Shown here: one piece after another, positions 1 through 64,000 of the stretch | Layout: every line of letters begins with the position of its first letter | How positions within the stretch are numbered: the first letter of the stretch is position 1 | Assembly (NCBI GenBank): GCA_028693695.1 | Contig: JAQUUV010000001.1 | Span: 959-64,958 of the forward strand | Origin: Syntrophomonas sp. | Lineage (GTDB): Bacteria; Bacillota; Syntrophomonadia; Syntrophomonadales; Syntrophomonadaceae | Reading direction: 5' to 3' | Length of the DNA: 64,000 nucleotides | Position numbers and translations under genes: made by a program | The notes under the pieces: model-generated | Seen by the model: the letters and a program-made list of their open reading frames with translations, nothing else | What the model was told of the DNA's origin: nothing | Database searches by the model: none

Positions 1-763
1 CCCTGACTTCTATGATCGGAGTGACATCGGGAGCAAAGGTCTCCGCAGCTTCTCCGCTTATGTACAGGTAGTTGTCGTCGGGCAAAGTATCGTTGGTTCG
101 AAAAGAAAAGGTATAATCCTCGCCTAAAACCTCACCACCTGATGACTTCAGACCCTTATCGACGGTAACCTTATAAAGGGTGTTGGGCTGAAGCCCATCC
201 GGGACAAAAACCCAGGTCTTTCCGTGTTTTTCAAATTTCCCGGCAACAACCGGTTCTATCTTAAAGCTGTTCTGGATATCTGCAACATCCAGGTAAGACA
301 GGCTGATTTCTATTCCAGTATTGACAGGAACTATTTTGGACTTGTCGGCGGGAAGTGTCTGAGTTACCCGAAAGACATTCTCAGTCTGGAAAGCCCATGA
401 ATAAGGTTGGACAGTATCAATCTGCTTAAAGCTTACAATGGAATCAGGTTTCAGCTTCTCATCAAACTTCAGAATATATTGATTACCGGACTGATGTTTA
501 AGTGTATAGTTGATTGCCGGTGCCACCGCAATGCTATTTCTGACCTCTTGCTCGTTTATATGGTCCGAACATTTAAGCATAAACCCCGTATCGATCTTCA
601 CTCCATGCCCGGTAGTATTCAAAGCGCTTACTTCTACAACCGTTCCGGAAACCGAATTTGCTCTGAAAACTGTAATGTAATAGACCGCCAGCCCCGTTGC
701 TGCCACTACTATTAATGCCAGGGTTATACAGAGCTTTTTGTTCATTATAATTTTATTAAGCAT
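1..763 (-). CDS. Membrane-anchored Ig-like (Big_5/SbsA-type) domain protein, N-terminal part; the ORF runs off the window start
   Basis: My own minus-strand translation (open-ended, so absent from the ORF track). ATG at 763 follows a GGGGGGAGA RBS. The product starts MLNKIIMNKKLCITLALIVVAATGLAVYY (signal anchor). It continues TQTLPADKSKIVPVNTGIEISLSYLDV..FKIEPVVAGKFEKHGKTWVFVPDGLQPNTLYKVTVDKGLKSSGGEVLGEDYTFSFRT, the bacterial Ig-like pattern seen at the N-terminus of alpha-2-macroglobulin-like or S-layer proteins. Confidence 0.6.
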   Translation of the reverse strand, partial: MLNKIIMNKKLCITLALIVVAATGLAVYYITVFRANSVSGTVVEVSALNTTGHGVKIDTGFMLKCSDHINEQEVRNSIAVAPAINYTLKHQSGNQYILKFDEKLKPDSIVSFKQIDTVQPYSWAFQTENVFRVTQTLPADKSKIVPVNTGIEISLSYLDVADIQNSFKIEPVVAGKFEKHGKTWVFVPDGLQPNTLYKVTVDKGLKSSGGEVLGEDYTFSFRTNDTLPDDNYLYISGEAAETFAPDVTPIIEVR

Positions 764-792
764 GGGTTTAATTTCTCCCCCCCATCACTTTC

Positions 793-1725
793 TTATTTGG
801 TGTTTTCTATTATTTGCCTACGCTCTTGACCGAGTTCCAATAGTCTTTGACTGCTTTGCTCCTTCATCAGGTTCAGGTCATGAATAATTGCCTGTACCTT
901 ACGTTGCAGCTGCTTGGTGCGAGTCTGGGCATCGTTGATTTTAAACTGAACGATTGCATCGAATAATAACCCATCCAGAAAGAAATCGGCAAATGTTGCT
1001 AATCCGCCGATTTGAATGGTGTCATTCGTGGGTTTGACATCAGCCAGTTCCCGCTGAAATTTGCGCAGCAGCAGCTGAGCCTGGTCTATTTCATTCCTGG
1101 CATCACTGATGTGTGAATGCTTTATCGCAGTGGTTAGAAGACCTCCCCCCAGCAAGTCAAAGGCACCCCAGCCTTCAGCGCTGCCCAAGCTTTTCTGCAC
1201 CTTAGAGAATGCTTTCTCCACCTTCTTACCGGCTTCAATTGCTTCTAGCAGTTCTTTTACCTCGGCTTTTAAGCGGCCCAACTGTTCGGCCATCTCAAAC
1301 AGGTGCTGGGCCTCAGATCCACCAGAGCGCAGCAAGTACTCTTCCTTGTCCTGTACCGCCTGCTGGTATTTAGTGTCCAGATCACCCATGTCGGCCAAAT
1401 TGTTGTCCATTCCAGTTAGATCTGCTTCAAGTGCTATCAGGGCAGCATTTGCTTCATCATACTTAAGCTTGGCGATAAGATATTCCTCCTGCTCTTTGCG
1501 TTTGGCCTCTTCCTTCGTTCCTCTGAGGCTATGCCAAAGATTAAGGAGTGTAATGCCGTCTAACCTGTCCACATCTCTGCTTTCCAAAGCCAATTGTCTT
1601 TGCAGTTGATCCCTAAGATTTTTCTGGCTTTGAATTAGATTAACGGTTGCTTCTCTGCGATGAAGCCACTTTTCTCTTTCCTGTACTAAGCGTACCGCCT
1701 CCGTTAAGCGTTCATGCACATTCAT
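793..1725 (-). CDS. Coiled-coil protein of unknown function
   Basis: Long ORF rich in E/K/Q/L heptad-like sequence, with one Gly-rich hydrophobic patch (GWGAFDLLGGGLLTTAI). AGGAGGAG RBS lies 7 nt before the ATG at 1725 (the ORF track starts at TTG 1731). The gene ends 29 nt upstream of the Big_5 gene on the same strand. Confidence 0.6.
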   Translation of the reverse strand: MNVHERLTEAVRLVQEREKWLHRREATVNLIQSQKNLRDQLQRQLALESRDVDRLDGITLLNLWHSLRGTKEEAKRKEQEEYLIAKLKYDEANAALIALEADLTGMDNNLADMGDLDTKYQQAVQDKEEYLLRSGGSEAQHLFEMAEQLGRLKAEVKELLEAIEAGKKVEKAFSKVQKSLGSAEGWGAFDLLGGGLLTTAIKHSHISDARNEIDQAQLLLRKFQRELADVKPTNDTIQIGGLATFADFFLDGLLFDAIVQFKINDAQTRTKQLQRKVQAIIHDLNLMKEQSSQRLLELGQERRQIIENTK

Positions 1726-2067
1726 TAGCAAACTCCTCCTTGCCCGTTAACTCTGGTGTTTATTTGGGGTAATCTATGTATAGTATTATTAAAAACAAAA
1801 TCACAAGTCACTGTTCTTTTATTTGCCATATTGTATGAATGCAGTCCAATAGATTGTGGATTATTGTCAATAACCATTCCTCTGATACATTGAATCGTTT
1901 AACAATCCGACTGCCTATCCTATGAATAATGGGAGGTTCAAGTCCTTGGCATTATTAGCCTACCGTACCGGGCACAAGCAAATATGACAATGCGCAGTCT
2001 GTTAAAGCACTCGACAGGGATAGGGAGAGAAGCTAGGATTATGTTGCTTCAAATCTTATCTCTTTCT

Positions 2068-2400
2068 TTACGATTTTTCATTCAGTATAGAAGTGATGTC
2101 ATTTACGAATTCAATTGTCTTCCTTTCAATATGCTTCATGAGTTCTGCAGAATGATCAAAATCCGGCTGCTCAGCCAGGGTAGACTCAATAATGGAATCC
2201 ACTCCCGGAAAAATCTGCGACAGTTTATATTTACCTAAATTTTTGCCGCTCAAAAGCTTGATATACTCAGCTTGGATCTTTCTGTTGCTTCCACCCAGCC
2301 AAACTTCGAATTTACCTAGTTCATGCAAATATACGATGGCAATCTTTAGTTTCTTGTTTTTCAAATCGGACGGTGTAAAAGAGAAATATGTCATATCCAT
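2068..2400 (-). CDS. Hypothetical protein, possibly the C-terminal part of a frameshifted gene
   Basis: 110-aa ORF. Overlapping upstream ORF 2321..2530 in another frame carries a Cys motif (APCGMNCRLCISYQ), so the two may once have been one gene. A truncated paralogous copy of its 3' half lies at 59959..60106. Confidence 0.5.
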   Translation of the reverse strand: MDMTYFSFTPSDLKNKKLKIAIVYLHELGKFEVWLGGSNRKIQAEYIKLLSGKNLGKYKLSQIFPGVDSIIESTLAEQPDFDHSAELMKHIERKTIEFVNDITSILNEKS

Positions 2401-2662
2401 ATAGCTGAAATCCTTGCTTGTTTAAATCGTTTTTCATCGCCTGATAACTAATGCATAATCTGCAATTCATTCCACAGGGAGCGATAAGCTTTTCTATCAT
2501 TTTTGACCTCATTACCTCATAATGAGACACATTCTCATTATGAGCCTAATAGAAATTTGGATAATGGGAGGTTTTTCAATGTTGACAACAACCCCGTCCC
2601 CCTGTCAATTCTCTGCCGGGGGGAGACAGATAATTATTCTTACTTCAGCCTCCATTGCAAAC

Positions 2663-3106
2663 TCAATACCTATGCGATTTGTTTTGCTCCTGGTAGAACT
2701 CCTCCACACCGATCTCCTTCATTCGCTGGTTAAATTTCATCCACCGTTCCTTTATTTGGATGTCAATCTTTTTGTCGCAGGGGAATTCCTCACACTGGAA
2801 GCAGAAATCCACTCCCTTTTCCCGGGTTCATGTACCTGCAACGCACTCGATAGGGCAGAGTACATTATTCCCCCGGCACCCGCTGCAAGCAGCCTGGGCG
2901 AATGACTGCAATACTTCTTCAAACTGGGGGTAGCCGGCAAATACCGGATTGATATCCGCTTTCACTCTGGCTACACGAGTGTAACCGCTTAAAAATTCAA
3001 CCAACCTGGCACTAAGTTCCTTGATCTCCCCGCTGACGTAATCGGCGCAACGGGAGCAGTCCAGTCCGCACGGAGCAAGCCGCGCCGCCGTTTCTTTACC
3101 GTCCAT
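2663..3106 (-). CDS. DUF3795-like Cys-rich protein with an in-frame TGA (candidate selenocysteine, or a nonsense pseudogene)
   Basis: ORF 2828..3106 (APCGLDCSRCADY..CSGCRGNNVLCPIECVAGT) stops at the TGA at 2828..2830. The same frame then continues for 54 codons: TREKGVDFCFQCEEFPCDKKIDIQIKERWMKFNQRMKEIGVEEFYQEQNKSHRY, ending at the stop at 2663..2665. That is the expected C-terminal half of this family. Confidence 0.6.
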
Positions 3107-3280
3107 ACCTCTACCTCCTAAAAATCATATAAAACCAGGACATTAATATTATCGGTAATTTTAGGCCTTGGATGAGTTTTTACGCATATAAATAAACTGC
3201 AAATCCTTAGTAACTTGTTCAGTTTTGTATTCTTTATGCTAGAGCTTTTTGGGCGAACTCCTGATCATTTTTCAGTCTTT

Positions 3281-3526
3281 CTATAAATGTAGATCTTTCA
3301 ATTTGAAATATATCTGCGAAAGTTCATTACCCCCCGACACACTATCTAAATCATTGTCACTTAACTCCTGTCCAGCCATCTTAAGCTCACTTGCTGTAAA
3401 ATCAAAACCAGCTTCCCGTTCGAATCTCATTCGCTCCTCTGTATCTGTGCAAGCTAGGGCTTTTTGGGCGAACTCCTGATCATTTTTCAGTTTTTCAATA
3501 AATAACCTTGCAGATTCAATACTCAT
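3281..3526 (-). CDS. Nif11-like leader peptide with a double-glycine motif (RiPP/bacteriocin-type precursor)
   Basis: MSIESARLFIEKLKNDQEFAQKALACTDTEERMRFEREAGFDFTASELK matches the Nif11 N-terminal leader pattern. It is followed by LSDNDLDSVSGG and a short tail, NELSQIYFKLKDLHL. Confidence 0.55.
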   Translation of the reverse strand: MSIESARLFIEKLKNDQEFAQKALACTDTEERMRFEREAGFDFTASELKMAGQELSDNDLDSVSGGNELSQIYFKLKDLHL

Positions 3527-3877
3527 ACCAATACCTCCATACTTTACTATAATGTGGATAGTTAAATTCTACCACAAGTTAATTTTTTGATGGCAATATC
3601 TGTACTATTATTACTGATAATGGGTTGACTGGATATAGTCTCTTCCCTCGCTGAATCACTGATACCTTGCAGCATAGCTGTTTTCGGTGTAGCATTTCCA
3701 GGTGTTTGTTCAAAATTACTTCCAGAGAGTATGATGTTGCGTATAATTAACAGACTGCGTCGTACTAAATACAAATAATTAGTATCTCATTACATATTTC
3801 CAATCTTCGTATTATTAGCCTAATCAGCTGTTTGCTTGAACTATGCATTATGAAGAATTTCGGGCAGCCCTAGTGTC

Positions 3878-4147
3878 ATGCTCATTTTTTTACCAAAATG
3901 GCCTTCAGGAGTATGGCATCAAGTAATCCATTTTCTTAAATGGGTAATAACATTTTCAGTGGTAGAATGGGTTTTATCTTTATTTGGAGAATTCACTTAT
4001 TATAACGGTTGGAATATCTGGTTTTCAGTTTTATTTGATTGTGTGATGTTTTCAACACTCGTGCTTCATCATAAACGACCACTATTAGCTTGGCTAGTAT
4101 CCATAGGGGTAGGTGCTGCAATCTTATATTCTTTCATATTCCTGTGA
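3878..4147 (+). CDS. Small integral membrane protein (possibly a truncated gene)
   Basis: 89-aa ORF with 3 hydrophobic segments. A short out-of-frame ORF just upstream suggests N-terminal decay. Confidence 0.35.
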   Translation: MLIFLPKWPSGVWHQVIHFLKWVITFSVVEWVLSLFGEFTYYNGWNIWFSVLFDCVMFSTLVLHHKRPLLAWLVSIGVGAAILYSFIFL

Positions 4148-4170
4148 GCTAATCCTGATAGACAATTTGA

Positions 4171-4740
4171 TTATTTAAGTAGGTCGTGTTGTCCTTCATC
4201 ATTTTTGCCCTGAGTTATACCTTCAAAAGAGTTAAAGAAAACTGTATCATTAATATCATAACGCTTGCCATGTAATTGATGTGGAGCTGAATCACTTCTT
4301 GGATAACCTATTGGAAGAAGTGCTACTGGAACAAGATATTCTGGTAATTCCAAGTTTTTTTTGATAATATCAGCATTAAAATGTCCTACCCAAGTGCTAC
4401 CTAATCCTAAGTCCGTAACTTGAAGCATCATATGAGTTGTGACAATGCTGGCATCAACAACTCCCATGTCTACTTTATCATAAGGCCTTTTCCAGCTAAC
4501 TGTGAAATCATAGCACACCAGCAATACTAGAGGTGCATTAAAATGATAAGGTGTGCATGATTTTAATTTAGTCAGGCTGTCTTCATTATCAATAACGAGT
4601 ATTCGTTGTGGCTGATAATTATCAGCCGTTGGAGCAACTCTACCAGCTTCTAAAATCAAATCTAATTTTTCTCTTTCTACTTTTTTGTCGCTAAATTTTC
4701 TAACTGCATGTCTTTCTTTTGCTAGTTGTAAAAAATTCAT
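4171..4740 (-). CDS. Nitroreductase family protein
   Basis: 189 aa. N-terminus AKERHAVRKFSDKKVEREKLDLILEAGRVAPTADNYQPQRILVI is typical of NAD(P)H-flavin nitroreductases. Confidence 0.85.
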   Translation of the reverse strand: MNFLQLAKERHAVRKFSDKKVEREKLDLILEAGRVAPTADNYQPQRILVIDNEDSLTKLKSCTPYHFNAPLVLLVCYDFTVSWKRPYDKVDMGVVDASIVTTHMMLQVTDLGLGSTWVGHFNADIIKKNLELPEYLVPVALLPIGYPRSDSAPHQLHGKRYDINDTVFFNSFEGITQGKNDEGQHDLLK

Positions 4741-5198
4741 ATTACCATCTCCCTATTTCAAAATGTTTCTGATAGATAGGAATTTACTTTTTTACCCTTC
4801 TCAGTATATCACTGGTTGATGTCGTAACCCTATTATTATCAAATATTACCCATGATATTATCCCTTATATGATTTGAACTGGTAACATAGTAGATTTAAG
4901 TGGAAAATAACCTGAGTATTGACAAGTAAAACCATTATCGTATAATGCAAATTTAGGGGCAGCCTGGCTGTTTCGGCCGTCTGCCCCAAAAAAATACCGC
5001 CTTATTTTACATCAATTTGGACTTTACACAAAGTTCGGGATAGACCCCATCTAGGGCTTGGTTCGCTTCTTTTGTCCGTGACGTGATAAAGAAAACGGCC
5101 AGCCACTAATCCTAATAGATCGCAGATTGGATCTCACACAGTCTGCCGTCCCTATGCTTCCCTTTTGCTTCCTTTTTACTGTTTGTTTTGTATTTAAG

Positions 5199-5558
5199 TT
5201 ATACTACAGGTTCAACTGGAAAATTCATTGTGTTCCAAGCACCTATTCCACCCGATAGTTCTAATACATCATATCCGTTTTCAAGAAGTATTATTGCAGC
5301 TTTTGCTGCCATGTTACACCATACTTCCCAGCAATAAACCACTACTGTTTTATCTTTAGGTATCTCACCAATTCTTTCTTTTAATTGCGATAAAGGGATA
5401 TGCTTTGCTCCAGCAATTTTTTGCTTCATAGCTTGTGGTGGAGCATTCCTCACATCAACAATCACAAATGCCTCTGGGGTAGCTTTCAATGCCTGCATAT
5501 ATTCCATTGGGCTGATCGTGGCTTCTATTTTTGCTTTAAAGAAATCCAACTTACTCAT
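5199..5558 (-). CDS. Rhodanese-like sulfurtransferase domain protein
   Basis: 119 aa. IVDVRN..HIPLSQL..VVVYCWEVWCNMAAKAA..GGIGAW has the rhodanese layout with an active-site Cys loop. Confidence 0.8.
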   Translation of the reverse strand: MSKLDFFKAKIEATISPMEYMQALKATPEAFVIVDVRNAPPQAMKQKIAGAKHIPLSQLKERIGEIPKDKTVVVYCWEVWCNMAAKAAIILLENGYDVLELSGGIGAWNTMNFPVEPVV

Positions 5559-5769
5559 AACTTTCCTCCTTTGATAATTTATTAATTAGATTCAAAAACA
5601 AATTTTCTTCTTTATTGTCCAAGGCGGATAGAATTTTGTCTTCACATTTCTTCATTGACTCCCACAATGAGCAAATCATTTCATCACCTTGCTTAGTCAA
5701 TTGCAGACAATAGGCTCTTCTATCACTTGGATGTCTACTCCGCATTAGCAACTGCTTTTCTTCCAGCAA
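5551..5769 (-). pseudogene. MarR-family regulator, N-terminally truncated
   Basis: Only the wing and C-terminal helix remain (LEEKQLLMRSRHPSDRRAYCLQLTKQGDEM). The HTH part is missing and no in-frame upstream sequence exists. Overlaps the rhodanese start by 8 nt. Confidence 0.5.
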
Positions 5770-6008
5770 ATCAACAAATATTCATCATATGAGATTATAA
5801 ATGCCATAATAGCAGCTATAGGGCTGAACACCAGACCTATGCAGATAAATAATTTTACTGTATTCATTAGTGTTCTTCTCCAACTTTTACCTACTGAAAG
5901 GCTTCAACAGGCAAACGTCCATGCACATATTTCCAGTATTTTTGCTGTTAATCCAAGCATCAAAGACTACTTTCTCTTTCTTTATCAATCCGCGAAAGCC
6001 TGTCATCG

Positions 6009-7676
6009 CTACAAACTCTTCTTTTCCAAGTCTCTAAATTTATATTCGATGCTATTGATCCTTTGCTGAATATAGGCACTGTCACCTCTTTGCTCGGTCA
6101 GCAGCGTTTCGATCAAATTGATTTCCTGGTTCATATAGGTCAGAGCTTGGGCAATTAGATTATCGATCTCATTATTAATTTTTTGGTTTAGATCCGAGGT
6201 CAGGCGATGCAGGTTCTTATCGACTTCTTTGGGGATCTGGCGGACGAAATGGCGCCGGAATATATTTCGGAGGAAAACCATCGGGAACAGAAACCACAAT
6301 AGGTCCAGATGGAAATCGAAGGCCCGGCTTACCGAAATATCAGGCCGTTCCAGCTCACCGATGTTGATCTCCCATTGTTCCAGCTGGGGCTGCACCCCTA
6401 GAACCTGCTCCAGGTTGTGGCTCAGTCTTTCCCGAAAAGACTTCAGGTAAAAAGCCAGGTGCTTTTTGACCGTACTCAATAGTTCAAAGGACTTTTCCTC
6501 GTTGAGTAAAATCTCTTGCAGTTCGGAATGCAGCGACTGATTAAGCCAGTGCTCAAACTGCCGGGTTACGACATACAGATTACCTTTCCATCCACCAAAA
6601 GCTCTCGCGTATTCCTGGCTGAGCTTGGTTTCCAACTCCTTGCGGAAGCTATCCAGATAGACCTTTATATTTTCGCGAGTCTTCTCCTTATAACTGCCGC
6701 TGATCAGCAAAAGTTCGCGCCGGACAAAGGGCGAGTTTAAATGCTCATCCAAAATAGTCGCCTTAAGTTTACCTTTTTCCGAATCCTGTTGCAGGGAGGC
6801 CTGATAGGATATGTTCAAATAGGTGAGGCAGCTATTGGCCAGCGAGCCAATTTTATGCCGCAGTATAGATGCGTATTTTTTATCCCGATTAAGGGCAAAA
6901 GGCTGAAATATTCTTTGTTCCAGTTCGGTATTATAACGGCAGGTATCCTTATATGCCGAATACCTGAGGATTGGGAAATCCTGATTAAAAGCATTGCGAA
7001 GTACCTTTGCAATAAATAATTCGATTTGCTGCAGATGGTCCTCAGTGAAAAGATCAGTTTTGGTGATCACGATAGCAATCTCGGGGGAATACAGATAGAT
7101 CTCTTGCAGAAGACCGAGTTCATTTTCGGATATCGGCCTTTCCGCACTGATGACGAACAAGACCCCACCGGTTTCCGGGAACCAGCTGGTGGTGGTTTCG
7201 GTATTGTGCTGCCATACGCTGCCAATGCCCGGAGTATCCACCAATCTTAGGGCCTGAATATTCTGCAGAGCCGGCACCTCCAGATCGAGCACCCTAACCT
7301 GCTTGATATTACCCGGGTTGCCGGACTCAGAAACATAATCCGGGATAGCTTGGATGGCAATAATTCTAGTGTTGCCATCCAAGAAAGTTACAGTCGCTTT
7401 CTCTTGTTTACCGTATCGTATGCGGCTAATTACGGAGGTAACTGGGATATCGCCCACCGGCAACAGATCTTTATCTAAATAGGCGTTAAGAAAAGAACTT
7501 TTGCCAGCCTTAAACTGACCCAAAACCGCCACGTCCAGATATTGGTTCTGGTCGGCAAAATTATTAATGCTGCGCAGAGTTATAAGCAGGGAATGCAGTT
7601 TGAAATCAGCACACACGGACTGGATTTCGGCCAGCAATTCCTTGGCCTGGGTTATAATATTAGGTTCTATGGCCAT
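6009..7676 (-). CDS. Dynamin-family GTPase (bacterial dynamin-like protein)
   Basis: 555 aa. G1 GQFKAGKSSFLNA, G3 DTPGIGS, G4 TKTD, then a long helical stalk-like C-terminus. Confidence 0.85.
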   Translation of the reverse strand: MAIEPNIITQAKELLAEIQSVCADFKLHSLLITLRSINNFADQNQYLDVAVLGQFKAGKSSFLNAYLDKDLLPVGDIPVTSVISRIRYGKQEKATVTFLDGNTRIIAIQAIPDYVSESGNPGNIKQVRVLDLEVPALQNIQALRLVDTPGIGSVWQHNTETTTSWFPETGGVLFVISAERPISENELGLLQEIYLYSPEIAIVITKTDLFTEDHLQQIELFIAKVLRNAFNQDFPILRYSAYKDTCRYNTELEQRIFQPFALNRDKKYASILRHKIGSLANSCLTYLNISYQASLQQDSEKGKLKATILDEHLNSPFVRRELLLISGSYKEKTRENIKVYLDSFRKELETKLSQEYARAFGGWKGNLYVVTRQFEHWLNQSLHSELQEILLNEEKSFELLSTVKKHLAFYLKSFRERLSHNLEQVLGVQPQLEQWEINIGELERPDISVSRAFDFHLDLLWFLFPMVFLRNIFRRHFVRQIPKEVDKNLHRLTSDLNQKINNEIDNLIAQALTYMNQEINLIETLLTEQRGDSAYIQQRINSIEYKFRDLEKKSL

Positions 7677-7730
7677 GGTTTGATCACCCTCTTTACCGCT
7701 CCGATCAACTTAGGGACCCTAATTTTACCT

Positions 7731-9050
<1,320 letters not shown>

Positions 9051-9865
9051 CTAGGCTTGGAGCTAGATAAATGCAAAAATAAAGACTCCTATCCCAAAAG
9101 ATAGGAGCCATTAGCACAGCTGTTTCGCATGGTATGCGAGGTGAGCTCCATCACCTGTACAATATATAGTTAATCTTAGCTTATGCAAAATTTTATAAAA
9201 GACTAAGGAAATTATATCACTAACATCCTCTGTTTTACATGCATAGTTTATTTGCCTAAAATCTCTTTTACCTCAACTCCAGTCATGAATACAAAAGTTG
9301 CTTCAACCAAAATTTTATGCTGACCTTCTCAATCAGTCTTCTAAATATTTGTTCGTTGAACCGCTCAAGTAGAGACTTCCGCGTTGCAGGAACTGCCTTA
9401 ATTCATCTATCCGCTATAACGATTATCTGCTAGGGACTACCTTTCGTTAAAAGGTTTATGAATCGTTAAATTTTGCATACCCTTCAAGATGGCCTATTTA
9501 TAGGGATTTGGTATATCCAGTGTATGCCTCCTCTCGTTTAAATTTTACCGGATGCCAAGAATTAGCTAAATGGATAATGACTGTCGGTATACCCGGCAGC
9601 AGTGTCAATACCTAAAATGTTATGATCAACCCAATTATCCCTTAATCTTTGCATCAAGAAACTTCTTGCGTATACTTTCTTCTATTGTTTGTGGTAATCC
9701 TGCTAATGCCATGTACTCCTCGCTGTGCTCATCTATTCTTGGTTTATGGCTACCGATAGTCGTGGTATTTTGCAGCTAGTTTTATCTATTCTTCACTATT
9801 CTCTCCTATTCCGGCTACTCCAGGGCTAAAATGCACATTATTAGCTTAATATGCTGTTTGCTTGA

Positions 9866-10319
9866 ACTGGGCATTCCTACGTATGCAATTGCCGTAGCGC
9901 TCCAATAATCGATAAAAATTTCGTTATTATTGACTTAGAGCTTATTAAATCGATTTCACTGAAGGAAATATACTCTTTCATTGCATACTGTCAAATAGAC
10001 CGAATGGTCTCAACTGGCACAAGGGCAAGAAGGATTGTATCCATTCGTCAATTTTGGAAATATTACAACCAGAGCAGTCCAGAATGTTGTTAAGAAATAT
10101 GTTATTGCATCCGGACTCAATCCGGCCGCAATATCTACCCATAAACTTCGGCACACGGCAGCAACGCTTATGTATAAATACGGAAGAGTGGATATCCGTT
10201 CTCTTCAACAAATCCTTGGTCACGATAGTATCGCTACAACTGAAATCTATACTCATATCGATGATCATCAGTTACAATCTGCAGTCAATTCTAATCCACT
10301 TGCTATGATGTTCAATTGA
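9866..10319 (+). pseudogene. Tyrosine recombinase (XerC/D-like) with an internal deletion
   Basis: 9866..10070 encodes a core-binding-domain piece (DLELIKSISLKEIYSFIAYCQIDRMVSTGTRARRIVSIRQFWKYY) with no start codon. ORF 10035..10319 encodes only the catalytic C-terminus (HKLRHTAATLM..LGHDSIATTEIYTH). The first half of the catalytic domain is absent. Confidence 0.65.
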
Positions 10320-10351
10320 TCTCCGCATATGTCGGAGAAGCAGGAGTCCCT

Positions 10352-11365
10352 TTAGTCACGTCTGTTTTTGTGAATCAATCGAAAAAGTGAGGTAGGGATC
10401 AGCCCAGAGCGCTGCTCGGGCAAATCGCTGGCATCGCTTTTGACCAAATGCAGCAGTATGTCCTCCAGACTGTTTTCCTTGAGACCAAAGGACAGTACAT
10501 TAGCGTTGTTGGCCACGGCCTCCTTCATGATTCGGGGACGCAGATCTTCGTTTTTGATCGCATTGATATCCAATTTGGCTCCACTGACTTCTACCTGGTT
10601 AACACCAGGGATGCTTCGTAAAGCTTGAACCACCAGTTGATTCGACTCAGCCATCACCATTTCTATATTTAGACTGTCACTGGCAGTGCTGCGTAGATGA
10701 TCGATAGTATCCATGGCTACCAGATGGCCGTGGTCAAAGATGCCAACCATATCGCAGATGGCTTCCACTTCCGGCAGTACGTGTGAGGACATCAGTACGG
10801 TTACTTCCTTCTCCTGACGCAGCCGCAGGATTAATCCCCGCATACTCTTCGCGCCCAGTGGGTCCAGCCCCAGAGTTGGCTCATCAAGGAAAAGGACCTG
10901 GGGTTCGGATAGCAAAGCCTGGGCCAAACCCAAACGATGCCGCATCCCCCGAGAATAGCCTCCAACCAGAACATTTTTCTTATCCGTTAGTCCAACCAAT
11001 CCCAGTACATAATCAATGCGCCGGTTCTGGTCATTTACCGGGACATCCAGCAGGCGGCACACATAGCGCAGGGTTTCCAGGGTGGTCTTGCGGGTATAAA
11101 ACGCTGGGTTTTCGGCCACATAGCCTATATGGGAGCGCACTTTCATAGGTGCTTTCACTACATCGCAGCCTGAAATTACGGCTGTACCACTGTCCGGCCG
11201 GATTAAACTCACCATCATTTTAAAAGTGGTGGTCTTGCCAGCCCCATTCAATCCTAATAGGCCGAAAGAACTACCCTTATGGACCTTAAAACTTACATTG
11301 TCCACTGCTTTTAGTTGTCCATACCATTTACTTAGTCCTTGAACATCAACTGCAAAATCGTTCAT
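10352..11365 (-). CDS. ABC transporter ATP-binding protein (ABC-2 exporter type)
   Basis: Walker A GLNGAGKTT, signature YSRGMRHRLGLAQAL, Walker B LFLDEPTLGLD. Confidence 0.9.
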   Translation of the reverse strand: MNDFAVDVQGLSKWYGQLKAVDNVSFKVHKGSSFGLLGLNGAGKTTTFKMMVSLIRPDSGTAVISGCDVVKAPMKVRSHIGYVAENPAFYTRKTTLETLRYVCRLLDVPVNDQNRRIDYVLGLVGLTDKKNVLVGGYSRGMRHRLGLAQALLSEPQVLFLDEPTLGLDPLGAKSMRGLILRLRQEKEVTVLMSSHVLPEVEAICDMVGIFDHGHLVAMDTIDHLRSTASDSLNIEMVMAESNQLVVQALRSIPGVNQVEVSGAKLDINAIKNEDLRPRIMKEAVANNANVLSFGLKENSLEDILLHLVKSDASDLPEQRSGLIPTSLFRLIHKNRRD

Positions 11366-11376
11366 CTTGCTTCCTC

Positions 11377-12165
11377 CTAATTCTTAAAGGCTACGTTTTG
11401 CCGCTCAAAAATGAAACTGGCAACGAAGAGCACCACAACTGTCATGATGAGCAGGGAAACACAAGTTAGCCTAGCGTCACCAGGGAGGTTAAGAGCGGAT
11501 TTTTGAAACATGGAGAAAACGCTGAGAAAAAATTTCACTACGATGGGCAGCTCCGCAAAACTGTCGATATGCAAGCGCAAGCCCACCTGTCTGAGGAATT
11601 CTCCCCCAAGGGGGTGGGCGGGAAACATAAAAACCAAGGCGCAGATAGCCGTGGTAGCGGTCGTCGGTGCAAACATGGATATCAGGGTGGTAATAGCCAG
11701 GAACAGCAAAGACACACAGGTGACAATAGCCACAAGTGTCATCCATTGACTGAAGGGGGGCATGGGAAGCTGCCAGCGATACTGTGAGATGCCAGAAACC
11801 TGTGCCCAGAAATAGGCGGCAATGAGTTCAGCCACCAACAGCGGCACGACCATCAGTACATAAGCAAAAAATTTGCCCAATAACAAGGAACGCCGTGGTA
11901 GTGGTTTGGATAGGACCAGTTCCAGGGTGCCCTTCTCCTTTTCACCAACCACGGCATCCATAGCCGTTAAAATACCGATGAAGGGGCAAAGAATAGCAAA
12001 CAATTCAAAGAAAGGGTCCAGAACGCTCGCGGAATTAGCGGTGGGACCCACCTCTGTATAGAGTGCCATTAATATTGCGCCAAATATGAACATAAGTAAA
12101 AATGCCGTCTTATAGTTGCGCACGTTCTCCTGTAATTCGTGCTGCATTACAGCTAGGGTCTTCAC
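11377..12165 (-). CDS. ABC-2 type transporter permease
   Basis: 262 aa, multi-pass hydrophobic. Ends 11 nt upstream of the ATPase gene on the same strand. Confidence 0.7.
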   Translation of the reverse strand: MKTLAVMQHELQENVRNYKTAFLLMFIFGAILMALYTEVGPTANSASVLDPFFELFAILCPFIGILTAMDAVVGEKEKGTLELVLSKPLPRRSLLLGKFFAYVLMVVPLLVAELIAAYFWAQVSGISQYRWQLPMPPFSQWMTLVAIVTCVSLLFLAITTLISMFAPTTATTAICALVFMFPAHPLGGEFLRQVGLRLHIDSFAELPIVVKFFLSVFSMFQKSALNLPGDARLTCVSLLIMTVVVLFVASFIFERQNVAFKN

Positions 12166-12177
12166 TGCCTATCGTCT

Positions 12178-12785
12178 CCGTTTCCGATCATATTTTGTAT
12201 ATAGTGAATTCAAACCTATTCAATCCTAGCATTATTGCCAAATGATGTCCAGATAAGGCATCTTTCTTGTAGAATTTGCTTTTCAAAAATTCTGGGCAAA
12301 AAATAAAGAGGCCTAAACCCTCTAAATTCTACGACGGGCAGTGTCAGAATAAAGGGCAAAGACCTTTCCGTAATGAAGGACCGGAAGCAAGCCTGCTGCA
12401 CAGGAGAGAAATAGGCTTCATTTTTCAATTCTATAATCTGATTCCTAATTTGACCGCGGAAGAAAACATTATGCTGCCGGTTTTGCTGGACGGAAAGAAA
12501 CTAAAAGACTATCGGTATAAGCTCGATGAAATCCTGGAGGACGTGAGCCTTACCGACCGCAGGAACCATACCCCGCGGGAACTGTCCGGAGGTCAGCAGC
12601 AAAGAGTAGCCATTGCACGGGCCCTGATAAACGAGCCGGACCTTATCCTGGCAGATGAACCGATAGGCAATTTGGATACCATAACCGGTTTCGATCTCCA
12701 GATTGATGTTTTCCAGTGCCTTTACCTCTACTAAACCCAGTGTAAATGTCTTACCCAGGCCTATCGCTTCCACCAGTGCCGCCAT
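12178..12785 (-). pseudogene. MacB/LolD-type ABC ATPase scrambled by an internal inversion plus frameshifts
   Basis: The N-terminal 35 codons read on the minus strand ([34 protein letters not shown], 12785 down to ~12684). The Q-loop to Walker B region reads on the plus strand ([39 protein letters not shown], ~12330..12681). A decayed C-terminal remainder reads on the minus strand below 12290. Confidence 0.6.
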
Positions 12786-12828
12786 CGTGGGTCCCTCCTC
12801 CGCTCGATCCGGTCAGGCTATTCGTATT

Positions 12829-13155
12829 TTATCGATTCAATAAGGTTGAGCCGGGATGAGATTTAAGGGCTGGGCTTATTGAAACTACCATCGTAATGAC
12901 TATGCTGGCCAATAGCGAAATCACCAGCAGGCTCGGCGCATAGCTGATAGGAATTGGCATGTCCAGGGCTTTCATTATGTAGGGAAAAACAGAAACCATT
13001 AAAACTCCGATCCCAACGTCGACGATTCCGCCAATTAATCCGCCGGTCATAGCTTCTATGAAAATCATTTTAATAATCTGCCGCTTACTCATACCCAGCG
13101 AACGCATTACTGCCAGCACCCGTTTACGCTCGATAAAACCATTAAAATCCCTCAC
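12829..13155 (-). pseudogene. FtsX-domain ABC permease, C-terminal fragment
   Basis: ERKRVLAVMRSLGMSKRQIIKMIFIEAMTGGLIGG plus two TM segments is the last third of a MacB/FtsX permease. The apparent GTG start lies inside the hairpin of the 95-bp repeat. Confidence 0.6.
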
Positions 13156-13237
13156 CTTTTAATAGTAAAGATGAGGGATTCATGGCAGATTGCTCTTAGG
13201 ATATATTTTTCTCTATCTTAAGTCATGACTTTTTTGG
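13143..13237. repeat. ~95-bp direct repeat, copy 1 (contains a terminator-like hairpin ATCCCTCA..TGAGGGAT)
   Basis: Aligns by eye with 17973..18067. The only divergent patch is about 15 nt. Confidence 0.85.
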
Positions 13238-13297
13238 GGACAGAAGAACTTCCTTTTCCTTCCTTCATAAAGATACGGATCATTCATAAAGCAACCC

Positions 13298-13525
13298 TTA
13301 ACTCTGCTTATGCTTTGCAATAAGCAGAGCTTTCATTTCTGCACCCGAAATTTCTCCCCGCACCCACCGGGCCGAGAGCTTTTTTGCTTGGGTCGAGACA
13401 GGGACACCTTCTATTTTATTCACAGCGTTTGCAAGCTTCACTGCCGCTAAACGCCGAACATGCGCACTTAATCGATGGCATATACACGGAACACGCATGT
13501 TTGCGTTAATTTTACCTTTACACAT
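13298..13525 (-). CDS. VbhA-like antitoxin domain protein (orphan; no Fic toxin gene adjacent)
   Basis: The C-terminal half, NAVNKIEGVPVSTQAKKLSARWVRGEISGAEMKALLI, resembles the VbhA/Fic-antitoxin motif. The start is uncertain. Confidence 0.45.
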   Translation of the reverse strand: MCKGKINANMRVPCICHRLSAHVRRLAAVKLANAVNKIEGVPVSTQAKKLSARWVRGEISGAEMKALLIAKHKQS

Positions 13526-13665
13526 TAATTAATGCAATAATGTTCATCGCATTTTTGTTCATCACATTTTCTATGCAGAAGCCATTGATATTTTCGCTCA
13601 GTTTGCATAGACTATTGATGTAAGGAAAGTAAGGAGTGCCTTGCTTGTGAAAGGAGTGATAACAC

Positions 13666-13923
13666 ATGGAGCTTGCAAAGATAACCTCGAAGGGACAGAT
13701 CACCATTCCGGTTAATATCCGCCGAAAGCTGGGCGTCAAGGAGGGTGACAAGGTTTTGTTCGTTGAAGAGGCCGGGAAGATATATATCCTAAATTCTTCA
13801 ATGGAGGCCCTTAAAGAAGCACAAGCCGCATTCGCCGGAGAAGCGGAACGCGTCGGACTGAAGGATGAGGATGATGTAGCCGCCATGATGAAGGAGTTTC
13901 GGCGGGAAAGAACGGTAAAGTAA
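13666..13923 (+). CDS. AbrB/MazE/SpoVT-family antitoxin
   Basis: ITSKGQITIPVNIRRKLGVKEGDKVLF is the swapped-hairpin DNA-binding motif. Its stop directly abuts the PIN gene start. Confidence 0.85.
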   Translation: MELAKITSKGQITIPVNIRRKLGVKEGDKVLFVEEAGKIYILNSSMEALKEAQAAFAGEAERVGLKDEDDVAAMMKEFRRERTVK

Positions 13924-14322
13924 ATGAGGGTCATGCTGGATACCAATGTGCTTATCTCCCTGCTTTTATTTCCAAATCCGCGCATGAACGCCATGATTGA
14001 GCTTATCTTCACTGAGCACGAGCTTGTGCTGTCCTCCTTTGTCGTCCGTGAACTGAAAGACGTTGTGCAGCGCAAATTCCCGACAAAGGTGAAGGACGTG
14101 GATAGGCTCCTTATGAAAATGAGTTACGACCTCGTTTACACGCCGGAGGAAATGGACGAAACGATGTTCAGCATCCGTGACGCGAAGGATTACCCTGTCC
14201 TCTATACGGCAATCATTGAGGATGTGGACGTTCTCATAACTGGCGACAAAGATTTTACCGACATTGAGATCGAAAAACCAGAGATAATGACCCCCGCCGA
14301 CTTCATGGAAAAGTACCTCTGA
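13924..14322 (+). CDS. PIN-domain toxin
   Basis: MLDTNVLISLL at the N-terminus and LITGDKDF at the C-terminus supply the acidic PIN residues. Forms an operon with the AbrB-type antitoxin. Confidence 0.85.
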   Translation: MRVMLDTNVLISLLLFPNPRMNAMIELIFTEHELVLSSFVVRELKDVVQRKFPTKVKDVDRLLMKMSYDLVYTPEEMDETMFSIRDAKDYPVLYTAIIEDVDVLITGDKDFTDIEIEKPEIMTPADFMEKYL

Positions 14323-14329
14323 TTGAGAA

Positions 14330-14416
14330 CATCATACTGCAAATCCTTAGGGGGACAATAGTTGCCATTCCAGAAGTTTGCCTCCGGCTTCCTTCAGATT
14401 ATCTGAGTTCTCAGAT
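14330..14416 (-). mobile_element. Group II intron domain I fragment (continuation beyond the RIT insertion)
   Basis: The minus strand reads AATCTGAAGGAAGCCGGAGGCAAACTTCTGGAATGGCAAC. This continues the intron sequence that breaks off at 17870 (..CGCGAGGTGGAATCTGAA). Confidence 0.5.
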
Positions 14417-14514
14417 AATCTGAATTATCCGAGGGAAAATATTATCCGAGGAATTGAAGAAGTGCGCTGGTATGCAAGTATAACAGACAAATTTCCTCGG
14501 ATAATTTTTCCCTG

Positions 14515-15525
14515 TTAAATCTTCTTTAAAAACTCTAATCCTATGTCCTCATAATCAAGAGCTGCCTTAACAGGCAGAATATTGGCTAAGCTGTGTTCCG
14601 CCAAATACTTATCCTTTAATGCATCGCTTACGGTTGCGTAAATCAACGTCGTTTCCAAAGAAACGTGTCCAAGGAAGTTTTTGATTACTGGTAAAGGCAC
14701 GCCAGCCTCCAGCATATGAACCGCTATGGAATGACGGAATGTATGGGGAGTATATTTTTTTTCCCTAAATAATGCCGAATGTTTTCTTTTTGCTTCCCTT
14801 ACATATTTCTTTACGATTTCCTCAACGCAGGAAATTGTCATATGTTCATGAGTTTGGCTTGAAAAAACATGGCTTTCCACCACTTTCTTTTCGTGTTCCA
14901 GATATGTTTTGAGCAGGACTGCACAATCATCAGGAATTGTAATAATCCGACCTTTTTTCCCTTTACCAATAAGCTTGATTGAAGTTTTCTCTCCAAAACG
15001 GATGTCACACACCTTTAAATCGCATAATTCCTGTGCTCGGGCACCGCTTGCATAGAGCACGCTTAACAGCACAAGATCCCTGTAGCCAACTCTTCCGATC
15101 CCGGAAGGAAGGTGCAGCATAATGAAAATTTCCTCTTTGGTAAAGTATACAGGCATTTTTTTGCTTTCCTTCTTTTTGGGGATGGAAGAAAGCGCCCCAT
15201 GGAACCCGGCTGCTTCAACCGGCTCCTTTCTGACTGCATACTTGGAGAATGAGGATATGCAACTCAGTCTCTGGTTGCGGGTGCTTATGCTACAGAATCT
15301 GCATTTTTCCAGCCACGACAGTAACTGCTCCGGCACATCTTTTTCCAGCGTATGGAATGTTACCTTTTCTGGAAGAATCCCTTTTTCTTCCTTTAAAAAG
15401 CTGAACAGGAGCTGGAATGAGTATTTATATGAACGGATGGAGTTACTGCTCAGCCCTTTGGTAACAGGCAGGTATTCCGTAAAGTATGCTGAAAGCACAT
15501 CAAGAAAAGCGCTGTTTTTTCTCAT
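14515..15525 (-). CDS. Tyrosine recombinase, third gene of the RIT trio
   Basis: HTFRHSIAVHMLEAGV..LGHVSLETTLIYA supplies the catalytic H-x-x-R, H and Y residues. Confidence 0.9.
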   Translation of the reverse strand: MRKNSAFLDVLSAYFTEYLPVTKGLSSNSIRSYKYSFQLLFSFLKEEKGILPEKVTFHTLEKDVPEQLLSWLEKCRFCSISTRNQRLSCISSFSKYAVRKEPVEAAGFHGALSSIPKKKESKKMPVYFTKEEIFIMLHLPSGIGRVGYRDLVLLSVLYASGARAQELCDLKVCDIRFGEKTSIKLIGKGKKGRIITIPDDCAVLLKTYLEHEKKVVESHVFSSQTHEHMTISCVEEIVKKYVREAKRKHSALFREKKYTPHTFRHSIAVHMLEAGVPLPVIKNFLGHVSLETTLIYATVSDALKDKYLAEHSLANILPVKAALDYEDIGLEFLKKI

Positions 15526-16484
15526 GCCTTCACCTCAGGGAACACCCCTCTTGTATATTCTGAGATTCTTTCCTGCGCCTCTGGATACAGTTCATAAGAA
15601 AACCTCAGATAACGGTCTGTTTTCATGATGTTTTCATGACCGAGATAGGTGGATAGAAAAGGAACTGTGCCGTCAAATGAATCACCTGAGCTCTGAAAAG
15701 AACGGAATACAAATGTATGGCGAAGACAATGGGGACAAATGCCCCTTTCTCCCGGATAACAGCGTTCCTGCTTTATGCCGCTTAATTCCAACGCTACAGC
15801 AAACCACCGTTCCACCCAGCTGTTGCTGTAGGGCTTTCCATCCGTTCCGGCAAAAAGATGAGCCTCCGCTTCCTGCAGGAGTCCTCTCCTGATGCAGTAT
15901 TTCATCAGCAAGTCAGCAGTGCTTTGTTTCATTGGCACAAGACGCTGCCGGTTGCGTTTGGCTTTACGGATAGTCAGGCAGCCCCTATCAAAATCTATAT
16001 CCCCGGATTTCAACGAAAGCGCTTCCGAAAGACGCAGCCCGCAGGCATAGAGGAGCCTTATGATCATCGGGAAAGCTATCGGCATATCGGAACCGGAAAC
16101 TTTTAAAGTGCATGAAAGATTGTCTGCTTCATGTATCATGTCCCTCCACTCTGATTCGTCGAATATGTAAGGCGTATATGCGCTTGCTGTTTTCCGAGGA
16201 GTTTCCGGGATATCGCAATGGATTCCTTCTGCTGAAAGATATCTCATGAACCCCCGCAATACAATATATTTTTTCTTTCTTGTTGCCTGAGAACCGGTCA
16301 GCTGGCTGTCCCATGCAAAAATGACCTGCGGCGAAAGTGCTTCTTCAGCAGAACTGTCTTTCGGAATGAACCGTTCCAGCTCCCTGAACAGGCTTTCAAC
16401 ATGTGGCGTATATCTTCCTGATTTGTCCAGCAGGTTGAGATATGCACACATTTCCTTCCCTAATACATTGGAATACAACCTCAT
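15522..16484 (-). CDS. Tyrosine recombinase, second gene of the RIT trio
   Basis: GLRLSEAL, HCLRHTFVF, LGHENIMKTDRYL. Confidence 0.9.
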   Translation of the reverse strand: MRLYSNVLGKEMCAYLNLLDKSGRYTPHVESLFRELERFIPKDSSAEEALSPQVIFAWDSQLTGSQATRKKKYIVLRGFMRYLSAEGIHCDIPETPRKTASAYTPYIFDESEWRDMIHEADNLSCTLKVSGSDMPIAFPMIIRLLYACGLRLSEALSLKSGDIDFDRGCLTIRKAKRNRQRLVPMKQSTADLLMKYCIRRGLLQEAEAHLFAGTDGKPYSNSWVERWFAVALELSGIKQERCYPGERGICPHCLRHTFVFRSFQSSGDSFDGTVPFLSTYLGHENIMKTDRYLRFSYELYPEAQERISEYTRGVFPEVKA

Positions 16485-17713
16485 TTCCAGGCACCTCCTT
16501 CCAGATAAGAAGTAAAACGCCCGGTTGCCTCAGGGCATTCCAGTGCACATTTGCGGAGCTTTTCTATGTCAATGGATGCATATCTCTTTGTTGCATTCGG
16601 ATCTGTATGCCCCAGCACTCTCTGTACTACCGCATATGGGACATCGTCAGCAATCAGTCCGCTTGCCATGCTTGAGCGGATTGCATGAGGCCCTCTTTTT
16701 CTACCGTCAGTATGAATTGTCTGTTTTAATTTTGAGTCCGCAATGCTCCAAAGAGCGCTTCTGGTCAAAGCACCATAGGGAGCAGAGTGTTTTTGAAAAA
16801 GAGGAGAGTGCGGGGAATCTGGTTTTGCTGCTGCCAGGTAAGACAGCAGCGCCTCTCTGACTGTTGGAAGCAGGTCAGCATGATATTCATTTCCTGTTTT
16901 GGACTGCACGAAAGAAAAATGGCTTCGCTGAAAATCTACGTTTGCCACTTTTAAGTTAATTAAGTCAGTTGCACGGATTCCATATGCTGTAAGCATCAGC
17001 ATGATGGCGTAATCCCTTTTGCCGGACGTGTTGACGCAATCAATGCTGTTCAGCATCTGCAGAAGTTCTTCTTTTTTGTATATGACAGGCAGCTTGATTT
17101 CTGCACGAAAGGAGGGAACAGCCTTGGATAAATCTGTTCTTGTTTTTCCGCTATGGTGCAGATATCTTAGAAAGCAGGGGGTTTTTTCACAAAACCCCTC
17201 TGGAGATCCTGCCGAAAGAAACGCTGCACCTACATGCGCCATCGTTATCTCCTCCGTATGGTCAATCCCCTGCTCCTCCATTGACCGCAAAAACTGTATG
17301 GCAAAAATGCGCCTGACTTTTATCGTGGCCGGTTTTAATCCTCTATCCTCCATTGATGCCAGATAACCTTCCAACACCCCTCGAAAAACCTCTGGGGGCT
17401 CAGAACTGTTCTTTGGACAGGAGTAAGCGTATGGTGTTCCAGACAAGTAATCATTAAATCTTCTTACGGCTGTCCGTACATGCCTTTTGTAGCTTTCCGA
17501 TAAGGAAAGCTCTGGAAGAACAGTGGCTAGGAAGGCTTCTGATGCATCTTTCGTGTATCCAGAATTCTCGCCAGATTTCATGAATAGCCATGCTTTTCTT
17601 AGGAAAGATCGGTAGCCTTTAAGTGTGGTTTCTGAATATCCCTTCTCTTTGAAAGCTGCAAGGGCTTCTGTCATTTTGCATTCAAGCTGCTGTTCAGGGA
17701 TAAAAAAATTCAT
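16481..17713 (-). CDS. Tyrosine recombinase, first gene of the RIT trio
   Basis: GIRATDLINL, HAIRSSMAS, LGHTDPNATKRYA. Start chosen at the ATG at 17713, behind a GGAG RBS; the ORF track extends to 17776. Confidence 0.85.
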   Translation of the reverse strand: MNFFIPEQQLECKMTEALAAFKEKGYSETTLKGYRSFLRKAWLFMKSGENSGYTKDASEAFLATVLPELSLSESYKRHVRTAVRRFNDYLSGTPYAYSCPKNSSEPPEVFRGVLEGYLASMEDRGLKPATIKVRRIFAIQFLRSMEEQGIDHTEEITMAHVGAAFLSAGSPEGFCEKTPCFLRYLHHSGKTRTDLSKAVPSFRAEIKLPVIYKKEELLQMLNSIDCVNTSGKRDYAIMLMLTAYGIRATDLINLKVANVDFQRSHFSFVQSKTGNEYHADLLPTVREALLSYLAAAKPDSPHSPLFQKHSAPYGALTRSALWSIADSKLKQTIHTDGRKRGPHAIRSSMASGLIADDVPYAVVQRVLGHTDPNATKRYASIDIEKLRKCALECPEATGRFTSYLEGGAWK

Positions 17714-17869
17714 AAAAATCATCTCCTCGTACAATGTCGGCATTGAAAATGCTGCACCATACATTATACTTGGCACAAAAACTTATCCTAGAAACTTTGC
17801 AAAACATCAGATGGAAGGAGGATTCCCTGAAATTCCTCGGATAATATTTTCCCTCGGATAATTCAGATT

Positions 17870-17969
17870 CCACCTCGCGATGGACATCCTTGCCCTTGGC
17901 TATGTGCTTGGCACTATCAACCCGCACTCGGGACTTTCACCCGTTAGACTGCGCCCATGCCGGGCGCAC
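17870..17969 (-). mobile_element. Group II intron 5' end fragment, interrupted by the RIT element
   Basis: The minus strand reads GTGCGCCCGGCATGGGCGCAGTCTAACGGGTGAAAGTCCCGAGTGCGGGTTGATAGTGCC..CGCGAGGTGG. It opens with the GUGCG 5' consensus directly after a hairpin plus TTTTA, which is a class-C-like insertion context. No intron ORF and no domains V/VI are present. Confidence 0.55.
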
Positions 17970-17972
17970 AAG

Positions 17973-18067
17973 TAAAATCCCTCACCTTTTAATAGTAAGG
18001 ATGAGGGATTCATGGCACATCGCCCCTGGGATATATTTTTCTCTATCTTAAGTCATGACTTTTTTGA
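17973..18067. repeat. ~95-bp direct repeat, copy 2
   Basis: See 13143..13237. Confidence 0.85.
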
Positions 18068-18088
18068 GGACACCCGGATGCTTCTGAA

Positions 18089-18643
18089 CTAATCAGGATA
18101 GTAAATTATCATATCAAGTAAGCAAGTTGAGTCGCCGGTATTTTCATAACTATGAGGTCCATCGGCCTTAAAGCGTATTGCCTTGCCGGAATTAACAACA
18201 TACTTTTTATCACCTATTACAACTGTCAATTCTCCCACAAATACGGTTATATACTCTTGAGTTCCTTGTAAATGAGGTACAGTGGACAAATATCCGTTCT
18301 TATCCAATTCAAGGTAATATATTTCAAAACGCCGAGTGCTATCAAAAGGAAATGTAGGATATATTTTCACCCTGCCTTCGCTTTCTATTAAAGGTTCTAT
18401 ATTGCTTGTATCTATTAATTCAACATTTGATTCTGCGTAATTAATGAACTGTGAAAAAGATATTTTAAGCCCATTTGCTATCTTCCACATAGTTGATACG
18501 GTTGGGTTCACGTCACAGCGTTCAATTTGTCCAAGCATACTTTTACTTACACCTGATAGTTTTGCAACAGTATCAAGACTAAGTTTCTTTTCTTCCCTAA
18601 TTCTTTTTAAATTTTCGGCAATTACGCTGCTAAGATTATCCAA
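18089..18643 (-). CDS. XRE-family HTH regulator with a C-terminal cupin domain
   Basis: LKRIREEKKLSLDTVAKLSGVSKSMLGQIERCDVNPTVSTMWKIANGL (HTH_3), followed by a beta-rich cupin-like C-terminus. Confidence 0.85.
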   Translation of the reverse strand: MDNLSSVIAENLKRIREEKKLSLDTVAKLSGVSKSMLGQIERCDVNPTVSTMWKIANGLKISFSQFINYAESNVELIDTSNIEPLIESEGRVKIYPTFPFDSTRRFEIYYLELDKNGYLSTVPHLQGTQEYITVFVGELTVVIGDKKYVVNSGKAIRFKADGPHSYENTGDSTCLLDMIIYYPD

Positions 18644-18771
18644 ATAAACACCTCTTTAACGATTGACATTATAGTGCACATGTATTATCTTTATAGTGCA
18701 CAGGCAACATACTGTCCTTTTTGTCCAGTATATCATGCGGTTAATTCAGAGTAAAGAGGTGAGATATAGCA

Positions 18772-19365
18772 ATGGTAAATTTACCCGCATTTTTATCATA
18801 TGTTTTTGTCGCAAACATTTCTCCGGGGCCTAACACAATCATATCAATGTCAAATGCAAGTAAGTTTGACCTAAAGAAAAGTATTCAGTTTAATTTAGGG
18901 GTATCTGTGGGTGCCTTTTTTGTACTACTGATATGTAGCTTTTTCAGCTTAACCATATTTAAGGTTTTTCCTTCGATTAAGTTGATTATGGTTTGGATAG
19001 GCGCTGGATATATTTTATGGCTATCATGGAAGATATTAAGGAGTAGACCTATTGCGGAAAATGAACAAAGTAATGGAAAAAGCAGTTTGTTTTTTCACGG
19101 TGTTGTTTTACAATTTGTCAACCCAAATACGATTTTGTATGGAGTGACTGCTTTTACAACATTTATTATTCCACAATATAACTCTCCTGTTCTATTAATA
19201 ATATTTAGCGTTCTTCTTTCTTTCAGCGCTTTTATATGCACGGTTTGTTGGACTCTGTTTGGTTCATTATTTCAAAAAATAATTGTAAAACACGGAAATT
19301 TCATTAATGTTGTCATGGCAATTCTTCTTGCGTATTGCGCTCTTTCTTTGATTGTTAAAAAATAG
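18772..19365 (+). CDS. LysE/RhtB-family amino-acid exporter
   Basis: 197 aa with 5-6 TM segments. N-terminal FVANISPGPNTIISM motif. Divergent from the XRE-cupin regulator. Confidence 0.8.
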   Translation: MVNLPAFLSYVFVANISPGPNTIISMSNASKFDLKKSIQFNLGVSVGAFFVLLICSFFSLTIFKVFPSIKLIMVWIGAGYILWLSWKILRSRPIAENEQSNGKSSLFFHGVVLQFVNPNTILYGVTAFTTFIIPQYNSPVLLIIFSVLLSFSAFICTVCWTLFGSLFQKIIVKHGNFINVVMAILLAYCALSLIVKK

Positions 19366-19973
19366 GCTAGGTACGTTGATGCATCAATGAAAAACAGGGT
19401 CGGGTCTTCATCCAGCCTGACCCCGATACCGTATAGGACTGCGGCTACATGTTTACACATCACCGCCCAATCCGGGCAGGAACATTTAAAGGTGATTTCC
19501 TTGGGTGCCGGGAAGAGACCGCTGCCCTGGGCTGTAAACAATTCTGACAGTCCGGGCGGAAATTTTCCATCGATCAATTCCTGCAGAGAATCAATTTTGC
19601 CCTCACCGGCAATGCGTATGTTTTCCCACACCTCGGGCAGCAGCGGGCGGATGGCAATCTCGACTTCATACGGTTTTCTGACACTCCCCTGCACCAACGC
19701 TTTGATAATGCCCTGTTCAATCTTCAGATCCAGCACCGCCCCGTTGCGCACATAGCTACGCCCACGGCCAATGCGGTTTGAGTAGTCCGAATAGCGCTGC
19801 AGATTGTCATTCCAGGCCTTTCCCCACCAGGTTCGAGCCAGCTGGCGACCGGTTATAATAACCGGGGTAAGCTCCGCTTTCCCTTTTTTCTTCAGCTTTG
19901 CGATGGTATTTTGAGCCATTTTTTCTCTTTCGGCTTTGGTTACATATTCAAGGTAGTAGTCGTCATACGCCAT
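19272..19973 (-). CDS. SWIM zinc-finger protein, C-terminally truncated or fused
   Basis: CSCPDWAVMCKHVAAVLY is the SWIM motif. Family-like sequence stops near 19389 (..DEDPTLFF). The remaining ORF is antisense to the lysE-like 3' end. Confidence 0.65.
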   Translation of the reverse strand: MAYDDYYLEYVTKAEREKMAQNTIAKLKKKGKAELTPVIITGRQLARTWWGKAWNDNLQRYSDYSNRIGRGRSYVRNGAVLDLKIEQGIIKALVQGSVRKPYEVEIAIRPLLPEVWENIRIAGEGKIDSLQELIDGKFPPGLSELFTAQGSGLFPAPKEITFKCSCPDWAVMCKHVAAVLYGIGVRLDEDPTLFFIDASTYLAYFLTIKERAQYARRIAMTTLMKFPCFTIIF

Positions 19974-19990
19974 AGTATCTTCCCTCCTGG

Positions 19991-21059
19991 CTAAATTGTG
20001 AGCCTGAAAAGGTCAAGCAACTGCTGGTTGTCCATTTCGGTTATCCAGGATTCGTTCAGGTCAGGAATGATTTCCTGAGTCATTTTGATTTTTTCCTCTA
20101 TCATAAGGTCAATTTTCTCTTCAATTGTACCCCTGGTTATGAACTTATGCACCAAGACATTCTTCTTCTGACCGATCAGGAAGGCTCTATCTGTGGCCTG
20201 GTTTTCCACCGCTGGATTCCACCAGCGGTCAAAGTGGATGACATGGTTGGCAGCGGTAAGGTTTAAGCCTACCCCGCCGGCTTTGATGGATAATATCATA
20301 AATGGCACATATTCCGGACCCTGAAATTTGGCTACAATATCTTTTCGTTTAGCCACCGGGGTTTGACCATGCAGGACCAGGCCCTCATGGTGGAACACAG
20401 TTTGCAGAAAGTCAGCCAGATGATTGGTAATTTCTCTAAACTGGGTAAACACGATAACCCGTTCCCTTTTGGCATAGATGGTTTCGCATATTTCCCGCTC
20501 TCATTAGCCAGGTATGCAGCCTGGCCCAGGTACTGGTCAGGATGGTTGCAGATCTGCTTGAATTTCATCAGTGAGGCCAAGACCAGCCCTTTTCTTTCGA
20601 TTCCGTCGCTGGTTTCCAGCTTTCTTTGCAAATCTTTTACCAGTGACATATATAGAGCAGCCTGTTTTTTACTAAGGATGGCGTAGCTTTTCATTTCTAT
20701 TTTCTCGGGCAGATCAGCTATGATACTTTTGTCGCTTTTTAAGCGGCGCAAAATAAAAGGTGAGTCACTACGGCTTGCTCGCGCAGCAGCTCCAGACCTG
20801 GAGTTCTAATCAGATTCTTAACGAAGGTCGCTGTCACCTTATATAAGTATTGCATTGATTCGGAAAGATCATGGTTGATTTTTGATACTCCTAGCGACCA
20901 CCAGGCGTAAGCACCGTCTGCTATATATTCTGCATAGAAATTTTCTTGCCATTCTTCAGCAGCCTGAGGTATACCTTGGGCAAGATATTGCCAATCCAGT
21001 GCATATCTTCCGTCAGGCTGGATGATAGCAATCAATTCCCGCTCTATATTTTCGTTCAT
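19991..21059 (-). pseudogene. SNF2-family helicase, frameshifted and internally deleted
   Basis: Three ORFs in different frames: an N-terminal piece (20739..21059), a linker (KQICNHPDQYL; 20332..20751) and the helicase C domain (GGVGLNLTAANHVIHFDRWWNPAVENQATDRA; 19991..20452). The Walker A/DEAH ATPase core is missing. Confidence 0.75.
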
Positions 21060-21082
21060 TTGCGGCCATCCTTCTCCTGTAA

Positions 21083-21283
21083 TTAAATATATTCGCTTAA
21101 AATAATGGTTGGCAAATATGAGCTGGCTTTTTGTATTAAACAGATATCATTTCCCAGTAACAGGTCACAGTGAGCATTAATTGCTGTGGCCACAATCATT
21201 GCATCCGGCAGCCGCAAACCCGATTCAGCCCTAATTTTCGCAGCCTGACGGCTGGTTTTCTTATCTATATTGTTATCCATCAA
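21083..21283 (-). pseudogene. PIN-domain (VapC-like) C-terminal fragment
   Basis: LRLPDAMIVATAINAHCDLLLGNDICL resembles the C-terminal PIN motif. The N-terminal half is absent. Confidence 0.4.
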
Positions 21284-21376
21284 ACATCATCCTTCTTTAT
21301 TTTCTGTAATGCTCCTTTATAACTTAATATAATTTATAGTATCTGTTAATCCTAGCGTTTACAATATAGAAAAGGA

Positions 21377-21787
21377 GTGATAGCTTTGGTACATAAAGTA
21401 CAACTACGCACAAGCAAGCATGATCAGATGATTGATATCACCGATCAAGTCCGAAGTATAATTACGCAAAATGAAATAGCGGAAGGAATAGCCTTGGTTT
21501 ATTGTCCGCATACAACTGCAGCAATTACAATTAATGAAAATGCCGATCCGGATGTAGTTCATGACATGTTAATGACCTTGAATAAGGTATATCCCTGGAC
21601 ATGCCCGGATTATCGCCATGGTGAAGGGAATTCAGCGGCTCATTTGAAAGCCAGTACTATTGGCTGCAGTCAACTTATACCTATAACCAACGGCAACCTG
21701 TTATTAGGAACATGGCAGGGAATATATTTCTGTGAATTTGATGGACCGCGCCAACGGTCTTTCTACCTGAAACTGCAAAAAGACTAG
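21377..21787 (+). CDS. YjbQ/UPF0047-family protein
   Basis: CPHTTAAITINENADPDVVHD..HGEGNSAAHLKAS..GTWQGIYFCEFDGPR are family signatures. Confidence 0.85.
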   Translation: MIALVHKVQLRTSKHDQMIDITDQVRSIITQNEIAEGIALVYCPHTTAAITINENADPDVVHDMLMTLNKVYPWTCPDYRHGEGNSAAHLKASTIGCSQLIPITNGNLLLGTWQGIYFCEFDGPRQRSFYLKLQKD

Positions 21788-21824
21788 TGTAGTACTTTTA
21801 GTTACAAAATATATTTCTTAAGGA

Positions 21825-22664
21825 GTGCTTATGAAGAATAATTACAGCGTGGGTCAGGCATCCTCTGCGAGTAACCTAACAACGAAGACCACTATTTTCT
21901 ATTTTTCCGGTACCGGTAATTCTTTGTGGGCAGCCCGGGCCTTGGCCCGCGAACTAGGCAATACAGAAATTATCTCCATGGTAGATTGGGATGTTAACCG
22001 GCACAATATCGATTCGCAGCTGATTGGCCTGGTATTTCCGGTACATATTTGGGGTGTACCGAAACGGGTTTTGGAATTTCTGGACCAATTGCCAGCAATG
22101 TCCCCAGAGTATATCTTTGCTGTTGCTAACAATGCCGGGCAAGTATCTAATACCCTGGTCCAATTGCATAAGGTTATGAAAACCAAGGGTTTAGTCCTAT
22201 CCAGCGGATGGTCGGTCGTTATGCCTTCGAATTATATCCCCTGGGGAGGTCCGGGTTCCTCGGAAAAACAAAATGAACTTTTTGCGGAGGCTCGTATAAA
22301 GATATCTAATATTGTGCGGGAAATTAGTCTTAGAGTTAAAATGCCAGTGGAGAAAGGACCTCTCTGGCAAAGAATCGTTTTTACCTGGCTATATAAACTT
22401 AGTTTTCCCCATATTCCTAAGATGGATGAAAAGTTCTGGGTTGATCAGCGATGCAATCAATGCGGGCTGTGTATCCAGCTCTGTCCTAGTAAAAATATTA
22501 TCATGCAGGATGAGAAACTGGTCTGGCAAAATCACTGCGAGCAATGTTTGGCATGTATACAATGGTGCCCCCAAGAGGCCTTGCAATACGGCAAAAAAAC
22601 ACCAGCCTATTCGCGTTATCACCATCCGGAGGTTAAGGTCAAGGATTTATTGAAGATTAATTAG
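21825..22664 (+). CDS. Flavodoxin-like / 2x[4Fe-4S] ferredoxin fusion protein (EFR1-like)
   Basis: Flavodoxin-type N-terminus IFYFSGTGNSLWAA. Two cluster motifs, CNQCGLCIQLCP and CEQCLACIQWCP. Confidence 0.75.
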   Translation: MLMKNNYSVGQASSASNLTTKTTIFYFSGTGNSLWAARALARELGNTEIISMVDWDVNRHNIDSQLIGLVFPVHIWGVPKRVLEFLDQLPAMSPEYIFAVANNAGQVSNTLVQLHKVMKTKGLVLSSGWSVVMPSNYIPWGGPGSSEKQNELFAEARIKISNIVREISLRVKMPVEKGPLWQRIVFTWLYKLSFPHIPKMDEKFWVDQRCNQCGLCIQLCPSKNIIMQDEKLVWQNHCEQCLACIQWCPQEALQYGKKTPAYSRYHHPEVKVKDLLKIN

Positions 22665-22728
22665 AACGCCTTCAGTTGCGATCTGAATATTTGCCGATAG
22701 TCTCCAAGGCATAGGCTATAATTGTCAA

Positions 22729-22774
22729 CAGGCTTACCGAGCAGTATCTTTACTGACCGGTAAGCCTGTTTTTA
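22729..22774 (+). terminator. Rho-independent terminator
   Basis: 11-bp stem CAGGCTTACCG/CGGTAAGCCTG followed by TTTTTA. Confidence 0.7.
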
Positions 22775-22786
22775 TGCCAATGTTAC

Positions 22787-22932
22787 TTAGATCTTTTCTA
22801 TCTTGGCGGCTGATACTTTATATTCAGGTATCTTGGCTACCGGGTCGAGACATTTGGCTTGGGTTAAGACATTGGCCGCAGCCTCAGCAAAATGGAAGAA
22901 GGTGAAAACAACACCATCTGGAATCATCTCGG
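22787..22932 (-). pseudogene. fdhA 3'-end fragment, copy A (last ~48 codons plus stop)
   Basis: Near-identical to 41765..41910. Homology also covers about 10 nt beyond the stop (CCAATGTTAC) and breaks after ..GGAATCATCTCGG. Confidence 0.9.
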
Positions 22933-23232
22933 AAATATGCTTTTTAACATGACCAGAAGATTCCAGTGCTCTTAAAATAAAACAAATCTGCCTAAATCGA
23001 CATGTGATGTGCTAAAATTTTAATTAGGAGTTTTCTTATCTGTCGATAGACAGACACCTTCTTGATTACCGGGAAATGACTAAGCAGTAGGTGTAGGAGA
23101 TACAATCGAATACATATACCAGGACTTCGAGTTTTGGATCCTAAAGGCTATGCCCACGGAGATAAAACCAATTAGTTTGCTGAGAAATCGGCAAGTTTTC
23201 CGTATTTGAGAAGAAGGCCATTATAACCGTTT

Positions 23233-23280
23233 ATCAAAAAGATAGGCATGTGTTTTTTGGCGCATGCCTATCTTTTTGAT
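23233..23280. terminator. 18-bp perfect palindrome (bidirectional terminator-like)
   Basis: ATCAAAAAGATAGGCATG-N12-CATGCCTATCTTTTTGAT, with T-runs on both strands. Confidence 0.5.
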
Positions 23281-23426
23281 AAAAATCATATTTTATCGAA
23301 TGGAGATCAAACAGACTTCAAGTCTCAGGGTTTTTACCCCGCAGCCAAGTGGTGGGCAACTGGCCGGAGGATACTAAATAAATATCCCCAAAGGATAAAT
23401 AAATTAAATTTATAAGGAGAATCATT

Positions 23427-24263
23427 ATGAAAGGACTTTTGAATTGGGAAGCAATCCATAAACTGACGCATGATAATTTGTCTAAAATGAATGAATCTGA
23501 TCAAAAAGAGATGTGGGGCCGTTCGGCTGAGATGTATGACTTCATGGCCAAGCTGGAAAAGGAGCATACCCAAAACCAAGTAAGTAAAATGATCTTGGAT
23601 TTCAATGATACCGTGGTGGATATTGGTTGCGGACCTGGAAGGCTGACAGTCCCCGTCGCCAAAAGAGTAAAAAGTGTAACCGCTGTGGATATTTCCACGA
23701 AAATGCTGGACAAGTGCATCACCAATGCTAAGGCAGAAGGATTAAACAATGTTGTTCCTCTAGAACTCAATTGGATGGAGAAAGGTGCGGAAAAGACAGT
23801 TGGGATGCATGACATTGCCATTGCTTCACGTTCGGTGGGTTTTTCCGATATCGTCAAACTAAACAACATTGCCAGAAAATATGTATTTGTTTTAAGCTGG
23901 GCAAATGCCCCCAGTCTGCGGGAAATTCAGTTGAGCTTCTTGGAGGGAATTACGGAAGATAAAGTACCTTCTGGAGCAAGCAATAGAATGTTTGGCTATA
24001 ACGTTATTTTTAATCTTCTTTATGATATGGGGATTGAGCCCAACGTAGTAATTGTCGAAGATGGGTTCAGTCGGGAATATGAAACAAAAGAACAAGCTTA
24101 TGAAGACTTGCACTCTATAGGAGAAATCCCTAAGGATAAGGAAATGCAGTTTCGAAGCAACATCGATAAGTATTTAACAGAAAAGCCTGCAGGAGGTTTC
24201 CTTCTACTAAGAAAAACGAAAACCTTTGTCATGTGGTGGAAGCCTCAAGTACTGGATATTTAA
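23427..24263 (+). CDS. Class I SAM-dependent methyltransferase (cassette 1)
   Basis: Motif I VVDIGCGPGRLTVPVA. Paralog of 28236..29114 (shared LLNW.., ELNW/HLNW, GYNVIFNLLYDMG/GFNVPFNILYDLG). AAGGAGA RBS. Confidence 0.85.
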   Translation: MKGLLNWEAIHKLTHDNLSKMNESDQKEMWGRSAEMYDFMAKLEKEHTQNQVSKMILDFNDTVVDIGCGPGRLTVPVAKRVKSVTAVDISTKMLDKCITNAKAEGLNNVVPLELNWMEKGAEKTVGMHDIAIASRSVGFSDIVKLNNIARKYVFVLSWANAPSLREIQLSFLEGITEDKVPSGASNRMFGYNVIFNLLYDMGIEPNVVIVEDGFSREYETKEQAYEDLHSIGEIPKDKEMQFRSNIDKYLTEKPAGGFLLLRKTKTFVMWWKPQVLDI

Positions 24264-24387
24264 GTGCTGTGCGTGAGGAATACTTATGTAGTTCTATGTG
24301 TCTTTTAGGACAACAAATTGTTAAGCGTCATTTTTTAGAAATACCCATATTATCTAGGGAATAACCGGTGAAGATAGGATTGATTAA

Positions 24388-25488
24388 ATGCAGCAGGAGA
24401 TAAAACCCGAGGACCCGCTCAAATTAACCTCTAATAAATATGGTGTGACTGATAATACTGTTAATAAGAGCGAGAGCCGAGACCGATACATATTGCTTAG
24501 CCTCGGCATCCTGCTTATCGTAACCGTGCTCATTTCGCTGGTTATAGGGCGATATGGAATCTCACTCCATCAGATGCTGGATATCATTCAATCGTGGATT
24601 ACCGGTAAGGAAAACCCCAACAACCACGAGGCGGAGGTCGTTATTTCAATCATTCGTGTTCCCCGTATTCTGCTCGCTATCCTGGTTGGGGCTGCGCTGT
24701 CGGCTTCGGGAGCCGCCTACCAGGGGCTGTTTAAAAACCCGATGGTATCGCCCGATTTATTGGGAGTATCTGCTGGTGCGGGGGTAGGTGCCTCCATAGC
24801 TCTTTTATTGTCCTTTAGTTATTTAGGGGTTCAACTAATGGCGTTTGTGTTCGGGTTGGGAGCGGTTTTTTTGGTACTTGGACTTAGCTCCGCCATCGGC
24901 CGGGGAAACGGCTCCCTGCTTATCATGGTATTGGCTGGAACAGTTATATCAGCGCTGTTCGCCTCTTTCACCTCCCTGGCAAAATACCTGGCCGATGCAG
25001 ATGCCAAACTTCCAGAGCTTACCTTTTGGCTGATGGGAAGCTTCGCAAAGTCAGGCAGCTATAAGAATGTTCTGGTTCTTCTCATCATTATGCTGATTAC
25101 GGGCTTGCCGCTCTTCCTCCTTCGCTGGAAGATCAATGTGCTTTCCTTTGGCGAGGAGGAAGCACAGGCAATGGGTGTGAATACCAAAAGGCTCACCATT
25201 ATTATTATACTTTGCTCTACCATGTTGACAGCCTCGTCAGTCGCGCTGTGCGGGATGATCAGCTGGGTGGGATTAATCATGCCGCATATCGCCAGGCTTC
25301 TGGTCGGCCCTAACTACAAGTCGCTGCTGCCCACCGCAATGCTGGGTGGTTCAGTATTTATGCTGGCGGTGGACAACATTGCACGGTCGCTCATTGCGGG
25401 AGAGATTCCCATTGGGGTGCTTACCTCGATGATAGGTGCTCCCATTTTTATCTATCTATTGTTTAAAGGAAGGAGAAGTTGGGTATGA
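24388..25488 (+). CDS. FecCD/BtuC-family ABC permease (cassette 1)
   Basis: 366 aa, multi-pass. GAALSASGAAYQGLFKNPMVSPDLLGVSAGAG and GAPIFIYLL are family motifs. Confidence 0.9.
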   Translation: MQQEIKPEDPLKLTSNKYGVTDNTVNKSESRDRYILLSLGILLIVTVLISLVIGRYGISLHQMLDIIQSWITGKENPNNHEAEVVISIIRVPRILLAILVGAALSASGAAYQGLFKNPMVSPDLLGVSAGAGVGASIALLLSFSYLGVQLMAFVFGLGAVFLVLGLSSAIGRGNGSLLIMVLAGTVISALFASFTSLAKYLADADAKLPELTFWLMGSFAKSGSYKNVLVLLIIMLITGLPLFLLRWKINVLSFGEEEAQAMGVNTKRLTIIIILCSTMLTASSVALCGMISWVGLIMPHIARLLVGPNYKSLLPTAMLGGSVFMLAVDNIARSLIAGEIPIGVLTSMIGAPIFIYLLFKGRRSWV

Positions 25489-26282
25489 AGCTGGAAATTC
25501 GCAATGTCGTTTGCGGCTATGGCTTCAAGACGGTGGTGAACGATTTCAGCGCTACGGTCAGCTCGGGGGAGATTCTTTGCCTGCTCGGGCCCAACGGCGT
25601 AGGAAAAACCACGCTCTTTAAAAGCGTTCTGGGCTTTTTAAAGCTGCAGGGCGGAGCGGTACTCGTTGACGGGCTGGATGTGAGAAATCTATCGAAAAAA
25701 GCATTTGCACAAGTGCTGGGATATGTGCCGCAAGCACATGTACCGCCCTTCCCCTTTACGGTGAGGGATGTGGTCGTCATGGGCAGAAGCTCATACCTCG
25801 GGGCGTTTGGCACCCCCGGGAAGCATGATATTGAGGTGGCCGAAAGCTGCTTGGAAAGCCTGGGCGTGTCGTTTTTAGCGAACCGCGTCTATACCGAGCT
25901 TAGCGGAGGGGAGCGGCAGATGGTGCTGATTGCCCGCGCTCTTACGCAGGAGCCCGCCTTTATCATGATGGACGAGCCCACCTCTAATCTGGATTTCGGC
26001 AACCAGGTTCGGGTGCTGAGGCATATCAGCAAGCTCGCCCAAGATGGGTTGGGCATAATTATGACAACCCATTTTCCTGACCATGCTTTTCAGTGCCACT
26101 GCAAGGTGGCCTTAATGCAAAGAAACGATGTTTTCATCTTCGGCTCCGCAGAAGAGGTCGTCACCGAAAAAAACCTTTACGATGCCTATGGCATCGAGGT
26201 GAAGGTGAAAGATACCCATTTTGAATACTTTACCATTCGTTCCTGCATGCCCATTATTGAAGAGACCGATTCTTCCCCGTAG
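25485..26282 (+). CDS. ABC ATP-binding protein (cassette 1)
   Basis: ATGA overlap with the permease stop. [27 protein letters not shown]. Confidence 0.9.
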
Positions 26283-26337
26283 TTTCCACCATCCGGCGTT
26301 TACATATAAACTCAAACAAAAACAAGGAGGAGTTATC

Positions 26338-27438
26338 ATGAGAAAATTATTTAAGACGCTAAGAGTCTCAAAAATCATTGTGGCCATATTTATGATTTCG
26401 TGTTTGCTGCTGACGGGCTGTTCAGGTACAAAATCGGGTAACACAGCACCTGCAACCAGGGTTGTTCAAGATGGCAGCGGCAAGGATGTGACCATCCCGG
26501 CTACGGTTTCCCGTGTTGCACCGGGTATTGGTGCATTTGCTCAGATGACCGAGATGCTCGGAGGCAAAGGCACAATTGTTGCTTCCGTTACTACTCTTTC
26601 CGATGAGTTTAAGAAAGTCTTCCCCGATTTTCTTCAGAGCAACCCCAATGGCAGAAATTCAGCCAATATTGAGGATATCATTGCTGCCAAAGCGCAGGTG
26701 GTGTATGGCCCAACCTACACCGATGAGCAGATAGCGCAGCTCAAGGCAGCGGGCATTGCGGTTGTACCAATAAAAGCCTTCTCCACAGTGGAGGAGATGA
26801 AGAAGGATGTTCTGATTATAGCCAGCATCCTCGGTGGAGACGCACCGGCAAAGGCCGCCAAGTTCAACGCATATTATGATGGCAATATAAAATATGTTCA
26901 GGATAAAACAAGCAGTCTGAAGGATGCGGATAAGGTTAAAATCCTATCCCTCAACTACAGTGCCGGCAACTACTCAACCATTAACTCCACCGACATTGGC
27001 TCCGTTTATATGGTTGCAGCCGGTGGTATAAACGCGGCTGCCAGTTATACAGGTCTGGCGGGCAGCACCACAGGAACAACCATGAATGTAAACACTGAGC
27101 AGATTGTAAAATGGGCACCGGATGTAATCATTACAAGCAGTAAAGCCAGCCAGGCCCAGATACTTAAAGAAGCCACCCTTGCAACGGTACCGGCTATTAA
27201 GAATAAAAAAGTATATGTTGTTCCTACCGGAACTTATCTGTGGTCGGTTCGCAGCGGAGAAGGCGCCTTGCAGCCACTGTGGCTGGCAAAGACGATGTAT
27301 CCCGATATCTTTAGCGATCTGGATATGTCCGCCAAGGTAAAAGATTTTTATGAAACCTTCTATGGCTATAATATTCAGCCGGATGAGATCAAAGCAATTC
27401 TAAATGGCGATCTCGCCATGACCACGTTAACAAGATAG
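26338..27438 (+). CDS. Periplasmic-binding-protein (siderophore/heme/B12 class) lipoprotein (cassette 1)
   Basis: Start at the ATG behind GGAGGAG. Lipobox LLTGC. The C-terminal YLWSVRSGEGALQPLWLAKTMYPDIF is typical of Peripla_BP_2 proteins. Confidence 0.85.
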   Translation: MRKLFKTLRVSKIIVAIFMISCLLLTGCSGTKSGNTAPATRVVQDGSGKDVTIPATVSRVAPGIGAFAQMTEMLGGKGTIVASVTTLSDEFKKVFPDFLQSNPNGRNSANIEDIIAAKAQVVYGPTYTDEQIAQLKAAGIAVVPIKAFSTVEEMKKDVLIIASILGGDAPAKAAKFNAYYDGNIKYVQDKTSSLKDADKVKILSLNYSAGNYSTINSTDIGSVYMVAAGGINAAASYTGLAGSTTGTTMNVNTEQIVKWAPDVIITSSKASQAQILKEATLATVPAIKNKKVYVVPTGTYLWSVRSGEGALQPLWLAKTMYPDIFSDLDMSAKVKDFYETFYGYNIQPDEIKAILNGDLAMTTLTR

Positions 27439-27513
27439 CTCAGGATAACGAGCTTATTAAGCAGCTTGTTGTGTATAAAATTTAAACTGCAGAGCTCCTT
27501 CTCCGCCAAGTTA

Positions 27514-27560
27514 AAGGGGCCGCAACGAAACTTAGGTTTTGTTACGGCCCCTTCTTTTAC
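27514..27560 (+). terminator. Rho-independent terminator
   Basis: AGGGGCCGCAAC..GTTACGGCCCCT stem followed by TCTTTTACTTTT. Confidence 0.6.
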
Positions 27561-27581
27561 TTTTGGAATTGCTCCTATTAC

Positions 27582-27779
27582 TTAGATCTTTTCTATCCTG
27601 GCGGCTGATACTTTATATTCAGGTATCTTGGCTACCGGGTCGAGACATTTGGCTTGGGTTAAGACATTGGCCGCAGCCTCAGCAAAATGGAAGAAAGTGA
27701 AAACAACACCATCTGGAATCATCTCGGTAACACGAGCTTTAACCTCAATGTAACCTCGACGGGTAATGAGTTTCACCAA
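27582..27779 (-). pseudogene. fdhA 3'-end fragment, copy B (last 65 codons)
   Basis: [65 protein letters not shown] is identical to the fdhA C-terminus (41765..). It is fused head-on to the SIR2-like fragment at about 27778. Confidence 0.9.
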
Positions 27780-28136
27780 ACGTCCCAGGCATTAAACGAA
27801 ATCATCTGCAATCTAATCATAAAATATAATGACTGCACCATGGAAGATCTGGAAGGTATATTTCCATTATCGCGAAAGCTTTTTGACACTGTTCCCCATT
27901 CGGAGATCCGCTCATTTAATCTTGATTACCTGACGGAAATTGAAGTGGAACCATATAAACACGACTTTTTAAACGTTGATGACTGGCCCCGGACCTATAC
28001 CTTTAACGATGACAACGCCATTGAAAGCAATGGCAATTTTTAGGCGCTGGCACCCTATTATAATTACAAAAATTATGTTATCACGCGAAAAACCGTATAT
28101 AAACTGTATGGTGATGCATATACAGAAGCGATGTTG
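27779..28136 (+). pseudogene. Internal fragment of the SIR2-like gene (copy of 37437..37795), with an in-frame stop
   Basis: TSQALNEIICNLIIKYNDCTMEDLEGIFPLSRKLFDTVP.. is almost identical to the paralog at 37306..38145. There is a stop after ..AIESNGNF. Homology continues to ..YKLYGDAYTEAM. Confidence 0.85.
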
Positions 28137-28235
28137 AAACTTAAATTTTGGCAGTGTCAAGAATTTTTCCATATTAATTTTTGGGAGCAACCTCAAGTGT
28201 CCTTTTTGAACATATTGGGGTAAAAAAGACCATAT

Positions 28236-29114
28236 CTATTTGTCGATGGAGTTCCAGTCCAATTCATTGGGATTCCATCCCAGAACGCTCATCTGCGTTT
28301 TGGTAATGTAGCGTACGCGACCGTTTTCCAACTCAACAATGCGTTTATCCACATTTTTGCGAAACATATCTTCTTTGCCGGGGATAATTTTACCAAAGTC
28401 CGAAAGGTAGTCATAGATATCTTCGCGGGTTGCGCCCTCATATTCCCAGCCACCCTCAACATAGTTAAGGGTCGGGTTTGCACCAAGATCGTATAATATG
28501 TTGAAAGGAACGTTGAATCCCAACGCTCTATTGTCATGTGATGTAGTACTTAATTTCTTAAATTTCTCTGTGAAATCGCCCTGCCATTCGTCAGATGCCC
28601 CTGCAAATATTTCCGCCATGACATGTCTGTAGGCCAGAGGCCGACTAAAGGTTATCGAATAGCAGTGCTTTGTCGCTGCTCGGCTCAGTTTCACAATATC
28701 CGCCTGTGCAGGCGAGATACATGCAACAACGATATCATGCTTGGGAAAGTCTATACCGGGTGTAGATTTATGCCAATTTAAATGCAGCGTCTCTACATTT
28801 GTCAAGCCCTCTTCCCTTGCGTTTTTTGCGCAGTACGCCAACATATTTTCGCCTGCATCCATTCCAGTTACGCGCTTCACACGCTTTGCAATGGGCAGCG
28901 TTAGGCGGCCTGCGCCGCAGCATGCGTCAAGCACGGTATCCTCGGGAGAAAGATTGAGCGCGTTGACTTGTTTTTCAGTAAATTTCTTTTCAAACCCTCT
29001 CCGTCTGTCCCAGCTGTCCGCAGTAGTATCCCAATGTGCCGTTGATTCGTCGTCCATGGAAGTTGCCCAACCTGTCATTTTTTCCAGCATGCGCCAGTTT
29101 AGTAGTCCTTCCAT
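28236..29114 (-). CDS. Class I SAM-dependent methyltransferase (cassette 2)
   Basis: Motif I VLDACCGAGRLTLPIA. Start at the ATG at 29114, behind a GGACGGAG RBS. Confidence 0.85.
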   Translation of the reverse strand: MEGLLNWRMLEKMTGWATSMDDESTAHWDTTADSWDRRRGFEKKFTEKQVNALNLSPEDTVLDACCGAGRLTLPIAKRVKRVTGMDAGENMLAYCAKNAREEGLTNVETLHLNWHKSTPGIDFPKHDIVVACISPAQADIVKLSRAATKHCYSITFSRPLAYRHVMAEIFAGASDEWQGDFTEKFKKLSTTSHDNRALGFNVPFNILYDLGANPTLNYVEGGWEYEGATREDIYDYLSDFGKIIPGKEDMFRKNVDKRIVELENGRVRYITKTQMSVLGWNPNELDWNSIDK

Positions 29115-29153
29115 TATATTACTCCGTCCTTTCTTACATATCTGCACCGCTTT

Positions 29154-29933
29154 TTATAGCTTGGCAATGCAAACATTTCGTCCAACTTTTTCAACATGTT
29201 CAATTTTAACATCGATCTGATAAACCGATGAAAGCATTTCCTCTGTAATGGCGTCTTTAGACAAACCTACTGTTAAGTGCCCACTTCTATCAAGAACGCC
29301 CACGGTATCTTCCAACATGATGGCATGATCGGGGTTATGCGTTGTCATAATAATGGCGAACCCCCGTTTTGACAGGTCTTTGATCATGCGGATCGTCTTG
29401 AGCTGGTTCCCAAAATCCAACGCAGAGGTTGGTTCGTCCATTATAATTATCTTGGGCTCCTGCACTATGGCGCGAGCAATCATCGCTTGCTGGCGCTCGC
29501 CGCCGCTGATATCTGTATACGGACGGTCTGCCAGATGTGCGATTCCCATCGACTCAATTGCGGCATTTGTCTTGACAAAGTCCTCATTGCTGGGCATTCG
29601 ATAGATGCTAATATAGGGTGCCCGCCCCATAACGACAAAATCGCGTACAGAATATCCATAGGTGGCATTGTGTGTCTGTGGCACATAGCCGATGTTTTTA
29701 GCAATCGTTTTTCTATCCAATTCTTTAATCAGCTTGCCATCGATAAAAATCTCACCCGTATTGAGCTGCAGGAGGTTTGTGATACAATTTAAGAGCGTGG
29801 ACTTCCCTGCGCCGTTTGGCCCTATTATGGAAAATATCTGCCCTTCTTCTATTGTAAAGTTAACATTTCCAAACACTTCATGGCCATCCAGGTAAGAAAA
29901 CCCAGCGTTTTTCACTTTCATTAAAACGTTCAT
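29154..29933 (-). CDS. ABC ATP-binding protein (cassette 2)
   Basis: GPNGAGKST, ISGGERQ, IIMDEPTSALD. 4-bp overlap with the permease gene. Confidence 0.9.
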   Translation of the reverse strand: MNVLMKVKNAGFSYLDGHEVFGNVNFTIEEGQIFSIIGPNGAGKSTLLNCITNLLQLNTGEIFIDGKLIKELDRKTIAKNIGYVPQTHNATYGYSVRDFVVMGRAPYISIYRMPSNEDFVKTNAAIESMGIAHLADRPYTDISGGERQQAMIARAIVQEPKIIIMDEPTSALDFGNQLKTIRMIKDLSKRGFAIIMTTHNPDHAIMLEDTVGVLDRSGHLTVGLSKDAITEEMLSSVYQIDVKIEHVEKVGRNVCIAKL

Positions 29934-31012
29934 CGCAATTTCATCCTTTGCTTAAACAACAGCCATGCAAACAACGGCGCACCAATAAATCCCGTGATTA
30001 CGCTAAGAGGTACCTCCGCGGCAGTTACCGTGCGCGCCAGCGTATCCACTACCAACATAAACGATGCGCCCACAAATACCGAAATGGGCATGACCTTGGA
30101 ATTATCCGGTCCAACAATCATTCTGCACATATGCGGAATGATTAGTCCCACCCATCCAACCGTACCACTTATGCATACTGCGCAGCCCGTCAATACGGTG
30201 GAACAAATGATGGCGCAGCCGCGAATCGCCTTAATGTTTGTCCCCAGTAAGCTAGCCTCGTTTTCCCCTAGTGATATAATATTGATACGCCAACGGATGA
30301 CAATAAGTATTATCATTGCCACAAACATTGCTGGAAAGACCGCAATGACATCTTCTGCTTTGACGGACGAGATACTTCCCAGTTGCCAATAAGTAATAGC
30401 CGCCAACTGTGTTTCCGGGTCGGCAATGTATTTTAACAAGCCGATGGTAGATATCATGAATCCCGATACAATGACGCCTGAAAGCACAAGCATCAACGAT
30501 GAACTATTGCGCATCAGTTTGGGAATGGCAGTTGCGATGAATACTGCAACCAAACCAAAAGCCAATGCGAAGAGCTGAATTCCTATATGTCCCAGACCCA
30601 TTAGTATAGCCAGCGCTGCACCTACACACGAACCCGAGGATACACCGAGCAGGTCTGGAGAAACCAACGGGTTTTTAAATATGCCTTGATAGGTTGCGCC
30701 AGAAAGCGAGAGTGCCGCACCGACAAGCAAAGCTGCTATCATACGCGGAAGCCTTACCTTTAATACCACGTTTTCCATGATGTCTGTCCATGTTCGTTCT
30801 ATTGGAAAAATGGGAGAAAGCAGGATTCTTATTATATCTTCCAGACTTAAACTGTATCTGCCTAAGCAGAGGGAAACTAAGCTTAGTACAAGAGTTAAGA
30901 TAATCATCAGAACGAGCACCCGACATCGCCGCTTGTCATTTGCCATTCTTACCAATTCCACAGATTTATTCGAATTCATTCCAACTTCACTGCCCCTTAT
31001 TACATCCCACAT
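29930..31012 (-). CDS. FecCD/BtuC-family ABC permease (cassette 2)
   Basis: GAALSLSGATYQGIFKNPLVSPDLLGVSSGS, GAPLFAWLL. The start is uncertain (31012 or 30979). Confidence 0.9.
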   Translation of the reverse strand: MWDVIRGSEVGMNSNKSVELVRMANDKRRCRVLVLMIILTLVLSLVSLCLGRYSLSLEDIIRILLSPIFPIERTWTDIMENVVLKVRLPRMIAALLVGAALSLSGATYQGIFKNPLVSPDLLGVSSGSCVGAALAILMGLGHIGIQLFALAFGLVAVFIATAIPKLMRNSSSLMLVLSGVIVSGFMISTIGLLKYIADPETQLAAITYWQLGSISSVKAEDVIAVFPAMFVAMIILIVIRWRINIISLGENEASLLGTNIKAIRGCAIICSTVLTGCAVCISGTVGWVGLIIPHMCRMIVGPDNSKVMPISVFVGASFMLVVDTLARTVTAAEVPLSVITGFIGAPLFAWLLFKQRMKLR

Positions 31013-31083
31013 CCATTTTGTAAACTCACCCCAACTTTGTTGGAGTGAGTTTAAATTAGCGCATAATCACCCAAGTTTTATTT

Positions 31084-32157
31084 TTACGGAGCTGTCGGGA
31101 AGAGAATATCCTGAATTTCTTTTTCTGTGGGCGTATATTTATAATACGTATTATAGAAATTAGTTACTTCCGCTTTCATGTCGATATCGGCAAAAAGCTT
31201 AGGCTGAATAACGGTGGCTGCCCACAGCACCTGTAAGGCTTCATCAGCGCTTCTTACGCACCATGGAAACACGCCCCTGGGATTAACATATACTTTGTCA
31301 TTCTTGATAGCTGAGAGTTTGGCCAATCTTGCGTCTGCTAAATAGGCTTTCTTATGAGCATAATCCCTGCAAATGATAATATCAGGATTCCATTGAAGCA
31401 ACTGCTCAGGAGATACGTCTTTGAACGTTCCTTCAATGCCATTTTCAGCAGCAATATTTACACCGCCTGCCATTTCAATCCATGATTTAACAATGGTGCC
31501 ATTGCCTTCTGTATTAAGGATACCGTTTGCAGCATAAAACACGGTAGGGCGGTCTGCCTTCGCGATGGCAGTTGTTTTTGCTGTAACATTATCTATGTTT
31601 TTCTGATAGAACGCACTCAGTTGTGCAGCAATCTTCGTTTCCTTTTCACCCATAATCTCACCAAGAAGATTGACGCATTTAATAAGAGTTTCAGGAGAAG
31701 TACCCATCATCATTACTGCGGGGATACCGGCGTTTTCAACTGTGCTTTTTTGTTCTTTGGTGCTGACGATGACAACATCCGGCTTAAGGCTCATTAGCAT
31801 CTCGACATTAATCTCGCTTGTGGCTGAAATGAACATGGGCAGTTTTGTGATCTCGGGGTAAAATTTAATGTACCATTTATTGTTGACGTTGGATGTGTTG
31901 ACAGCTATGTTTTTTCCAGGGCTGCCAAGCAACAAGAACATTTCTTCAACCGCGGGATAAGTACTGCAGATGCGATTTACTACCTTGGGGATTTTCACTT
32001 CAGCGCCTGTGAAGTCAACGACTGTGCGGGTTTCCGCAACGGTCTTGGTGGATTTATTAGAAGTAGTGGTTGTGGTTTTCTGGCAGCCTGTAGCAAATAC
32101 AGCCATCATCATTATTGCCAACGCAATCGCCAATACCCGTGTTAATTTCTTTTTCAT
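31084..32157 (-). CDS. Periplasmic-binding-protein lipoprotein (cassette 2)
   Basis: Lipobox FATGC. PDVVIVST, PWCVRSADEALQVLWAATVIQPKLF. Confidence 0.85.
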   Translation of the reverse strand: MKKKLTRVLAIALAIMMMAVFATGCQKTTTTTSNKSTKTVAETRTVVDFTGAEVKIPKVVNRICSTYPAVEEMFLLLGSPGKNIAVNTSNVNNKWYIKFYPEITKLPMFISATSEINVEMLMSLKPDVVIVSTKEQKSTVENAGIPAVMMMGTSPETLIKCVNLLGEIMGEKETKIAAQLSAFYQKNIDNVTAKTTAIAKADRPTVFYAANGILNTEGNGTIVKSWIEMAGGVNIAAENGIEGTFKDVSPEQLLQWNPDIIICRDYAHKKAYLADARLAKLSAIKNDKVYVNPRGVFPWCVRSADEALQVLWAATVIQPKLFADIDMKAEVTNFYNTYYKYTPTEKEIQDILFPTAP

Positions 32158-32220
32158 TTTCTTTCCTCCTCGTATAATAATTTTAGAGCCATTAAGTAAT
32201 ACACCTAAAACCCGGCTATT

Positions 32221-32256
32221 ACTAACCTATAACCTAACCTATAACCTAACCTATAG
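32221..32256. repeat. Short tandem repeat (about 2.5 units of TAACCTATAACC)
   Basis: ACTAACCTATAACCTAACCTATAACCTAACCTATAGC, located in the long AT-rich leader of cassette 2. Confidence 0.7.
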
Positions 32257-32504
32257 CACTCTGCTTTTATTGTCCATCTACTTTAAACGGTATGAAATAT
32301 GGGTTATAATTTTATATTTCCCACTACAAAAACCATACTTTTATAAATTTCTTACAATCATTCAGTCGATGCAATTGCCTAATAATGATTTTTTGTTTTC
32401 GGGAAAGAACGGCTTAAACATGTTTCATGTTTACACAAAAAAATATGTAATAAGGCTATCGCATAATAGTCGCGCTTATTACATAAAAATACACACATTT
32501 ATTC

Positions 32505-32620
32505 ATTCTACATTGCACTCCTTTCCAAATTCGGGAGGCATACCAGTTTCCTAGCATACCCATAGGTTACTTTTCATGGCATTAATGCTTTAGAAAAAGC
32601 AACTCGAATTGCATTTATGT
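32505..32620 (-). promoter_or_regulatory. Moco (molybdenum/tungsten cofactor)-type riboswitch candidate
   Basis: The minus strand reads ..TTCGAGTTGC..CTAGGAAACTGGTATGCCTCCCGAATTTGGAAAGGAGTGCAATG. The GGAAAC, GCCUCCC and UGGAAAGGAG blocks keep the same order and spacing as the other two copies and as the E. coli moaA leader I recall (GCCUCCCGUAUCUGGAAAGGUG). The 5' block is less canonical. Confidence 0.55.
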
Positions 32621-32974
32621 TTGTTTTCATTTTTGTTAATGTTATTACCGAACTTTTTTATTGTCAATCCATAATGTGGTAAATACTATTTTATTGTCAA
32701 AACAAGGTTTGTATTACATAAATACTAAGAGATACTATTAGTACAGCAGAACAATTTATTTAACAGACTACCCCGGTATAAAGGCAATCCGTACCTAAAA
32801 GATCGAGGCGTCACCCTTTTCGATAGAAAAAGCCAGGCCCTTCAAACCCCTATGCCCCCCTATCATTATATTTTCTGAAAGGACATCAATTTAAGTCGTC
32901 AATAAATTCAAACATTGCAGGATTCCACATTTTTATGTCGAAATTGAACGCTGTAAACATATATACAACTAAAT

Positions 32975-33070
32975 ATACTCCGAGCCAGTTAACCTAAAGT
33001 GAAACCCAAGGTTTTCAGGACGATAGGGTTTGTCGGGAAACTGACATGCCTCCCAATGTGGAAAGGAGAA
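32975..33070 (+). promoter_or_regulatory. Moco (molybdenum/tungsten cofactor)-type riboswitch candidate
   Basis: ACTCCGAGCCAG..GTCGGGAAACTGACATGCCTCCCAATGTGGAAAGGAGAAG. All three conserved blocks are present (CCGAGCC, GGGAAAC, GCCUCCC-N4-UGGAAAGGAG), and CUCC/GGAG can close P1. A weak hairpin plus T-rich tail lies at 33092..33121. Confidence 0.7.
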
Positions 33071-33266
33071 GCTGAATTCGGCCAGATAACGGGCGGACTG
33101 CTTTTGCGGTTCGCCTTTCTTGTTAATTTGGTTGTGGTTGACTATTAAAAATAGTTTTTTTGCTCGGCATTTCCTTCTGCCGGGCTTTTGCTATTTCTGG
33201 AATCGACTACCTGCCAAGGTTTGCCATAGTAAGCCTTAAGAATTAAATAGACAAGGTGGGATAAAT

Positions 33267-34343
33267 TTGCATGATTCAAATAGTTCTGAAATAGATTTAT
33301 CAATCAAAACAAAAAAAGACGTTGCCAGAAAATTTAATAAGAAATGGATACTTCTTATCCTTAGCCTATTACTAATTGCTACTTTTGCCATTTCTTTCAC
33401 TCTTGGCAGGTATGCAATTCCATTATCGCAGCTTTTTGAAATTCTTTTTTCAAAACTATTTGGGTTTCAGGCGACTTGGGACGCTACGATGGATACCGTA
33501 CTGTTTAAAGTCAGACTGCCAAGGCTTTTAGCAGCCATAATGATTGGGGCGGTCCTGTCTTTATCAGGAGCTACCTATCAGGGATTGTTTAAAAACCCAA
33601 TGGTTTCGGCCGATATTCTGGGAGCCTCGGCTGGAGCTGGGTTTGGAGCTGCTATAGCTATGCTGCTTTCTTTCGATGCCGTTGGAATTCAACTTATGTC
33701 CTTTGCATTCGGTCTGGGTGCGGTTGCGATTACCACCGTAGTCAGCACGATAGTGGGACGCGGCAACGATTCAACCCTATTGCTGGTTCTTACCGGAATG
33801 GTGGTTACTTCACTTTTCTCCTCAGCTATTGCATTAATTAAATATGTTGCAGACCCAGATCTCAAGCTGCGAGAAATAACTTTCTGGCTTATGGGGGGGC
33901 TTTCCGCCATCAGAATGAGCGATTTAAAAATTGTTCTTATTCCAATGATTTTAGGGGCGGTTCCATTGCTGCTTTTGAGATGGAAACTAAATGTTCTTTC
34001 CTTTGGAGATGAAGAGGCCCAAGCAATGGGAATTGACACGTCGCGGTTGAGATTAATCACCATCATTTGTTCTACCCTACTGACCGCCAGTACCGTTTCT
34101 ATTGGTGGGATTATCGGCTGGGTGGGATTGGTCATTCCGCATTTGGCACGAATGCTGGTTGGACCAAATTACAGTATTCTTTTGCCGACATCCTTATTAG
34201 TTGGAGGCTTATACTTGCTGATTGTTGATAATGTTGCAAGATGTATGTTCGCTATGGAAATTCCCCTTGGAATATTAACATCTGTCATTGGAGCACCCTT
34301 CTTCATTTACTTACTTATGCACGGAAAGAGAGGATGGGTATGA
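33267..34343 (+). CDS. FecCD/BtuC-family ABC permease (cassette 3)
   Basis: TTG start behind an AAGGTGGG RBS. GAVLSLSGATYQGLFKNPMVSADILGASAGAG, GAPFFIYLL. Confidence 0.9.
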   Translation: MHDSNSSEIDLSIKTKKDVARKFNKKWILLILSLLLIATFAISFTLGRYAIPLSQLFEILFSKLFGFQATWDATMDTVLFKVRLPRLLAAIMIGAVLSLSGATYQGLFKNPMVSADILGASAGAGFGAAIAMLLSFDAVGIQLMSFAFGLGAVAITTVVSTIVGRGNDSTLLLVLTGMVVTSLFSSAIALIKYVADPDLKLREITFWLMGGLSAIRMSDLKIVLIPMILGAVPLLLLRWKLNVLSFGDEEAQAMGIDTSRLRLITIICSTLLTASTVSIGGIIGWVGLVIPHLARMLVGPNYSILLPTSLLVGGLYLLIVDNVARCMFAMEIPLGILTSVIGAPFFIYLLMHGKRGWV

Positions 34344-35122
34344 AACTAGAAATCAATAATGCTGTTTGTGGATATGGTTCCAAGAAGGTAATAGAAGACA
34401 TATCATTTGATGTAAAGTCAGGAGAAATCCTTTGCTTGCTGGGACCAAACGGAGTGGGCAAGACAACCCTATTTAAAACCATTTTGGGCTTTTTAAGGTT
34501 ACAGAGCGGGGAAATTCTAATTGAAGGAGATAACGTAAAAAACTGGTCTAGAAATCGGTTGGCAAAAGCAATCGGCTATGTACCTCAAGCACATACGCCG
34601 CCCTTCCCTTTTAATGTCCTTGATGTAGTAGTCATGGGAAGGACTGCTCATATAGGTCCTTTTTCATCCCCATCCAAAAAGGATGTTCTAATTGCTGAAG
34701 AAGCATTAGAAACATTAAATATCTCTTTTCTAAAAGACAGAATTTACACCGAAATAAGCGGAGGAGAACGGCAGATGGTGCTGATTGCCCGTGCCCTTAC
34801 TCAGCAACCCGACATTTTAGTAATGGATGAACCGACGGCAAATCTGGATTTTGGGAATCAAATAAAAGTGCTTGAGCAAATAAACCGCTTATCCAAAAAC
34901 GGTTTGGCTGTTTTTATGACTACGCATTTCCCGAATCAGGCGTATCTTTGCTCAACAAAGGTTATCATCCTCCAAAAAAACAATGAGTTTAAAATGGGTC
35001 AAGTTGAGGAGGTGATTACCGAAGAAACCCTTAAAGCAACCTATGGAATCGATGTTAGAATTACCAGTGTAAAAAATCAAAACGGTGACAAAATCAGTGC
35101 TTGCATCCCATTACTCAATTAG
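34340..35122 (+). CDS. ABC ATP-binding protein (cassette 3)
   Basis: ATGA overlap with the permease stop. [27 protein letters not shown]. Confidence 0.9.
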   Translation: MKLEINNAVCGYGSKKVIEDISFDVKSGEILCLLGPNGVGKTTLFKTILGFLRLQSGEILIEGDNVKNWSRNRLAKAIGYVPQAHTPPFPFNVLDVVVMGRTAHIGPFSSPSKKDVLIAEEALETLNISFLKDRIYTEISGGERQMVLIARALTQQPDILVMDEPTANLDFGNQIKVLEQINRLSKNGLAVFMTTHFPNQAYLCSTKVIILQKNNEFKMGQVEEVITEETLKATYGIDVRITSVKNQNGDKISACIPLLN

Positions 35123-35185
35123 CTTGGCCGAGATTCTTTATTCCCGAAAATCATTGATAAATCAAGACAGGAAAGGATGATTAAG

Positions 35186-36250
35186 ATGAAAAATATCAAT
35201 AAAAGCATGGCAGTTGTGGTATTGCTCTTATTAATTCCGATGATTCTGGTCGGCTGCGGTAACAATAAAGCCAATGTTCAAGTACAAACGCCCGCCAAAC
35301 AAACCATCACAGATATGATGGGAAATAAGGTAGAAATTCCGGTTGAAGTGAAAAGGCTAGGCGATAGTTGGCAAGCTCATAATGAAGTGGTGGCAATGCT
35401 AGGGGCTGGCGATCGAATTGTTGCTACAATTCATACACCTCAAAGCAGACCCTGGTTATTTAAAGTTGTTCCTGCCATGAATAATGCCGTCCAAACTTTC
35501 GATGCAAATGGTGTGAAAATTGAAGAATTGATCAAAACAAAACCAGATCTTGTCTTTGTCTCACAAGGTGACAAAAGCGCCAAAACAATTACCGAGGCTG
35601 GCATTCCAGTGGTTGAATTTAAAACCTTTACAAACTATGACGAATTAAAAGAACTTTTCAAATTTACAGCCAGTATGCTCGGAGAAGATGCTAAAAAACG
35701 AGCTGATCTATATGCTTCTTATCTCGACAGTAAAATCAAAATGCTGACTGATGTAACTTCCAAAATACCTGAGGATAAGAAACCGAAAGTATTGCACATA
35801 ACTTCCCTTTCTCCGCTCTCGGTAGATGGTAATAATACCATTATTAATTCCTGGATCGAAGTTGCCGGCGGTATTAATGCAGCTAAAGAAACCAGTGGAA
35901 ACATGGTTAAGGTTAACATGGAGCAGGTATTAAAGTGGAACCCTGATGTAATCATAATAGGCAATACAGTTAAAGATTGGGACAAAGTTCTAACAGACCC
36001 CGAATGGGCAAATATATCTGCTATCAAGACCAAAAAGGTTTATCTTAATCCTGACGGAGCCTTTTATTGGGACCGTTATGGAGCGGAGGAAGCTCTGCAA
36101 ATTCAATGGGCAGCTAAATTATTAAATCCAGACCAGTTCCCAGATCTAGATATAGCCAAAGAAACCAAGACCTTCTACAAAACTTTTTTTAGCTATGACC
36201 TTACTGATGACGATGTGCAACTGATATTGAAAGGATTACCCCCCAAATAA
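35186..36250 (+). CDS. Periplasmic-binding-protein lipoprotein (cassette 3)
   Basis: Lipobox LVGC. PDVIIIGN, FYWDRYGAEEALQIQWAAKLLNPDQF. The start could also be 35177. Confidence 0.85.
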   Translation: MKNINKSMAVVVLLLLIPMILVGCGNNKANVQVQTPAKQTITDMMGNKVEIPVEVKRLGDSWQAHNEVVAMLGAGDRIVATIHTPQSRPWLFKVVPAMNNAVQTFDANGVKIEELIKTKPDLVFVSQGDKSAKTITEAGIPVVEFKTFTNYDELKELFKFTASMLGEDAKKRADLYASYLDSKIKMLTDVTSKIPEDKKPKVLHITSLSPLSVDGNNTIINSWIEVAGGINAAKETSGNMVKVNMEQVLKWNPDVIIIGNTVKDWDKVLTDPEWANISAIKTKKVYLNPDGAFYWDRYGAEEALQIQWAAKLLNPDQFPDLDIAKETKTFYKTFFSYDLTDDDVQLILKGLPPK

Positions 36251-36367
36251 AATAGATTTCTAAGCCATTAAAATTTCGGTGCCGTGATGGCGATGTTGCC
36301 TGCCTATCTGATCAGCAATATCGTCTATTGCGGCAATATTAATTATATTTAATGAGGTGAAACAAAT

Positions 36368-37216
36368 ATGGGTATTAAAATCGTTGATGTTCAGGAAGGT
36401 AGCGCTATGGCAGCTAGACTGGCTCTTGAAAAGAAATTGATTCCGTTTATAGGATCAGGATTTACTGCCTATTGCAAGTCAAGGCAGGGATATTGTCCGA
36501 CTGTGGAACAATTAAAAGAGATCAGCCGCAATTTATTAATTAAATTTAATGATTACTTACTTGAGGATATTAATGAAATAAAAACTCATCCAATACGGAC
36601 GTTTTTTGATATTGCTCCACGGTCTGATGTTAAAACATTTTTTCTTGATTACTTTACAGAAATAGAGTTGGAACAATATAAGATGGATTTTTTGAATGTA
36701 ATTGATTGGCCGCGAGTTTACACCTTTAATATTGATAATGCCATTGAAACCCATGGTAATTTTCAAGCGTTACTACCTTATACAAATTATAAGGATTATG
36801 TTATATCTAGGAGGCCTGTTTATAAATTATATGGTGACGCATACAGTGAAGCAGTATTTGATGATTGTGAAGGTGTATCCTTCAGAAATGGTTATGTCAA
36901 AAACCTTACTGCTAAAAAGAATGCGGATTTTGTTGAAAGTATAGGCAACGATTTTGCCAGCAATAATATTATTTATGTCGGTACGAGAATAACACAGAAG
37001 CATATCAGAGACATTTATCAGAAGAGTAAACCAGTGCAAAGTTTGCAACGCATTATTGTACTCGACACAGTACCCACGCCTGAAGAAGAAGAAGGCTTAT
37101 TAGTTGCGGGTGTTAATCTGATTATTCTTGTTAAAGAATATAAGCCGTTTTACACGACGTTTGTCGACTGCTATCGAAAAATGGCTGCCAATCGTAATTC
37201 ATCAGAATCGGCATAA
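36368..37216 (+). CDS. SIR2-like (SIR2_2-type) domain protein, paralog 1
   Basis: The SIR2_2 blocks occur in order: LIPFIGSGFT (GAG-type NAD loop), VYTFNIDNAIE (the TTNYD..E block), VYKLYGDA (the position of the HG block, with Tyr in place of His) and NNIIYVGTRITQKHI. Confidence 0.6.
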   Translation: MGIKIVDVQEGSAMAARLALEKKLIPFIGSGFTAYCKSRQGYCPTVEQLKEISRNLLIKFNDYLLEDINEIKTHPIRTFFDIAPRSDVKTFFLDYFTEIELEQYKMDFLNVIDWPRVYTFNIDNAIETHGNFQALLPYTNYKDYVISRRPVYKLYGDAYSEAVFDDCEGVSFRNGYVKNLTAKKNADFVESIGNDFASNNIIYVGTRITQKHIRDIYQKSKPVQSLQRIIVLDTVPTPEEEEGLLVAGVNLIILVKEYKPFYTTFVDCYRKMAANRNSSESA

Positions 37217-37305
37217 CGAGGGGAGTGTCGCCGCTATGACTGCCGAACGGGGCCATATTTGGACGAACCAAATTTTTGTTCGTATTCTTTTGTTAGGAGG
37301 TAACG

Positions 37306-38145
37306 ATGGGTATTCATATATTAGATATTCCGGAAGGATGCAGCATGGCCGCAGGGCTGGCTTTTGAAAAGAAATTGATCCCGTTTTTTGGTGCGGGATT
37401 TACCGCGAATTGCAGGTCGAAAAACGGGCGCTGCCCGACGTCCCAAGCATTAAACGAAATCATCTGCAATCTGATCATAAAATATAATGACTGCACCATG
37501 GAGGATCTGGAAGGTATATTCCCTTTGTCGCGAAAGCTTTTTGACACAGTTCCCCCTTCGGAGATCCGCTCATTTTATCTTGATTATCTGACGGAAATTG
37601 AGCTGGAACAGTATAAATTCGATTTTTTAAACGTTGTTGACTGGCCCCGCGCCTACACATCCAATGTTGACAACGCCATTGAAAGCAATGGTAGTTTTCA
37701 AGCACTGTTACCATACTATAATTATAAAAACTATGTTATTACCCGAAAACCAGTATATAAACTGTATGGTGATGCATACGCAGAAGCAATGTTTGATGAT
37801 TGCGAAGGAATTGCCTTCAGAAACTCCTATCTTCCAAACCTTACAGCCAAGAAGAACTGGGATTTTGTAGAAAGCCTAATAAGCGATTATTCAAACTATA
37901 ATTTTATTTTTGTCGGAAGCAGCCCAAAAGGCAAAAAGCATATGGCATACATCTTTGAGTGTAGCAAACCCAGCCAGGATTTACAGCGTTTTCTGGTGTG
38001 CAATGCAGTACCCACTCAGGAGGAAGAAGAAAATTTATTAGCCATAGGTGTTGAGCAAATCATTCTTGTTGAAGATTTCGAGCTGTTTTACACAATATTT
38101 GTAGACTGCTATCGAAAAATAGCAGCCAATCGTGCTTCGTTGTAA
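37306..38145 (+). CDS. SIR2-like (SIR2_2-type) domain protein, paralog 2
   Basis: LIPFFGAGFT, AYTSNVDNAIE, VYKLYGDA, YNFIFVGSSPKGKKH. Clear paralog of 36368..37216. Source of the fragment at 27779..28136. Confidence 0.6.
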   Translation: MGIHILDIPEGCSMAAGLAFEKKLIPFFGAGFTANCRSKNGRCPTSQALNEIICNLIIKYNDCTMEDLEGIFPLSRKLFDTVPPSEIRSFYLDYLTEIELEQYKFDFLNVVDWPRAYTSNVDNAIESNGSFQALLPYYNYKNYVITRKPVYKLYGDAYAEAMFDDCEGIAFRNSYLPNLTAKKNWDFVESLISDYSNYNFIFVGSSPKGKKHMAYIFECSKPSQDLQRFLVCNAVPTQEEEENLLAIGVEQIILVEDFELFYTIFVDCYRKIAANRASL

Positions 38146-38295
38146 CCGGCATAATCAGGGTATTCTAAACAATGTATTATGTACCCAACAGCAGACCCTA
38201 TATACTCGCTATAGATTAATTGTATTGTTTGCATATTCTTCACAGTAATGTGAGAAATGCGTTGCGGAAAAAGATCGACAAAAGAAGGGGGAAAT

Positions 38296-39042
38296 ATGAA
38301 AAAAATTGCAATTTACGGCAAGGGCGGAATTGGGAAATCCACAATAACCGCGAATTTGTCGGCGGCTTTGAGCAAGAAAGGCTACAAGGTTATGCAGATC
38401 GGCTGCGATCCCAAGTCCGATTCCACCAAAGCACTGATGCACGGAGTTAAAATCCCCACCGTTTTGGACCAAATCAAGAAAAACGGCAAAAAAGTAACAC
38501 TCAAGGAAATTGTGTTTGAAGGGTATAACGGTGTTCTGTGTGCGGAGGCCGGCGGACCTACGCCCGGGATCGGCTGTGCCGGGCGGGGCATCATTACGGC
38601 TTTTGAAAAGCTGGAGGAGCTGGGGGCTTATGAGATACTCAAACCCGACCTCGTCTTTTACGATGTTTTGGGGGATGTAGTGTGCGGAGGCTTTGCCATG
38701 CCAATCCGCAATGGATACGCCGACCAGGTGTTTATTGTCACTTCTGGAGAGATGATGGCCATGTATGCCGCTTCCAATATCGTAGCCGCCATCGAGGGCT
38801 TCGGAAAACGAGGCTATGCAAAATACTGCGGACTTATCTTAAATTCGCGCGACATAGAGAACGAATATGAGCTGGTCTCAAAGCTAGCGAGAGAAACCAA
38901 AGGCCAGATTATCGGGGTTATACCCCGTAACATCAGTGTTCAAAATGCGGAACGCCTGAATCAAACCGTGGTGGAGGCTTTTCCTGATTCCGAAATGGCC
39001 ATCTGCTATCGAGATTTGGCTGATAAAGTGATGGAGGTGTAA
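38296..39042 (+). CDS. NifH/BchL/CfbC-family ATPase (nitrogenase iron protein-like)
   Basis: MKKIAIYGKGGIGKST (P-loop), CDPKSDST (switch I), and both [4Fe-4S] Cys motifs, GIGCAGRG and DVLGDVVCGGFAMP. Only 248 aa. Start at the ATG behind a GGGGGA RBS. Confidence 0.9.
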   Translation: MKKIAIYGKGGIGKSTITANLSAALSKKGYKVMQIGCDPKSDSTKALMHGVKIPTVLDQIKKNGKKVTLKEIVFEGYNGVLCAEAGGPTPGIGCAGRGIITAFEKLEELGAYEILKPDLVFYDVLGDVVCGGFAMPIRNGYADQVFIVTSGEMMAMYAASNIVAAIEGFGKRGYAKYCGLILNSRDIENEYELVSKLARETKGQIIGVIPRNISVQNAERLNQTVVEAFPDSEMAICYRDLADKVMEV

Positions 39043-39046
39043 GGGC

Positions 39047-40285
39047 ATGTATAATGACTCGGTTTTTGAAAACACACTTCAATATCATAATCCGTCACCG
39101 GCGCGAGTTCAGTTAGAAGTAAGAACAGGCCTCCCCGAAACCCATCGGCTGCATGTGTCGCCGTCTGCCTGCGGACGACGATTTGCGATAAGTGACCTTC
39201 GCCATGGAGTCAAGGAAAATCGTTCTCATTTGTTCATCAGCGAAGAAGATATTTTTTCTAGTTGCTATGAGGATTTGATACCCGATGCGGTTGAGGAAAT
39301 GCTTAATATTATGGAAAAGCAGCCGAGAGCCATCATTGTATATGTGACCTGTATCGATAATTTTCTGGGAACAGACCATAACGCGCTAGTCTCCTTGCTG
39401 GCTCAACGGTTCCCCGATATAAAATTCACCGTTTGCGCTATTAACCCCATTGCCCGGGATAAGGGGGCCCCGCCCAACGTAAATCTGCAGAATGTATACT
39501 ACGGGCTTTTAGACAGAACCGAAAATACAGAAGATGCTGTAAATCTTGTCGGGAATCACCTGCCGCTTGTAAAAGGATGCGAAATTTTCGAGATTCTGCA
39601 CGGGCTGGGAATGAAAGCGAAGGAAATTTGCAGCTGCAATACCTTTGACGAGTTTTTGTCCATGGCGAATAGCCGCTTAAATGTTGTCGTGGGACACGTG
39701 GCTCAGATGGCTGCCGAGCAGATGGAACAAAAGCTGGGTATTCCGTTTTTATCTGCACCGCGCTCCTATAAAATTGACGAAATAATACAGTTGTATAATG
39801 ATATGGCCTCTGCTTTGGGGCGCGGCAAACCCGATTTGAAAGGGTACATCGCCCGGTCAAGAGAGAAGATTGAAAAGACGTGCAAGTATCTTAACAATAT
39901 GCCGATCGTGGTCGATTCCTCCGGGAGACCTTTTTCTTTGGCAAAAGCGCTTTTGAATTACGGCTTCAATGTTAAAATGGTCTTTGGCGGGGTGGTTTTG
40001 ATCAGCGATATGCCAGACTATGAGTGGATAAAGAATAACCGGCCGGATATCACGATTGCCGACGCACGCCGATTTGATGTGATAAACGCCAATAATCAAT
40101 TGGGTGAATGCCTTTGTATCGGATTTTCAGGCGCCTATACGCTGGGAGCTAAACATATGGTGGATATGGATGGGGGAAATGCCTATGGATTTTACGCCAT
40201 TGAGGTCTTGATGGACAAGATGAACGAGGCCCGCGACTCAACAGTAGATTTCAATGCGCTTCTAAATGAAAGCGAGGTTTGGTAA
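39047..40285 (+). CDS. Nitrogenase component-1-like subunit (NifD/NifE-like, short form)
   Basis: 412 aa, 4 nt after the NifH-like stop, GGAGGTG RBS. Oxidored_nitro-like pattern (VSPSACGRR.., VYVTCIDNFLGTD). About 100 aa shorter than true NifD. Confidence 0.7.
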   Translation: MYNDSVFENTLQYHNPSPARVQLEVRTGLPETHRLHVSPSACGRRFAISDLRHGVKENRSHLFISEEDIFSSCYEDLIPDAVEEMLNIMEKQPRAIIVYVTCIDNFLGTDHNALVSLLAQRFPDIKFTVCAINPIARDKGAPPNVNLQNVYYGLLDRTENTEDAVNLVGNHLPLVKGCEIFEILHGLGMKAKEICSCNTFDEFLSMANSRLNVVVGHVAQMAAEQMEQKLGIPFLSAPRSYKIDEIIQLYNDMASALGRGKPDLKGYIARSREKIEKTCKYLNNMPIVVDSSGRPFSLAKALLNYGFNVKMVFGGVVLISDMPDYEWIKNNRPDITIADARRFDVINANNQLGECLCIGFSGAYTLGAKHMVDMDGGNAYGFYAIEVLMDKMNEARDSTVDFNALLNESEVW

Positions 40286-40288
40286 AAC

Positions 40289-41458
40289 ATGAGTCAGCTG
40301 TGTGTATATTTGCCCCCCTTTTCGAGCGACTATTCCGGCGTGTGCACCTGCCTTTTTGATCTGAACGGCATGGTGGTCATTCATGATGCATCCTGTTGCT
40401 GTGCCAACTACGTAAGTTATGACGAACCACGCTGGTTTGGCAACAAAAGGCCGATTTATTGTTCGGCGCTGCGGGAGATTGACGCTATTTTAGGAGACGA
40501 CGAGAAATTTATTCGCAAAGTTATTTCGGCATGTGACAGCATGAAGCCGGAGTTTATCGCGGTGCTGGGCAGCCCTGTGCCAACGATCATCGGCTCCGAT
40601 ATGAACGGAATCGCCCAGGAGATTGAGGGAAAAACGGGGGTGCCAACTTTTGGATTTAGCACTACCGGGTTTCGTTATTATAACCGTGGAGTGGCCGAGG
40701 CCATGGTTAAGTTTGCCAAATATTACGGAGGCAAAAGCAGTCAGCAAAATCCTGGCGGTGTCAATATCCTGGGGCTCACAGTGCTAGATTTTTCCGACAA
40801 CTCCAATGCCGCCGATATCCGAAATCTTTTTGAGGGAAACGGCTTTGAAGTGATTTGCAGCTTTATGATGGGCTGCAACCTAATGGATATACAAAGATCC
40901 ACGCAGGCTGAGGTGAATATTGTAGTGTCCCAGTCGGGAATGGCTTTGGCAGCTTTTATGGAGAAAGAATGGGGAATCCCCTATGTTGCGGCAACCCCTT
41001 TGGGCAATGAGGGCAGCGAAGCCGTTGTGCGCACTGTTCGGCAGGTCTGCGAGGACCACAAGAGCCGGGTTTTGCACGGTGAGGGTCTGCATGACGGCGA
41101 GGTTCTGATCCTGGGCGAGCAGATGATTGCTAACTCCTTGCGCAACTCCCTAGCGCAGAGCTACGGAATAAAGGGGGTTACGGTAGGGTGCCTATTCGGC
41201 ATGGATAAGGCATTGGCGCAGGATTTCGATATTGACATCAGGGACGAACGACATATTCGGGATTTGATTACAAGCGGAAAGTATAGCAAGCTGGTTGCCG
41301 ACCCTCTCATGAAAGTTATGCTTAAAGATAGGGATATTTCTTTCTTCCCCCTGCCCCATGTGGCGGTATCGAGTAAGCTATACTGGCACCGCTACAAGAC
41401 CTTTATCGGAGATAAGATGGAAGCTTTTCTCGCGCAAATTGCTGGAATCCCGATGTAA
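40289..41458 (+). CDS. Nitrogenase component-1-like subunit (NifK/NifN-like, short form)
   Basis: 389 aa, 3 nt after the preceding stop. VIHDASCCCANY.., AVLGSPVPTIIGSDMNG are typical of the component-1 family. Confidence 0.7.
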   Translation: MSQLCVYLPPFSSDYSGVCTCLFDLNGMVVIHDASCCCANYVSYDEPRWFGNKRPIYCSALREIDAILGDDEKFIRKVISACDSMKPEFIAVLGSPVPTIIGSDMNGIAQEIEGKTGVPTFGFSTTGFRYYNRGVAEAMVKFAKYYGGKSSQQNPGGVNILGLTVLDFSDNSNAADIRNLFEGNGFEVICSFMMGCNLMDIQRSTQAEVNIVVSQSGMALAAFMEKEWGIPYVAATPLGNEGSEAVVRTVRQVCEDHKSRVLHGEGLHDGEVLILGEQMIANSLRNSLAQSYGIKGVTVGCLFGMDKALAQDFDIDIRDERHIRDLITSGKYSKLVADPLMKVMLKDRDISFFPLPHVAVSSKLYWHRYKTFIGDKMEAFLAQIAGIPM

Positions 41459-41537
41459 TACAAACAATTGAACAGTAAGCGTTCAATAGCGGAACCTTTA
41501 CCTCAGGAAATACTTAAAGTAGTATTATCCTTATGAT

Positions 41538-41671
41538 CCTGAATGGGCAAATATATCTGCTATCAAGGCCAATAAAGTTCATCTTAATCCTGATGGAGCC
41601 TTTGCGTGGGACCGTTATGGAGTGGAGGAAGCCCTGTGAATTTAATGGGTTGCTAAATTATTAAATCCAGA
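41538..41671 (+). pseudogene. Fragment of a binding-protein gene (copy of 36003..36136)
   Basis: CCTGAATGGGCAAATATATCTGCTATCAAGGCC..GGGACCGTTATGGAGTGGAGGAAGCCCTGTGAATTTAATGGG aligns with the 3' part of the cassette-3 binding-protein gene but carries stops. Confidence 0.8.
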
Positions 41672-41710
41672 TGGCTAATAAGATTTGAACTTTATTATTA
41701 CTTCATAGAA

Positions 41711-41750
41711 ATACCGGGCAGTAAATAAACTGCCCGGTATTTTTGTTTTA
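41711..41750 (+). terminator. Rho-independent terminator
   Basis: ATACCGGGCAG-N8-CTGCCCGGTAT followed by TTTTGTTTT. Confidence 0.8.
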
Positions 41751-41764
41751 TGAGCCAATGTTAC

Positions 41765-44461
41765 TTAGATCTTTTCTATCCTGGCGGCTGATACTTTATA
41801 TTCAGGTATCTTGGCTACCGGGTCGAGACATTTGGCTTGGGTTAAGACATTGGCCGCAGCCTCAGCAAAATGGAAGAAGGTGAAAACAACACCATCTGGA
41901 ATCATCTCGGTAACACGAGCTTTAACCTCGATGTAACCTCGACGGGTAATGAGTTTAACCATTTCATTATCAACTATATCTAATCTAGCTGCCGTTTCGG
42001 GATTTACCTGAACTTCGTTGGACGGCCTGAATTCATTAAGAGCGCTGGATCTTCTGGTCATGGTACCAGTGTGATAATGGAACAGGCTACGACCGGTAGA
42101 CAGGATTAATGGGTATTCGGCATCAGGAAGTTCATACGCTTCCTTAAACTCAATCGCATGGAAAAGACCCAATCCTCGGTTAAATTTCTCCCCATGCAAT
42201 ATGGGTGTTCCGGGATGATCTGTATTAGGACAGGGCCAGTGAATACCGGTCTTATCAATACGTTGGTAGTTAATACCGGCATACGATGGTGTAACCGTTC
42301 GAATTTCTTCGAAAATCTCTTCTGGCGAACTGAAGTTCATAGGATATCCCAACCGGTTGGATAAGTCGCACAGAATCTGCCAATCAGGTCGTGCATCACC
42401 TTTGGGGGTAATGGCCTGGCGTACTCGCTGTACTCTTCTCTCTGTATTGCTAAAGGTACCATTCTTTTCCGCAAAGGTTACACCGGGGAACACTACATGG
42501 GCCTTCATGGCGGTTTCGGTTAGGAATATATCCTGTACGATCAAAAGCTCCAGATTATCCATGGCCTCGCCCACATGGCGGAGATCTGGATCACTGACCA
42601 TTGGATTTTCTCCAAAAACCATTAATCCCTTGATTTCGCCATGATGCGCCTTGTCAACTACGTCCGGAATGGTTAAGCCATTATTCGGAGACAGAGGAAC
42701 GCCCCAGAACTTTTCAAACTTCTCGCGCACCTCAGGGTTGGTAACCTGCTGATAAGCAGGATAAGTTACCGGCAGCGCTCCCATATCACATGCTCCCTGC
42801 ACGTTGTTCTGCCCGCGCAGGGGATTTACCCCGGTTCCTGGCTTGCCAAGGTTCCCGGTTAGCAGAGCTAGGTTACACATTGTTTTTACATTATCGGTCC
42901 CGGTACTGTGCTGGGTCAATCCCATAGCATAACATATGGACCCTCTCTCAGCGGTAGCATAAATACGAGCCGCTTTTCTAATGTCTTCCGCGTCTACCCC
43001 ACATATTTGGGCGACCAATCCCGGAGGATATTTTTCTACTACTTTGACTAATTCCTCGTAGTTTTCAGTTCTATTGGCAATAAAGTCTTGGTCCTCCAGA
43101 CCCTCAGTGATAATGACGTTCATCATGGCATTTACCAGTGCGACATCAGTTCCGGGCCTAAAGCGTAAATCTACATCCGCTATATTGCTCAATTCAATTC
43201 TTCTTGGATCAGCCACTATTAGTTTAGCACCATTAAAACGCACATTTTTTCTGATTTTATATCCTATTATAGGATGATTGTCAGTCGTATTAGTACCTAT
43301 TATGAAAATTGCCGTGGCATCCTTTTCCAATTCATTAATAGAATTGGTCATGGCACCACTACCAAATGCTGCCCCCAGACCGGCGACAGTTACAGAGTGT
43401 CAGAGACGGGCACAATGATCAACATTGTTAGTTCCTATCGCCGCCCGGAATAGTTTCTGGGCCAGGTAATTTTCCTCATTAGTCGCTCTAGCTGAGGAAA
43501 ATAGGGCTAATGAATTAGGTCCATCTTTTTCTTTAATGGCTTTAATCTTAGTAGCGGCATAATCCAGAGCCTCATCCCAGGAAGCAGGCCGTAATTCTCC
43601 ATTTTCGCGAATTAATGGGGTCGTGAGCCTCTCGGGAGATTCAATGAAATCCCAGCCAAAGCGTCCTTTTACACACAGCGCGCCTTTATTAACCGGGCTG
43701 AATTCTGAATCTCTTACTGAGGTTACTCCTACCACATGGTTGTCCTTAATATTTAATTCAAAGGTACAGCCGGTGCCACAGTAGGTACAAGTCGTTAATA
43801 CATTTTGGGTCTGATATGATTTGCCTTTGCCGGCTGATACTTTACTGGTCAAAGCTCCTACCGGGCAGACCATTACACATTGTCCGCAAAATACACAGCT
43901 TGAATCGGCCAGTTTGCCATCGAAAACGGTAGCTATCTTGGCATGATGTCCACGATGCTTAACATTTATCGCCTGGGCGCCGGTGATCTCATCACAAACC
44001 CGTACACACCTGGTACACATGATACATTTATCATAATCTCTCTTGAAAAACGGGTTGGGATCTTCCATGCCAAAATGCGGTCCCTGGCCTGCATAGCGCG
44101 AATCGGTAACACCGTAACGGTAGCAATAATCCTGTAGTTTGCAGATCCCGTCTTTTTCACAGGTATGGCACTCCAGTTTGTGGCGGGCCAGCAATAATTC
44201 CAGGATTATTTTTCTGGATTCAACTACATCCGGGCTTTCTGTTTCAATAACCATTCCATTTTCAGCCGGGCTTACACAGGCCGCCATCAGGTTAGGTCTC
44301 CCTTTGGCTTCCACTACACACATACGGCATGATCCGGCTAATTTTAAATCCGGATCATAGCACAGGGTGGGGACATCAGCGCCCGCCTGTTGGCAGGCAT
44401 CCAGAACCATTGTCCCTTTCGGCACCTGTATTTCTCGGCCGTTTACCGTTAGTTTTATCAT
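41765..44461 (-). CDS. fdhA: Formate dehydrogenase alpha subunit (NAD-linked FdhA/FdsA type), selenocysteine-containing
   Basis: ORFs 43400..44461 and 41765..43351 are one in-frame gene joined across the TGA at 43400..43402: ..[30 protein letters not shown], the classic Sec active-site context. N-terminal 2Fe-2S and 4Fe-4S Cys clusters, RGQNNVQG, and a C-terminal molybdopterin-dinucleotide-binding domain. Confidence 0.9.
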
Positions 44462-44492
44462 CGTTTTCCTCCTTTCCTAAGAATTATAAGAA

Positions 44493-45713
44493 TTAAACTA
44501 TTTTTCTAGCATATTCGTGAGCAAAATGTTTGATCGTCGATTGGATCGGGAAGGGAGCTGCCTGCCCCAAACCACATAAAGCCGCTTTTTGCATGACGCG
44601 GGTTAATAATAATAGGTTGTCTATATCCTTTTGACTGGCTTTGCCGGAGTTGATCTTCTCCATTATCTCTCTGCAACGGAAGGTTCCTTCCCGACAGGGG
44701 TTGCATTTACCACAAGATTCATGTTCAAAAAACTTGGATATTCTGGTTACAATATCAACGATGTCACGGGTCTCGTCCAATACTAAAACCGCACCTGATC
44801 CTAAAGCTGCACCGATGGCGCCCATTGAATCAAAGTCTATCTGGGTATCCAGATTCTGTTCGGGTATGAATGATCCCGAAGTTCCTCCTACCTGAACTGC
44901 CTTTAATTTTTTGCCGCCTTTTACTCCACCGCCCAGTTTATAAATTACATCCCGCAGTATATAATCAGTCGGCACCTCAAAGAAGGTAGTATTGACTGCA
45001 TCTCCAGTCAGGGTAACTATTTTGGTGCCCGGATATTTGGCTGCACCGATGCCGGCAAACCAATCCGAGCCATTGGTGAGAATATAAGGCAGACATGCAA
45101 AGGTTTCTACATTATTTACCACCGTGGGCACTCCCCAAAGTCCTGCAACTCCCGGAAAAGGTGGCTTAAATCTGGGTTCTCCCCGGTGCCCTTCGATAGA
45201 TTCGATAAGGGCGGTTTCTTCTCCGCATACATAAGCTCCCGCACCCATTCTGACTTCGATATTGAAATCTCCTAAGGCCCCTAATTCTTTGGCGCTCTGT
45301 ATGGCATTTTTAAGCAGTTTAACTGTGAATGGATATTCTCCCCTACAATAAATATAGCCCTGTTTGGAGCTTATGGCCGTTCCACAGATAGCCATACCTT
45401 CCAACAGAGCCTGGGCATTCTTCTCGCAGATGATCCGATCTTTATATGTGCCGGGCTCACCTTCATCCAAATTGCAGACTACATATTTGATCTCAGCATT
45501 CTTGGGTACAAAGCTCCACTTCATACCGGCATTAAAACCTGCTCCGCCACGACCTCTCAGCCCGGAGCTCTTCACTTCCTGAATCAAATCGTTAATTACC
45601 ATTTTTCGTGCTTTTTCTAAACCGGCATATCCGCCGACCTTGACATATTCATCCGCACTTTCCGGATTTATTTTATCGGCATATTCTAATAGGACTCGCA
45701 TTTCCTCAGCCAT
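44493..45713 (-). CDS. NuoF/HydB-like NAD(H)-binding FMN/[4Fe-4S] subunit
   Basis: GRGGAGFNAGMKW, GEPGTYKDR, ESCGKCNPCREG. Confidence 0.9.
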   Translation of the reverse strand: MAEEMRVLLEYADKINPESADEYVKVGGYAGLEKARKMVINDLIQEVKSSGLRGRGGAGFNAGMKWSFVPKNAEIKYVVCNLDEGEPGTYKDRIICEKNAQALLEGMAICGTAISSKQGYIYCRGEYPFTVKLLKNAIQSAKELGALGDFNIEVRMGAGAYVCGEETALIESIEGHRGEPRFKPPFPGVAGLWGVPTVVNNVETFACLPYILTNGSDWFAGIGAAKYPGTKIVTLTGDAVNTTFFEVPTDYILRDVIYKLGGGVKGGKKLKAVQVGGTSGSFIPEQNLDTQIDFDSMGAIGAALGSGAVLVLDETRDIVDIVTRISKFFEHESCGKCNPCREGTFRCREIMEKINSGKASQKDIDNLLLLTRVMQKAALCGLGQAAPFPIQSTIKHFAHEYARKIV

Positions 45714-45732
45714 CTAATCCCCTCCTTTCTAT

Positions 45733-46179
45733 TTATTTATAGGCAGCTAGAATCTGCGGTAAAATTTTTCTAGTTACGTTGAACACTGGTTCACTATTAA
45801 CCGTTATAACTGGAGTTGCCTGGCATTGTCCCACGCACTCGGTCAGTTCCAAAGTAAATTTGCCATCTGAAGTCGTTTCACCGACCTTAATGCCCAGTTG
45901 GCTCTCTAACGCTTTTAATAATTCATCAGCTCCGGCCACATGACAGGGAGCGCTTTCACACATACGGATAATATATTTGCCGCGCTTTTCAACGGACAAA
46001 TATGAATAAAAGGTCGCCACTCCATAAGCCTGTGCCTCGGAAATACCGAATACCTGCGCTGCTTCAACCAGTGCTTCGTGAGGAATATAATTGAATTCGT
46101 TCTGTAAGGCATGGAAGGCTTCAATGATGCCTCCCTTTTGGTCTTTGCAAGCGACAATGACATCCTTGTAATTTGCCAT
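45733..46179 (-). CDS. NuoE/HydC-like [2Fe-2S] subunit
   Basis: 148 aa. CESAPCHVAG..ECVGQCQATPV is the thioredoxin-like 2Fe-2S motif. Confidence 0.9.
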   Translation of the reverse strand: MANYKDVIVACKDQKGGIIEAFHALQNEFNYIPHEALVEAAQVFGISEAQAYGVATFYSYLSVEKRGKYIIRMCESAPCHVAGADELLKALESQLGIKVGETTSDGKFTLELTECVGQCQATPVITVNSEPVFNVTRKILPQILAAYK

Positions 46180-46201
46180 GCTATAACCTCCTTCCTATTA
46201 A

Positions 46202-46279
46202 GTGTGTCAAGGGGACGGTTCTCCTGACACCTCTTTAAGATCTTCGAAAGGTGTCAGGAGAACCGTCCCCTTGACACAC
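46202..46279. repeat. Perfect 30-bp inverted repeat with an 18-nt spacer
   Basis: GTGTGTCAAGGGGACGGTTCTCCTGACACC-N18-GGTGTCAGGAGAACCGTCCCCTTGACACAC, lying 21 nt beyond the premature end of the second fdhA. Confidence 0.9.
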
Positions 46280-46300
46280 CTTCCGATACTATATCTTGAA

Positions 46301-48640
46301 TTATGATTCCTTGTCGGGCAATTCATCCGGTTCTTTAAATTCAATAGCATGGAATAGACCTAGTCCGCGGCTAAACGTCTCTTTGTGCAGAATGGGGGTT
46401 CCGGGATGGTTTTCAGTTGGACAGGGCCAATGAAGACCTGAACCTTGCAATCTAGCATAGCTCATGCCGGCATAGGAAGGCGTGAGTAATCGCATTTCTT
46501 CGAAAATCTCCTCGGCATTGGTATAGGACATGGGGTATCCCAGTCTAGTAGCCAACTCACATAATATCCACCAGTCATCCTGCGCTTCACCTGGTCCGCT
46601 GACTGCTTTGCGTACTAGTTGTACCCGACGTTCGGTACTGGTGAAGGTTCCCTCTTTTTCAGCAAAGGAGAGACCCGGGAAGACTATATCCGCCTTTTGC
46701 GCGATTTCAGTCAGGAATATGTCCTGTACTATCAGGCATTCCAGTTTTTCCAGAGATTCTTCCATATGTAGAATATCCGGATCGCTAACTATCGGATTTT
46801 CTCCCAGCACAAACAGGCCCTTAATCTGGCCTGCATGGGCGGCATGAATGGTTTGGGCAACAGTTAAGCCATTCTCACCGGACAGTGTGAGCCCCCAGGC
46901 CTTTTCGAACTTATCGCGAATCTCACTATTAGTTGCCGCCTGATAGGCAGGATAGGAACCCATATCACAGGCTCCCTGTAGATTGTTCTGTCCCTTCAGA
47001 GCATTGACCCCAGTTCCGGGTCTTCCCACATTTCCAGTCAGCATGGCTAAATTGCACACTGATTTTACATTGTCGGTTCCGGTGCTGTACGGGGTTAGTC
47101 CCATGGAATAGCAGATAGCACTGGCTTCAGATTCGGCATAAATCCGAGCCGCTTTTCTGATGTCATCGGCCAGTACACCTGTAATAGGCTCTACATATTC
47201 GGGGGTATATTTTTCTAAAATCTGTTTTAAAGCTGCAAAATTTTCGGTACGGCTCTCAATAAATTCCTTATCCAGAAGACTTTCTGTAATAATGACATTC
47301 ATCATGCCATTAAGCAGGGCCACATCGGTACCGGGTCGGAAATGCATATGAACATCGGCCATTGTGGCTAGGTCTGTGTAATGTGGGTCAGCTACTATTA
47401 ATTTGGCACCATTCTTACGAACAGTTTGCTTGATCTTATAACCGATGATCGGATGGCTTTCTGTGATGTTGCTGTCTATGACAAAAATAGCCCGGGCATC
47501 CTCGCCCATATCATTAATGGTATTGGTCATAGCCCCACTGCCAAATGCAGCACCGATTCCGGCTATACTGGAGGAATGGCGCCGGCGGGCACAAATGTCA
47601 ATGTTGTTGGTTCCCAGGACAACTCTGGCAAACTTCTGGGCCAGATAGTTTTCTTCGTTGGTCCCCCGCGCTGAGGAGAACATTGCCACGCTATCTGCGC
47701 CATATTTATCTTTCATACCCTTGAGTTTTTCAACTGCAAGATTCAATGCTTCGTCCCAGGATGCCGGGCGAAACTCCCCGTTTTCTTTAATTAAAGGAGT
47801 TGTAAGCCTTTCAGGAGAATGAATTAAATCCCATCCGAAGCGTCCTTTTACACACAGGGCACCTTTGTTAACCGGGCTGAATTCTAAATCTCTTACTGAG
47901 GTTACTCCTACTACATGATCGTCCTTGACATTCAATTCAAAGGTGCAGCCGGTACCGCAGTAGTTACAGGTAGTAAGTACCCCCTTAGTCTGAAATGACC
48001 TGCCTTTGCCGGCTGATACTTTACTGGTCAAAGCTCCTACTGGGCAGACCATTACACATTGGCCGCAAAATACGCAGCTTGAATCGGCCAGCTTGCCATC
48101 AAAAACGGTAGCTATCTTGGCATGATGGCCTCGATCTTTAACATTTATGGCCTGAGCACCGGTAATCTCTTCGCATGCCCGTACACACCTGGTACACATG
48201 ATACATTTATCATAATCCCTTTTAATAAACGGATTGGGATCTTCCATGCCAAAATGCGGTCCTTGGCCCGCATAGCGGGAATCGGCAACTCCATAACGGT
48301 AACAATAATCTTGTAGCTTGCAGCTGCCATCTCTGTCGCAGGTATGGCATTCCAGTTTGTGACGGGCCAGCAATAATTCCAGGATAATTTTTCTGGATTC
48401 AACGACATCGTGGCTTTCAGTTTCTATAACCATGCCATTTTCAGCGGGGCTTACACAGGCAGCCATAAGGTTAGGTCTCCCTTTGGCTTCCACTACACAC
48501 ATACGGCATGATCCGGCTAATTTTAAATCAGGATCATAGCACAGGGTAGGGACATTAGCGCCCGCCTGTTGACAGGCATCTAGAACCATTGTCCCTCTGG
48601 GCACTTGTATTTCCTTGCCATTTATCGTTAGTTTTATCAT
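46301..48640 (-). CDS. Degenerate fdhA paralog (Sec position replaced by Arg, C-terminal domain missing); possibly a pseudoenzyme or pseudogene
   Basis: The 779-aa ORF is colinear with fdhA. It reads ..DICARR-R-HSSSIAG where fdhA has CARL-U-HS (Arg codon at 47579..47581). It has LKGQNNLQG instead of LRGQNNVQG and GLTPYSTG instead of GLTQHSTG. It stops right after FHAIEFKEPDELPDKES, so the last ~120 aa are lacking. Confidence 0.8.
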   Translation of the reverse strand: MIKLTINGKEIQVPRGTMVLDACQQAGANVPTLCYDPDLKLAGSCRMCVVEAKGRPNLMAACVSPAENGMVIETESHDVVESRKIILELLLARHKLECHTCDRDGSCKLQDYCYRYGVADSRYAGQGPHFGMEDPNPFIKRDYDKCIMCTRCVRACEEITGAQAINVKDRGHHAKIATVFDGKLADSSCVFCGQCVMVCPVGALTSKVSAGKGRSFQTKGVLTTCNYCGTGCTFELNVKDDHVVGVTSVRDLEFSPVNKGALCVKGRFGWDLIHSPERLTTPLIKENGEFRPASWDEALNLAVEKLKGMKDKYGADSVAMFSSARGTNEENYLAQKFARVVLGTNNIDICARRRHSSSIAGIGAAFGSGAMTNTINDMGEDARAIFVIDSNITESHPIIGYKIKQTVRKNGAKLIVADPHYTDLATMADVHMHFRPGTDVALLNGMMNVIITESLLDKEFIESRTENFAALKQILEKYTPEYVEPITGVLADDIRKAARIYAESEASAICYSMGLTPYSTGTDNVKSVCNLAMLTGNVGRPGTGVNALKGQNNLQGACDMGSYPAYQAATNSEIRDKFEKAWGLTLSGENGLTVAQTIHAAHAGQIKGLFVLGENPIVSDPDILHMEESLEKLECLIVQDIFLTEIAQKADIVFPGLSFAEKEGTFTSTERRVQLVRKAVSGPGEAQDDWWILCELATRLGYPMSYTNAEEIFEEMRLLTPSYAGMSYARLQGSGLHWPCPTENHPGTPILHKETFSRGLGLFHAIEFKEPDELPDKES

Positions 48641-48663
48641 TGTCTTTCCTCCTTTCCTTAGAA

Positions 48664-48738
48664 TTAAAATATTTTCCCAGCATATTCGTGAGCAAAAGGT
48701 TTAATGGCAGATTGATTTTCCTTTCCGTCGATGATAAG
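48664..48738 (-). pseudogene. Remnant of a nuoF-like 3' end
   Basis: The minus strand encodes ..SAIKPFAHEYAGKIF*, versus ..STIKHFAHEYARKIV* at the end of 44493..45713. The following RBS region is also duplicated. Confidence 0.65.
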
Positions 48739-48780
48739 TTTGATTGATTACACTCTAAACACTCCCTTCAAAATAGCCGT

Positions 48781-48808
48781 AAAAAAACCTCCTATCTGTA
48801 CAGGAGGG
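48781..48808 (-). terminator. Terminator hairpin, candidate expression platform of the upstream riboswitch
   Basis: The minus strand reads CCCTCCTGTACAGATAGGAGGTTTTTTT. Confidence 0.6.
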
Positions 48809-48962
48809 TAGACTTATTTGCCATAGTAAATCCATGACAATATACTGCATTCAAATGCATGCTCCCCCCTGACCAGAAACACCTCAAAGCGCAAAACGCA
48901 TACTAGCACCCGACTTCCCTTGTAAAGAAAGTCTGGGCAACACAAATTGCCTTTACTGACCA

Positions 48963-49080
48963 GTAACTCCTTTCCAAGCAAGGGAGGCAAATCCGTTTCC
49001 CGATTTACCGTGCCGGTAAAGAAAACCGAGTCGGCTAAATCCCCATGGCCGAAGCTTTAGGCGAAGTAGCTTTGGAGCTA
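48963..49080 (-). promoter_or_regulatory. Moco (molybdenum/tungsten cofactor)-type riboswitch candidate
   Basis: The minus strand reads AGCTCCAAAGC..TTAGCCGACTCGG..AATCGGGAAACGGATTTGCCTCCCTTGCTTGGAAAGGAGTTAC. It lies upstream of a Mo/W-enzyme operon, which is the expected genomic context. Confidence 0.7.
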
Positions 49081-49365
49081 AACGTTTGAATATTATTTAG
49101 TTGTTTTCGAAATATTTTTATTATTCTTACAGGTATTATTCTTCATCCGGATGCAAACGAATAATAATATACACATCTATACATATATTAACATAACACA
49201 ACATAACATTACTAGATTACTTTTTATTTTAATTTAATAATGACTCGTCATATAAAAACTATACTCGACTTTACTTAACAGCATTAAAATGCTACAGAAT
49301 GAAATCGCTAGTATCCGCAGGATTGAGTGATCAATATTGTTCTAATTTATCTATAAAATCACTAA

Positions 49366-49470
49366 TTTGCCGCAGAGAATGCCATATGGCTCTTCAGCGA
49401 CATTTCATTGAAATTTAATAGTTTGCTATTCGCTTACCGTTTTTGGGGTTGAAAATGGGCAGTATATTAC
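49366..49470. repeat. ~105-bp direct repeat, copy 1 (ends in GGGGTTGAAAATGGGCA)
   Basis: Aligns by eye with 51877..51983: TTTGC(C/G)GCAGAG..TGCCA..GGCTC..ATAGTTT..TATTCG..GGGGTTGAAAATGGGCA.TATATTAC. Confidence 0.75.
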
Positions 49471-49500
49471 GAGCTAAATATTTAAACTTACAATAAAAAA

Positions 49501-50250
49501 TTATTTAGCAGCATATTTTCGTAAACACTCCTGTATTCGTTGTCTAAGGATAGTCTGATTTGAAATTTCCATGTGGCTAAAATTCGTTGGGGAATTCTCC
49601 AGAAACAAATCCAGTAGTAATTCAACAATCATACTGTTTGTTATTTCCTGGTCCTTCACGGAGCGGCTGGTCATTATCTTGATCCGCAGCTTATTGAGAG
49701 CATCATGAGTTTTATCGGATACCTTATACCCCCTGTTTTTAAGCACGATTTCATCCACCGAAATATTTGGTACAGGCAGCTCATTAATATACTTTTCTAA
49801 TAAACCGCTTATAATGCTTTCTTTAGACATTAATTGGAGTTTATCCTGGGCATCATTATCTCTAATATCGATGGTCATCTTCAGTACCGGATTACCTTCG
49901 ATATTATATAGATTCCACTGTACCCCGTTTGTAGACACCAAATATTTTGAAGGTGACGCTTTTGCTGTAGCAGATATTTTGGGCAGTACCTGGCTTAGAT
50001 CAGAATACAGAGGTCGAATATCAACTAATAATATAGGAAGCAACTGGGCAAACAAAGCATATGAAATCTCACTACCCTGCTTTAACCCCATCGGTTTGTA
50101 ATCTGCAACAACTTCGCTCAGGTTTGATAGATTCCAGCCAATTGATTCAAGTACCGGGCTAACAAATGCTCGGTCTGTATTCCTCTCATTTAAACCCGTA
50201 TTAGCAGCTTTTAATGTGGCGCTTAAAGTAATCAATGTTTCCCTTATCAT
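49501..50250 (-). CDS. Hypothetical protein with an HsdR-N/restriction-endonuclease-like N-terminal region
   Basis: NERNTDRAFVSPVLESIGWNL resembles the opening motif of type I restriction R-subunit N-terminal (PD-(D/E)xK-like) domains. It is followed by ..ISYALF..LPILLVDIRPL. The locus is AT-rich. Confidence 0.4.
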   Translation of the reverse strand: MIRETLITLSATLKAANTGLNERNTDRAFVSPVLESIGWNLSNLSEVVADYKPMGLKQGSEISYALFAQLLPILLVDIRPLYSDLSQVLPKISATAKASPSKYLVSTNGVQWNLYNIEGNPVLKMTIDIRDNDAQDKLQLMSKESIISGLLEKYINELPVPNISVDEIVLKNRGYKVSDKTHDALNKLRIKIMTSRSVKDQEITNSMIVELLLDLFLENSPTNFSHMEISNQTILRQRIQECLRKYAAK

Positions 50251-50599
50251 ATATTAACCTCACTTTTTAATATTTTAATAATATTATATTTGTAAAGTTA
50301 CTTTATGTAAATAGATATATGTAATTTAGATTATTATATTTTTAACTTTTACAAAATCTTTAAGCTATTTTCCTTGCATTATTGATATATTGTGATGTTT
50401 ATAAAAGCACAGTATTATAAACATATTTATTTTTCAACGTATTACTATATTGTTTTTATGTTGTTGTTAAACTTTTTATCGTATATACTTTAACTAAGTT
50501 AACGTTACTTTATAATATATAGCCAGCATTTTTATATCTATTATTATTTAGGAGGTATATATAATTAACGGAGATTTAATTATCAACCAACCAAATATT

Positions 50600-51562
50600 T
50601 TGAATCCCCCAGTCGCAGGTGTAAATAGCGATGCACATCTAATAGCAATGTTTTTGTCCAGTCGAAAAAGAAAATCAGCAAACACTGCCTATGTCTATTC
50701 TGGGGTTCTGAATGAATTTTTCGCCCTTTTGGGCAATAAATCTATCCGCACCATTACATATAGTGATCTGGTGGACTATTCCGAGTACCTGGCTGCGCCC
50801 GATTATGATCGTAATCCTGCAACGCTGGCAGTCAGCACCCAGAACCGCAAAATAGCCACTATTAAAAGCCTTTTTTCCTATGCTAAAAAAATCGGATATG
50901 TAACATTTAATCCGGCTGAACCCCTGGAAACAAAGCGGGTAGACTCTAAAATAGCCCAAAGGATTTTAATGGAGACAGAATTAGAAAGCATTGTCATGGC
51001 GGCTCAGGAGACAGGGAAACTATCTTTATTGGTTGTAATATTTTTCGCCTGTACCGGTTGCAGGGTAAGTGAATTGGCCAATGCGATGTGGAAATCCATA
51101 TTTATCGCACCTCAAGGAGAACGATGTATAACGATAACTGGTAAAGGAAACAAGGATCGGATTATCAAAATACCAGATTTGTTGTGGGATACAATATTAG
51201 ATTACCGGGAAGATAAGGGGCTTATATGTGGGATAGATGCGCAATCCTACTCTCCATTAATAGTAAATAAATTCGGGAACAGTATGTCTACCCAATCCAT
51301 CTGGAAAATAATTAAAGACGTAACGACCCGGTCTGGGGTAAAGAAAAATGTTTCCCCTCACTGGCTCAGACATACGTTTGCCACGGAGGTAGCTAAAAAT
51401 AAAAACAGTAATCTTTGGCAATTACAAAATGATTTAGGGCACAGCAGTATCCGAACCACAGAGGGATATGTTCATATAGCTCAAGGGATGGCCGAAACCA
51501 GTGTTGATCATCTTAATTACCTTCCTACTCTAGGAAAACATATTACCAAAAAAGACATTTAA
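50600..51562 (+). CDS. Tyrosine recombinase/integrase
   Basis: TGCRVSELANA (Arg), HWLRHTFATEV (H-x-x-R), LGHSSIRTTEGYVH (His, Tyr). TTG start. Confidence 0.85.
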   Translation: MNPPVAGVNSDAHLIAMFLSSRKRKSANTAYVYSGVLNEFFALLGNKSIRTITYSDLVDYSEYLAAPDYDRNPATLAVSTQNRKIATIKSLFSYAKKIGYVTFNPAEPLETKRVDSKIAQRILMETELESIVMAAQETGKLSLLVVIFFACTGCRVSELANAMWKSIFIAPQGERCITITGKGNKDRIIKIPDLLWDTILDYREDKGLICGIDAQSYSPLIVNKFGNSMSTQSIWKIIKDVTTRSGVKKNVSPHWLRHTFATEVAKNKNSNLWQLQNDLGHSSIRTTEGYVHIAQGMAETSVDHLNYLPTLGKHITKKDI

Positions 51563-51876
51563 CCGTCCGTTAAACCATAAAAATTAAAAACTCCACCGTA
51601 CTTCTCGCAGACCATGTTGCGATGAAGTTAATTCCGATTGAGTTCCTTCATTATAATATGTAATAATTTTGCCTGCTTTCAGCAAGGGCACATTATTGAA
51701 TGAGACTTTTTACCCCCTGCCCTATTATCTCAAATTCAAGAAAGATGTCCTCCCCCACGAAATACTCACCATTTATAGGCGATAATCTATATGAATGCCA
51801 GCGATTGGTTTACATAATATTTATTATTGTCAACCTATATGCTATACTTTCCCATATCATGACCCATAATATTACG

Positions 51877-51983
51877 TTTTTGCGGCAGAGGCTGCCAAAC
51901 GGCTCACCAGGACCTTTTTGCACATTTTTGATAGTTTAATATTCGGCTGCCGCTTTTAGGGGTTGAAAATGGGCATATATTAC
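51877..51983. repeat. ~105-bp direct repeat, copy 2
   Basis: See 49366..49470. This copy has an internal GCGGCAG..CTGCCGC inverted repeat. Confidence 0.75.
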
Positions 51984-52023
51984 ATGGTGTTTTTGTGGTA
52001 ACAGCAAGTTTCATTGTCGCTCT

Positions 52024-52287
52024 TTATTTATCGCCGTAATGTGTTCGACATTGCAGAATAATAATTTGGTCATCTTCGATGTAGTACACAAGACGGTTTG
52101 TTTCATCTATCCTTCTGCTCCAGCACTTTTGGGCATCGTATTTCAATGGCTCGGGTTTACCTATGCCATCGTAACCGTTCTTTTCAATATCTTTGAGTAA
52201 TTGGTTGATTCTTTTTAGGGTTCGCTTATCCTGCGTTTGCCAATAAAGGTAATCTTCCCATGCGTCATCATGCCATATTTTATTCAT
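52024..52287 (-). CDS. yoeB: YoeB/Txe-family toxin
   Basis: WEDYLYWQTQDKRTLKRINQLLKDI..GIGKPEPLK..WSRRIDETNRLVY..ILQCRTHY. Confidence 0.9.
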   Translation of the reverse strand: MNKIWHDDAWEDYLYWQTQDKRTLKRINQLLKDIEKNGYDGIGKPEPLKYDAQKCWSRRIDETNRLVYYIEDDQIIILQCRTHYGDK

Positions 52288-52549
52288 CGTCCACCTCTAT
52301 CAAGTCGTGGACAACCCCCTTGCCAACCTTAATATCGGCAATAGCTTCTCTAATCCTGTTTTGGTTGTATTCGTTGAAAAAGCCATCTTTGGGCATAGCA
52401 ATCTCAAACGGTATTTTTTGCTCTCTCACAACCGCTTTTATAAAAATTGTGAATGCCGTTGTCATATTCATGCCAAACTCAGAAAATAGGTACTCTGCTT
52501 GCTTTTTTAAATCCTCATCTATGCGAATGTTTATGCTCGTTTGTGCCAT
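52280..52549 (-). CDS. RelB/DinJ-family antitoxin
   Basis: TSINIRIDEDLKKQAEYLFSEFGMNMTTAFTIFIKAVVREQKIPFEI. Overlaps yoeB by 8 nt. Confidence 0.85.
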   Translation of the reverse strand: MAQTSINIRIDEDLKKQAEYLFSEFGMNMTTAFTIFIKAVVREQKIPFEIAMPKDGFFNEYNQNRIREAIADIKVGKGVVHDLIEVDDE

Positions 52550-52722
52550 TTAAAAACACTCCTTCTATCACATTGTATATTCAATGTACATCAATAACTA
52601 TTATATGTAAAGTCATTGTGTTTAAACATCAATATTTTTTGGGGTTATATAGCCTTTCGGGTGGGATCATTTATCCCTACCGTAATTATCTATCCATAAA
52701 TCCAAGAAGCTAATTCTATAAA

Positions 52723-53115
52723 TCAGAATTTAATTATTTTTGGGGCAGCAGTAAAAGAAGAAATCGTAGCAACGGCATCTTTCAGATACAATACCTGCGT
52801 GTTATCGTCTGTTGCAGAATACATGGCCTGTAATTCAGGATAGTTATCGAGCATACACTGCTTTGCATCCACACGGTCATCCTCTAACGCAATTGCCTGA
52901 ATCCGAATCCATTCGCCGCCATTCATGGCACAAATCTCAACTTTGGGATTTGCCATCATTTGTTTTGAAACATCCTTGACCTTACCTGTCTGGATATAAA
53001 GTTTATCCTCAAAGAGATTAACAGTTCCGAATGGGCGAACTCTTGGTTGGTCACCATCCACCGTTGCCAGATAATAGGTCCCACACTTTTTTAAAAAATC
53101 ATAGACTTCCTGCAT
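52723..53115 (-). CDS. Pyridoxamine 5'-phosphate oxidase-family (FMN-binding split-barrel) protein
   Basis: YYLATVDGDQPRVRPFG..LYIQTGKVKDVSKQMMANPKVEICAM. Confidence 0.8.
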   Translation of the reverse strand: MQEVYDFLKKCGTYYLATVDGDQPRVRPFGTVNLFEDKLYIQTGKVKDVSKQMMANPKVEICAMNGGEWIRIQAIALEDDRVDAKQCMLDNYPELQAMYSATDDNTQVLYLKDAVATISSFTAAPKIIKF

Positions 53116-53640
53116 AGATTATTTCCTCCGTTCATATTGGAATTGACTTTTCCAAGCATTTACAGTTCCATTGTATCATGAACTCTGCAAAATATTAGAA
53201 ACAATACTCAACGCATCTTCAAATAGCCTGTACCTTACGTTGTAGTTGCTTTATTACTTGTGCTTTTATAGTACCAATGTGTAGATAAGTGTTCAAAAAC
53301 AAAGCCATGAAAAATCTCTTTCAATGCATCAGCATTGATCTAAGTGAACCGACAAATAATCGTCATCCATTGGAAGCTGATAATACTGCCAGATTTTGAT
53401 ATTTACAAAGGCAATCAACGAATCTGAAACCGGCTTTTCTCAGGTCATTGTCCATGTCCCATAGTGTACCTGGCATATCCCTCATGGCTTTGTAGTTTTC
53501 AAGTTGTTTTTTCTTCAATGCGTCTCCAAGATCAATCTTCATTAAACCCACAGCCATTTCAATTACGTTATATGGCAGGCTGTGTGAAAACCATTAATAA
53601 GCCTAATACCAAAATAGTGTAACTGTGCTGCCGAACTGAT

Positions 53641-54015
53641 TTATGGTTTCCATAGAATAATTCCTTCAGTTTTGTTCTGACTTTCGTAGGCCAGAAAGTC
53701 AGAATATGTTTTTACTTTGCCTTCAATCACCGCTCTGCAAACATTTATTCCCGGAACCTTTCTATTTAGTCTGCATGCTGTATTTTTTATGGTCAAAATT
53801 ATTTCTTTAGACTCAGGGGTTAAAGAATCTAGTATTCTCTCTGCAACCTCCTCAAATACGCCTGCATATGGTGAGGCCTTGGCAATATGGATCATATAGA
53901 TTTGCCAGATATCATTTTGCTCGTCCTCATATAAAGCATGCCATTCCAGACACATATCATCTTCATTTAACAGGTTAGAGTATTCTATTTTAGGATTTAG
54001 ATACGAGCTTTTCAC
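53641..54015 (-). CDS. Hypothetical protein
   Basis: 124-aa ORF with no motif I recognise. Confidence 0.45.
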   Translation of the reverse strand: MKSSYLNPKIEYSNLLNEDDMCLEWHALYEDEQNDIWQIYMIHIAKASPYAGVFEEVAERILDSLTPESKEIILTIKNTACRLNRKVPGINVCRAVIEGKVKTYSDFLAYESQNKTEGIILWKP

Positions 54016-54048
54016 TGGCCATCTGAGCCATAAGAATCTTGCGCTTTA

Positions 54049-54330
54049 TCAAAAGGAGTAATCCGGGTGAACTATCAATTTCCCTATGTAACAAGTTCCA
54101 TCGTTTCCAAAGGCTCTGACCGAGCCGACAATTTTTCGGTCCTCAACCGCCTTAAGGATAATTGAGTTTTTTGCCTCTTCCTGGAGCCCTCCCAGGGTTT
54201 GAACAAGTGGCGGTATTCCATAATCATTATAGATGGCTGCTTCACTTTGGTAAGCGAGTTTCTGAAGATTCAGGATTTCTTTCAAAATCATCCTTTGATG
54301 CAATATCCACTGACGGAAAAATATAATCAA
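54049..54330 (-). pseudogene. GNAT acetyltransferase, truncated before the acetyl-CoA motif
   Basis: ..KAVEDRKIVGSVRAFGNDGTCYIGKLIVHPDY, then a stop where Q/RxxGxG/A should follow. Confidence 0.55.
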
Positions 54331-54791
54331 TCCCGGAAGACGCTTTTAATCGTTCTGATAATTCTTTCATGCAGACCAGCTTCTTTCTCTTTCTCTTGCA
54401 TAATACTGCGCAGCAATAATAAGTTTATTCACTCTGTTAAATGATGTAAAATATAATCATTAATAACAAACATTGGAGGTCTTTAATTTGAGTAAATATC
54501 AAAAGTGGACCGTTGCATTTTGCCTTTTATTTGCTGCATCAAGTATGATTGGGCAAGTAACAAGAACATCTACCTACATGCATTCGGTTTCGATCTTTAC
54601 CACGATATTATTTGTTATTTTAGCTTCTATTTACGCATATAAAGCATATTATAATGGGCGCTAATGATTCGCACTCATCTTAATGTTCTTTTTTAACATT
54701 ATGCGCAGCAGTATATTTTCAACAGAACAAAAAGTTATTAATAACTAAACTAGAGAATCCATTATAAAAGTAATATTAAAGGTGGATAACT

Positions 54792-55301
54792 ATGAACCAT
54801 TTCATTAAAGCTATATTGCTTAATTCTATAGTTAACGTTTGGCCTTGGATACGAATATCTTTAATCGGATTTATAATTGGTATCAGTCTCTGTGGTTTTT
54901 GCATTTGGGTAAACCCCAGCACGGTAATTTTTTCTGTAGATATGGCAACAATAAATAGCAGTTCACATTTGGAAATTGCAGGAATATTAGCTGCTAAAAT
55001 TATAAAGATTTTATTGATTGTAATAATATGTTTATTTATTCCTAGGAATAAGTTTGGTGTTGCAATAGGTAAAATATTGTTTTTATTGATATCAATATAT
55101 CTGGGCTTTTGCTTCGTATTATTTTTTAAGAGCTCAGGCGAAGATTATTTAACTCTTGTTTATCTAAGTGTACAGGTATTTTCTGTCCTCTGGTGCCTTT
55201 ACATTGGAACTTTAAAAACAGATTTTATTGAAAAAACCAAGTTAGGCATAATGCCGTTTTTGCTTTTAGCGGCTGTTAGTATATGTCAAACCTTTTTTTA
55301 A
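54792..55301 (+). CDS. Integral membrane protein, unknown function
   Basis: 169 aa with 5 hydrophobic segments. AAAGGTGGA RBS. Confidence 0.55.
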   Translation: MNHFIKAILLNSIVNVWPWIRISLIGFIIGISLCGFCIWVNPSTVIFSVDMATINSSSHLEIAGILAAKIIKILLIVIICLFIPRNKFGVAIGKILFLLISIYLGFCFVLFFKSSGEDYLTLVYLSVQVFSVLWCLYIGTLKTDFIEKTKLGIMPFLLLAAVSICQTFF

Positions 55302-55689
55302 CACTCCCAGAGGTCCTAACAAAATCATTACTGCGTATATTTTTTAGGTGCACTAAAATAAAACCAATCTGACCTTAAACCATCCCTGTGGTTCCCCAAA
55401 AAAACAATTGTAAAAGGCAGGAATTTTCACATGCCAATAACACTCAGTTGACGTTATATATGCCACATAAACCCTATTTTAGCTTATATCTTTAAGGCTA
55501 ACACCGGACATGATTTCGTTTGAAACCGAGCCGTCCCTTGGCTGCCGCTTTTTGGATTGCCTCAGCCGCCACGGGGACGCTGCATTTCGTTTTGCCACTG
55601 AATACCTCCACGGTTCCTATAGCCTTTGCGACGGACAGAGCCTGGCTCCTCCGCAAGCGCCTGATTGATCTTGATTTTTCGGACGATCG

Positions 55690-56037
55690 GCTTCATCGCG
55701 CCCGCTTGCAATTTCAATAGTATGTTCAATTAGTTTTGCACCAATTCCCTGCTTGTGGTAGGACGGCAAAACACTAATTGGTCCAAATCCAATTACTTTT
55801 TGCTTAGTACCTGCATCATCTACAACGATAGCTTTGCTATATACAATATTTCCAACGATTTCTCCGCCAAGTTCTGCAACAAAGTCAAGATCTTATATAA
55901 ATGCTTGGGAACTTCTCAATTTGTGCAAAATAAAATGCTCGTTGCAGCCTGGTCTATAAACATTCCAAAATGCCTCTCTAGTCAGATTTTCTACTGTTCT
56001 AAAATCTTTCTCGTCCTCTATTTGAGTTAATCTTCAT
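55690..56037 (-). pseudogene. GNAT acetyltransferase with an in-frame stop and a degraded C-terminus
   Basis: My own minus-strand translation: MKINSNRGREKDFRTVENLTREAFWNVYRPGCNEHFILHKLRSSQAFI*DLDFVAELGGEIVGNIVYSKA..ISVLPSYHKQGIGAKLIEHTIEIA. The stop is at 55894..55896. Confidence 0.6.
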
Positions 56038-56109
56038 CTTCTTAAGTTGTAGCAAAATAGCGAATTCTTTATCATTATTATGATATAATAGTATCAATAT
56101 AAATGCGAG

Positions 56110-56385
56110 GTGAGTATAATGCCTGTTATTCGTCCAGTTTCTGATTTACGAAATAAGACACCCGAAATTGAAGAAATATGTATCAAGGAACAAAAGCCAG
56201 TTTTCATCACCAAGAACGGAAATGGTCATCTGGTAGTTATGAGTCAAAGACTATATGAGGAACAGCAAGCACTTATGGAGTTATATGACAATCTGGATGA
56301 AGCCGAAGTCCAAAGCTCTCAGGGAGCCAAACGAATACCTCACCGTGAAGTCATGGCAAGGCTAAGGGCGCGACTTAATGGGTAA
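56110..56385 (+). CDS. Phd/YefM-type antitoxin
   Basis: PVIRPVSDLRNKTPEIEEICIKEQKPVFITKNGNGHLVVMS. Confidence 0.8.
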   Translation: MSIMPVIRPVSDLRNKTPEIEEICIKEQKPVFITKNGNGHLVVMSQRLYEEQQALMELYDNLDEAEVQSSQGAKRIPHREVMARLRARLNG

Positions 56386-56680
56386 ATATAGTGTTGAATA
56401 TTTGCCACTGGCTTACGATGATTTAGAAGATATTTTTACTTATATTATTGCTGATGACCCAGAAGCGGCGGAAAATCTTTTGAATGAGATTGATGCAGCT
56501 ATCCTTCATTTAGAAGAATTCCCTGATATGGGGGTCACCCCTAAAAACAGGCGATTGGCCAATAAGGGCTATAAAATACTCATTGTTAATGCCTACCTGG
56601 TTTTTTATGTTGTGGCTGGTGATATCGTAGAAATCAGGCGTATAGTTTCCAGTAAGCGAAACTATACTAAATTGCTTTAA
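56378..56680 (+). CDS. RelE/ParE-family toxin
   Basis: 8-nt overlap with the antitoxin gene. ..DDLEDIFTYIIADDPEAAENLLNEI..LEEFPDMG..YLVFYVVAGDIVEIRRIVSSKRNY. Confidence 0.8.
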   Translation: MGKYSVEYLPLAYDDLEDIFTYIIADDPEAAENLLNEIDAAILHLEEFPDMGVTPKNRRLANKGYKILIVNAYLVFYVVAGDIVEIRRIVSSKRNYTKLL

Positions 56681-56874
56681 AAAATGGTTTTTTAGAGCTT
56701 CCTGAGCATATTTAATTCTGAAACCAAGATTTATAACAATCTATGCAGAAGTTAATATGGATAACGCGAAGCTGATGAATCTTGTATTGCATATAATCAA
56801 TAAGCGCTTTCTGTTGGTAATCTGGCATCATCTATGACTTCAATTTATGTCAACGAAACCGTTCTCTTGATACT

Positions 56875-57282
56875 TTAATAATTTGGTTTATTCTCACTGA
56901 AAGAAATAACCCCTGGCATCATACCCTTAACTTCCAATGATGCACCGATTAATTGGTGCTTATCGTTCAATAGAAATTTAGCATAAATTGCAGATTCTCC
57001 GTTTCCATTTTCATACATATGACGCTCCAGAAGTCCGTATTGTAACACTTCAACCTTCTTTCCTTTATAGGGTTGTAGATTATAGCCCAGTTCCTTTGAT
57101 GCTTCATTGAATGAGTCAAATGTTATTTCGTCCAAAACAATACTTGTGTGTTTAGGCATACCAACAGGATGGAAATCATAAGTTCTTAAAATATGTCTGG
57201 CTTGATAATCAGGGCTATGCCAAACAATTAAACCTAAAAAAACAATTAGACCAGCTAAACCAGCAATAATGAATCGTTTCAT
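56875..57282 (-). CDS. DUF4830-like membrane-anchored protein
   Basis: N-terminal TM segment, then ..FNEASKELGYNLQPYKGKKVEVLQYGL..LIGASLEVKGMMPGV, matching the DUF4830 pattern as I recall it. Confidence 0.6.
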   Translation of the reverse strand: MKRFIIAGLAGLIVFLGLIVWHSPDYQARHILRTYDFHPVGMPKHTSIVLDEITFDSFNEASKELGYNLQPYKGKKVEVLQYGLLERHMYENGNGESAIYAKFLLNDKHQLIGASLEVKGMMPGVISFSENKPNY

Positions 57283-57372
57283 CTATCTATCCCCTTTATT
57301 GGCAAATTGTGTTTTCCTGCTTCAGTTTCACACTTCGCCCGAACTTCTATGATGATGCCAATATAATTTTAA

Positions 57373-57933
57373 TCAAAAAGTCTGTCTGTAAGTAAACCAA
57401 TGAGGCGCAATACGTTCCGTATAAAAACTGTTGTCGCCCTTTGATTCTTGCCATGTCCAGATTTCCGAATCACTTGGCTTTAATGTATTTTCTTGTTGCT
57501 TAACATTTTCAGGCGCTTGCGTTTCCATCAAATTACATGGCGTATCATTAATGGAATAATAGAGCCCGTAATAACTCATAGACGGCACAATCCCAAAAGC
57601 ACCTAAAGACAGCACATAAGCTTGATCATCACCACCTGCACGAACCCAATATATAGTATTTACATCACTCGGAAGCGTTGGCGGCTTTTTAAGCTCGATA
57701 TAATTTTCTTTATTATTTACAGGGTCTTCTGTCAAAGTATTTTGTAAAGTTGACTCTAAAACATCAATGCTGTCTTCTAAAGCAGGTTGATTATTTTTGA
57801 AAAAGTGCTTCGCTTTATGTAACTGTCCTGTCTGAGATCCAAAATAACCTATAGAAAGAAAAGGAATTGACAAGATTAAAAGCACAATCAAAAAGATTAG
57901 CAGAACTTTTTTTCTCTTTTTCATATGTTCCAC
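57373..57933 (-). CDS. Membrane-anchored hypothetical protein
   Basis: 186 aa with an N-terminal signal anchor (KKVLLIFLIVLLILSIPFLSIGYF). Confidence 0.55.
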   Translation of the reverse strand: MEHMKKRKKVLLIFLIVLLILSIPFLSIGYFGSQTGQLHKAKHFFKNNQPALEDSIDVLESTLQNTLTEDPVNNKENYIELKKPPTLPSDVNTIYWVRAGGDDQAYVLSLGAFGIVPSMSYYGLYYSINDTPCNLMETQAPENVKQQENTLKPSDSEIWTWQESKGDNSFYTERIAPHWFTYRQTF

Positions 57934-58190
57934 CTCTTCTCTTTTTCTTCACAAAACAACATCATCAGCCACGATCTAGCCCCATTCGTAAAATATAATC
58001 AATTAATATCTCATGACAGATATCCAGGCTTCCCATTATTAGCCTAATAGGCAGAAGCAAGCCATTATAAATTGGGCCAAATTTTTATAATTTAGCCTAA
58101 TCGATATATGTATAACTGGGAACTGGTAAGTGTCTATACCCTATTTGGATGGGTACTTTGAGTAGCAGTTTTTGCTTGATCCCTCTAAAA

Positions 58191-59243
58191 CTATTTAACT
58201 TTGTTTTTAAGTCTGTGCTGCCACTTTCCGTCCATCAGCGGAATTTCTTTTAGTTCAACCGTACCTTCCCAGCTATAGTTAACTGGCCAATTCCTAAATA
58301 TTTTCACAAATATGAATAATAATCTATAGCCTATAGGATATCCTGCTGGTTGCCATTCCTCCAATTGATTCAGTTCGACATGAACCTGATCCGCAATTTT
58401 TTCAAGCAGGTATTGACCTCCGGTTATTTTATCCGATGATATAAATATATCAAAGTAACCCCTGATACGCTGATTTTCAGGCAAATCCAGCAAATTGGGG
58501 AATCCGCCCGGAAAATTTAGCACAGCACTATTTGTATCCTTCACGATTTGAATTTGATCAACTATTCCTTCAGCATTACAGTGGATTTGTGTTTCGTTTT
58601 GCATCGTGGTTTTACCCGGTACTGCATCAAAGCATAAAGGATTTGCGCCATCGGGATTGAGAGCCGCAATGTTTAGCCGGGAACAATATCTTGCCAGGTA
58701 AGCGCGGTGTCCACTAATCAAAAGCGGGAGAGTTGCAGGTTCAAGGATGCGTCCATCCAGTGAGCAGTGTATCTGTGTGGTTTTACGGTATGCAAAGTCG
58801 AAGTCATTCATATAAACGAAAAATAGCTTCTTAGGTTTTTCTATGCCGCCGCCAACCGGAGCTAAAAGCGGAACAGGATGCTTGCAAGCACTTTTTTCTT
58901 CCACTTTCAACTCGTTCTTCCGGCCTTGAGCATCTGTGAAGATTAGCTGGACTTGCAGCCCGCTTTCAGTAATTTCGAAAAGGTTTTTATCGAAATGGGT
59001 CATTTTTGAATCCGCTATTCCGGTTCCGATACTAAAATTTTTATCCGGTATGATGCCAGCTTCATAGTAGACATCTACTTTTCCATTCTTCCGATAACGG
59101 AGCAGACGAATTCCTTTACCATTAACCGGGTCATCAAAGAGTTGCGGTTCGTAGCCTTCAAATTCTTCATTCCCGATAAAACTGATAACAGCAAGCCTTA
59201 TCATAGGTTCAAATTCAAAATGAAACGGAAGCACATATTTCAT
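58191..59243 (-). CDS. Hypothetical protein (350 aa)
   Basis: Long ORF. Start placed at the ATG at 59243, 7 nt after GGAGGGA. No recognisable motif. Confidence 0.6.
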   Translation of the reverse strand: MKYVLPFHFEFEPMIRLAVISFIGNEEFEGYEPQLFDDPVNGKGIRLLRYRKNGKVDVYYEAGIIPDKNFSIGTGIADSKMTHFDKNLFEITESGLQVQLIFTDAQGRKNELKVEEKSACKHPVPLLAPVGGGIEKPKKLFFVYMNDFDFAYRKTTQIHCSLDGRILEPATLPLLISGHRAYLARYCSRLNIAALNPDGANPLCFDAVPGKTTMQNETQIHCNAEGIVDQIQIVKDTNSAVLNFPGGFPNLLDLPENQRIRGYFDIFISSDKITGGQYLLEKIADQVHVELNQLEEWQPAGYPIGYRLLFIFVKIFRNWPVNYSWEGTVELKEIPLMDGKWQHRLKNKVK

Positions 59244-59307
59244 ATTGGTCCCTCCATTCCTATTTTTTTGTTTTTTCTCAATCACTAAATTAATACTCAG
59301 TAAACAT

Positions 59308-59937
59308 CTAAAGGGATTTTATAATAGCATAACTTTCGATAATTGCTCCTAATAGCATAAATATTAAGCCTATGCTAAATACAAATAATTCTTGTCTTGA
59401 AAGCCCAATACTTCTCCAGTTTTTAGTTATGGTTTCTTTCCCAACGGTTATTATTAATGAAATTTTGGCGGTTGCACAAAGGATAAACAGCTGCCCGGTC
59501 ATTTCCCACAGCCCCGCTCTGTGAAAAAGATCAAATGTTCTAATAAATCTATCCGCTAACGGTATCGCATCAGATACAGGCGAAAATGACCATGTTCCCA
59601 GAAAAACCGCATTAACTGAAATCAAACCGAAAAATGCAATATTCCCATAAGGCAAAAAATATTGTGCCTTATTACTTTTGGATGCCAAGGTATTGCCAAG
59701 GATTATTACTATAACTGAGATTAAATTATAAGAAAAGATCTGCAATGTTGAGATGGCCCAATTTGATGAAGTCTCCCAGTTATGAAGCGGATGCTTGCCG
59801 CACAAAATACCCTCCGGCAATAAATAATAACTTACAACGGTGATGGTAAAAAAAGTTATCAAAAAACAAATATAGGTGGTTATTATTCTCTCAGCAAGAC
59901 TGTCAGATGTCAGTTTCTTTTTAATGCTGTCAAACAT
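59308..59937 (-). CDS. Integral membrane protein (possibly SpoIIM/DUF95-like)
   Basis: 209 aa with 5-6 TM segments. Lies immediately upstream of 58191..59243 on the same strand. Confidence 0.5.
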   Translation of the reverse strand: MFDSIKKKLTSDSLAERIITTYICFLITFFTITVVSYYLLPEGILCGKHPLHNWETSSNWAISTLQIFSYNLISVIVIILGNTLASKSNKAQYFLPYGNIAFFGLISVNAVFLGTWSFSPVSDAIPLADRFIRTFDLFHRAGLWEMTGQLFILCATAKISLIITVGKETITKNWRSIGLSRQELFVFSIGLIFMLLGAIIESYAIIKSL

Positions 59938-59958
59938 TTCAATTTAGTCCTTTCGAAA

Positions 59959-60106
59959 GTATAGAAGTGATGTCATTTACGAATTCAATCGTCTTCCTCT
60001 CAATATGTTTCTTGAGTTCTTCAGGATGATCAAAATCCGGCTGCTCAGCCAGGGTAGACTCAATGATGGAATCCACTCCAGGAAGAGCCTGCGACAGTTT
60101 ATATTT
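59959..60106 (-). pseudogene. 3' fragment paralogous to the gene at 2068..2400
   Basis: GTATAGAAGTGATGTCATTTACGAATTCAAT..GCTGCTCAGCCAGGGTAGACTCAAT..GCGACAGTTTATATTTA aligns with 2095..2235. Homology ends exactly at an ATGGATAAT motif (60107..60115). Confidence 0.8.
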
Positions 60107-60176
60107 ATGGATAATACTACGCTTAAGTTGTTATTTATCAAATACCCAATATGCTTATAATCTTAAGTGATTGGAA

Positions 60177-60608
60177 TTACATTTTTATCATATCATTATC
60201 ATCAAACTCAAAGTTAGGCCCCCAAGCCACTTCCCAATAATATCCGTCAGGGTCTGAAAAATATGCGTGAAAGCCACCCCAAAAAACGTCTTGCGGCTCT
60301 TTGACAATAGTTGCCCCAGCTTTTCGTGCAAGTTCAATTACTTCTCTTACTTCTTCTTTTGTTTTAGCATTATAGGCAAGAGTAATACCACCAAACCCAG
60401 AAGAAATCTCTGGCGGATTGTCATTGTTAATGTCTTTCGCCAATAACTCAAGAGGATATAATTCAAGCTTGGTCCCGGATGTGCTGAAAAAAACCACCTC
60501 TGGATTGTTGCTCTTTTCATCTGTTTTAAAGCCAAGTCCGTCACGATAAAACTTGATTGCTTTCTCCATATTCCTGACACCTAAACAAATAATATTTAGT
60601 CTGTTCAT
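60177..60608 (-). CDS. VOC/glyoxalase-bleomycin-resistance-family protein
   Basis: NIICLGVRNMEKAIKFYRDGLGF..FWGGFHAYFSDPDGYYWEVAWGP. Confidence 0.85.
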   Translation of the reverse strand: MNRLNIICLGVRNMEKAIKFYRDGLGFKTDEKSNNPEVVFFSTSGTKLELYPLELLAKDINNDNPPEISSGFGGITLAYNAKTKEEVREVIELARKAGATIVKEPQDVFWGGFHAYFSDPDGYYWEVAWGPNFEFDDNDMIKM

Positions 60609-60846
60609 ATCTGTCCTCTCCTTCGTAAACTATAAATCATTAATATACCATGATATATAGACTTCGTATTATTAGCCAAATGTGCAGTTCCAAATAAACA
60701 TAATTGGTATATGGATAATCAGGAATTCTTCGATGGTGACGACAACCCCGTCCCCTTGTCACTCTTACAGCATTGCGTTTATCATCTGCCTACTAAATAT
60801 ATTGAAGAGTTATTGACGTTGTAAAACTTTCCATGTAGTCAGTACT

Positions 60847-61146
60847 TTATTCGCCATTTTCATCAGAGGCTTCGCATTCTGGCTTTTTATGATCTTCCAT
60901 CAAGCGAGTTGAGACTTCTTTTACCAGTTGCTCGATACATCCAAACGCTCGTTTTCCATCTTTATTATCTGGTATAGAATTGTGCAGTTCAATATCCGAA
61001 CAATCCATGTTATCTGCAAAAAAGGCGCTATAAAACGTCTTTACATCTACCTGCAAATCATCTTTATTAATTTCAAAAATAATGTTTCCATTCTCAGAGA
61101 AGGTATACTTATCATCAGATATCTGAAATTCGATTGTTCTTTTCAT
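60847..61146 (-). CDS. Small acidic hypothetical protein, translationally coupled partner of the PHP-ATPase gene
   Basis: 99-aa ORF whose start overlaps the last 32 nt of 61115..63511. GGAG/GGAAG lies upstream of the ATG. Confidence 0.55.
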   Translation of the reverse strand: MKRTIEFQISDDKYTFSENGNIIFEINKDDLQVDVKTFYSAFFADNMDCSDIELHNSIPDNKDGKRAFGCIEQLVKEVSTRLMEDHKKPECEASDENGE

Positions 61147-63511
61147 ATCGCTTCCATCTCCTCTTCAATGTGTCCAATCCACCGTCAATATGGGTAGAAA
61201 TAATATCAAGCACACTATATTCATCATCTTTATATTCAAGAGCACCCGATTGCACAACCATACCCACTTCTGTCTTCCCGATATAAATTACATTGTCTAC
61301 GTCGAGATTTACAATAAACTGGGGATTGTGCGTGACAATTATAACTTGCCTTCTTTCTCCCATTACTTTAAATCTGTTTAACAAATACTCTTTAATTGCC
61401 TTCTGCGATATATTGTCTTCTGGCTGGTCTATCAAATAAATTCCATAATGGTCACTCTCGTATGAGAGAAGATCAAAATATATTTTTGCATTAAACCCAT
61501 CAGATAGCTCCTGGGTTTTATCCATACCATGCATTGTTATGGTATACTTTTCTTTAAAATCCTCATCCAGCAGCTTCTTAATATCATCCTTTAACCTTTG
61601 TAGGGCTTCTGACGGAGATCCATCAAATCTCAGCAAAGCTTCGGCTAATTGTTCTCGCGTCATATCAAGAACGGACAAAGCTATATCTTTCTTAAACACT
61701 CTTTCAAACAGAGATTCAATATATTCGCTATCCACAGAAAAAGCACAAAGTCTGCTGTTAAATTCATACTCAAATACTCGATTGGTTTGTATCTCGATAT
61801 CTTTTCTGTGTATCTCTATCTTAGGCTTCACATTTTTTCTTCTTCTCAAAAGGAGTTCCACTATACGAGCAATAGTTCTTTCAATGCCCTCATTGTAAAA
61901 AGATAGTCTTTTCTGTGAATCTGAAACTGTTTGGGAATACCTTTGCTTGAAATCATTCATTACTGATTGAAAAGCACTGATTTTCGCATTTTCAACATCT
62001 ACAACCACTTTCTTGGCATCGTATTCCTTTTCCAATTTCTCTAAGATAGTTTCAACTTCCTGTAAGGTTTTCACATCAGATTCTTCAATCCATTGGTCGC
62101 CTTCTATAGTCTTCACAGACTCAATGACTGTTCTAATATTACTGCTGATTGCGCCTAATCCCTGTGCTTTCTTGTTGTTTCTTGATGGCTGTCCAACAAA
62201 GGTCAAGCTTTCTGCTAGCACTCCATCCAAATCAACAATTTGAAATGACCCTAAATTTTCTTCAATATCGTCAAGAGCAAATTCTTCTTCTATATAAACG
62301 AAGATTTTATTTAACTCACGCTGTACCACTTGACGATATGGGTCCGGATTAATTGCAGCGGGATAGTAGTTTTTAAGGAATTCATCTGTTTTAATCTTGG
62401 ATTCCTCAAACTTTTCTCGCACTTCGCCCTGCATATCAAATCCAAAAATTTGGTCTGCTGTAAGGCTAGTTTGAATCTCAACCCCATTACTTCGAAGATA
62501 TCTGTCATAGCTTATAGTCAAAGTTTGCTTTATCTGTTTACTTTGTTTTTTTCTATATCCAGTCAACTTGTGAAGCAGAAGTGATTTTCCAATAGAGTTG
62601 TCACCAATGATGACATTCAATCCTCTTGAAAGTGGAATGTTGATTTCCACTCTATTTATTGTCATCTCAATCTGAGAAAGATACACTGCCGAAGGATTGA
62701 AGAAACTATTTACTGTTTTGATTCTTCGGTAATCGGTAATTGCCATAACAAGCCCCCTAAATGAGGGCAAGCATTTCATATATGTATATATGAATTCTGA
62801 GGTATCTTCAGATGTTTCTTTTGGATACACACTCCAGCAATGGCAATCAGTCCCTGTAATAAAGCGAATAGATTCTTTCATTCCTGTTTTTTCCAAATAA
62901 CTCTTATTAAATACCTCGTTTTTCTTATTCCTAAACTCAAAGGCCTCGAAGTAATCTGTATATACAAATTCTTGGAATCGGTCGGCTCCAACTGTATTCG
63001 CATCGCTCTTTCTAGGAGCATTACTGGTCAATGAATTCTTTTGATGGGCAATCAAAATAGTATCCAAATTAATTTGTCTAAGAATATCTAGAAATTTCCC
63101 TTCCGAAAATGCCATATTGCGGTCATATGTTACATCACCTTTTTCATCAAGAAGAGTATCCGAAATCTTTTTGATTTGTTCTTCTGAACTATCATTAAAT
63201 ATAGCTATAACATGCACTACAGGGGCAGCCGTATCACCTTCAAATTCAACAGAAAACTCTACTCCTGGAAATACTTTGACGATAGAGCAACCGTCTTGTT
63301 GCTCATTTTTTTTTAATGCAGCATACATATCATAGTTAAAAGCATCATGGTCTGTAATTGCACACATCTGAACACCATTCTCGGTCAATTTTTGAACCAA
63401 TACACCGATATTTTCGAGAGTATTAAATTTTACTTTATCGCCATCTTTTCCTTTAGAATAGATGGAGTGGATGTGTAAATCTAACTTGTAGCCAGCTTCA
63501 ACAACTTTCAT
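61115..63511 (-). CDS. PHP-domain / ABC-type (SMC/OLD-like) ATPase fusion protein, Ppl-like candidate defence protein
   Basis: N-terminal PHP motifs LDLHIHSIYS, AITDHD, PGVEF, IAHQ, GTDCH. Then Walker A IIGDNSIGKSLL, a long coiled-coil insert, signature-like LSDGFNAK, Walker B IYLIDQPEDNIS and H-loop IIVTHNP. Confidence 0.75.
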   Translation of the reverse strand: MKVVEAGYKLDLHIHSIYSKGKDGDKVKFNTLENIGVLVQKLTENGVQMCAITDHDAFNYDMYAALKKNEQQDGCSIVKVFPGVEFSVEFEGDTAAPVVHVIAIFNDSSEEQIKKISDTLLDEKGDVTYDRNMAFSEGKFLDILRQINLDTILIAHQKNSLTSNAPRKSDANTVGADRFQEFVYTDYFEAFEFRNKKNEVFNKSYLEKTGMKESIRFITGTDCHCWSVYPKETSEDTSEFIYTYMKCLPSFRGLVMAITDYRRIKTVNSFFNPSAVYLSQIEMTINRVEINIPLSRGLNVIIGDNSIGKSLLLHKLTGYRKKQSKQIKQTLTISYDRYLRSNGVEIQTSLTADQIFGFDMQGEVREKFEESKIKTDEFLKNYYPAAINPDPYRQVVQRELNKIFVYIEEEFALDDIEENLGSFQIVDLDGVLAESLTFVGQPSRNNKKAQGLGAISSNIRTVIESVKTIEGDQWIEESDVKTLQEVETILEKLEKEYDAKKVVVDVENAKISAFQSVMNDFKQRYSQTVSDSQKRLSFYNEGIERTIARIVELLLRRRKNVKPKIEIHRKDIEIQTNRVFEYEFNSRLCAFSVDSEYIESLFERVFKKDIALSVLDMTREQLAEALLRFDGSPSEALQRLKDDIKKLLDEDFKEKYTITMHGMDKTQELSDGFNAKIYFDLLSYESDHYGIYLIDQPEDNISQKAIKEYLLNRFKVMGERRQVIIVTHNPQFIVNLDVDNVIYIGKTEVGMVVQSGALEYKDDEYSVLDIISTHIDGGLDTLKRRWKRYEKNNRISDI

Positions 63512-64000
63512 CGCATATTCTCCTTTTCTATCCTTTAGAATTTAAATTAATATTTACAGCGTCATTACCATCCAACCCAACTACCAGCGATTTCTCCATA
63601 TTGAAACCAACACAAATTTCCCATTATGGTACTGACCTGCCATTTGGTGAGTTTCCCATTATTGCTATAACGAGTTAAATCTTGAACTGCCGGTTATTAG
63701 CCAAATGTGCAGCTCCAAATATGGATAATGCGAAGCTCTGAAGCCTTTTTCCTACTCAGTATAAGAACTGTAAGCGTCAAACAAAGTGGATAGAAAATGG
63801 CAAAACCCAGTATAACAGGTATATGGAGAATGCCCGAAAAAGGCTGTCCAATTTACCATAAGCTTTTTCAAAAAAAGATGCCCATTTTATCTTTTACTAA
63901 GGGTCTTGGTTTCCGCACTCCCTAATCCTTATAATTCATTATGTACAACATAAACAGGGCTGAAGGCAAAACCCCTTCACGTAGCCCGATACGACTGATC

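Follow-up and report, generated by a model that had tools for sequence, protein, structure and literature searches.

A PHP phosphoesterase/SMC-type ABC ATPase gene coupled to a small acidic partner gene in an accessory island of Syntrophomonas

Within the window, the 64,000-nucleotide stretch of Syntrophomonas sp. DNA analysed here (GenBank assembly GCA_028693695.1, contig JAQUUV010000001.1), a large gene with phosphoesterase and ATPase motifs overlaps a small downstream gene, which raises the question of what the large protein is, whether the small gene is real and what the two might do together. The features of the locus, in window coordinates, are as follows.

61115..63511, minus strand: gene of the 798-aa PHP phosphoesterase/SMC-type ABC ATPase, the putative effector (ORF, AF2 model, motifs)
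62702..63511, minus strand: PHP domain, residues ~1-270 (ligands H13, H15, D54/H55, E85, H100, H156, D222 and H224)
62372..62680, minus strand: N-terminal lobe of the ABC ATPase, residues ~278-380 (Walker A G303-S310, Q-loop Q361)
61832..62344, minus strand: helical/short coiled-coil insertion, residues ~390-560 (AF2 helices, fold matches)
61136..61789, minus strand: C-terminal lobe of the ABC ATPase, residues ~575-792 (LSDG, IDQPED, H728, KRRWKRYEK)
61115..61163, minus strand: dual-coding junction (SD-like GAGGAG at 61158-61163, partner ATG at 61144-61146, overlap 61115-61146)
60847..61146, minus strand: gene of the 99-aa acidic partner (ORF, homologs, dN/dS, AF2)
63694..63737, minus strand: upstream copy of the junction repeat (AGCTTCGCATTATCCATATTTGGAGCTGCACATTTGGCTAATAA), ~180 nt upstream of the large gene
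60669..60704, minus strand: copy of the junction repeat on the downstream side, separating the partner gene from a glyoxalase-family cassette

The 798-aa protein is identical to a hypothetical protein of a Syntrophomonas sp. MAG (P0001). The initial annotation had described it as a PHP phosphoesterase and an SMC-like ABC ATPase split by an insert, an architecture borne out by Pfam, alignment, the AF2 model (pLDDT 91.3) and fold matches. Every motif listed there is present in the translation: H13-I-H15, D54-H55-D56, E85, H100, H156 and D222-C223-H224 for the PHP domain, and GDNSIGKS (303-310), LSDGFNAK (669-676), LIDQPEDNIS (693-702) and VTHNP (726-730) for the ATPase, whose C-terminal lobe carries the signature LSDG (669-672), the Walker B/D-loop IDQPED (694-699) and the H-loop H728. 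In an alignment of 108 enzyme sequences reaching down to 24% identity, the PHP ligands H13, H15, D54, H55, E85, D222 and H224 are invariant, as are G303, N305, G308, K309, Q361, G672, D695, Q696, D699 and H728 of the ATPase and R785 and Y789 of the C-terminus; H100, H156 and E698 are conserved in at least 90% of the sequences, and S670 of the signature is also conserved. The C-terminal KRRWKRYEK is conserved as well.

The PHP domain reached 20.5 bits in Pfam, short of the gathering score of 26.4, and its assignment is therefore based on the conserved metal-ligand motifs together with the PHP barrel fold, for which Foldseek returned the PHP phosphoesterase 3o0f (E 8e-7) and the PHP domain of Pol III alpha (4iqj). 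NCBIfam gave weak matches of this domain to 3′,5′-nucleoside bisphosphate phosphatase and RNase RNM, and the domain is nearest to the TrlH/RNase AM-like phosphatase/exoribonuclease subgroup, so that the substrate could be RNA or nucleotides and not DNA. On the ATPase side, Pfam AAA_21 matched residues 667-732 (28.3 bits, gathering score 27) and ABC_tran and SMC_N matched weakly at residues 289-345. All motifs of an SMC/Rad50-type ABC ATPase are present, with AF2 helices at 390-418, 446-470, 477-526 and 531-559 between the two lobes, and the fold matches of the head are Smc, RecN, AriA (PARIS), JetC (Wadjet), the retron-IA ATPase and Rad50, those of Smc, RecN, AriA and Rad50 with coiled-coil stubs. 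A profile search of the PDB for solved relatives by sequence returned 0 hits. The enzyme is likely an ATP-driven nuclease.

The two genes share 61115..61146, which confirms the 32-nt overlap reported initially, and the SD-like sequence and start codon of the partner are embedded in the enzyme codons for ...RRWKRYEK.... In all 40 intact loci the partner ATG is formed from the TAT codon of the invariant Tyr789 and the G of the following codon, and an SD-like 4-mer precedes it by 5-16 nt (40/40). The overlap measures 17, 23, 29, 32 or 35 nt, and the relative frame of the two genes is always identical. Because the ribosome-binding site and start codon lie inside the last codons of the enzyme, the partner is expected to be made in step with it, and the translational coupling of the enzyme gene to a small acidic protein had been proposed correctly. 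A two-gene version had also been suggested as noteworthy if conserved, and the conservation is strong: the partner ORF is present at 40 of 40 loci, and every intact locus examined has one beside the PHP-ATPase gene. The divergence of the partner parallels that of the enzyme (Mantel r = 0.925, a value reached by 0 of 2000 permutations), and the partner evolves faster (mean identity 50%, against 65% for the enzyme). The partner is thus a real, obligatory component that is co-inherited with the enzyme.

That the 99-aa ORF is no product of chance follows from its homologs (60-81% identity), its dN/dS of 0.20-0.26 with the overlap excluded and its conserved position in the 40 loci. The protein is acidic, as stated from the outset (pI 4.49 for the window partner), and so is its family, with an N-domain pI of 4.3-5.5 (a single exception at 6.6) and a whole-protein pI of 4.2-5.0. 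Its AF2 model (pLDDT 84.7) shows a folded βββ-α-β-α arrangement over residues 1-88 and, at residues 91-99, an acidic tail that is disordered, with neither a helix-turn-helix nor a winged helix; from the acidic pI and this model the partner is unlikely to be a DNA binder. Searches of Pfam, NCBIfam, PADLOC and PHROGs gave no family match, and the fold search found nothing significant in PDB (best E 0.24) or BFVD (best E 0.077), so no function can be transferred. In the most distant members (27-34% identity, L048-L052) the small ORF is conserved by position only, hmmsearch finding nothing between their partners and that of the window and hhalign giving a probability of 3%.

The enzyme had been called Ppl-like, and as a statement of family membership this is not supported. 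With the Ppl model (DefenseFinder 'Gao_Ppl', NF042955, PDLC02208) it scored 44 bits in NCBIfam compared with a curated cutoff of 1000, only residues 655-788 aligning to model positions 753-881, and the PADLOC check of Ppl identity gave E 3.7e-8 on residues 654-788 only; membership was rejected. TrlF (NF045780), the best-scoring named family, was rejected at 147 bits (E 9.6e-43) versus a curated cutoff of 350, in an alignment that pairs residues 8-560 with positions 6-582 of the 944-position model, and the Spaf_1101 family (NF045781) differs likewise (76.8 bits, cutoff 475). The 798-aa enzyme is a member of a separate, uncatalogued family, neither Ppl nor TrlF. The initial label 'OLD-like' did not hold either, the folds being those of Smc, RecN, AriA, JetC and Rad50 heads; an OLD-family nuclease was rejected, as there was no TOPRIM match in Pfam, NCBIfam or PADLOC. 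The 'OLD family' label that JGI attaches to homologs of the enzyme reflects the AAA_21-type ATPase only.

The enzyme family comprises ~250 clusters at 50% identity, and with its partner it was found in Bacillota in every sampled locus. The distribution of the module is patchy, a pattern-limited scan of 185,579 species genomes detecting at least 37 loci. The exact partner protein of Ruminococcus bromii occurs in ~2,100 blocks of the contig index. The module is common in abundant human-gut Bacillota and may on that account affect the dynamics between phages and their hosts there. BLAST searches of phages and plasmids returned no close homologs of the enzyme, only distant TrlF-type or C-terminal ATPase matches, and hence gave no sign of this exact family being phage-borne. 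PADLOC v2.0.0 does not contain the module, and annotation pipelines based on it would miss it.

What kind of DNA carries the pair? The region from ~49 to 64 kb has a GC content of 33-41%, versus 42-55% across most of the remaining window, and is a low-GC accessory-gene island; together with the junction repeat, this confirms the TA-rich accessory context described initially. The flanking 'junction motif' of that description is also real, the 19-mer CTGCACATTTGGCTAATAA being present as exact copies at 60669-60687 and 63694-63712 (minus strand), one on each side of the gene pair, where 0.04 matches are expected by chance; a further copy with 3 mismatches lies at 58036. Past the downstream copy the next gene is the glyoxalase-family cassette (60177..60608). 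The repeat was absent from the 45 other module loci searched and, being genome-specific, does not travel with the module. A classical integron was rejected, since an IntI next to the array was not found: the only recombinase (50600..51562), which is convergent with the array, scores Xer-like and reached 71.7 bits with TIGR02249 (integron integrase, cutoff 265). Scans of 60.5-64 kb gave 14 promoter-like sites (12.0 ± 3.6 expected) and 5 terminator-like sites (2.0 ± 1.6 expected), neither clearly above chance.

In other genomes the contexts of the module are variable and rich in defence genes and mobile genetic elements. A qualitative survey of ~30 loci revealed Avs4, BrxL, type I/III RM, AbiLi, MADS, SspH, AriA and PDC candidates as neighbours, along with serine recombinases and transposases, and no third conserved gene beside the module. 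In R. bromii the module adjoins Nuc_deoxyrib_tr, Macro, SLFN-helicase and Cas9 genes, at L001 an Avs4-like NACHT protein and a TnsA-like gene, and at L052 a Pycsar system. A literature search on PDC-M49 found no paper. From this context we infer a defence function, and we give an even chance to the reading that the pair is a self-contained, horizontally mobile module, most likely an anti-phage/anti-mobile-DNA or toxin/immunity-like system.

Many of these neighbours are dedicated defence systems and not only backbone genes of mobile elements, which argues against an addiction module of the toxin-antitoxin type that stabilises a mobile element or cassette and has no immunity role, the PHP-ATPase serving as toxin and the acidic protein as labile antitoxin. 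A 798-aa ATP-dependent machine would also be unusually elaborate for a simple toxin of this type. We regard such a role as unlikely, although it would accommodate the tight coupling of a small acidic protein to a putative nuclease, the faster evolution of the partner (mean identities as above), the recombinases and transposases adjoining the module in other genomes and the Phd/RelE pair (56110..56680) that the same array holds. Addiction and abortive-infection defence are compatible, and to that extent this alternative overlaps the defence or toxin/immunity reading.

The strongest clue to the role of the partner, which was not part of the initial annotation, comes from one derived sister clade, whose partners carry a complete S24 autopeptidase of the LexA type fused behind the same ~90-aa N-domain. 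Pfam Peptidase_S24 matched these long partners with E 3e-19 and 1e-22, the short-partner profile matched residues 1-92 in 16 of 16, and the window partner is homologous to their N-domain (E 5e-17 to 5e-11). All 16 retain the Ala-Gly site, the Ser and the Lys, and PHROGs placed their C-terminal half with the CI-like repressor and UmuD families. The 99-aa partner of the window has no S24 domain and ends after the N-domain and acidic tail. LexA-type S24 is the best-understood damage sensor in bacteria and the canonical SOS sensor, and its fusion to the partner in sister lineages points to a defence or toxin system that DNA damage or infection would trigger.

The same SOS sensor, with the PHROGs matches to UmuD-like proteins, would also suit an accessory DNA-repair or end-processing nuclease, an analogue of SbcCD/Mre11-Rad50 whose partner activates or targets it and, in the S24 clade, is SOS-matured like UmuD to UmuD′. 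A phosphoesterase joined to a Rad50/RecN-like head with a coiled coil is in keeping with such a role. We nevertheless consider it quite improbable, given the patchy distribution (at least 37 loci in the pattern-limited scan of 185,579 species genomes), neighbourhoods that change between loci with no repair genes conserved beside the module, the low-GC island of the window, and mobile elements nearby. A further possibility, that the small protein binds no protein partner and instead represses transcription of its own operon, is very improbable. Its N-domain does sit exactly where, in LexA, CI and similar repressors, a DNA-binding domain precedes S24, but this domain is acidic in essentially all members (pI 4.3-5.5), its βββ-α-β-α model lacks a helix-turn-helix or winged helix, and neither the fold searches nor the family searches link it to a DNA-binding domain. 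It would also be atypical for a repressor gene to follow its target gene in translational coupling, and no conserved operator-like repeat accompanies the module.

The acidic partner most likely acts as a gate on a nuclease-ATPase effector, to which the S24 clade adds a RecA*/damage-triggered release; for the module we infer nuclease activity, physical binding of the two proteins, an inhibitory direction for the partner, a trigger and phage protection. The 798-aa protein would be the effector, its PHP phosphoesterase (a putative nuclease) joined to an SMC/Rad50-type head in a single-chain analogue of Mre11-Rad50/SbcCD logic, and ATP-driven dimerisation on nucleic acid would position the presumed nuclease. 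Until it is removed by a trigger, the partner would bind the enzyme and keep it inactive, much as immunity proteins, antitoxins or DNA mimics do; in UmuD, however, S24 cleavage activates rather than releases. For the S24 clade the most likely trigger would be self-cleavage of the conserved Ala-Gly bond, stimulated by RecA* or by stress. The partner domain would thereby come away from its dimerising peptidase domain, and the enzyme would be released or switched. As the window partner has no S24 domain, its trigger must differ, and might for example be turnover of the partner following host shut-off or its displacement by some component of a phage.

That the ~90-aa partner domain is a new protein-binding 'gate', and the S24 clade the first case of direct effector control by LexA-type self-cleavage, is a tentative proposal which we lean against. 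If it holds, S24 cleavage would act by protein-protein release and not by transcriptional de-repression, so that RecA* sensing would set off abortive infection or DNA degradation post-translationally, and the short partner of the window would represent the ancestral S24-less switch with a different trigger. The S24 link also yields a concrete hypothesis at single-residue level, at the Ala-Gly site, the Ser-Lys dyad, the PHP ligands and Walker A/B.

Among known systems, Ppl, mainly a proteobacterial gene, resembles the enzyme in combining a PHP phosphoesterase and an ATPase in one polypeptide and in being found in accessory regions. It differs in that sequence similarity is limited to ~130 C-terminal residues and in being a single gene, whereas the present family has a coupled partner in 40/40 loci. 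Ppl was characterised in E. coli (PMC11482910), whereas the present family lies in Bacillota in every sampled locus. Ppl has been described as an uncharacterised single-gene anti-phage system, and fusions of its PHP-ATPase type have been validated as anti-phage genes of unknown mechanism and trigger (PMC11482910). The family with its partner offers a natural handle on both. In TrlF, too, the PHP domain precedes the ABC ATPase, and this family is likewise encoded on plasmids and accessory DNA; true TrlF proteins, however, are longer (862-1013 aa), and at neither of the two annotated loci examined (L046, L047) does a small ORF overlap the downstream end of the gene. We found no relevant literature on TrlF function.

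The head of the enzyme resembles AriA (8v46 and 8ux9), JetC and the retron-IA ATPase (9n6b) of PARIS (where AriA works with the nuclease AriB), Wadjet and retron-IA, and PADLOC gave weak matches to AriA, GajA (Gabija), PtuA (Septu) and mad3. The module may share with these SMC-head defence ATPases the logic of an ATPase scaffold and a nuclease restrained until a trigger arrives, but its putative nuclease is a PHP domain fused in cis, in contrast to their TOPRIM or HNH nucleases in trans, and its small acidic non-enzymatic second protein has no counterpart there. Mre11-Rad50/SbcCD likewise pairs a metal-dependent phosphoesterase with an ABC ATPase bearing a coiled-coil insert, and Rad50 heads are among the fold matches of the enzyme; the enzyme differs in its PHP rather than calcineurin-like phosphoesterase, its single fused chain and its very short coiled coil (longest helix ~50 residues), and the module in its non-housekeeping genes with variable contexts.

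LexA, lambda CI and UmuD share with the sister-clade partners the S24 domain, the Ala-Gly cleavage site and Ser-Lys dyad and the order of N-domain, Ala-Gly linker and S24. The window partner, in contrast, is without S24 altogether, and the N-domain of the family is an acidic, unclassified α/β fold and not a DNA-binding domain, encoded and co-evolving with an enzyme. Finally, colicin/immunity pairs and type II toxin-antitoxin systems resemble the module in placing an acidic protein of ~90-100 aa directly downstream of a putative nuclease gene, with which it is co-expressed; the partner resembles no known immunity protein or antitoxin in sequence or in fold, and the 'toxin' of the module would be a large ATP-dependent machine.

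Both genes of the module are deposited as 'hypothetical', and their ORFs share 32 nt:

61115..63511, minus strand: 798-aa ORF of the enzyme (the big gene), PHZ03_00355
60847..61146, minus strand: 99-aa ORF of the partner, PHZ03_00350

All of the motifs quoted in the initial annotation were found in the 798-aa ORF. Library scans of the enzyme returned only domain-level or sub-threshold matches. Pfam AAA_21 scored 28.3 bits, slightly over its gathering score and on the C-terminal lobe only, whereas Pfam PHP stayed under its gathering score at 20.5 bits. The NCBIfam models for TrlF (147 bits, cutoff 350) and Spaf_1101 (76.8 bits, cutoff 475) fell short as well. The assignment of the enzyme as 'Ppl-like' proved wrong, with the NCBIfam Ppl model reaching 44 bits against a cutoff of 1000 and aligning to residues 655-788 only. 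Among the PADLOC models, the top match, PDC-M49A, covered residues 9-123 only, and it was followed by matches to the ATPase portions of GajA, AriA, mad3 and Ppl.

At E ≤ 1e-30, an exhaustive phmmer search with the enzyme revealed 249 representatives (50%-identity clusters); almost all are 760-830 aa long and match end to end, with identity down to ~27%. An alignment of 108 sequences shows invariant PHP metal ligands at H13, H15, D54, H55, E85, D222 and H224, and H100 and H156 are kept in ≥90% of the sequences. Equally invariant are Walker A (G303/N305/G308/K309), the Q-loop (Q361), the signature (G672), Walker B/D-loop residues D695/Q696/D699 and the H-loop (H728), while E698 is kept in ≥90%. 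The conservation of both motif sets argues that the two predicted activities, PHP and ATPase, are under selection. The AlphaFold2 model of the enzyme is confident (mean pLDDT 91.3, pTM 0.77) and displays a PHP barrel (~residues 1-270) followed by an ABC head, the two lobes of which are parted by four long helices (390-559). In Foldseek, the N-terminal part matched two structures, PHP phosphoesterase 3o0f (E 8e-7) and the PHP domain of Pol III alpha, and the remainder matched heads of Smc, RecN, cohesin, AriA (PARIS), JetC (Wadjet), Rad50 and the retron-IA ATPase. A PDB sequence-profile search found nothing, and the whole architecture is present in no solved structure. The proposed PHP-plus-ATPase architecture is thus borne out by conserved motifs, model and structural matches, although the label 'OLD-like' is not accurate because the enzyme has no TOPRIM domain.

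An overlapping small ORF had already been seen beside enzyme homologs of 87% and 63% identity. A scan with one genome for each species gave at least 37 loci, all from Bacillota: Lachnospiraceae, Ruminococcus, Oscillospiraceae, Acutalibacter, Sporomusa, Phascolarctobacterium, Anaerosporobacter and Robinsoniella. The two-gene version, raised earlier as a conditional, is conserved, with a coupled small ORF in 40/40 loci. At all loci with an intact big gene, a same-strand ORF begins within the last codons of that gene, and the same arrangement was found at the R. bromii locus and in five very distant members (27-34% identity). In each of the 40 loci, the partner ATG is composed of the TAT of the invariant Tyr789 and the G of the next codon (Glu, Asp or Gly), and a Shine-Dalgarno-like 4-mer lies 5-16 nt 5' of it inside the ..RRWKRY.. 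codons (40/40). The overlap measures 17, 23, 29, 32 or 35 nt, differing only because the enzyme tail past Tyr-Glu-Lys varies in length. With the overlap excluded, the partner has a dN/dS of 0.20-0.26, and its distances follow those of the enzyme (Mantel r = 0.925; 0/2000 permutations as high), while it diverges faster (mean identity 50% vs 65% for the enzyme in the short-partner clade). In TrlF, the nearest named family, the two annotated loci examined lack an overlapping small ORF. The partner is real, obligatory and dual-coded. The most distant members keep its position, size and coupling; sequence homology of their small ORFs to the partner in the window was not found.

Downstream of the pair, an imperfect GC-rich hairpin (GTGACAAGGGGACGGGGTTGTCGTCAC) lies at ~60736-60762 on the minus strand, ~85 nt 3' of the partner stop codon and without a T-run. 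The terminator scan did not flag it; it may terminate the two-gene transcript or mark a site of its processing.

The partner matched nothing in Pfam, NCBIfam, PADLOC or PHROGs. Its AlphaFold2 model (pLDDT 84.7) consists of a βββ-α-β-α domain and a disordered acidic tail, for which no significant fold match was found in PDB or BFVD. The acidity is family-wide, with a pI of 4.2-5.0 for the whole protein and of 4.3-5.5 for the N-domain except at one locus; the partner is not DNA-binding-like. In a clade with enzymes 43-47% identical to that of the window, which includes the Sporomusa aerivorans and Anaerosporobacter mobilis pairs, the partners are 213-230 aa long. Over their first ~90 residues they share homology with the 99-aa partner, and the short-partner profile matches 16/16 of them (E 5e-17 to 5e-11). 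The C-terminal half is a bona fide Peptidase_S24 domain (E 3e-19 and 1e-22), which PHROGs places in CI-like repressor and UmuD families. In 16/16 long partners, the sequence retains a LexA-like cleavage site (A(A/V)CAG(D/N)G), a nucleophilic Ser (within G-x-S-M-(E/A)-P) and a general-base Lys (within (M/I)-C-K-(R/Q/K)). In a neighbour-joining enzyme tree rooted with TrlF and computed without bootstrap support, short partners occur on every deep branch, and the S24 fusions group in a single derived clade, within which the R. bromii module is nested, yet with a partner that is short again. This distribution suggests that S24 is a sensor module that joined an already existing partner and was at times lost again.

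Among ~150 nearest neighbours from 30 loci, there was no third conserved gene. Their PADLOC matches included Avs4, BrxL, type I and III RM, AbiLi, mad2, SspH, AriA, PDC-S02, PDC-S22 and PDC-S41, and their Pfam matches included serine recombinases (6), Mutator transposases (3), FtsK/SpoIIIE and SLFN-like helicases. Beside the module at one locus (L001), a gene for an Avs4-like 1371-aa NACHT protein (1804-5919) is followed by Tn7-like TnsA and AAA_22 genes (10073-13662). Two of the most distant family members lie beside a Pycsar-like cyclase and PycTM pair (L052, 4277-6208) and a D12 methyltransferase with an AAA_15/AAA_21 ATPase (L051, 754-3256). On four Ruminococcus bromii-type contigs (L042-L045), the module occupies 6654-9300 in a hypervariable island where Nuc_deoxyrib_tr, Macro, SLFN-helicase and Cas9 genes are exchanged among strains. 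The big gene of L045, called at 745 aa, has lost its overlap with the partner gene, which may reflect decay. The module abounds in human-gut metagenomes, with the exact 99-aa R. bromii-type partner indexed in ~2,100 blocks of the contig collection. No close homologs of the module were found in the phage and plasmid collections.

In the window, the gene pair sits in the low-GC right part (33-41% GC from ~49 kb on, against 42-55% in most of the remainder), within an array of small accessory genes, most of them on the minus strand, that are separated by short dispersed repeats of two families (AGCTTCGCRTTATCCATA and TTGGAGCTGCACATTTGGCTAATAA):

50600-51562, plus strand: tyrosine recombinase, Xer-like, at the array edge
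56110-56385, plus strand: Phd-family antitoxin
56378-56680, plus strand: RelE/StbE-family toxin, overlapping the antitoxin gene
58191-59285, minus strand: 364-aa protein, orphan pair member
59308-59937, minus strand: 209-aa probable membrane protein, orphan pair member
56756-56773, 58036-58071, 60106-60123, 60669-60704 and 63694-63737: array repeats

Two exact 19-mer copies, at 60669 and 63694, bracket the gene pair (chance expectation 0.04 matches) and extend to repeats of ~36-44 nt. Repeats of both families are absent from 45/45 other loci compared, and the junction repeat is a feature of the genome of the window, not of the module. The recombinase was rejected as an integron integrase (TIGR02249, 71.7 vs 265 bits). 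Since it is Xer-like and not IntI, and the junction repeat occurs in 0/45 other loci, the array is no classical integron; it resembles a cassette array, though in a Bacillota genome without IntI. The repeats are candidate recombination sites, promoters or 5'-UTR elements. The Phd/RelE pair runs opposite to most cassettes. The orphan pair (58191-59937) fills the cassette between two junction repeats and matched no Pfam or NCBIfam family except for a faint DUF6463 match; a glyoxalase cassette and several orphan proteins are also present. Riboswitches were found across the window, in which four Moco (molybdenum/tungsten cofactor) elements within 64 kb represent an unusually high density:

9095-9164, minus strand: fluoride riboswitch
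23113-23232, plus strand: Moco riboswitch
32502-32621, minus strand: Moco riboswitch
32966-33084, plus strand: Moco riboswitch
48951-49089, minus strand: Moco riboswitch, at the left edge of the low-GC accessory region

We propose that the enzyme reproduces in one chain the pairing of a phosphoesterase with a Rad50-like ATPase: the heads would engage on nucleic acid in an ATP-dependent step, and this step would be coupled to cleavage by PHP. RNA or nucleotides may be the substrates, because the PHP domain weakly matches the 3',5'-bisphosphate phosphatase and RNase AM subgroup. The partner is produced in step with the enzyme and inherited together with it; in the simplest model, it would bind and gate the enzyme. 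For the S24 clade, RecA*-ssDNA or another stress would stimulate self-cleavage at Ala-Gly, which would part the gate from the dimerising S24 domain and release the enzyme; LexA-like cleavage without RecA is known (PMC7101444). The opposite polarity, UmuD-like activation by cleavage, is possible in this clade. For the version in the window, whose partner has no S24 domain, candidate triggers are proteolytic turnover of the partner after host shut-off and its displacement by a phage factor. The outcome is a specific, testable regulatory hypothesis for a PHP-ATPase module.

A literature search, of incomplete coverage, turned up no account of a PHP-ATPase accompanied by a coupled partner or an S24 fusion, and no published function for TrlF. 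Ppl is described as an uncharacterised single-gene system (PMC11482910). The annotated TrlF genes of the plasmids S. saprophyticus pSSAP1 (L046, region 7983-9212) and A. tumefaciens pAt1 (L047, region 1485-3418) are single genes; one has a SAP-domain protein and an Fst toxin as neighbours, and the other follows immediately 3' of an AbiEi/AbiEii pair. The module would work like SMC-head defence systems such as PARIS, and in its long partners the N-domain takes the slot of the DNA-binding domain of LexA/CI. With the Ppl/TrlF class it has the PHP plus ATPase design in common, but it falls outside both families by score (44 vs 1000 and 147 vs 350 bits) and differs from both in its obligatory partner.
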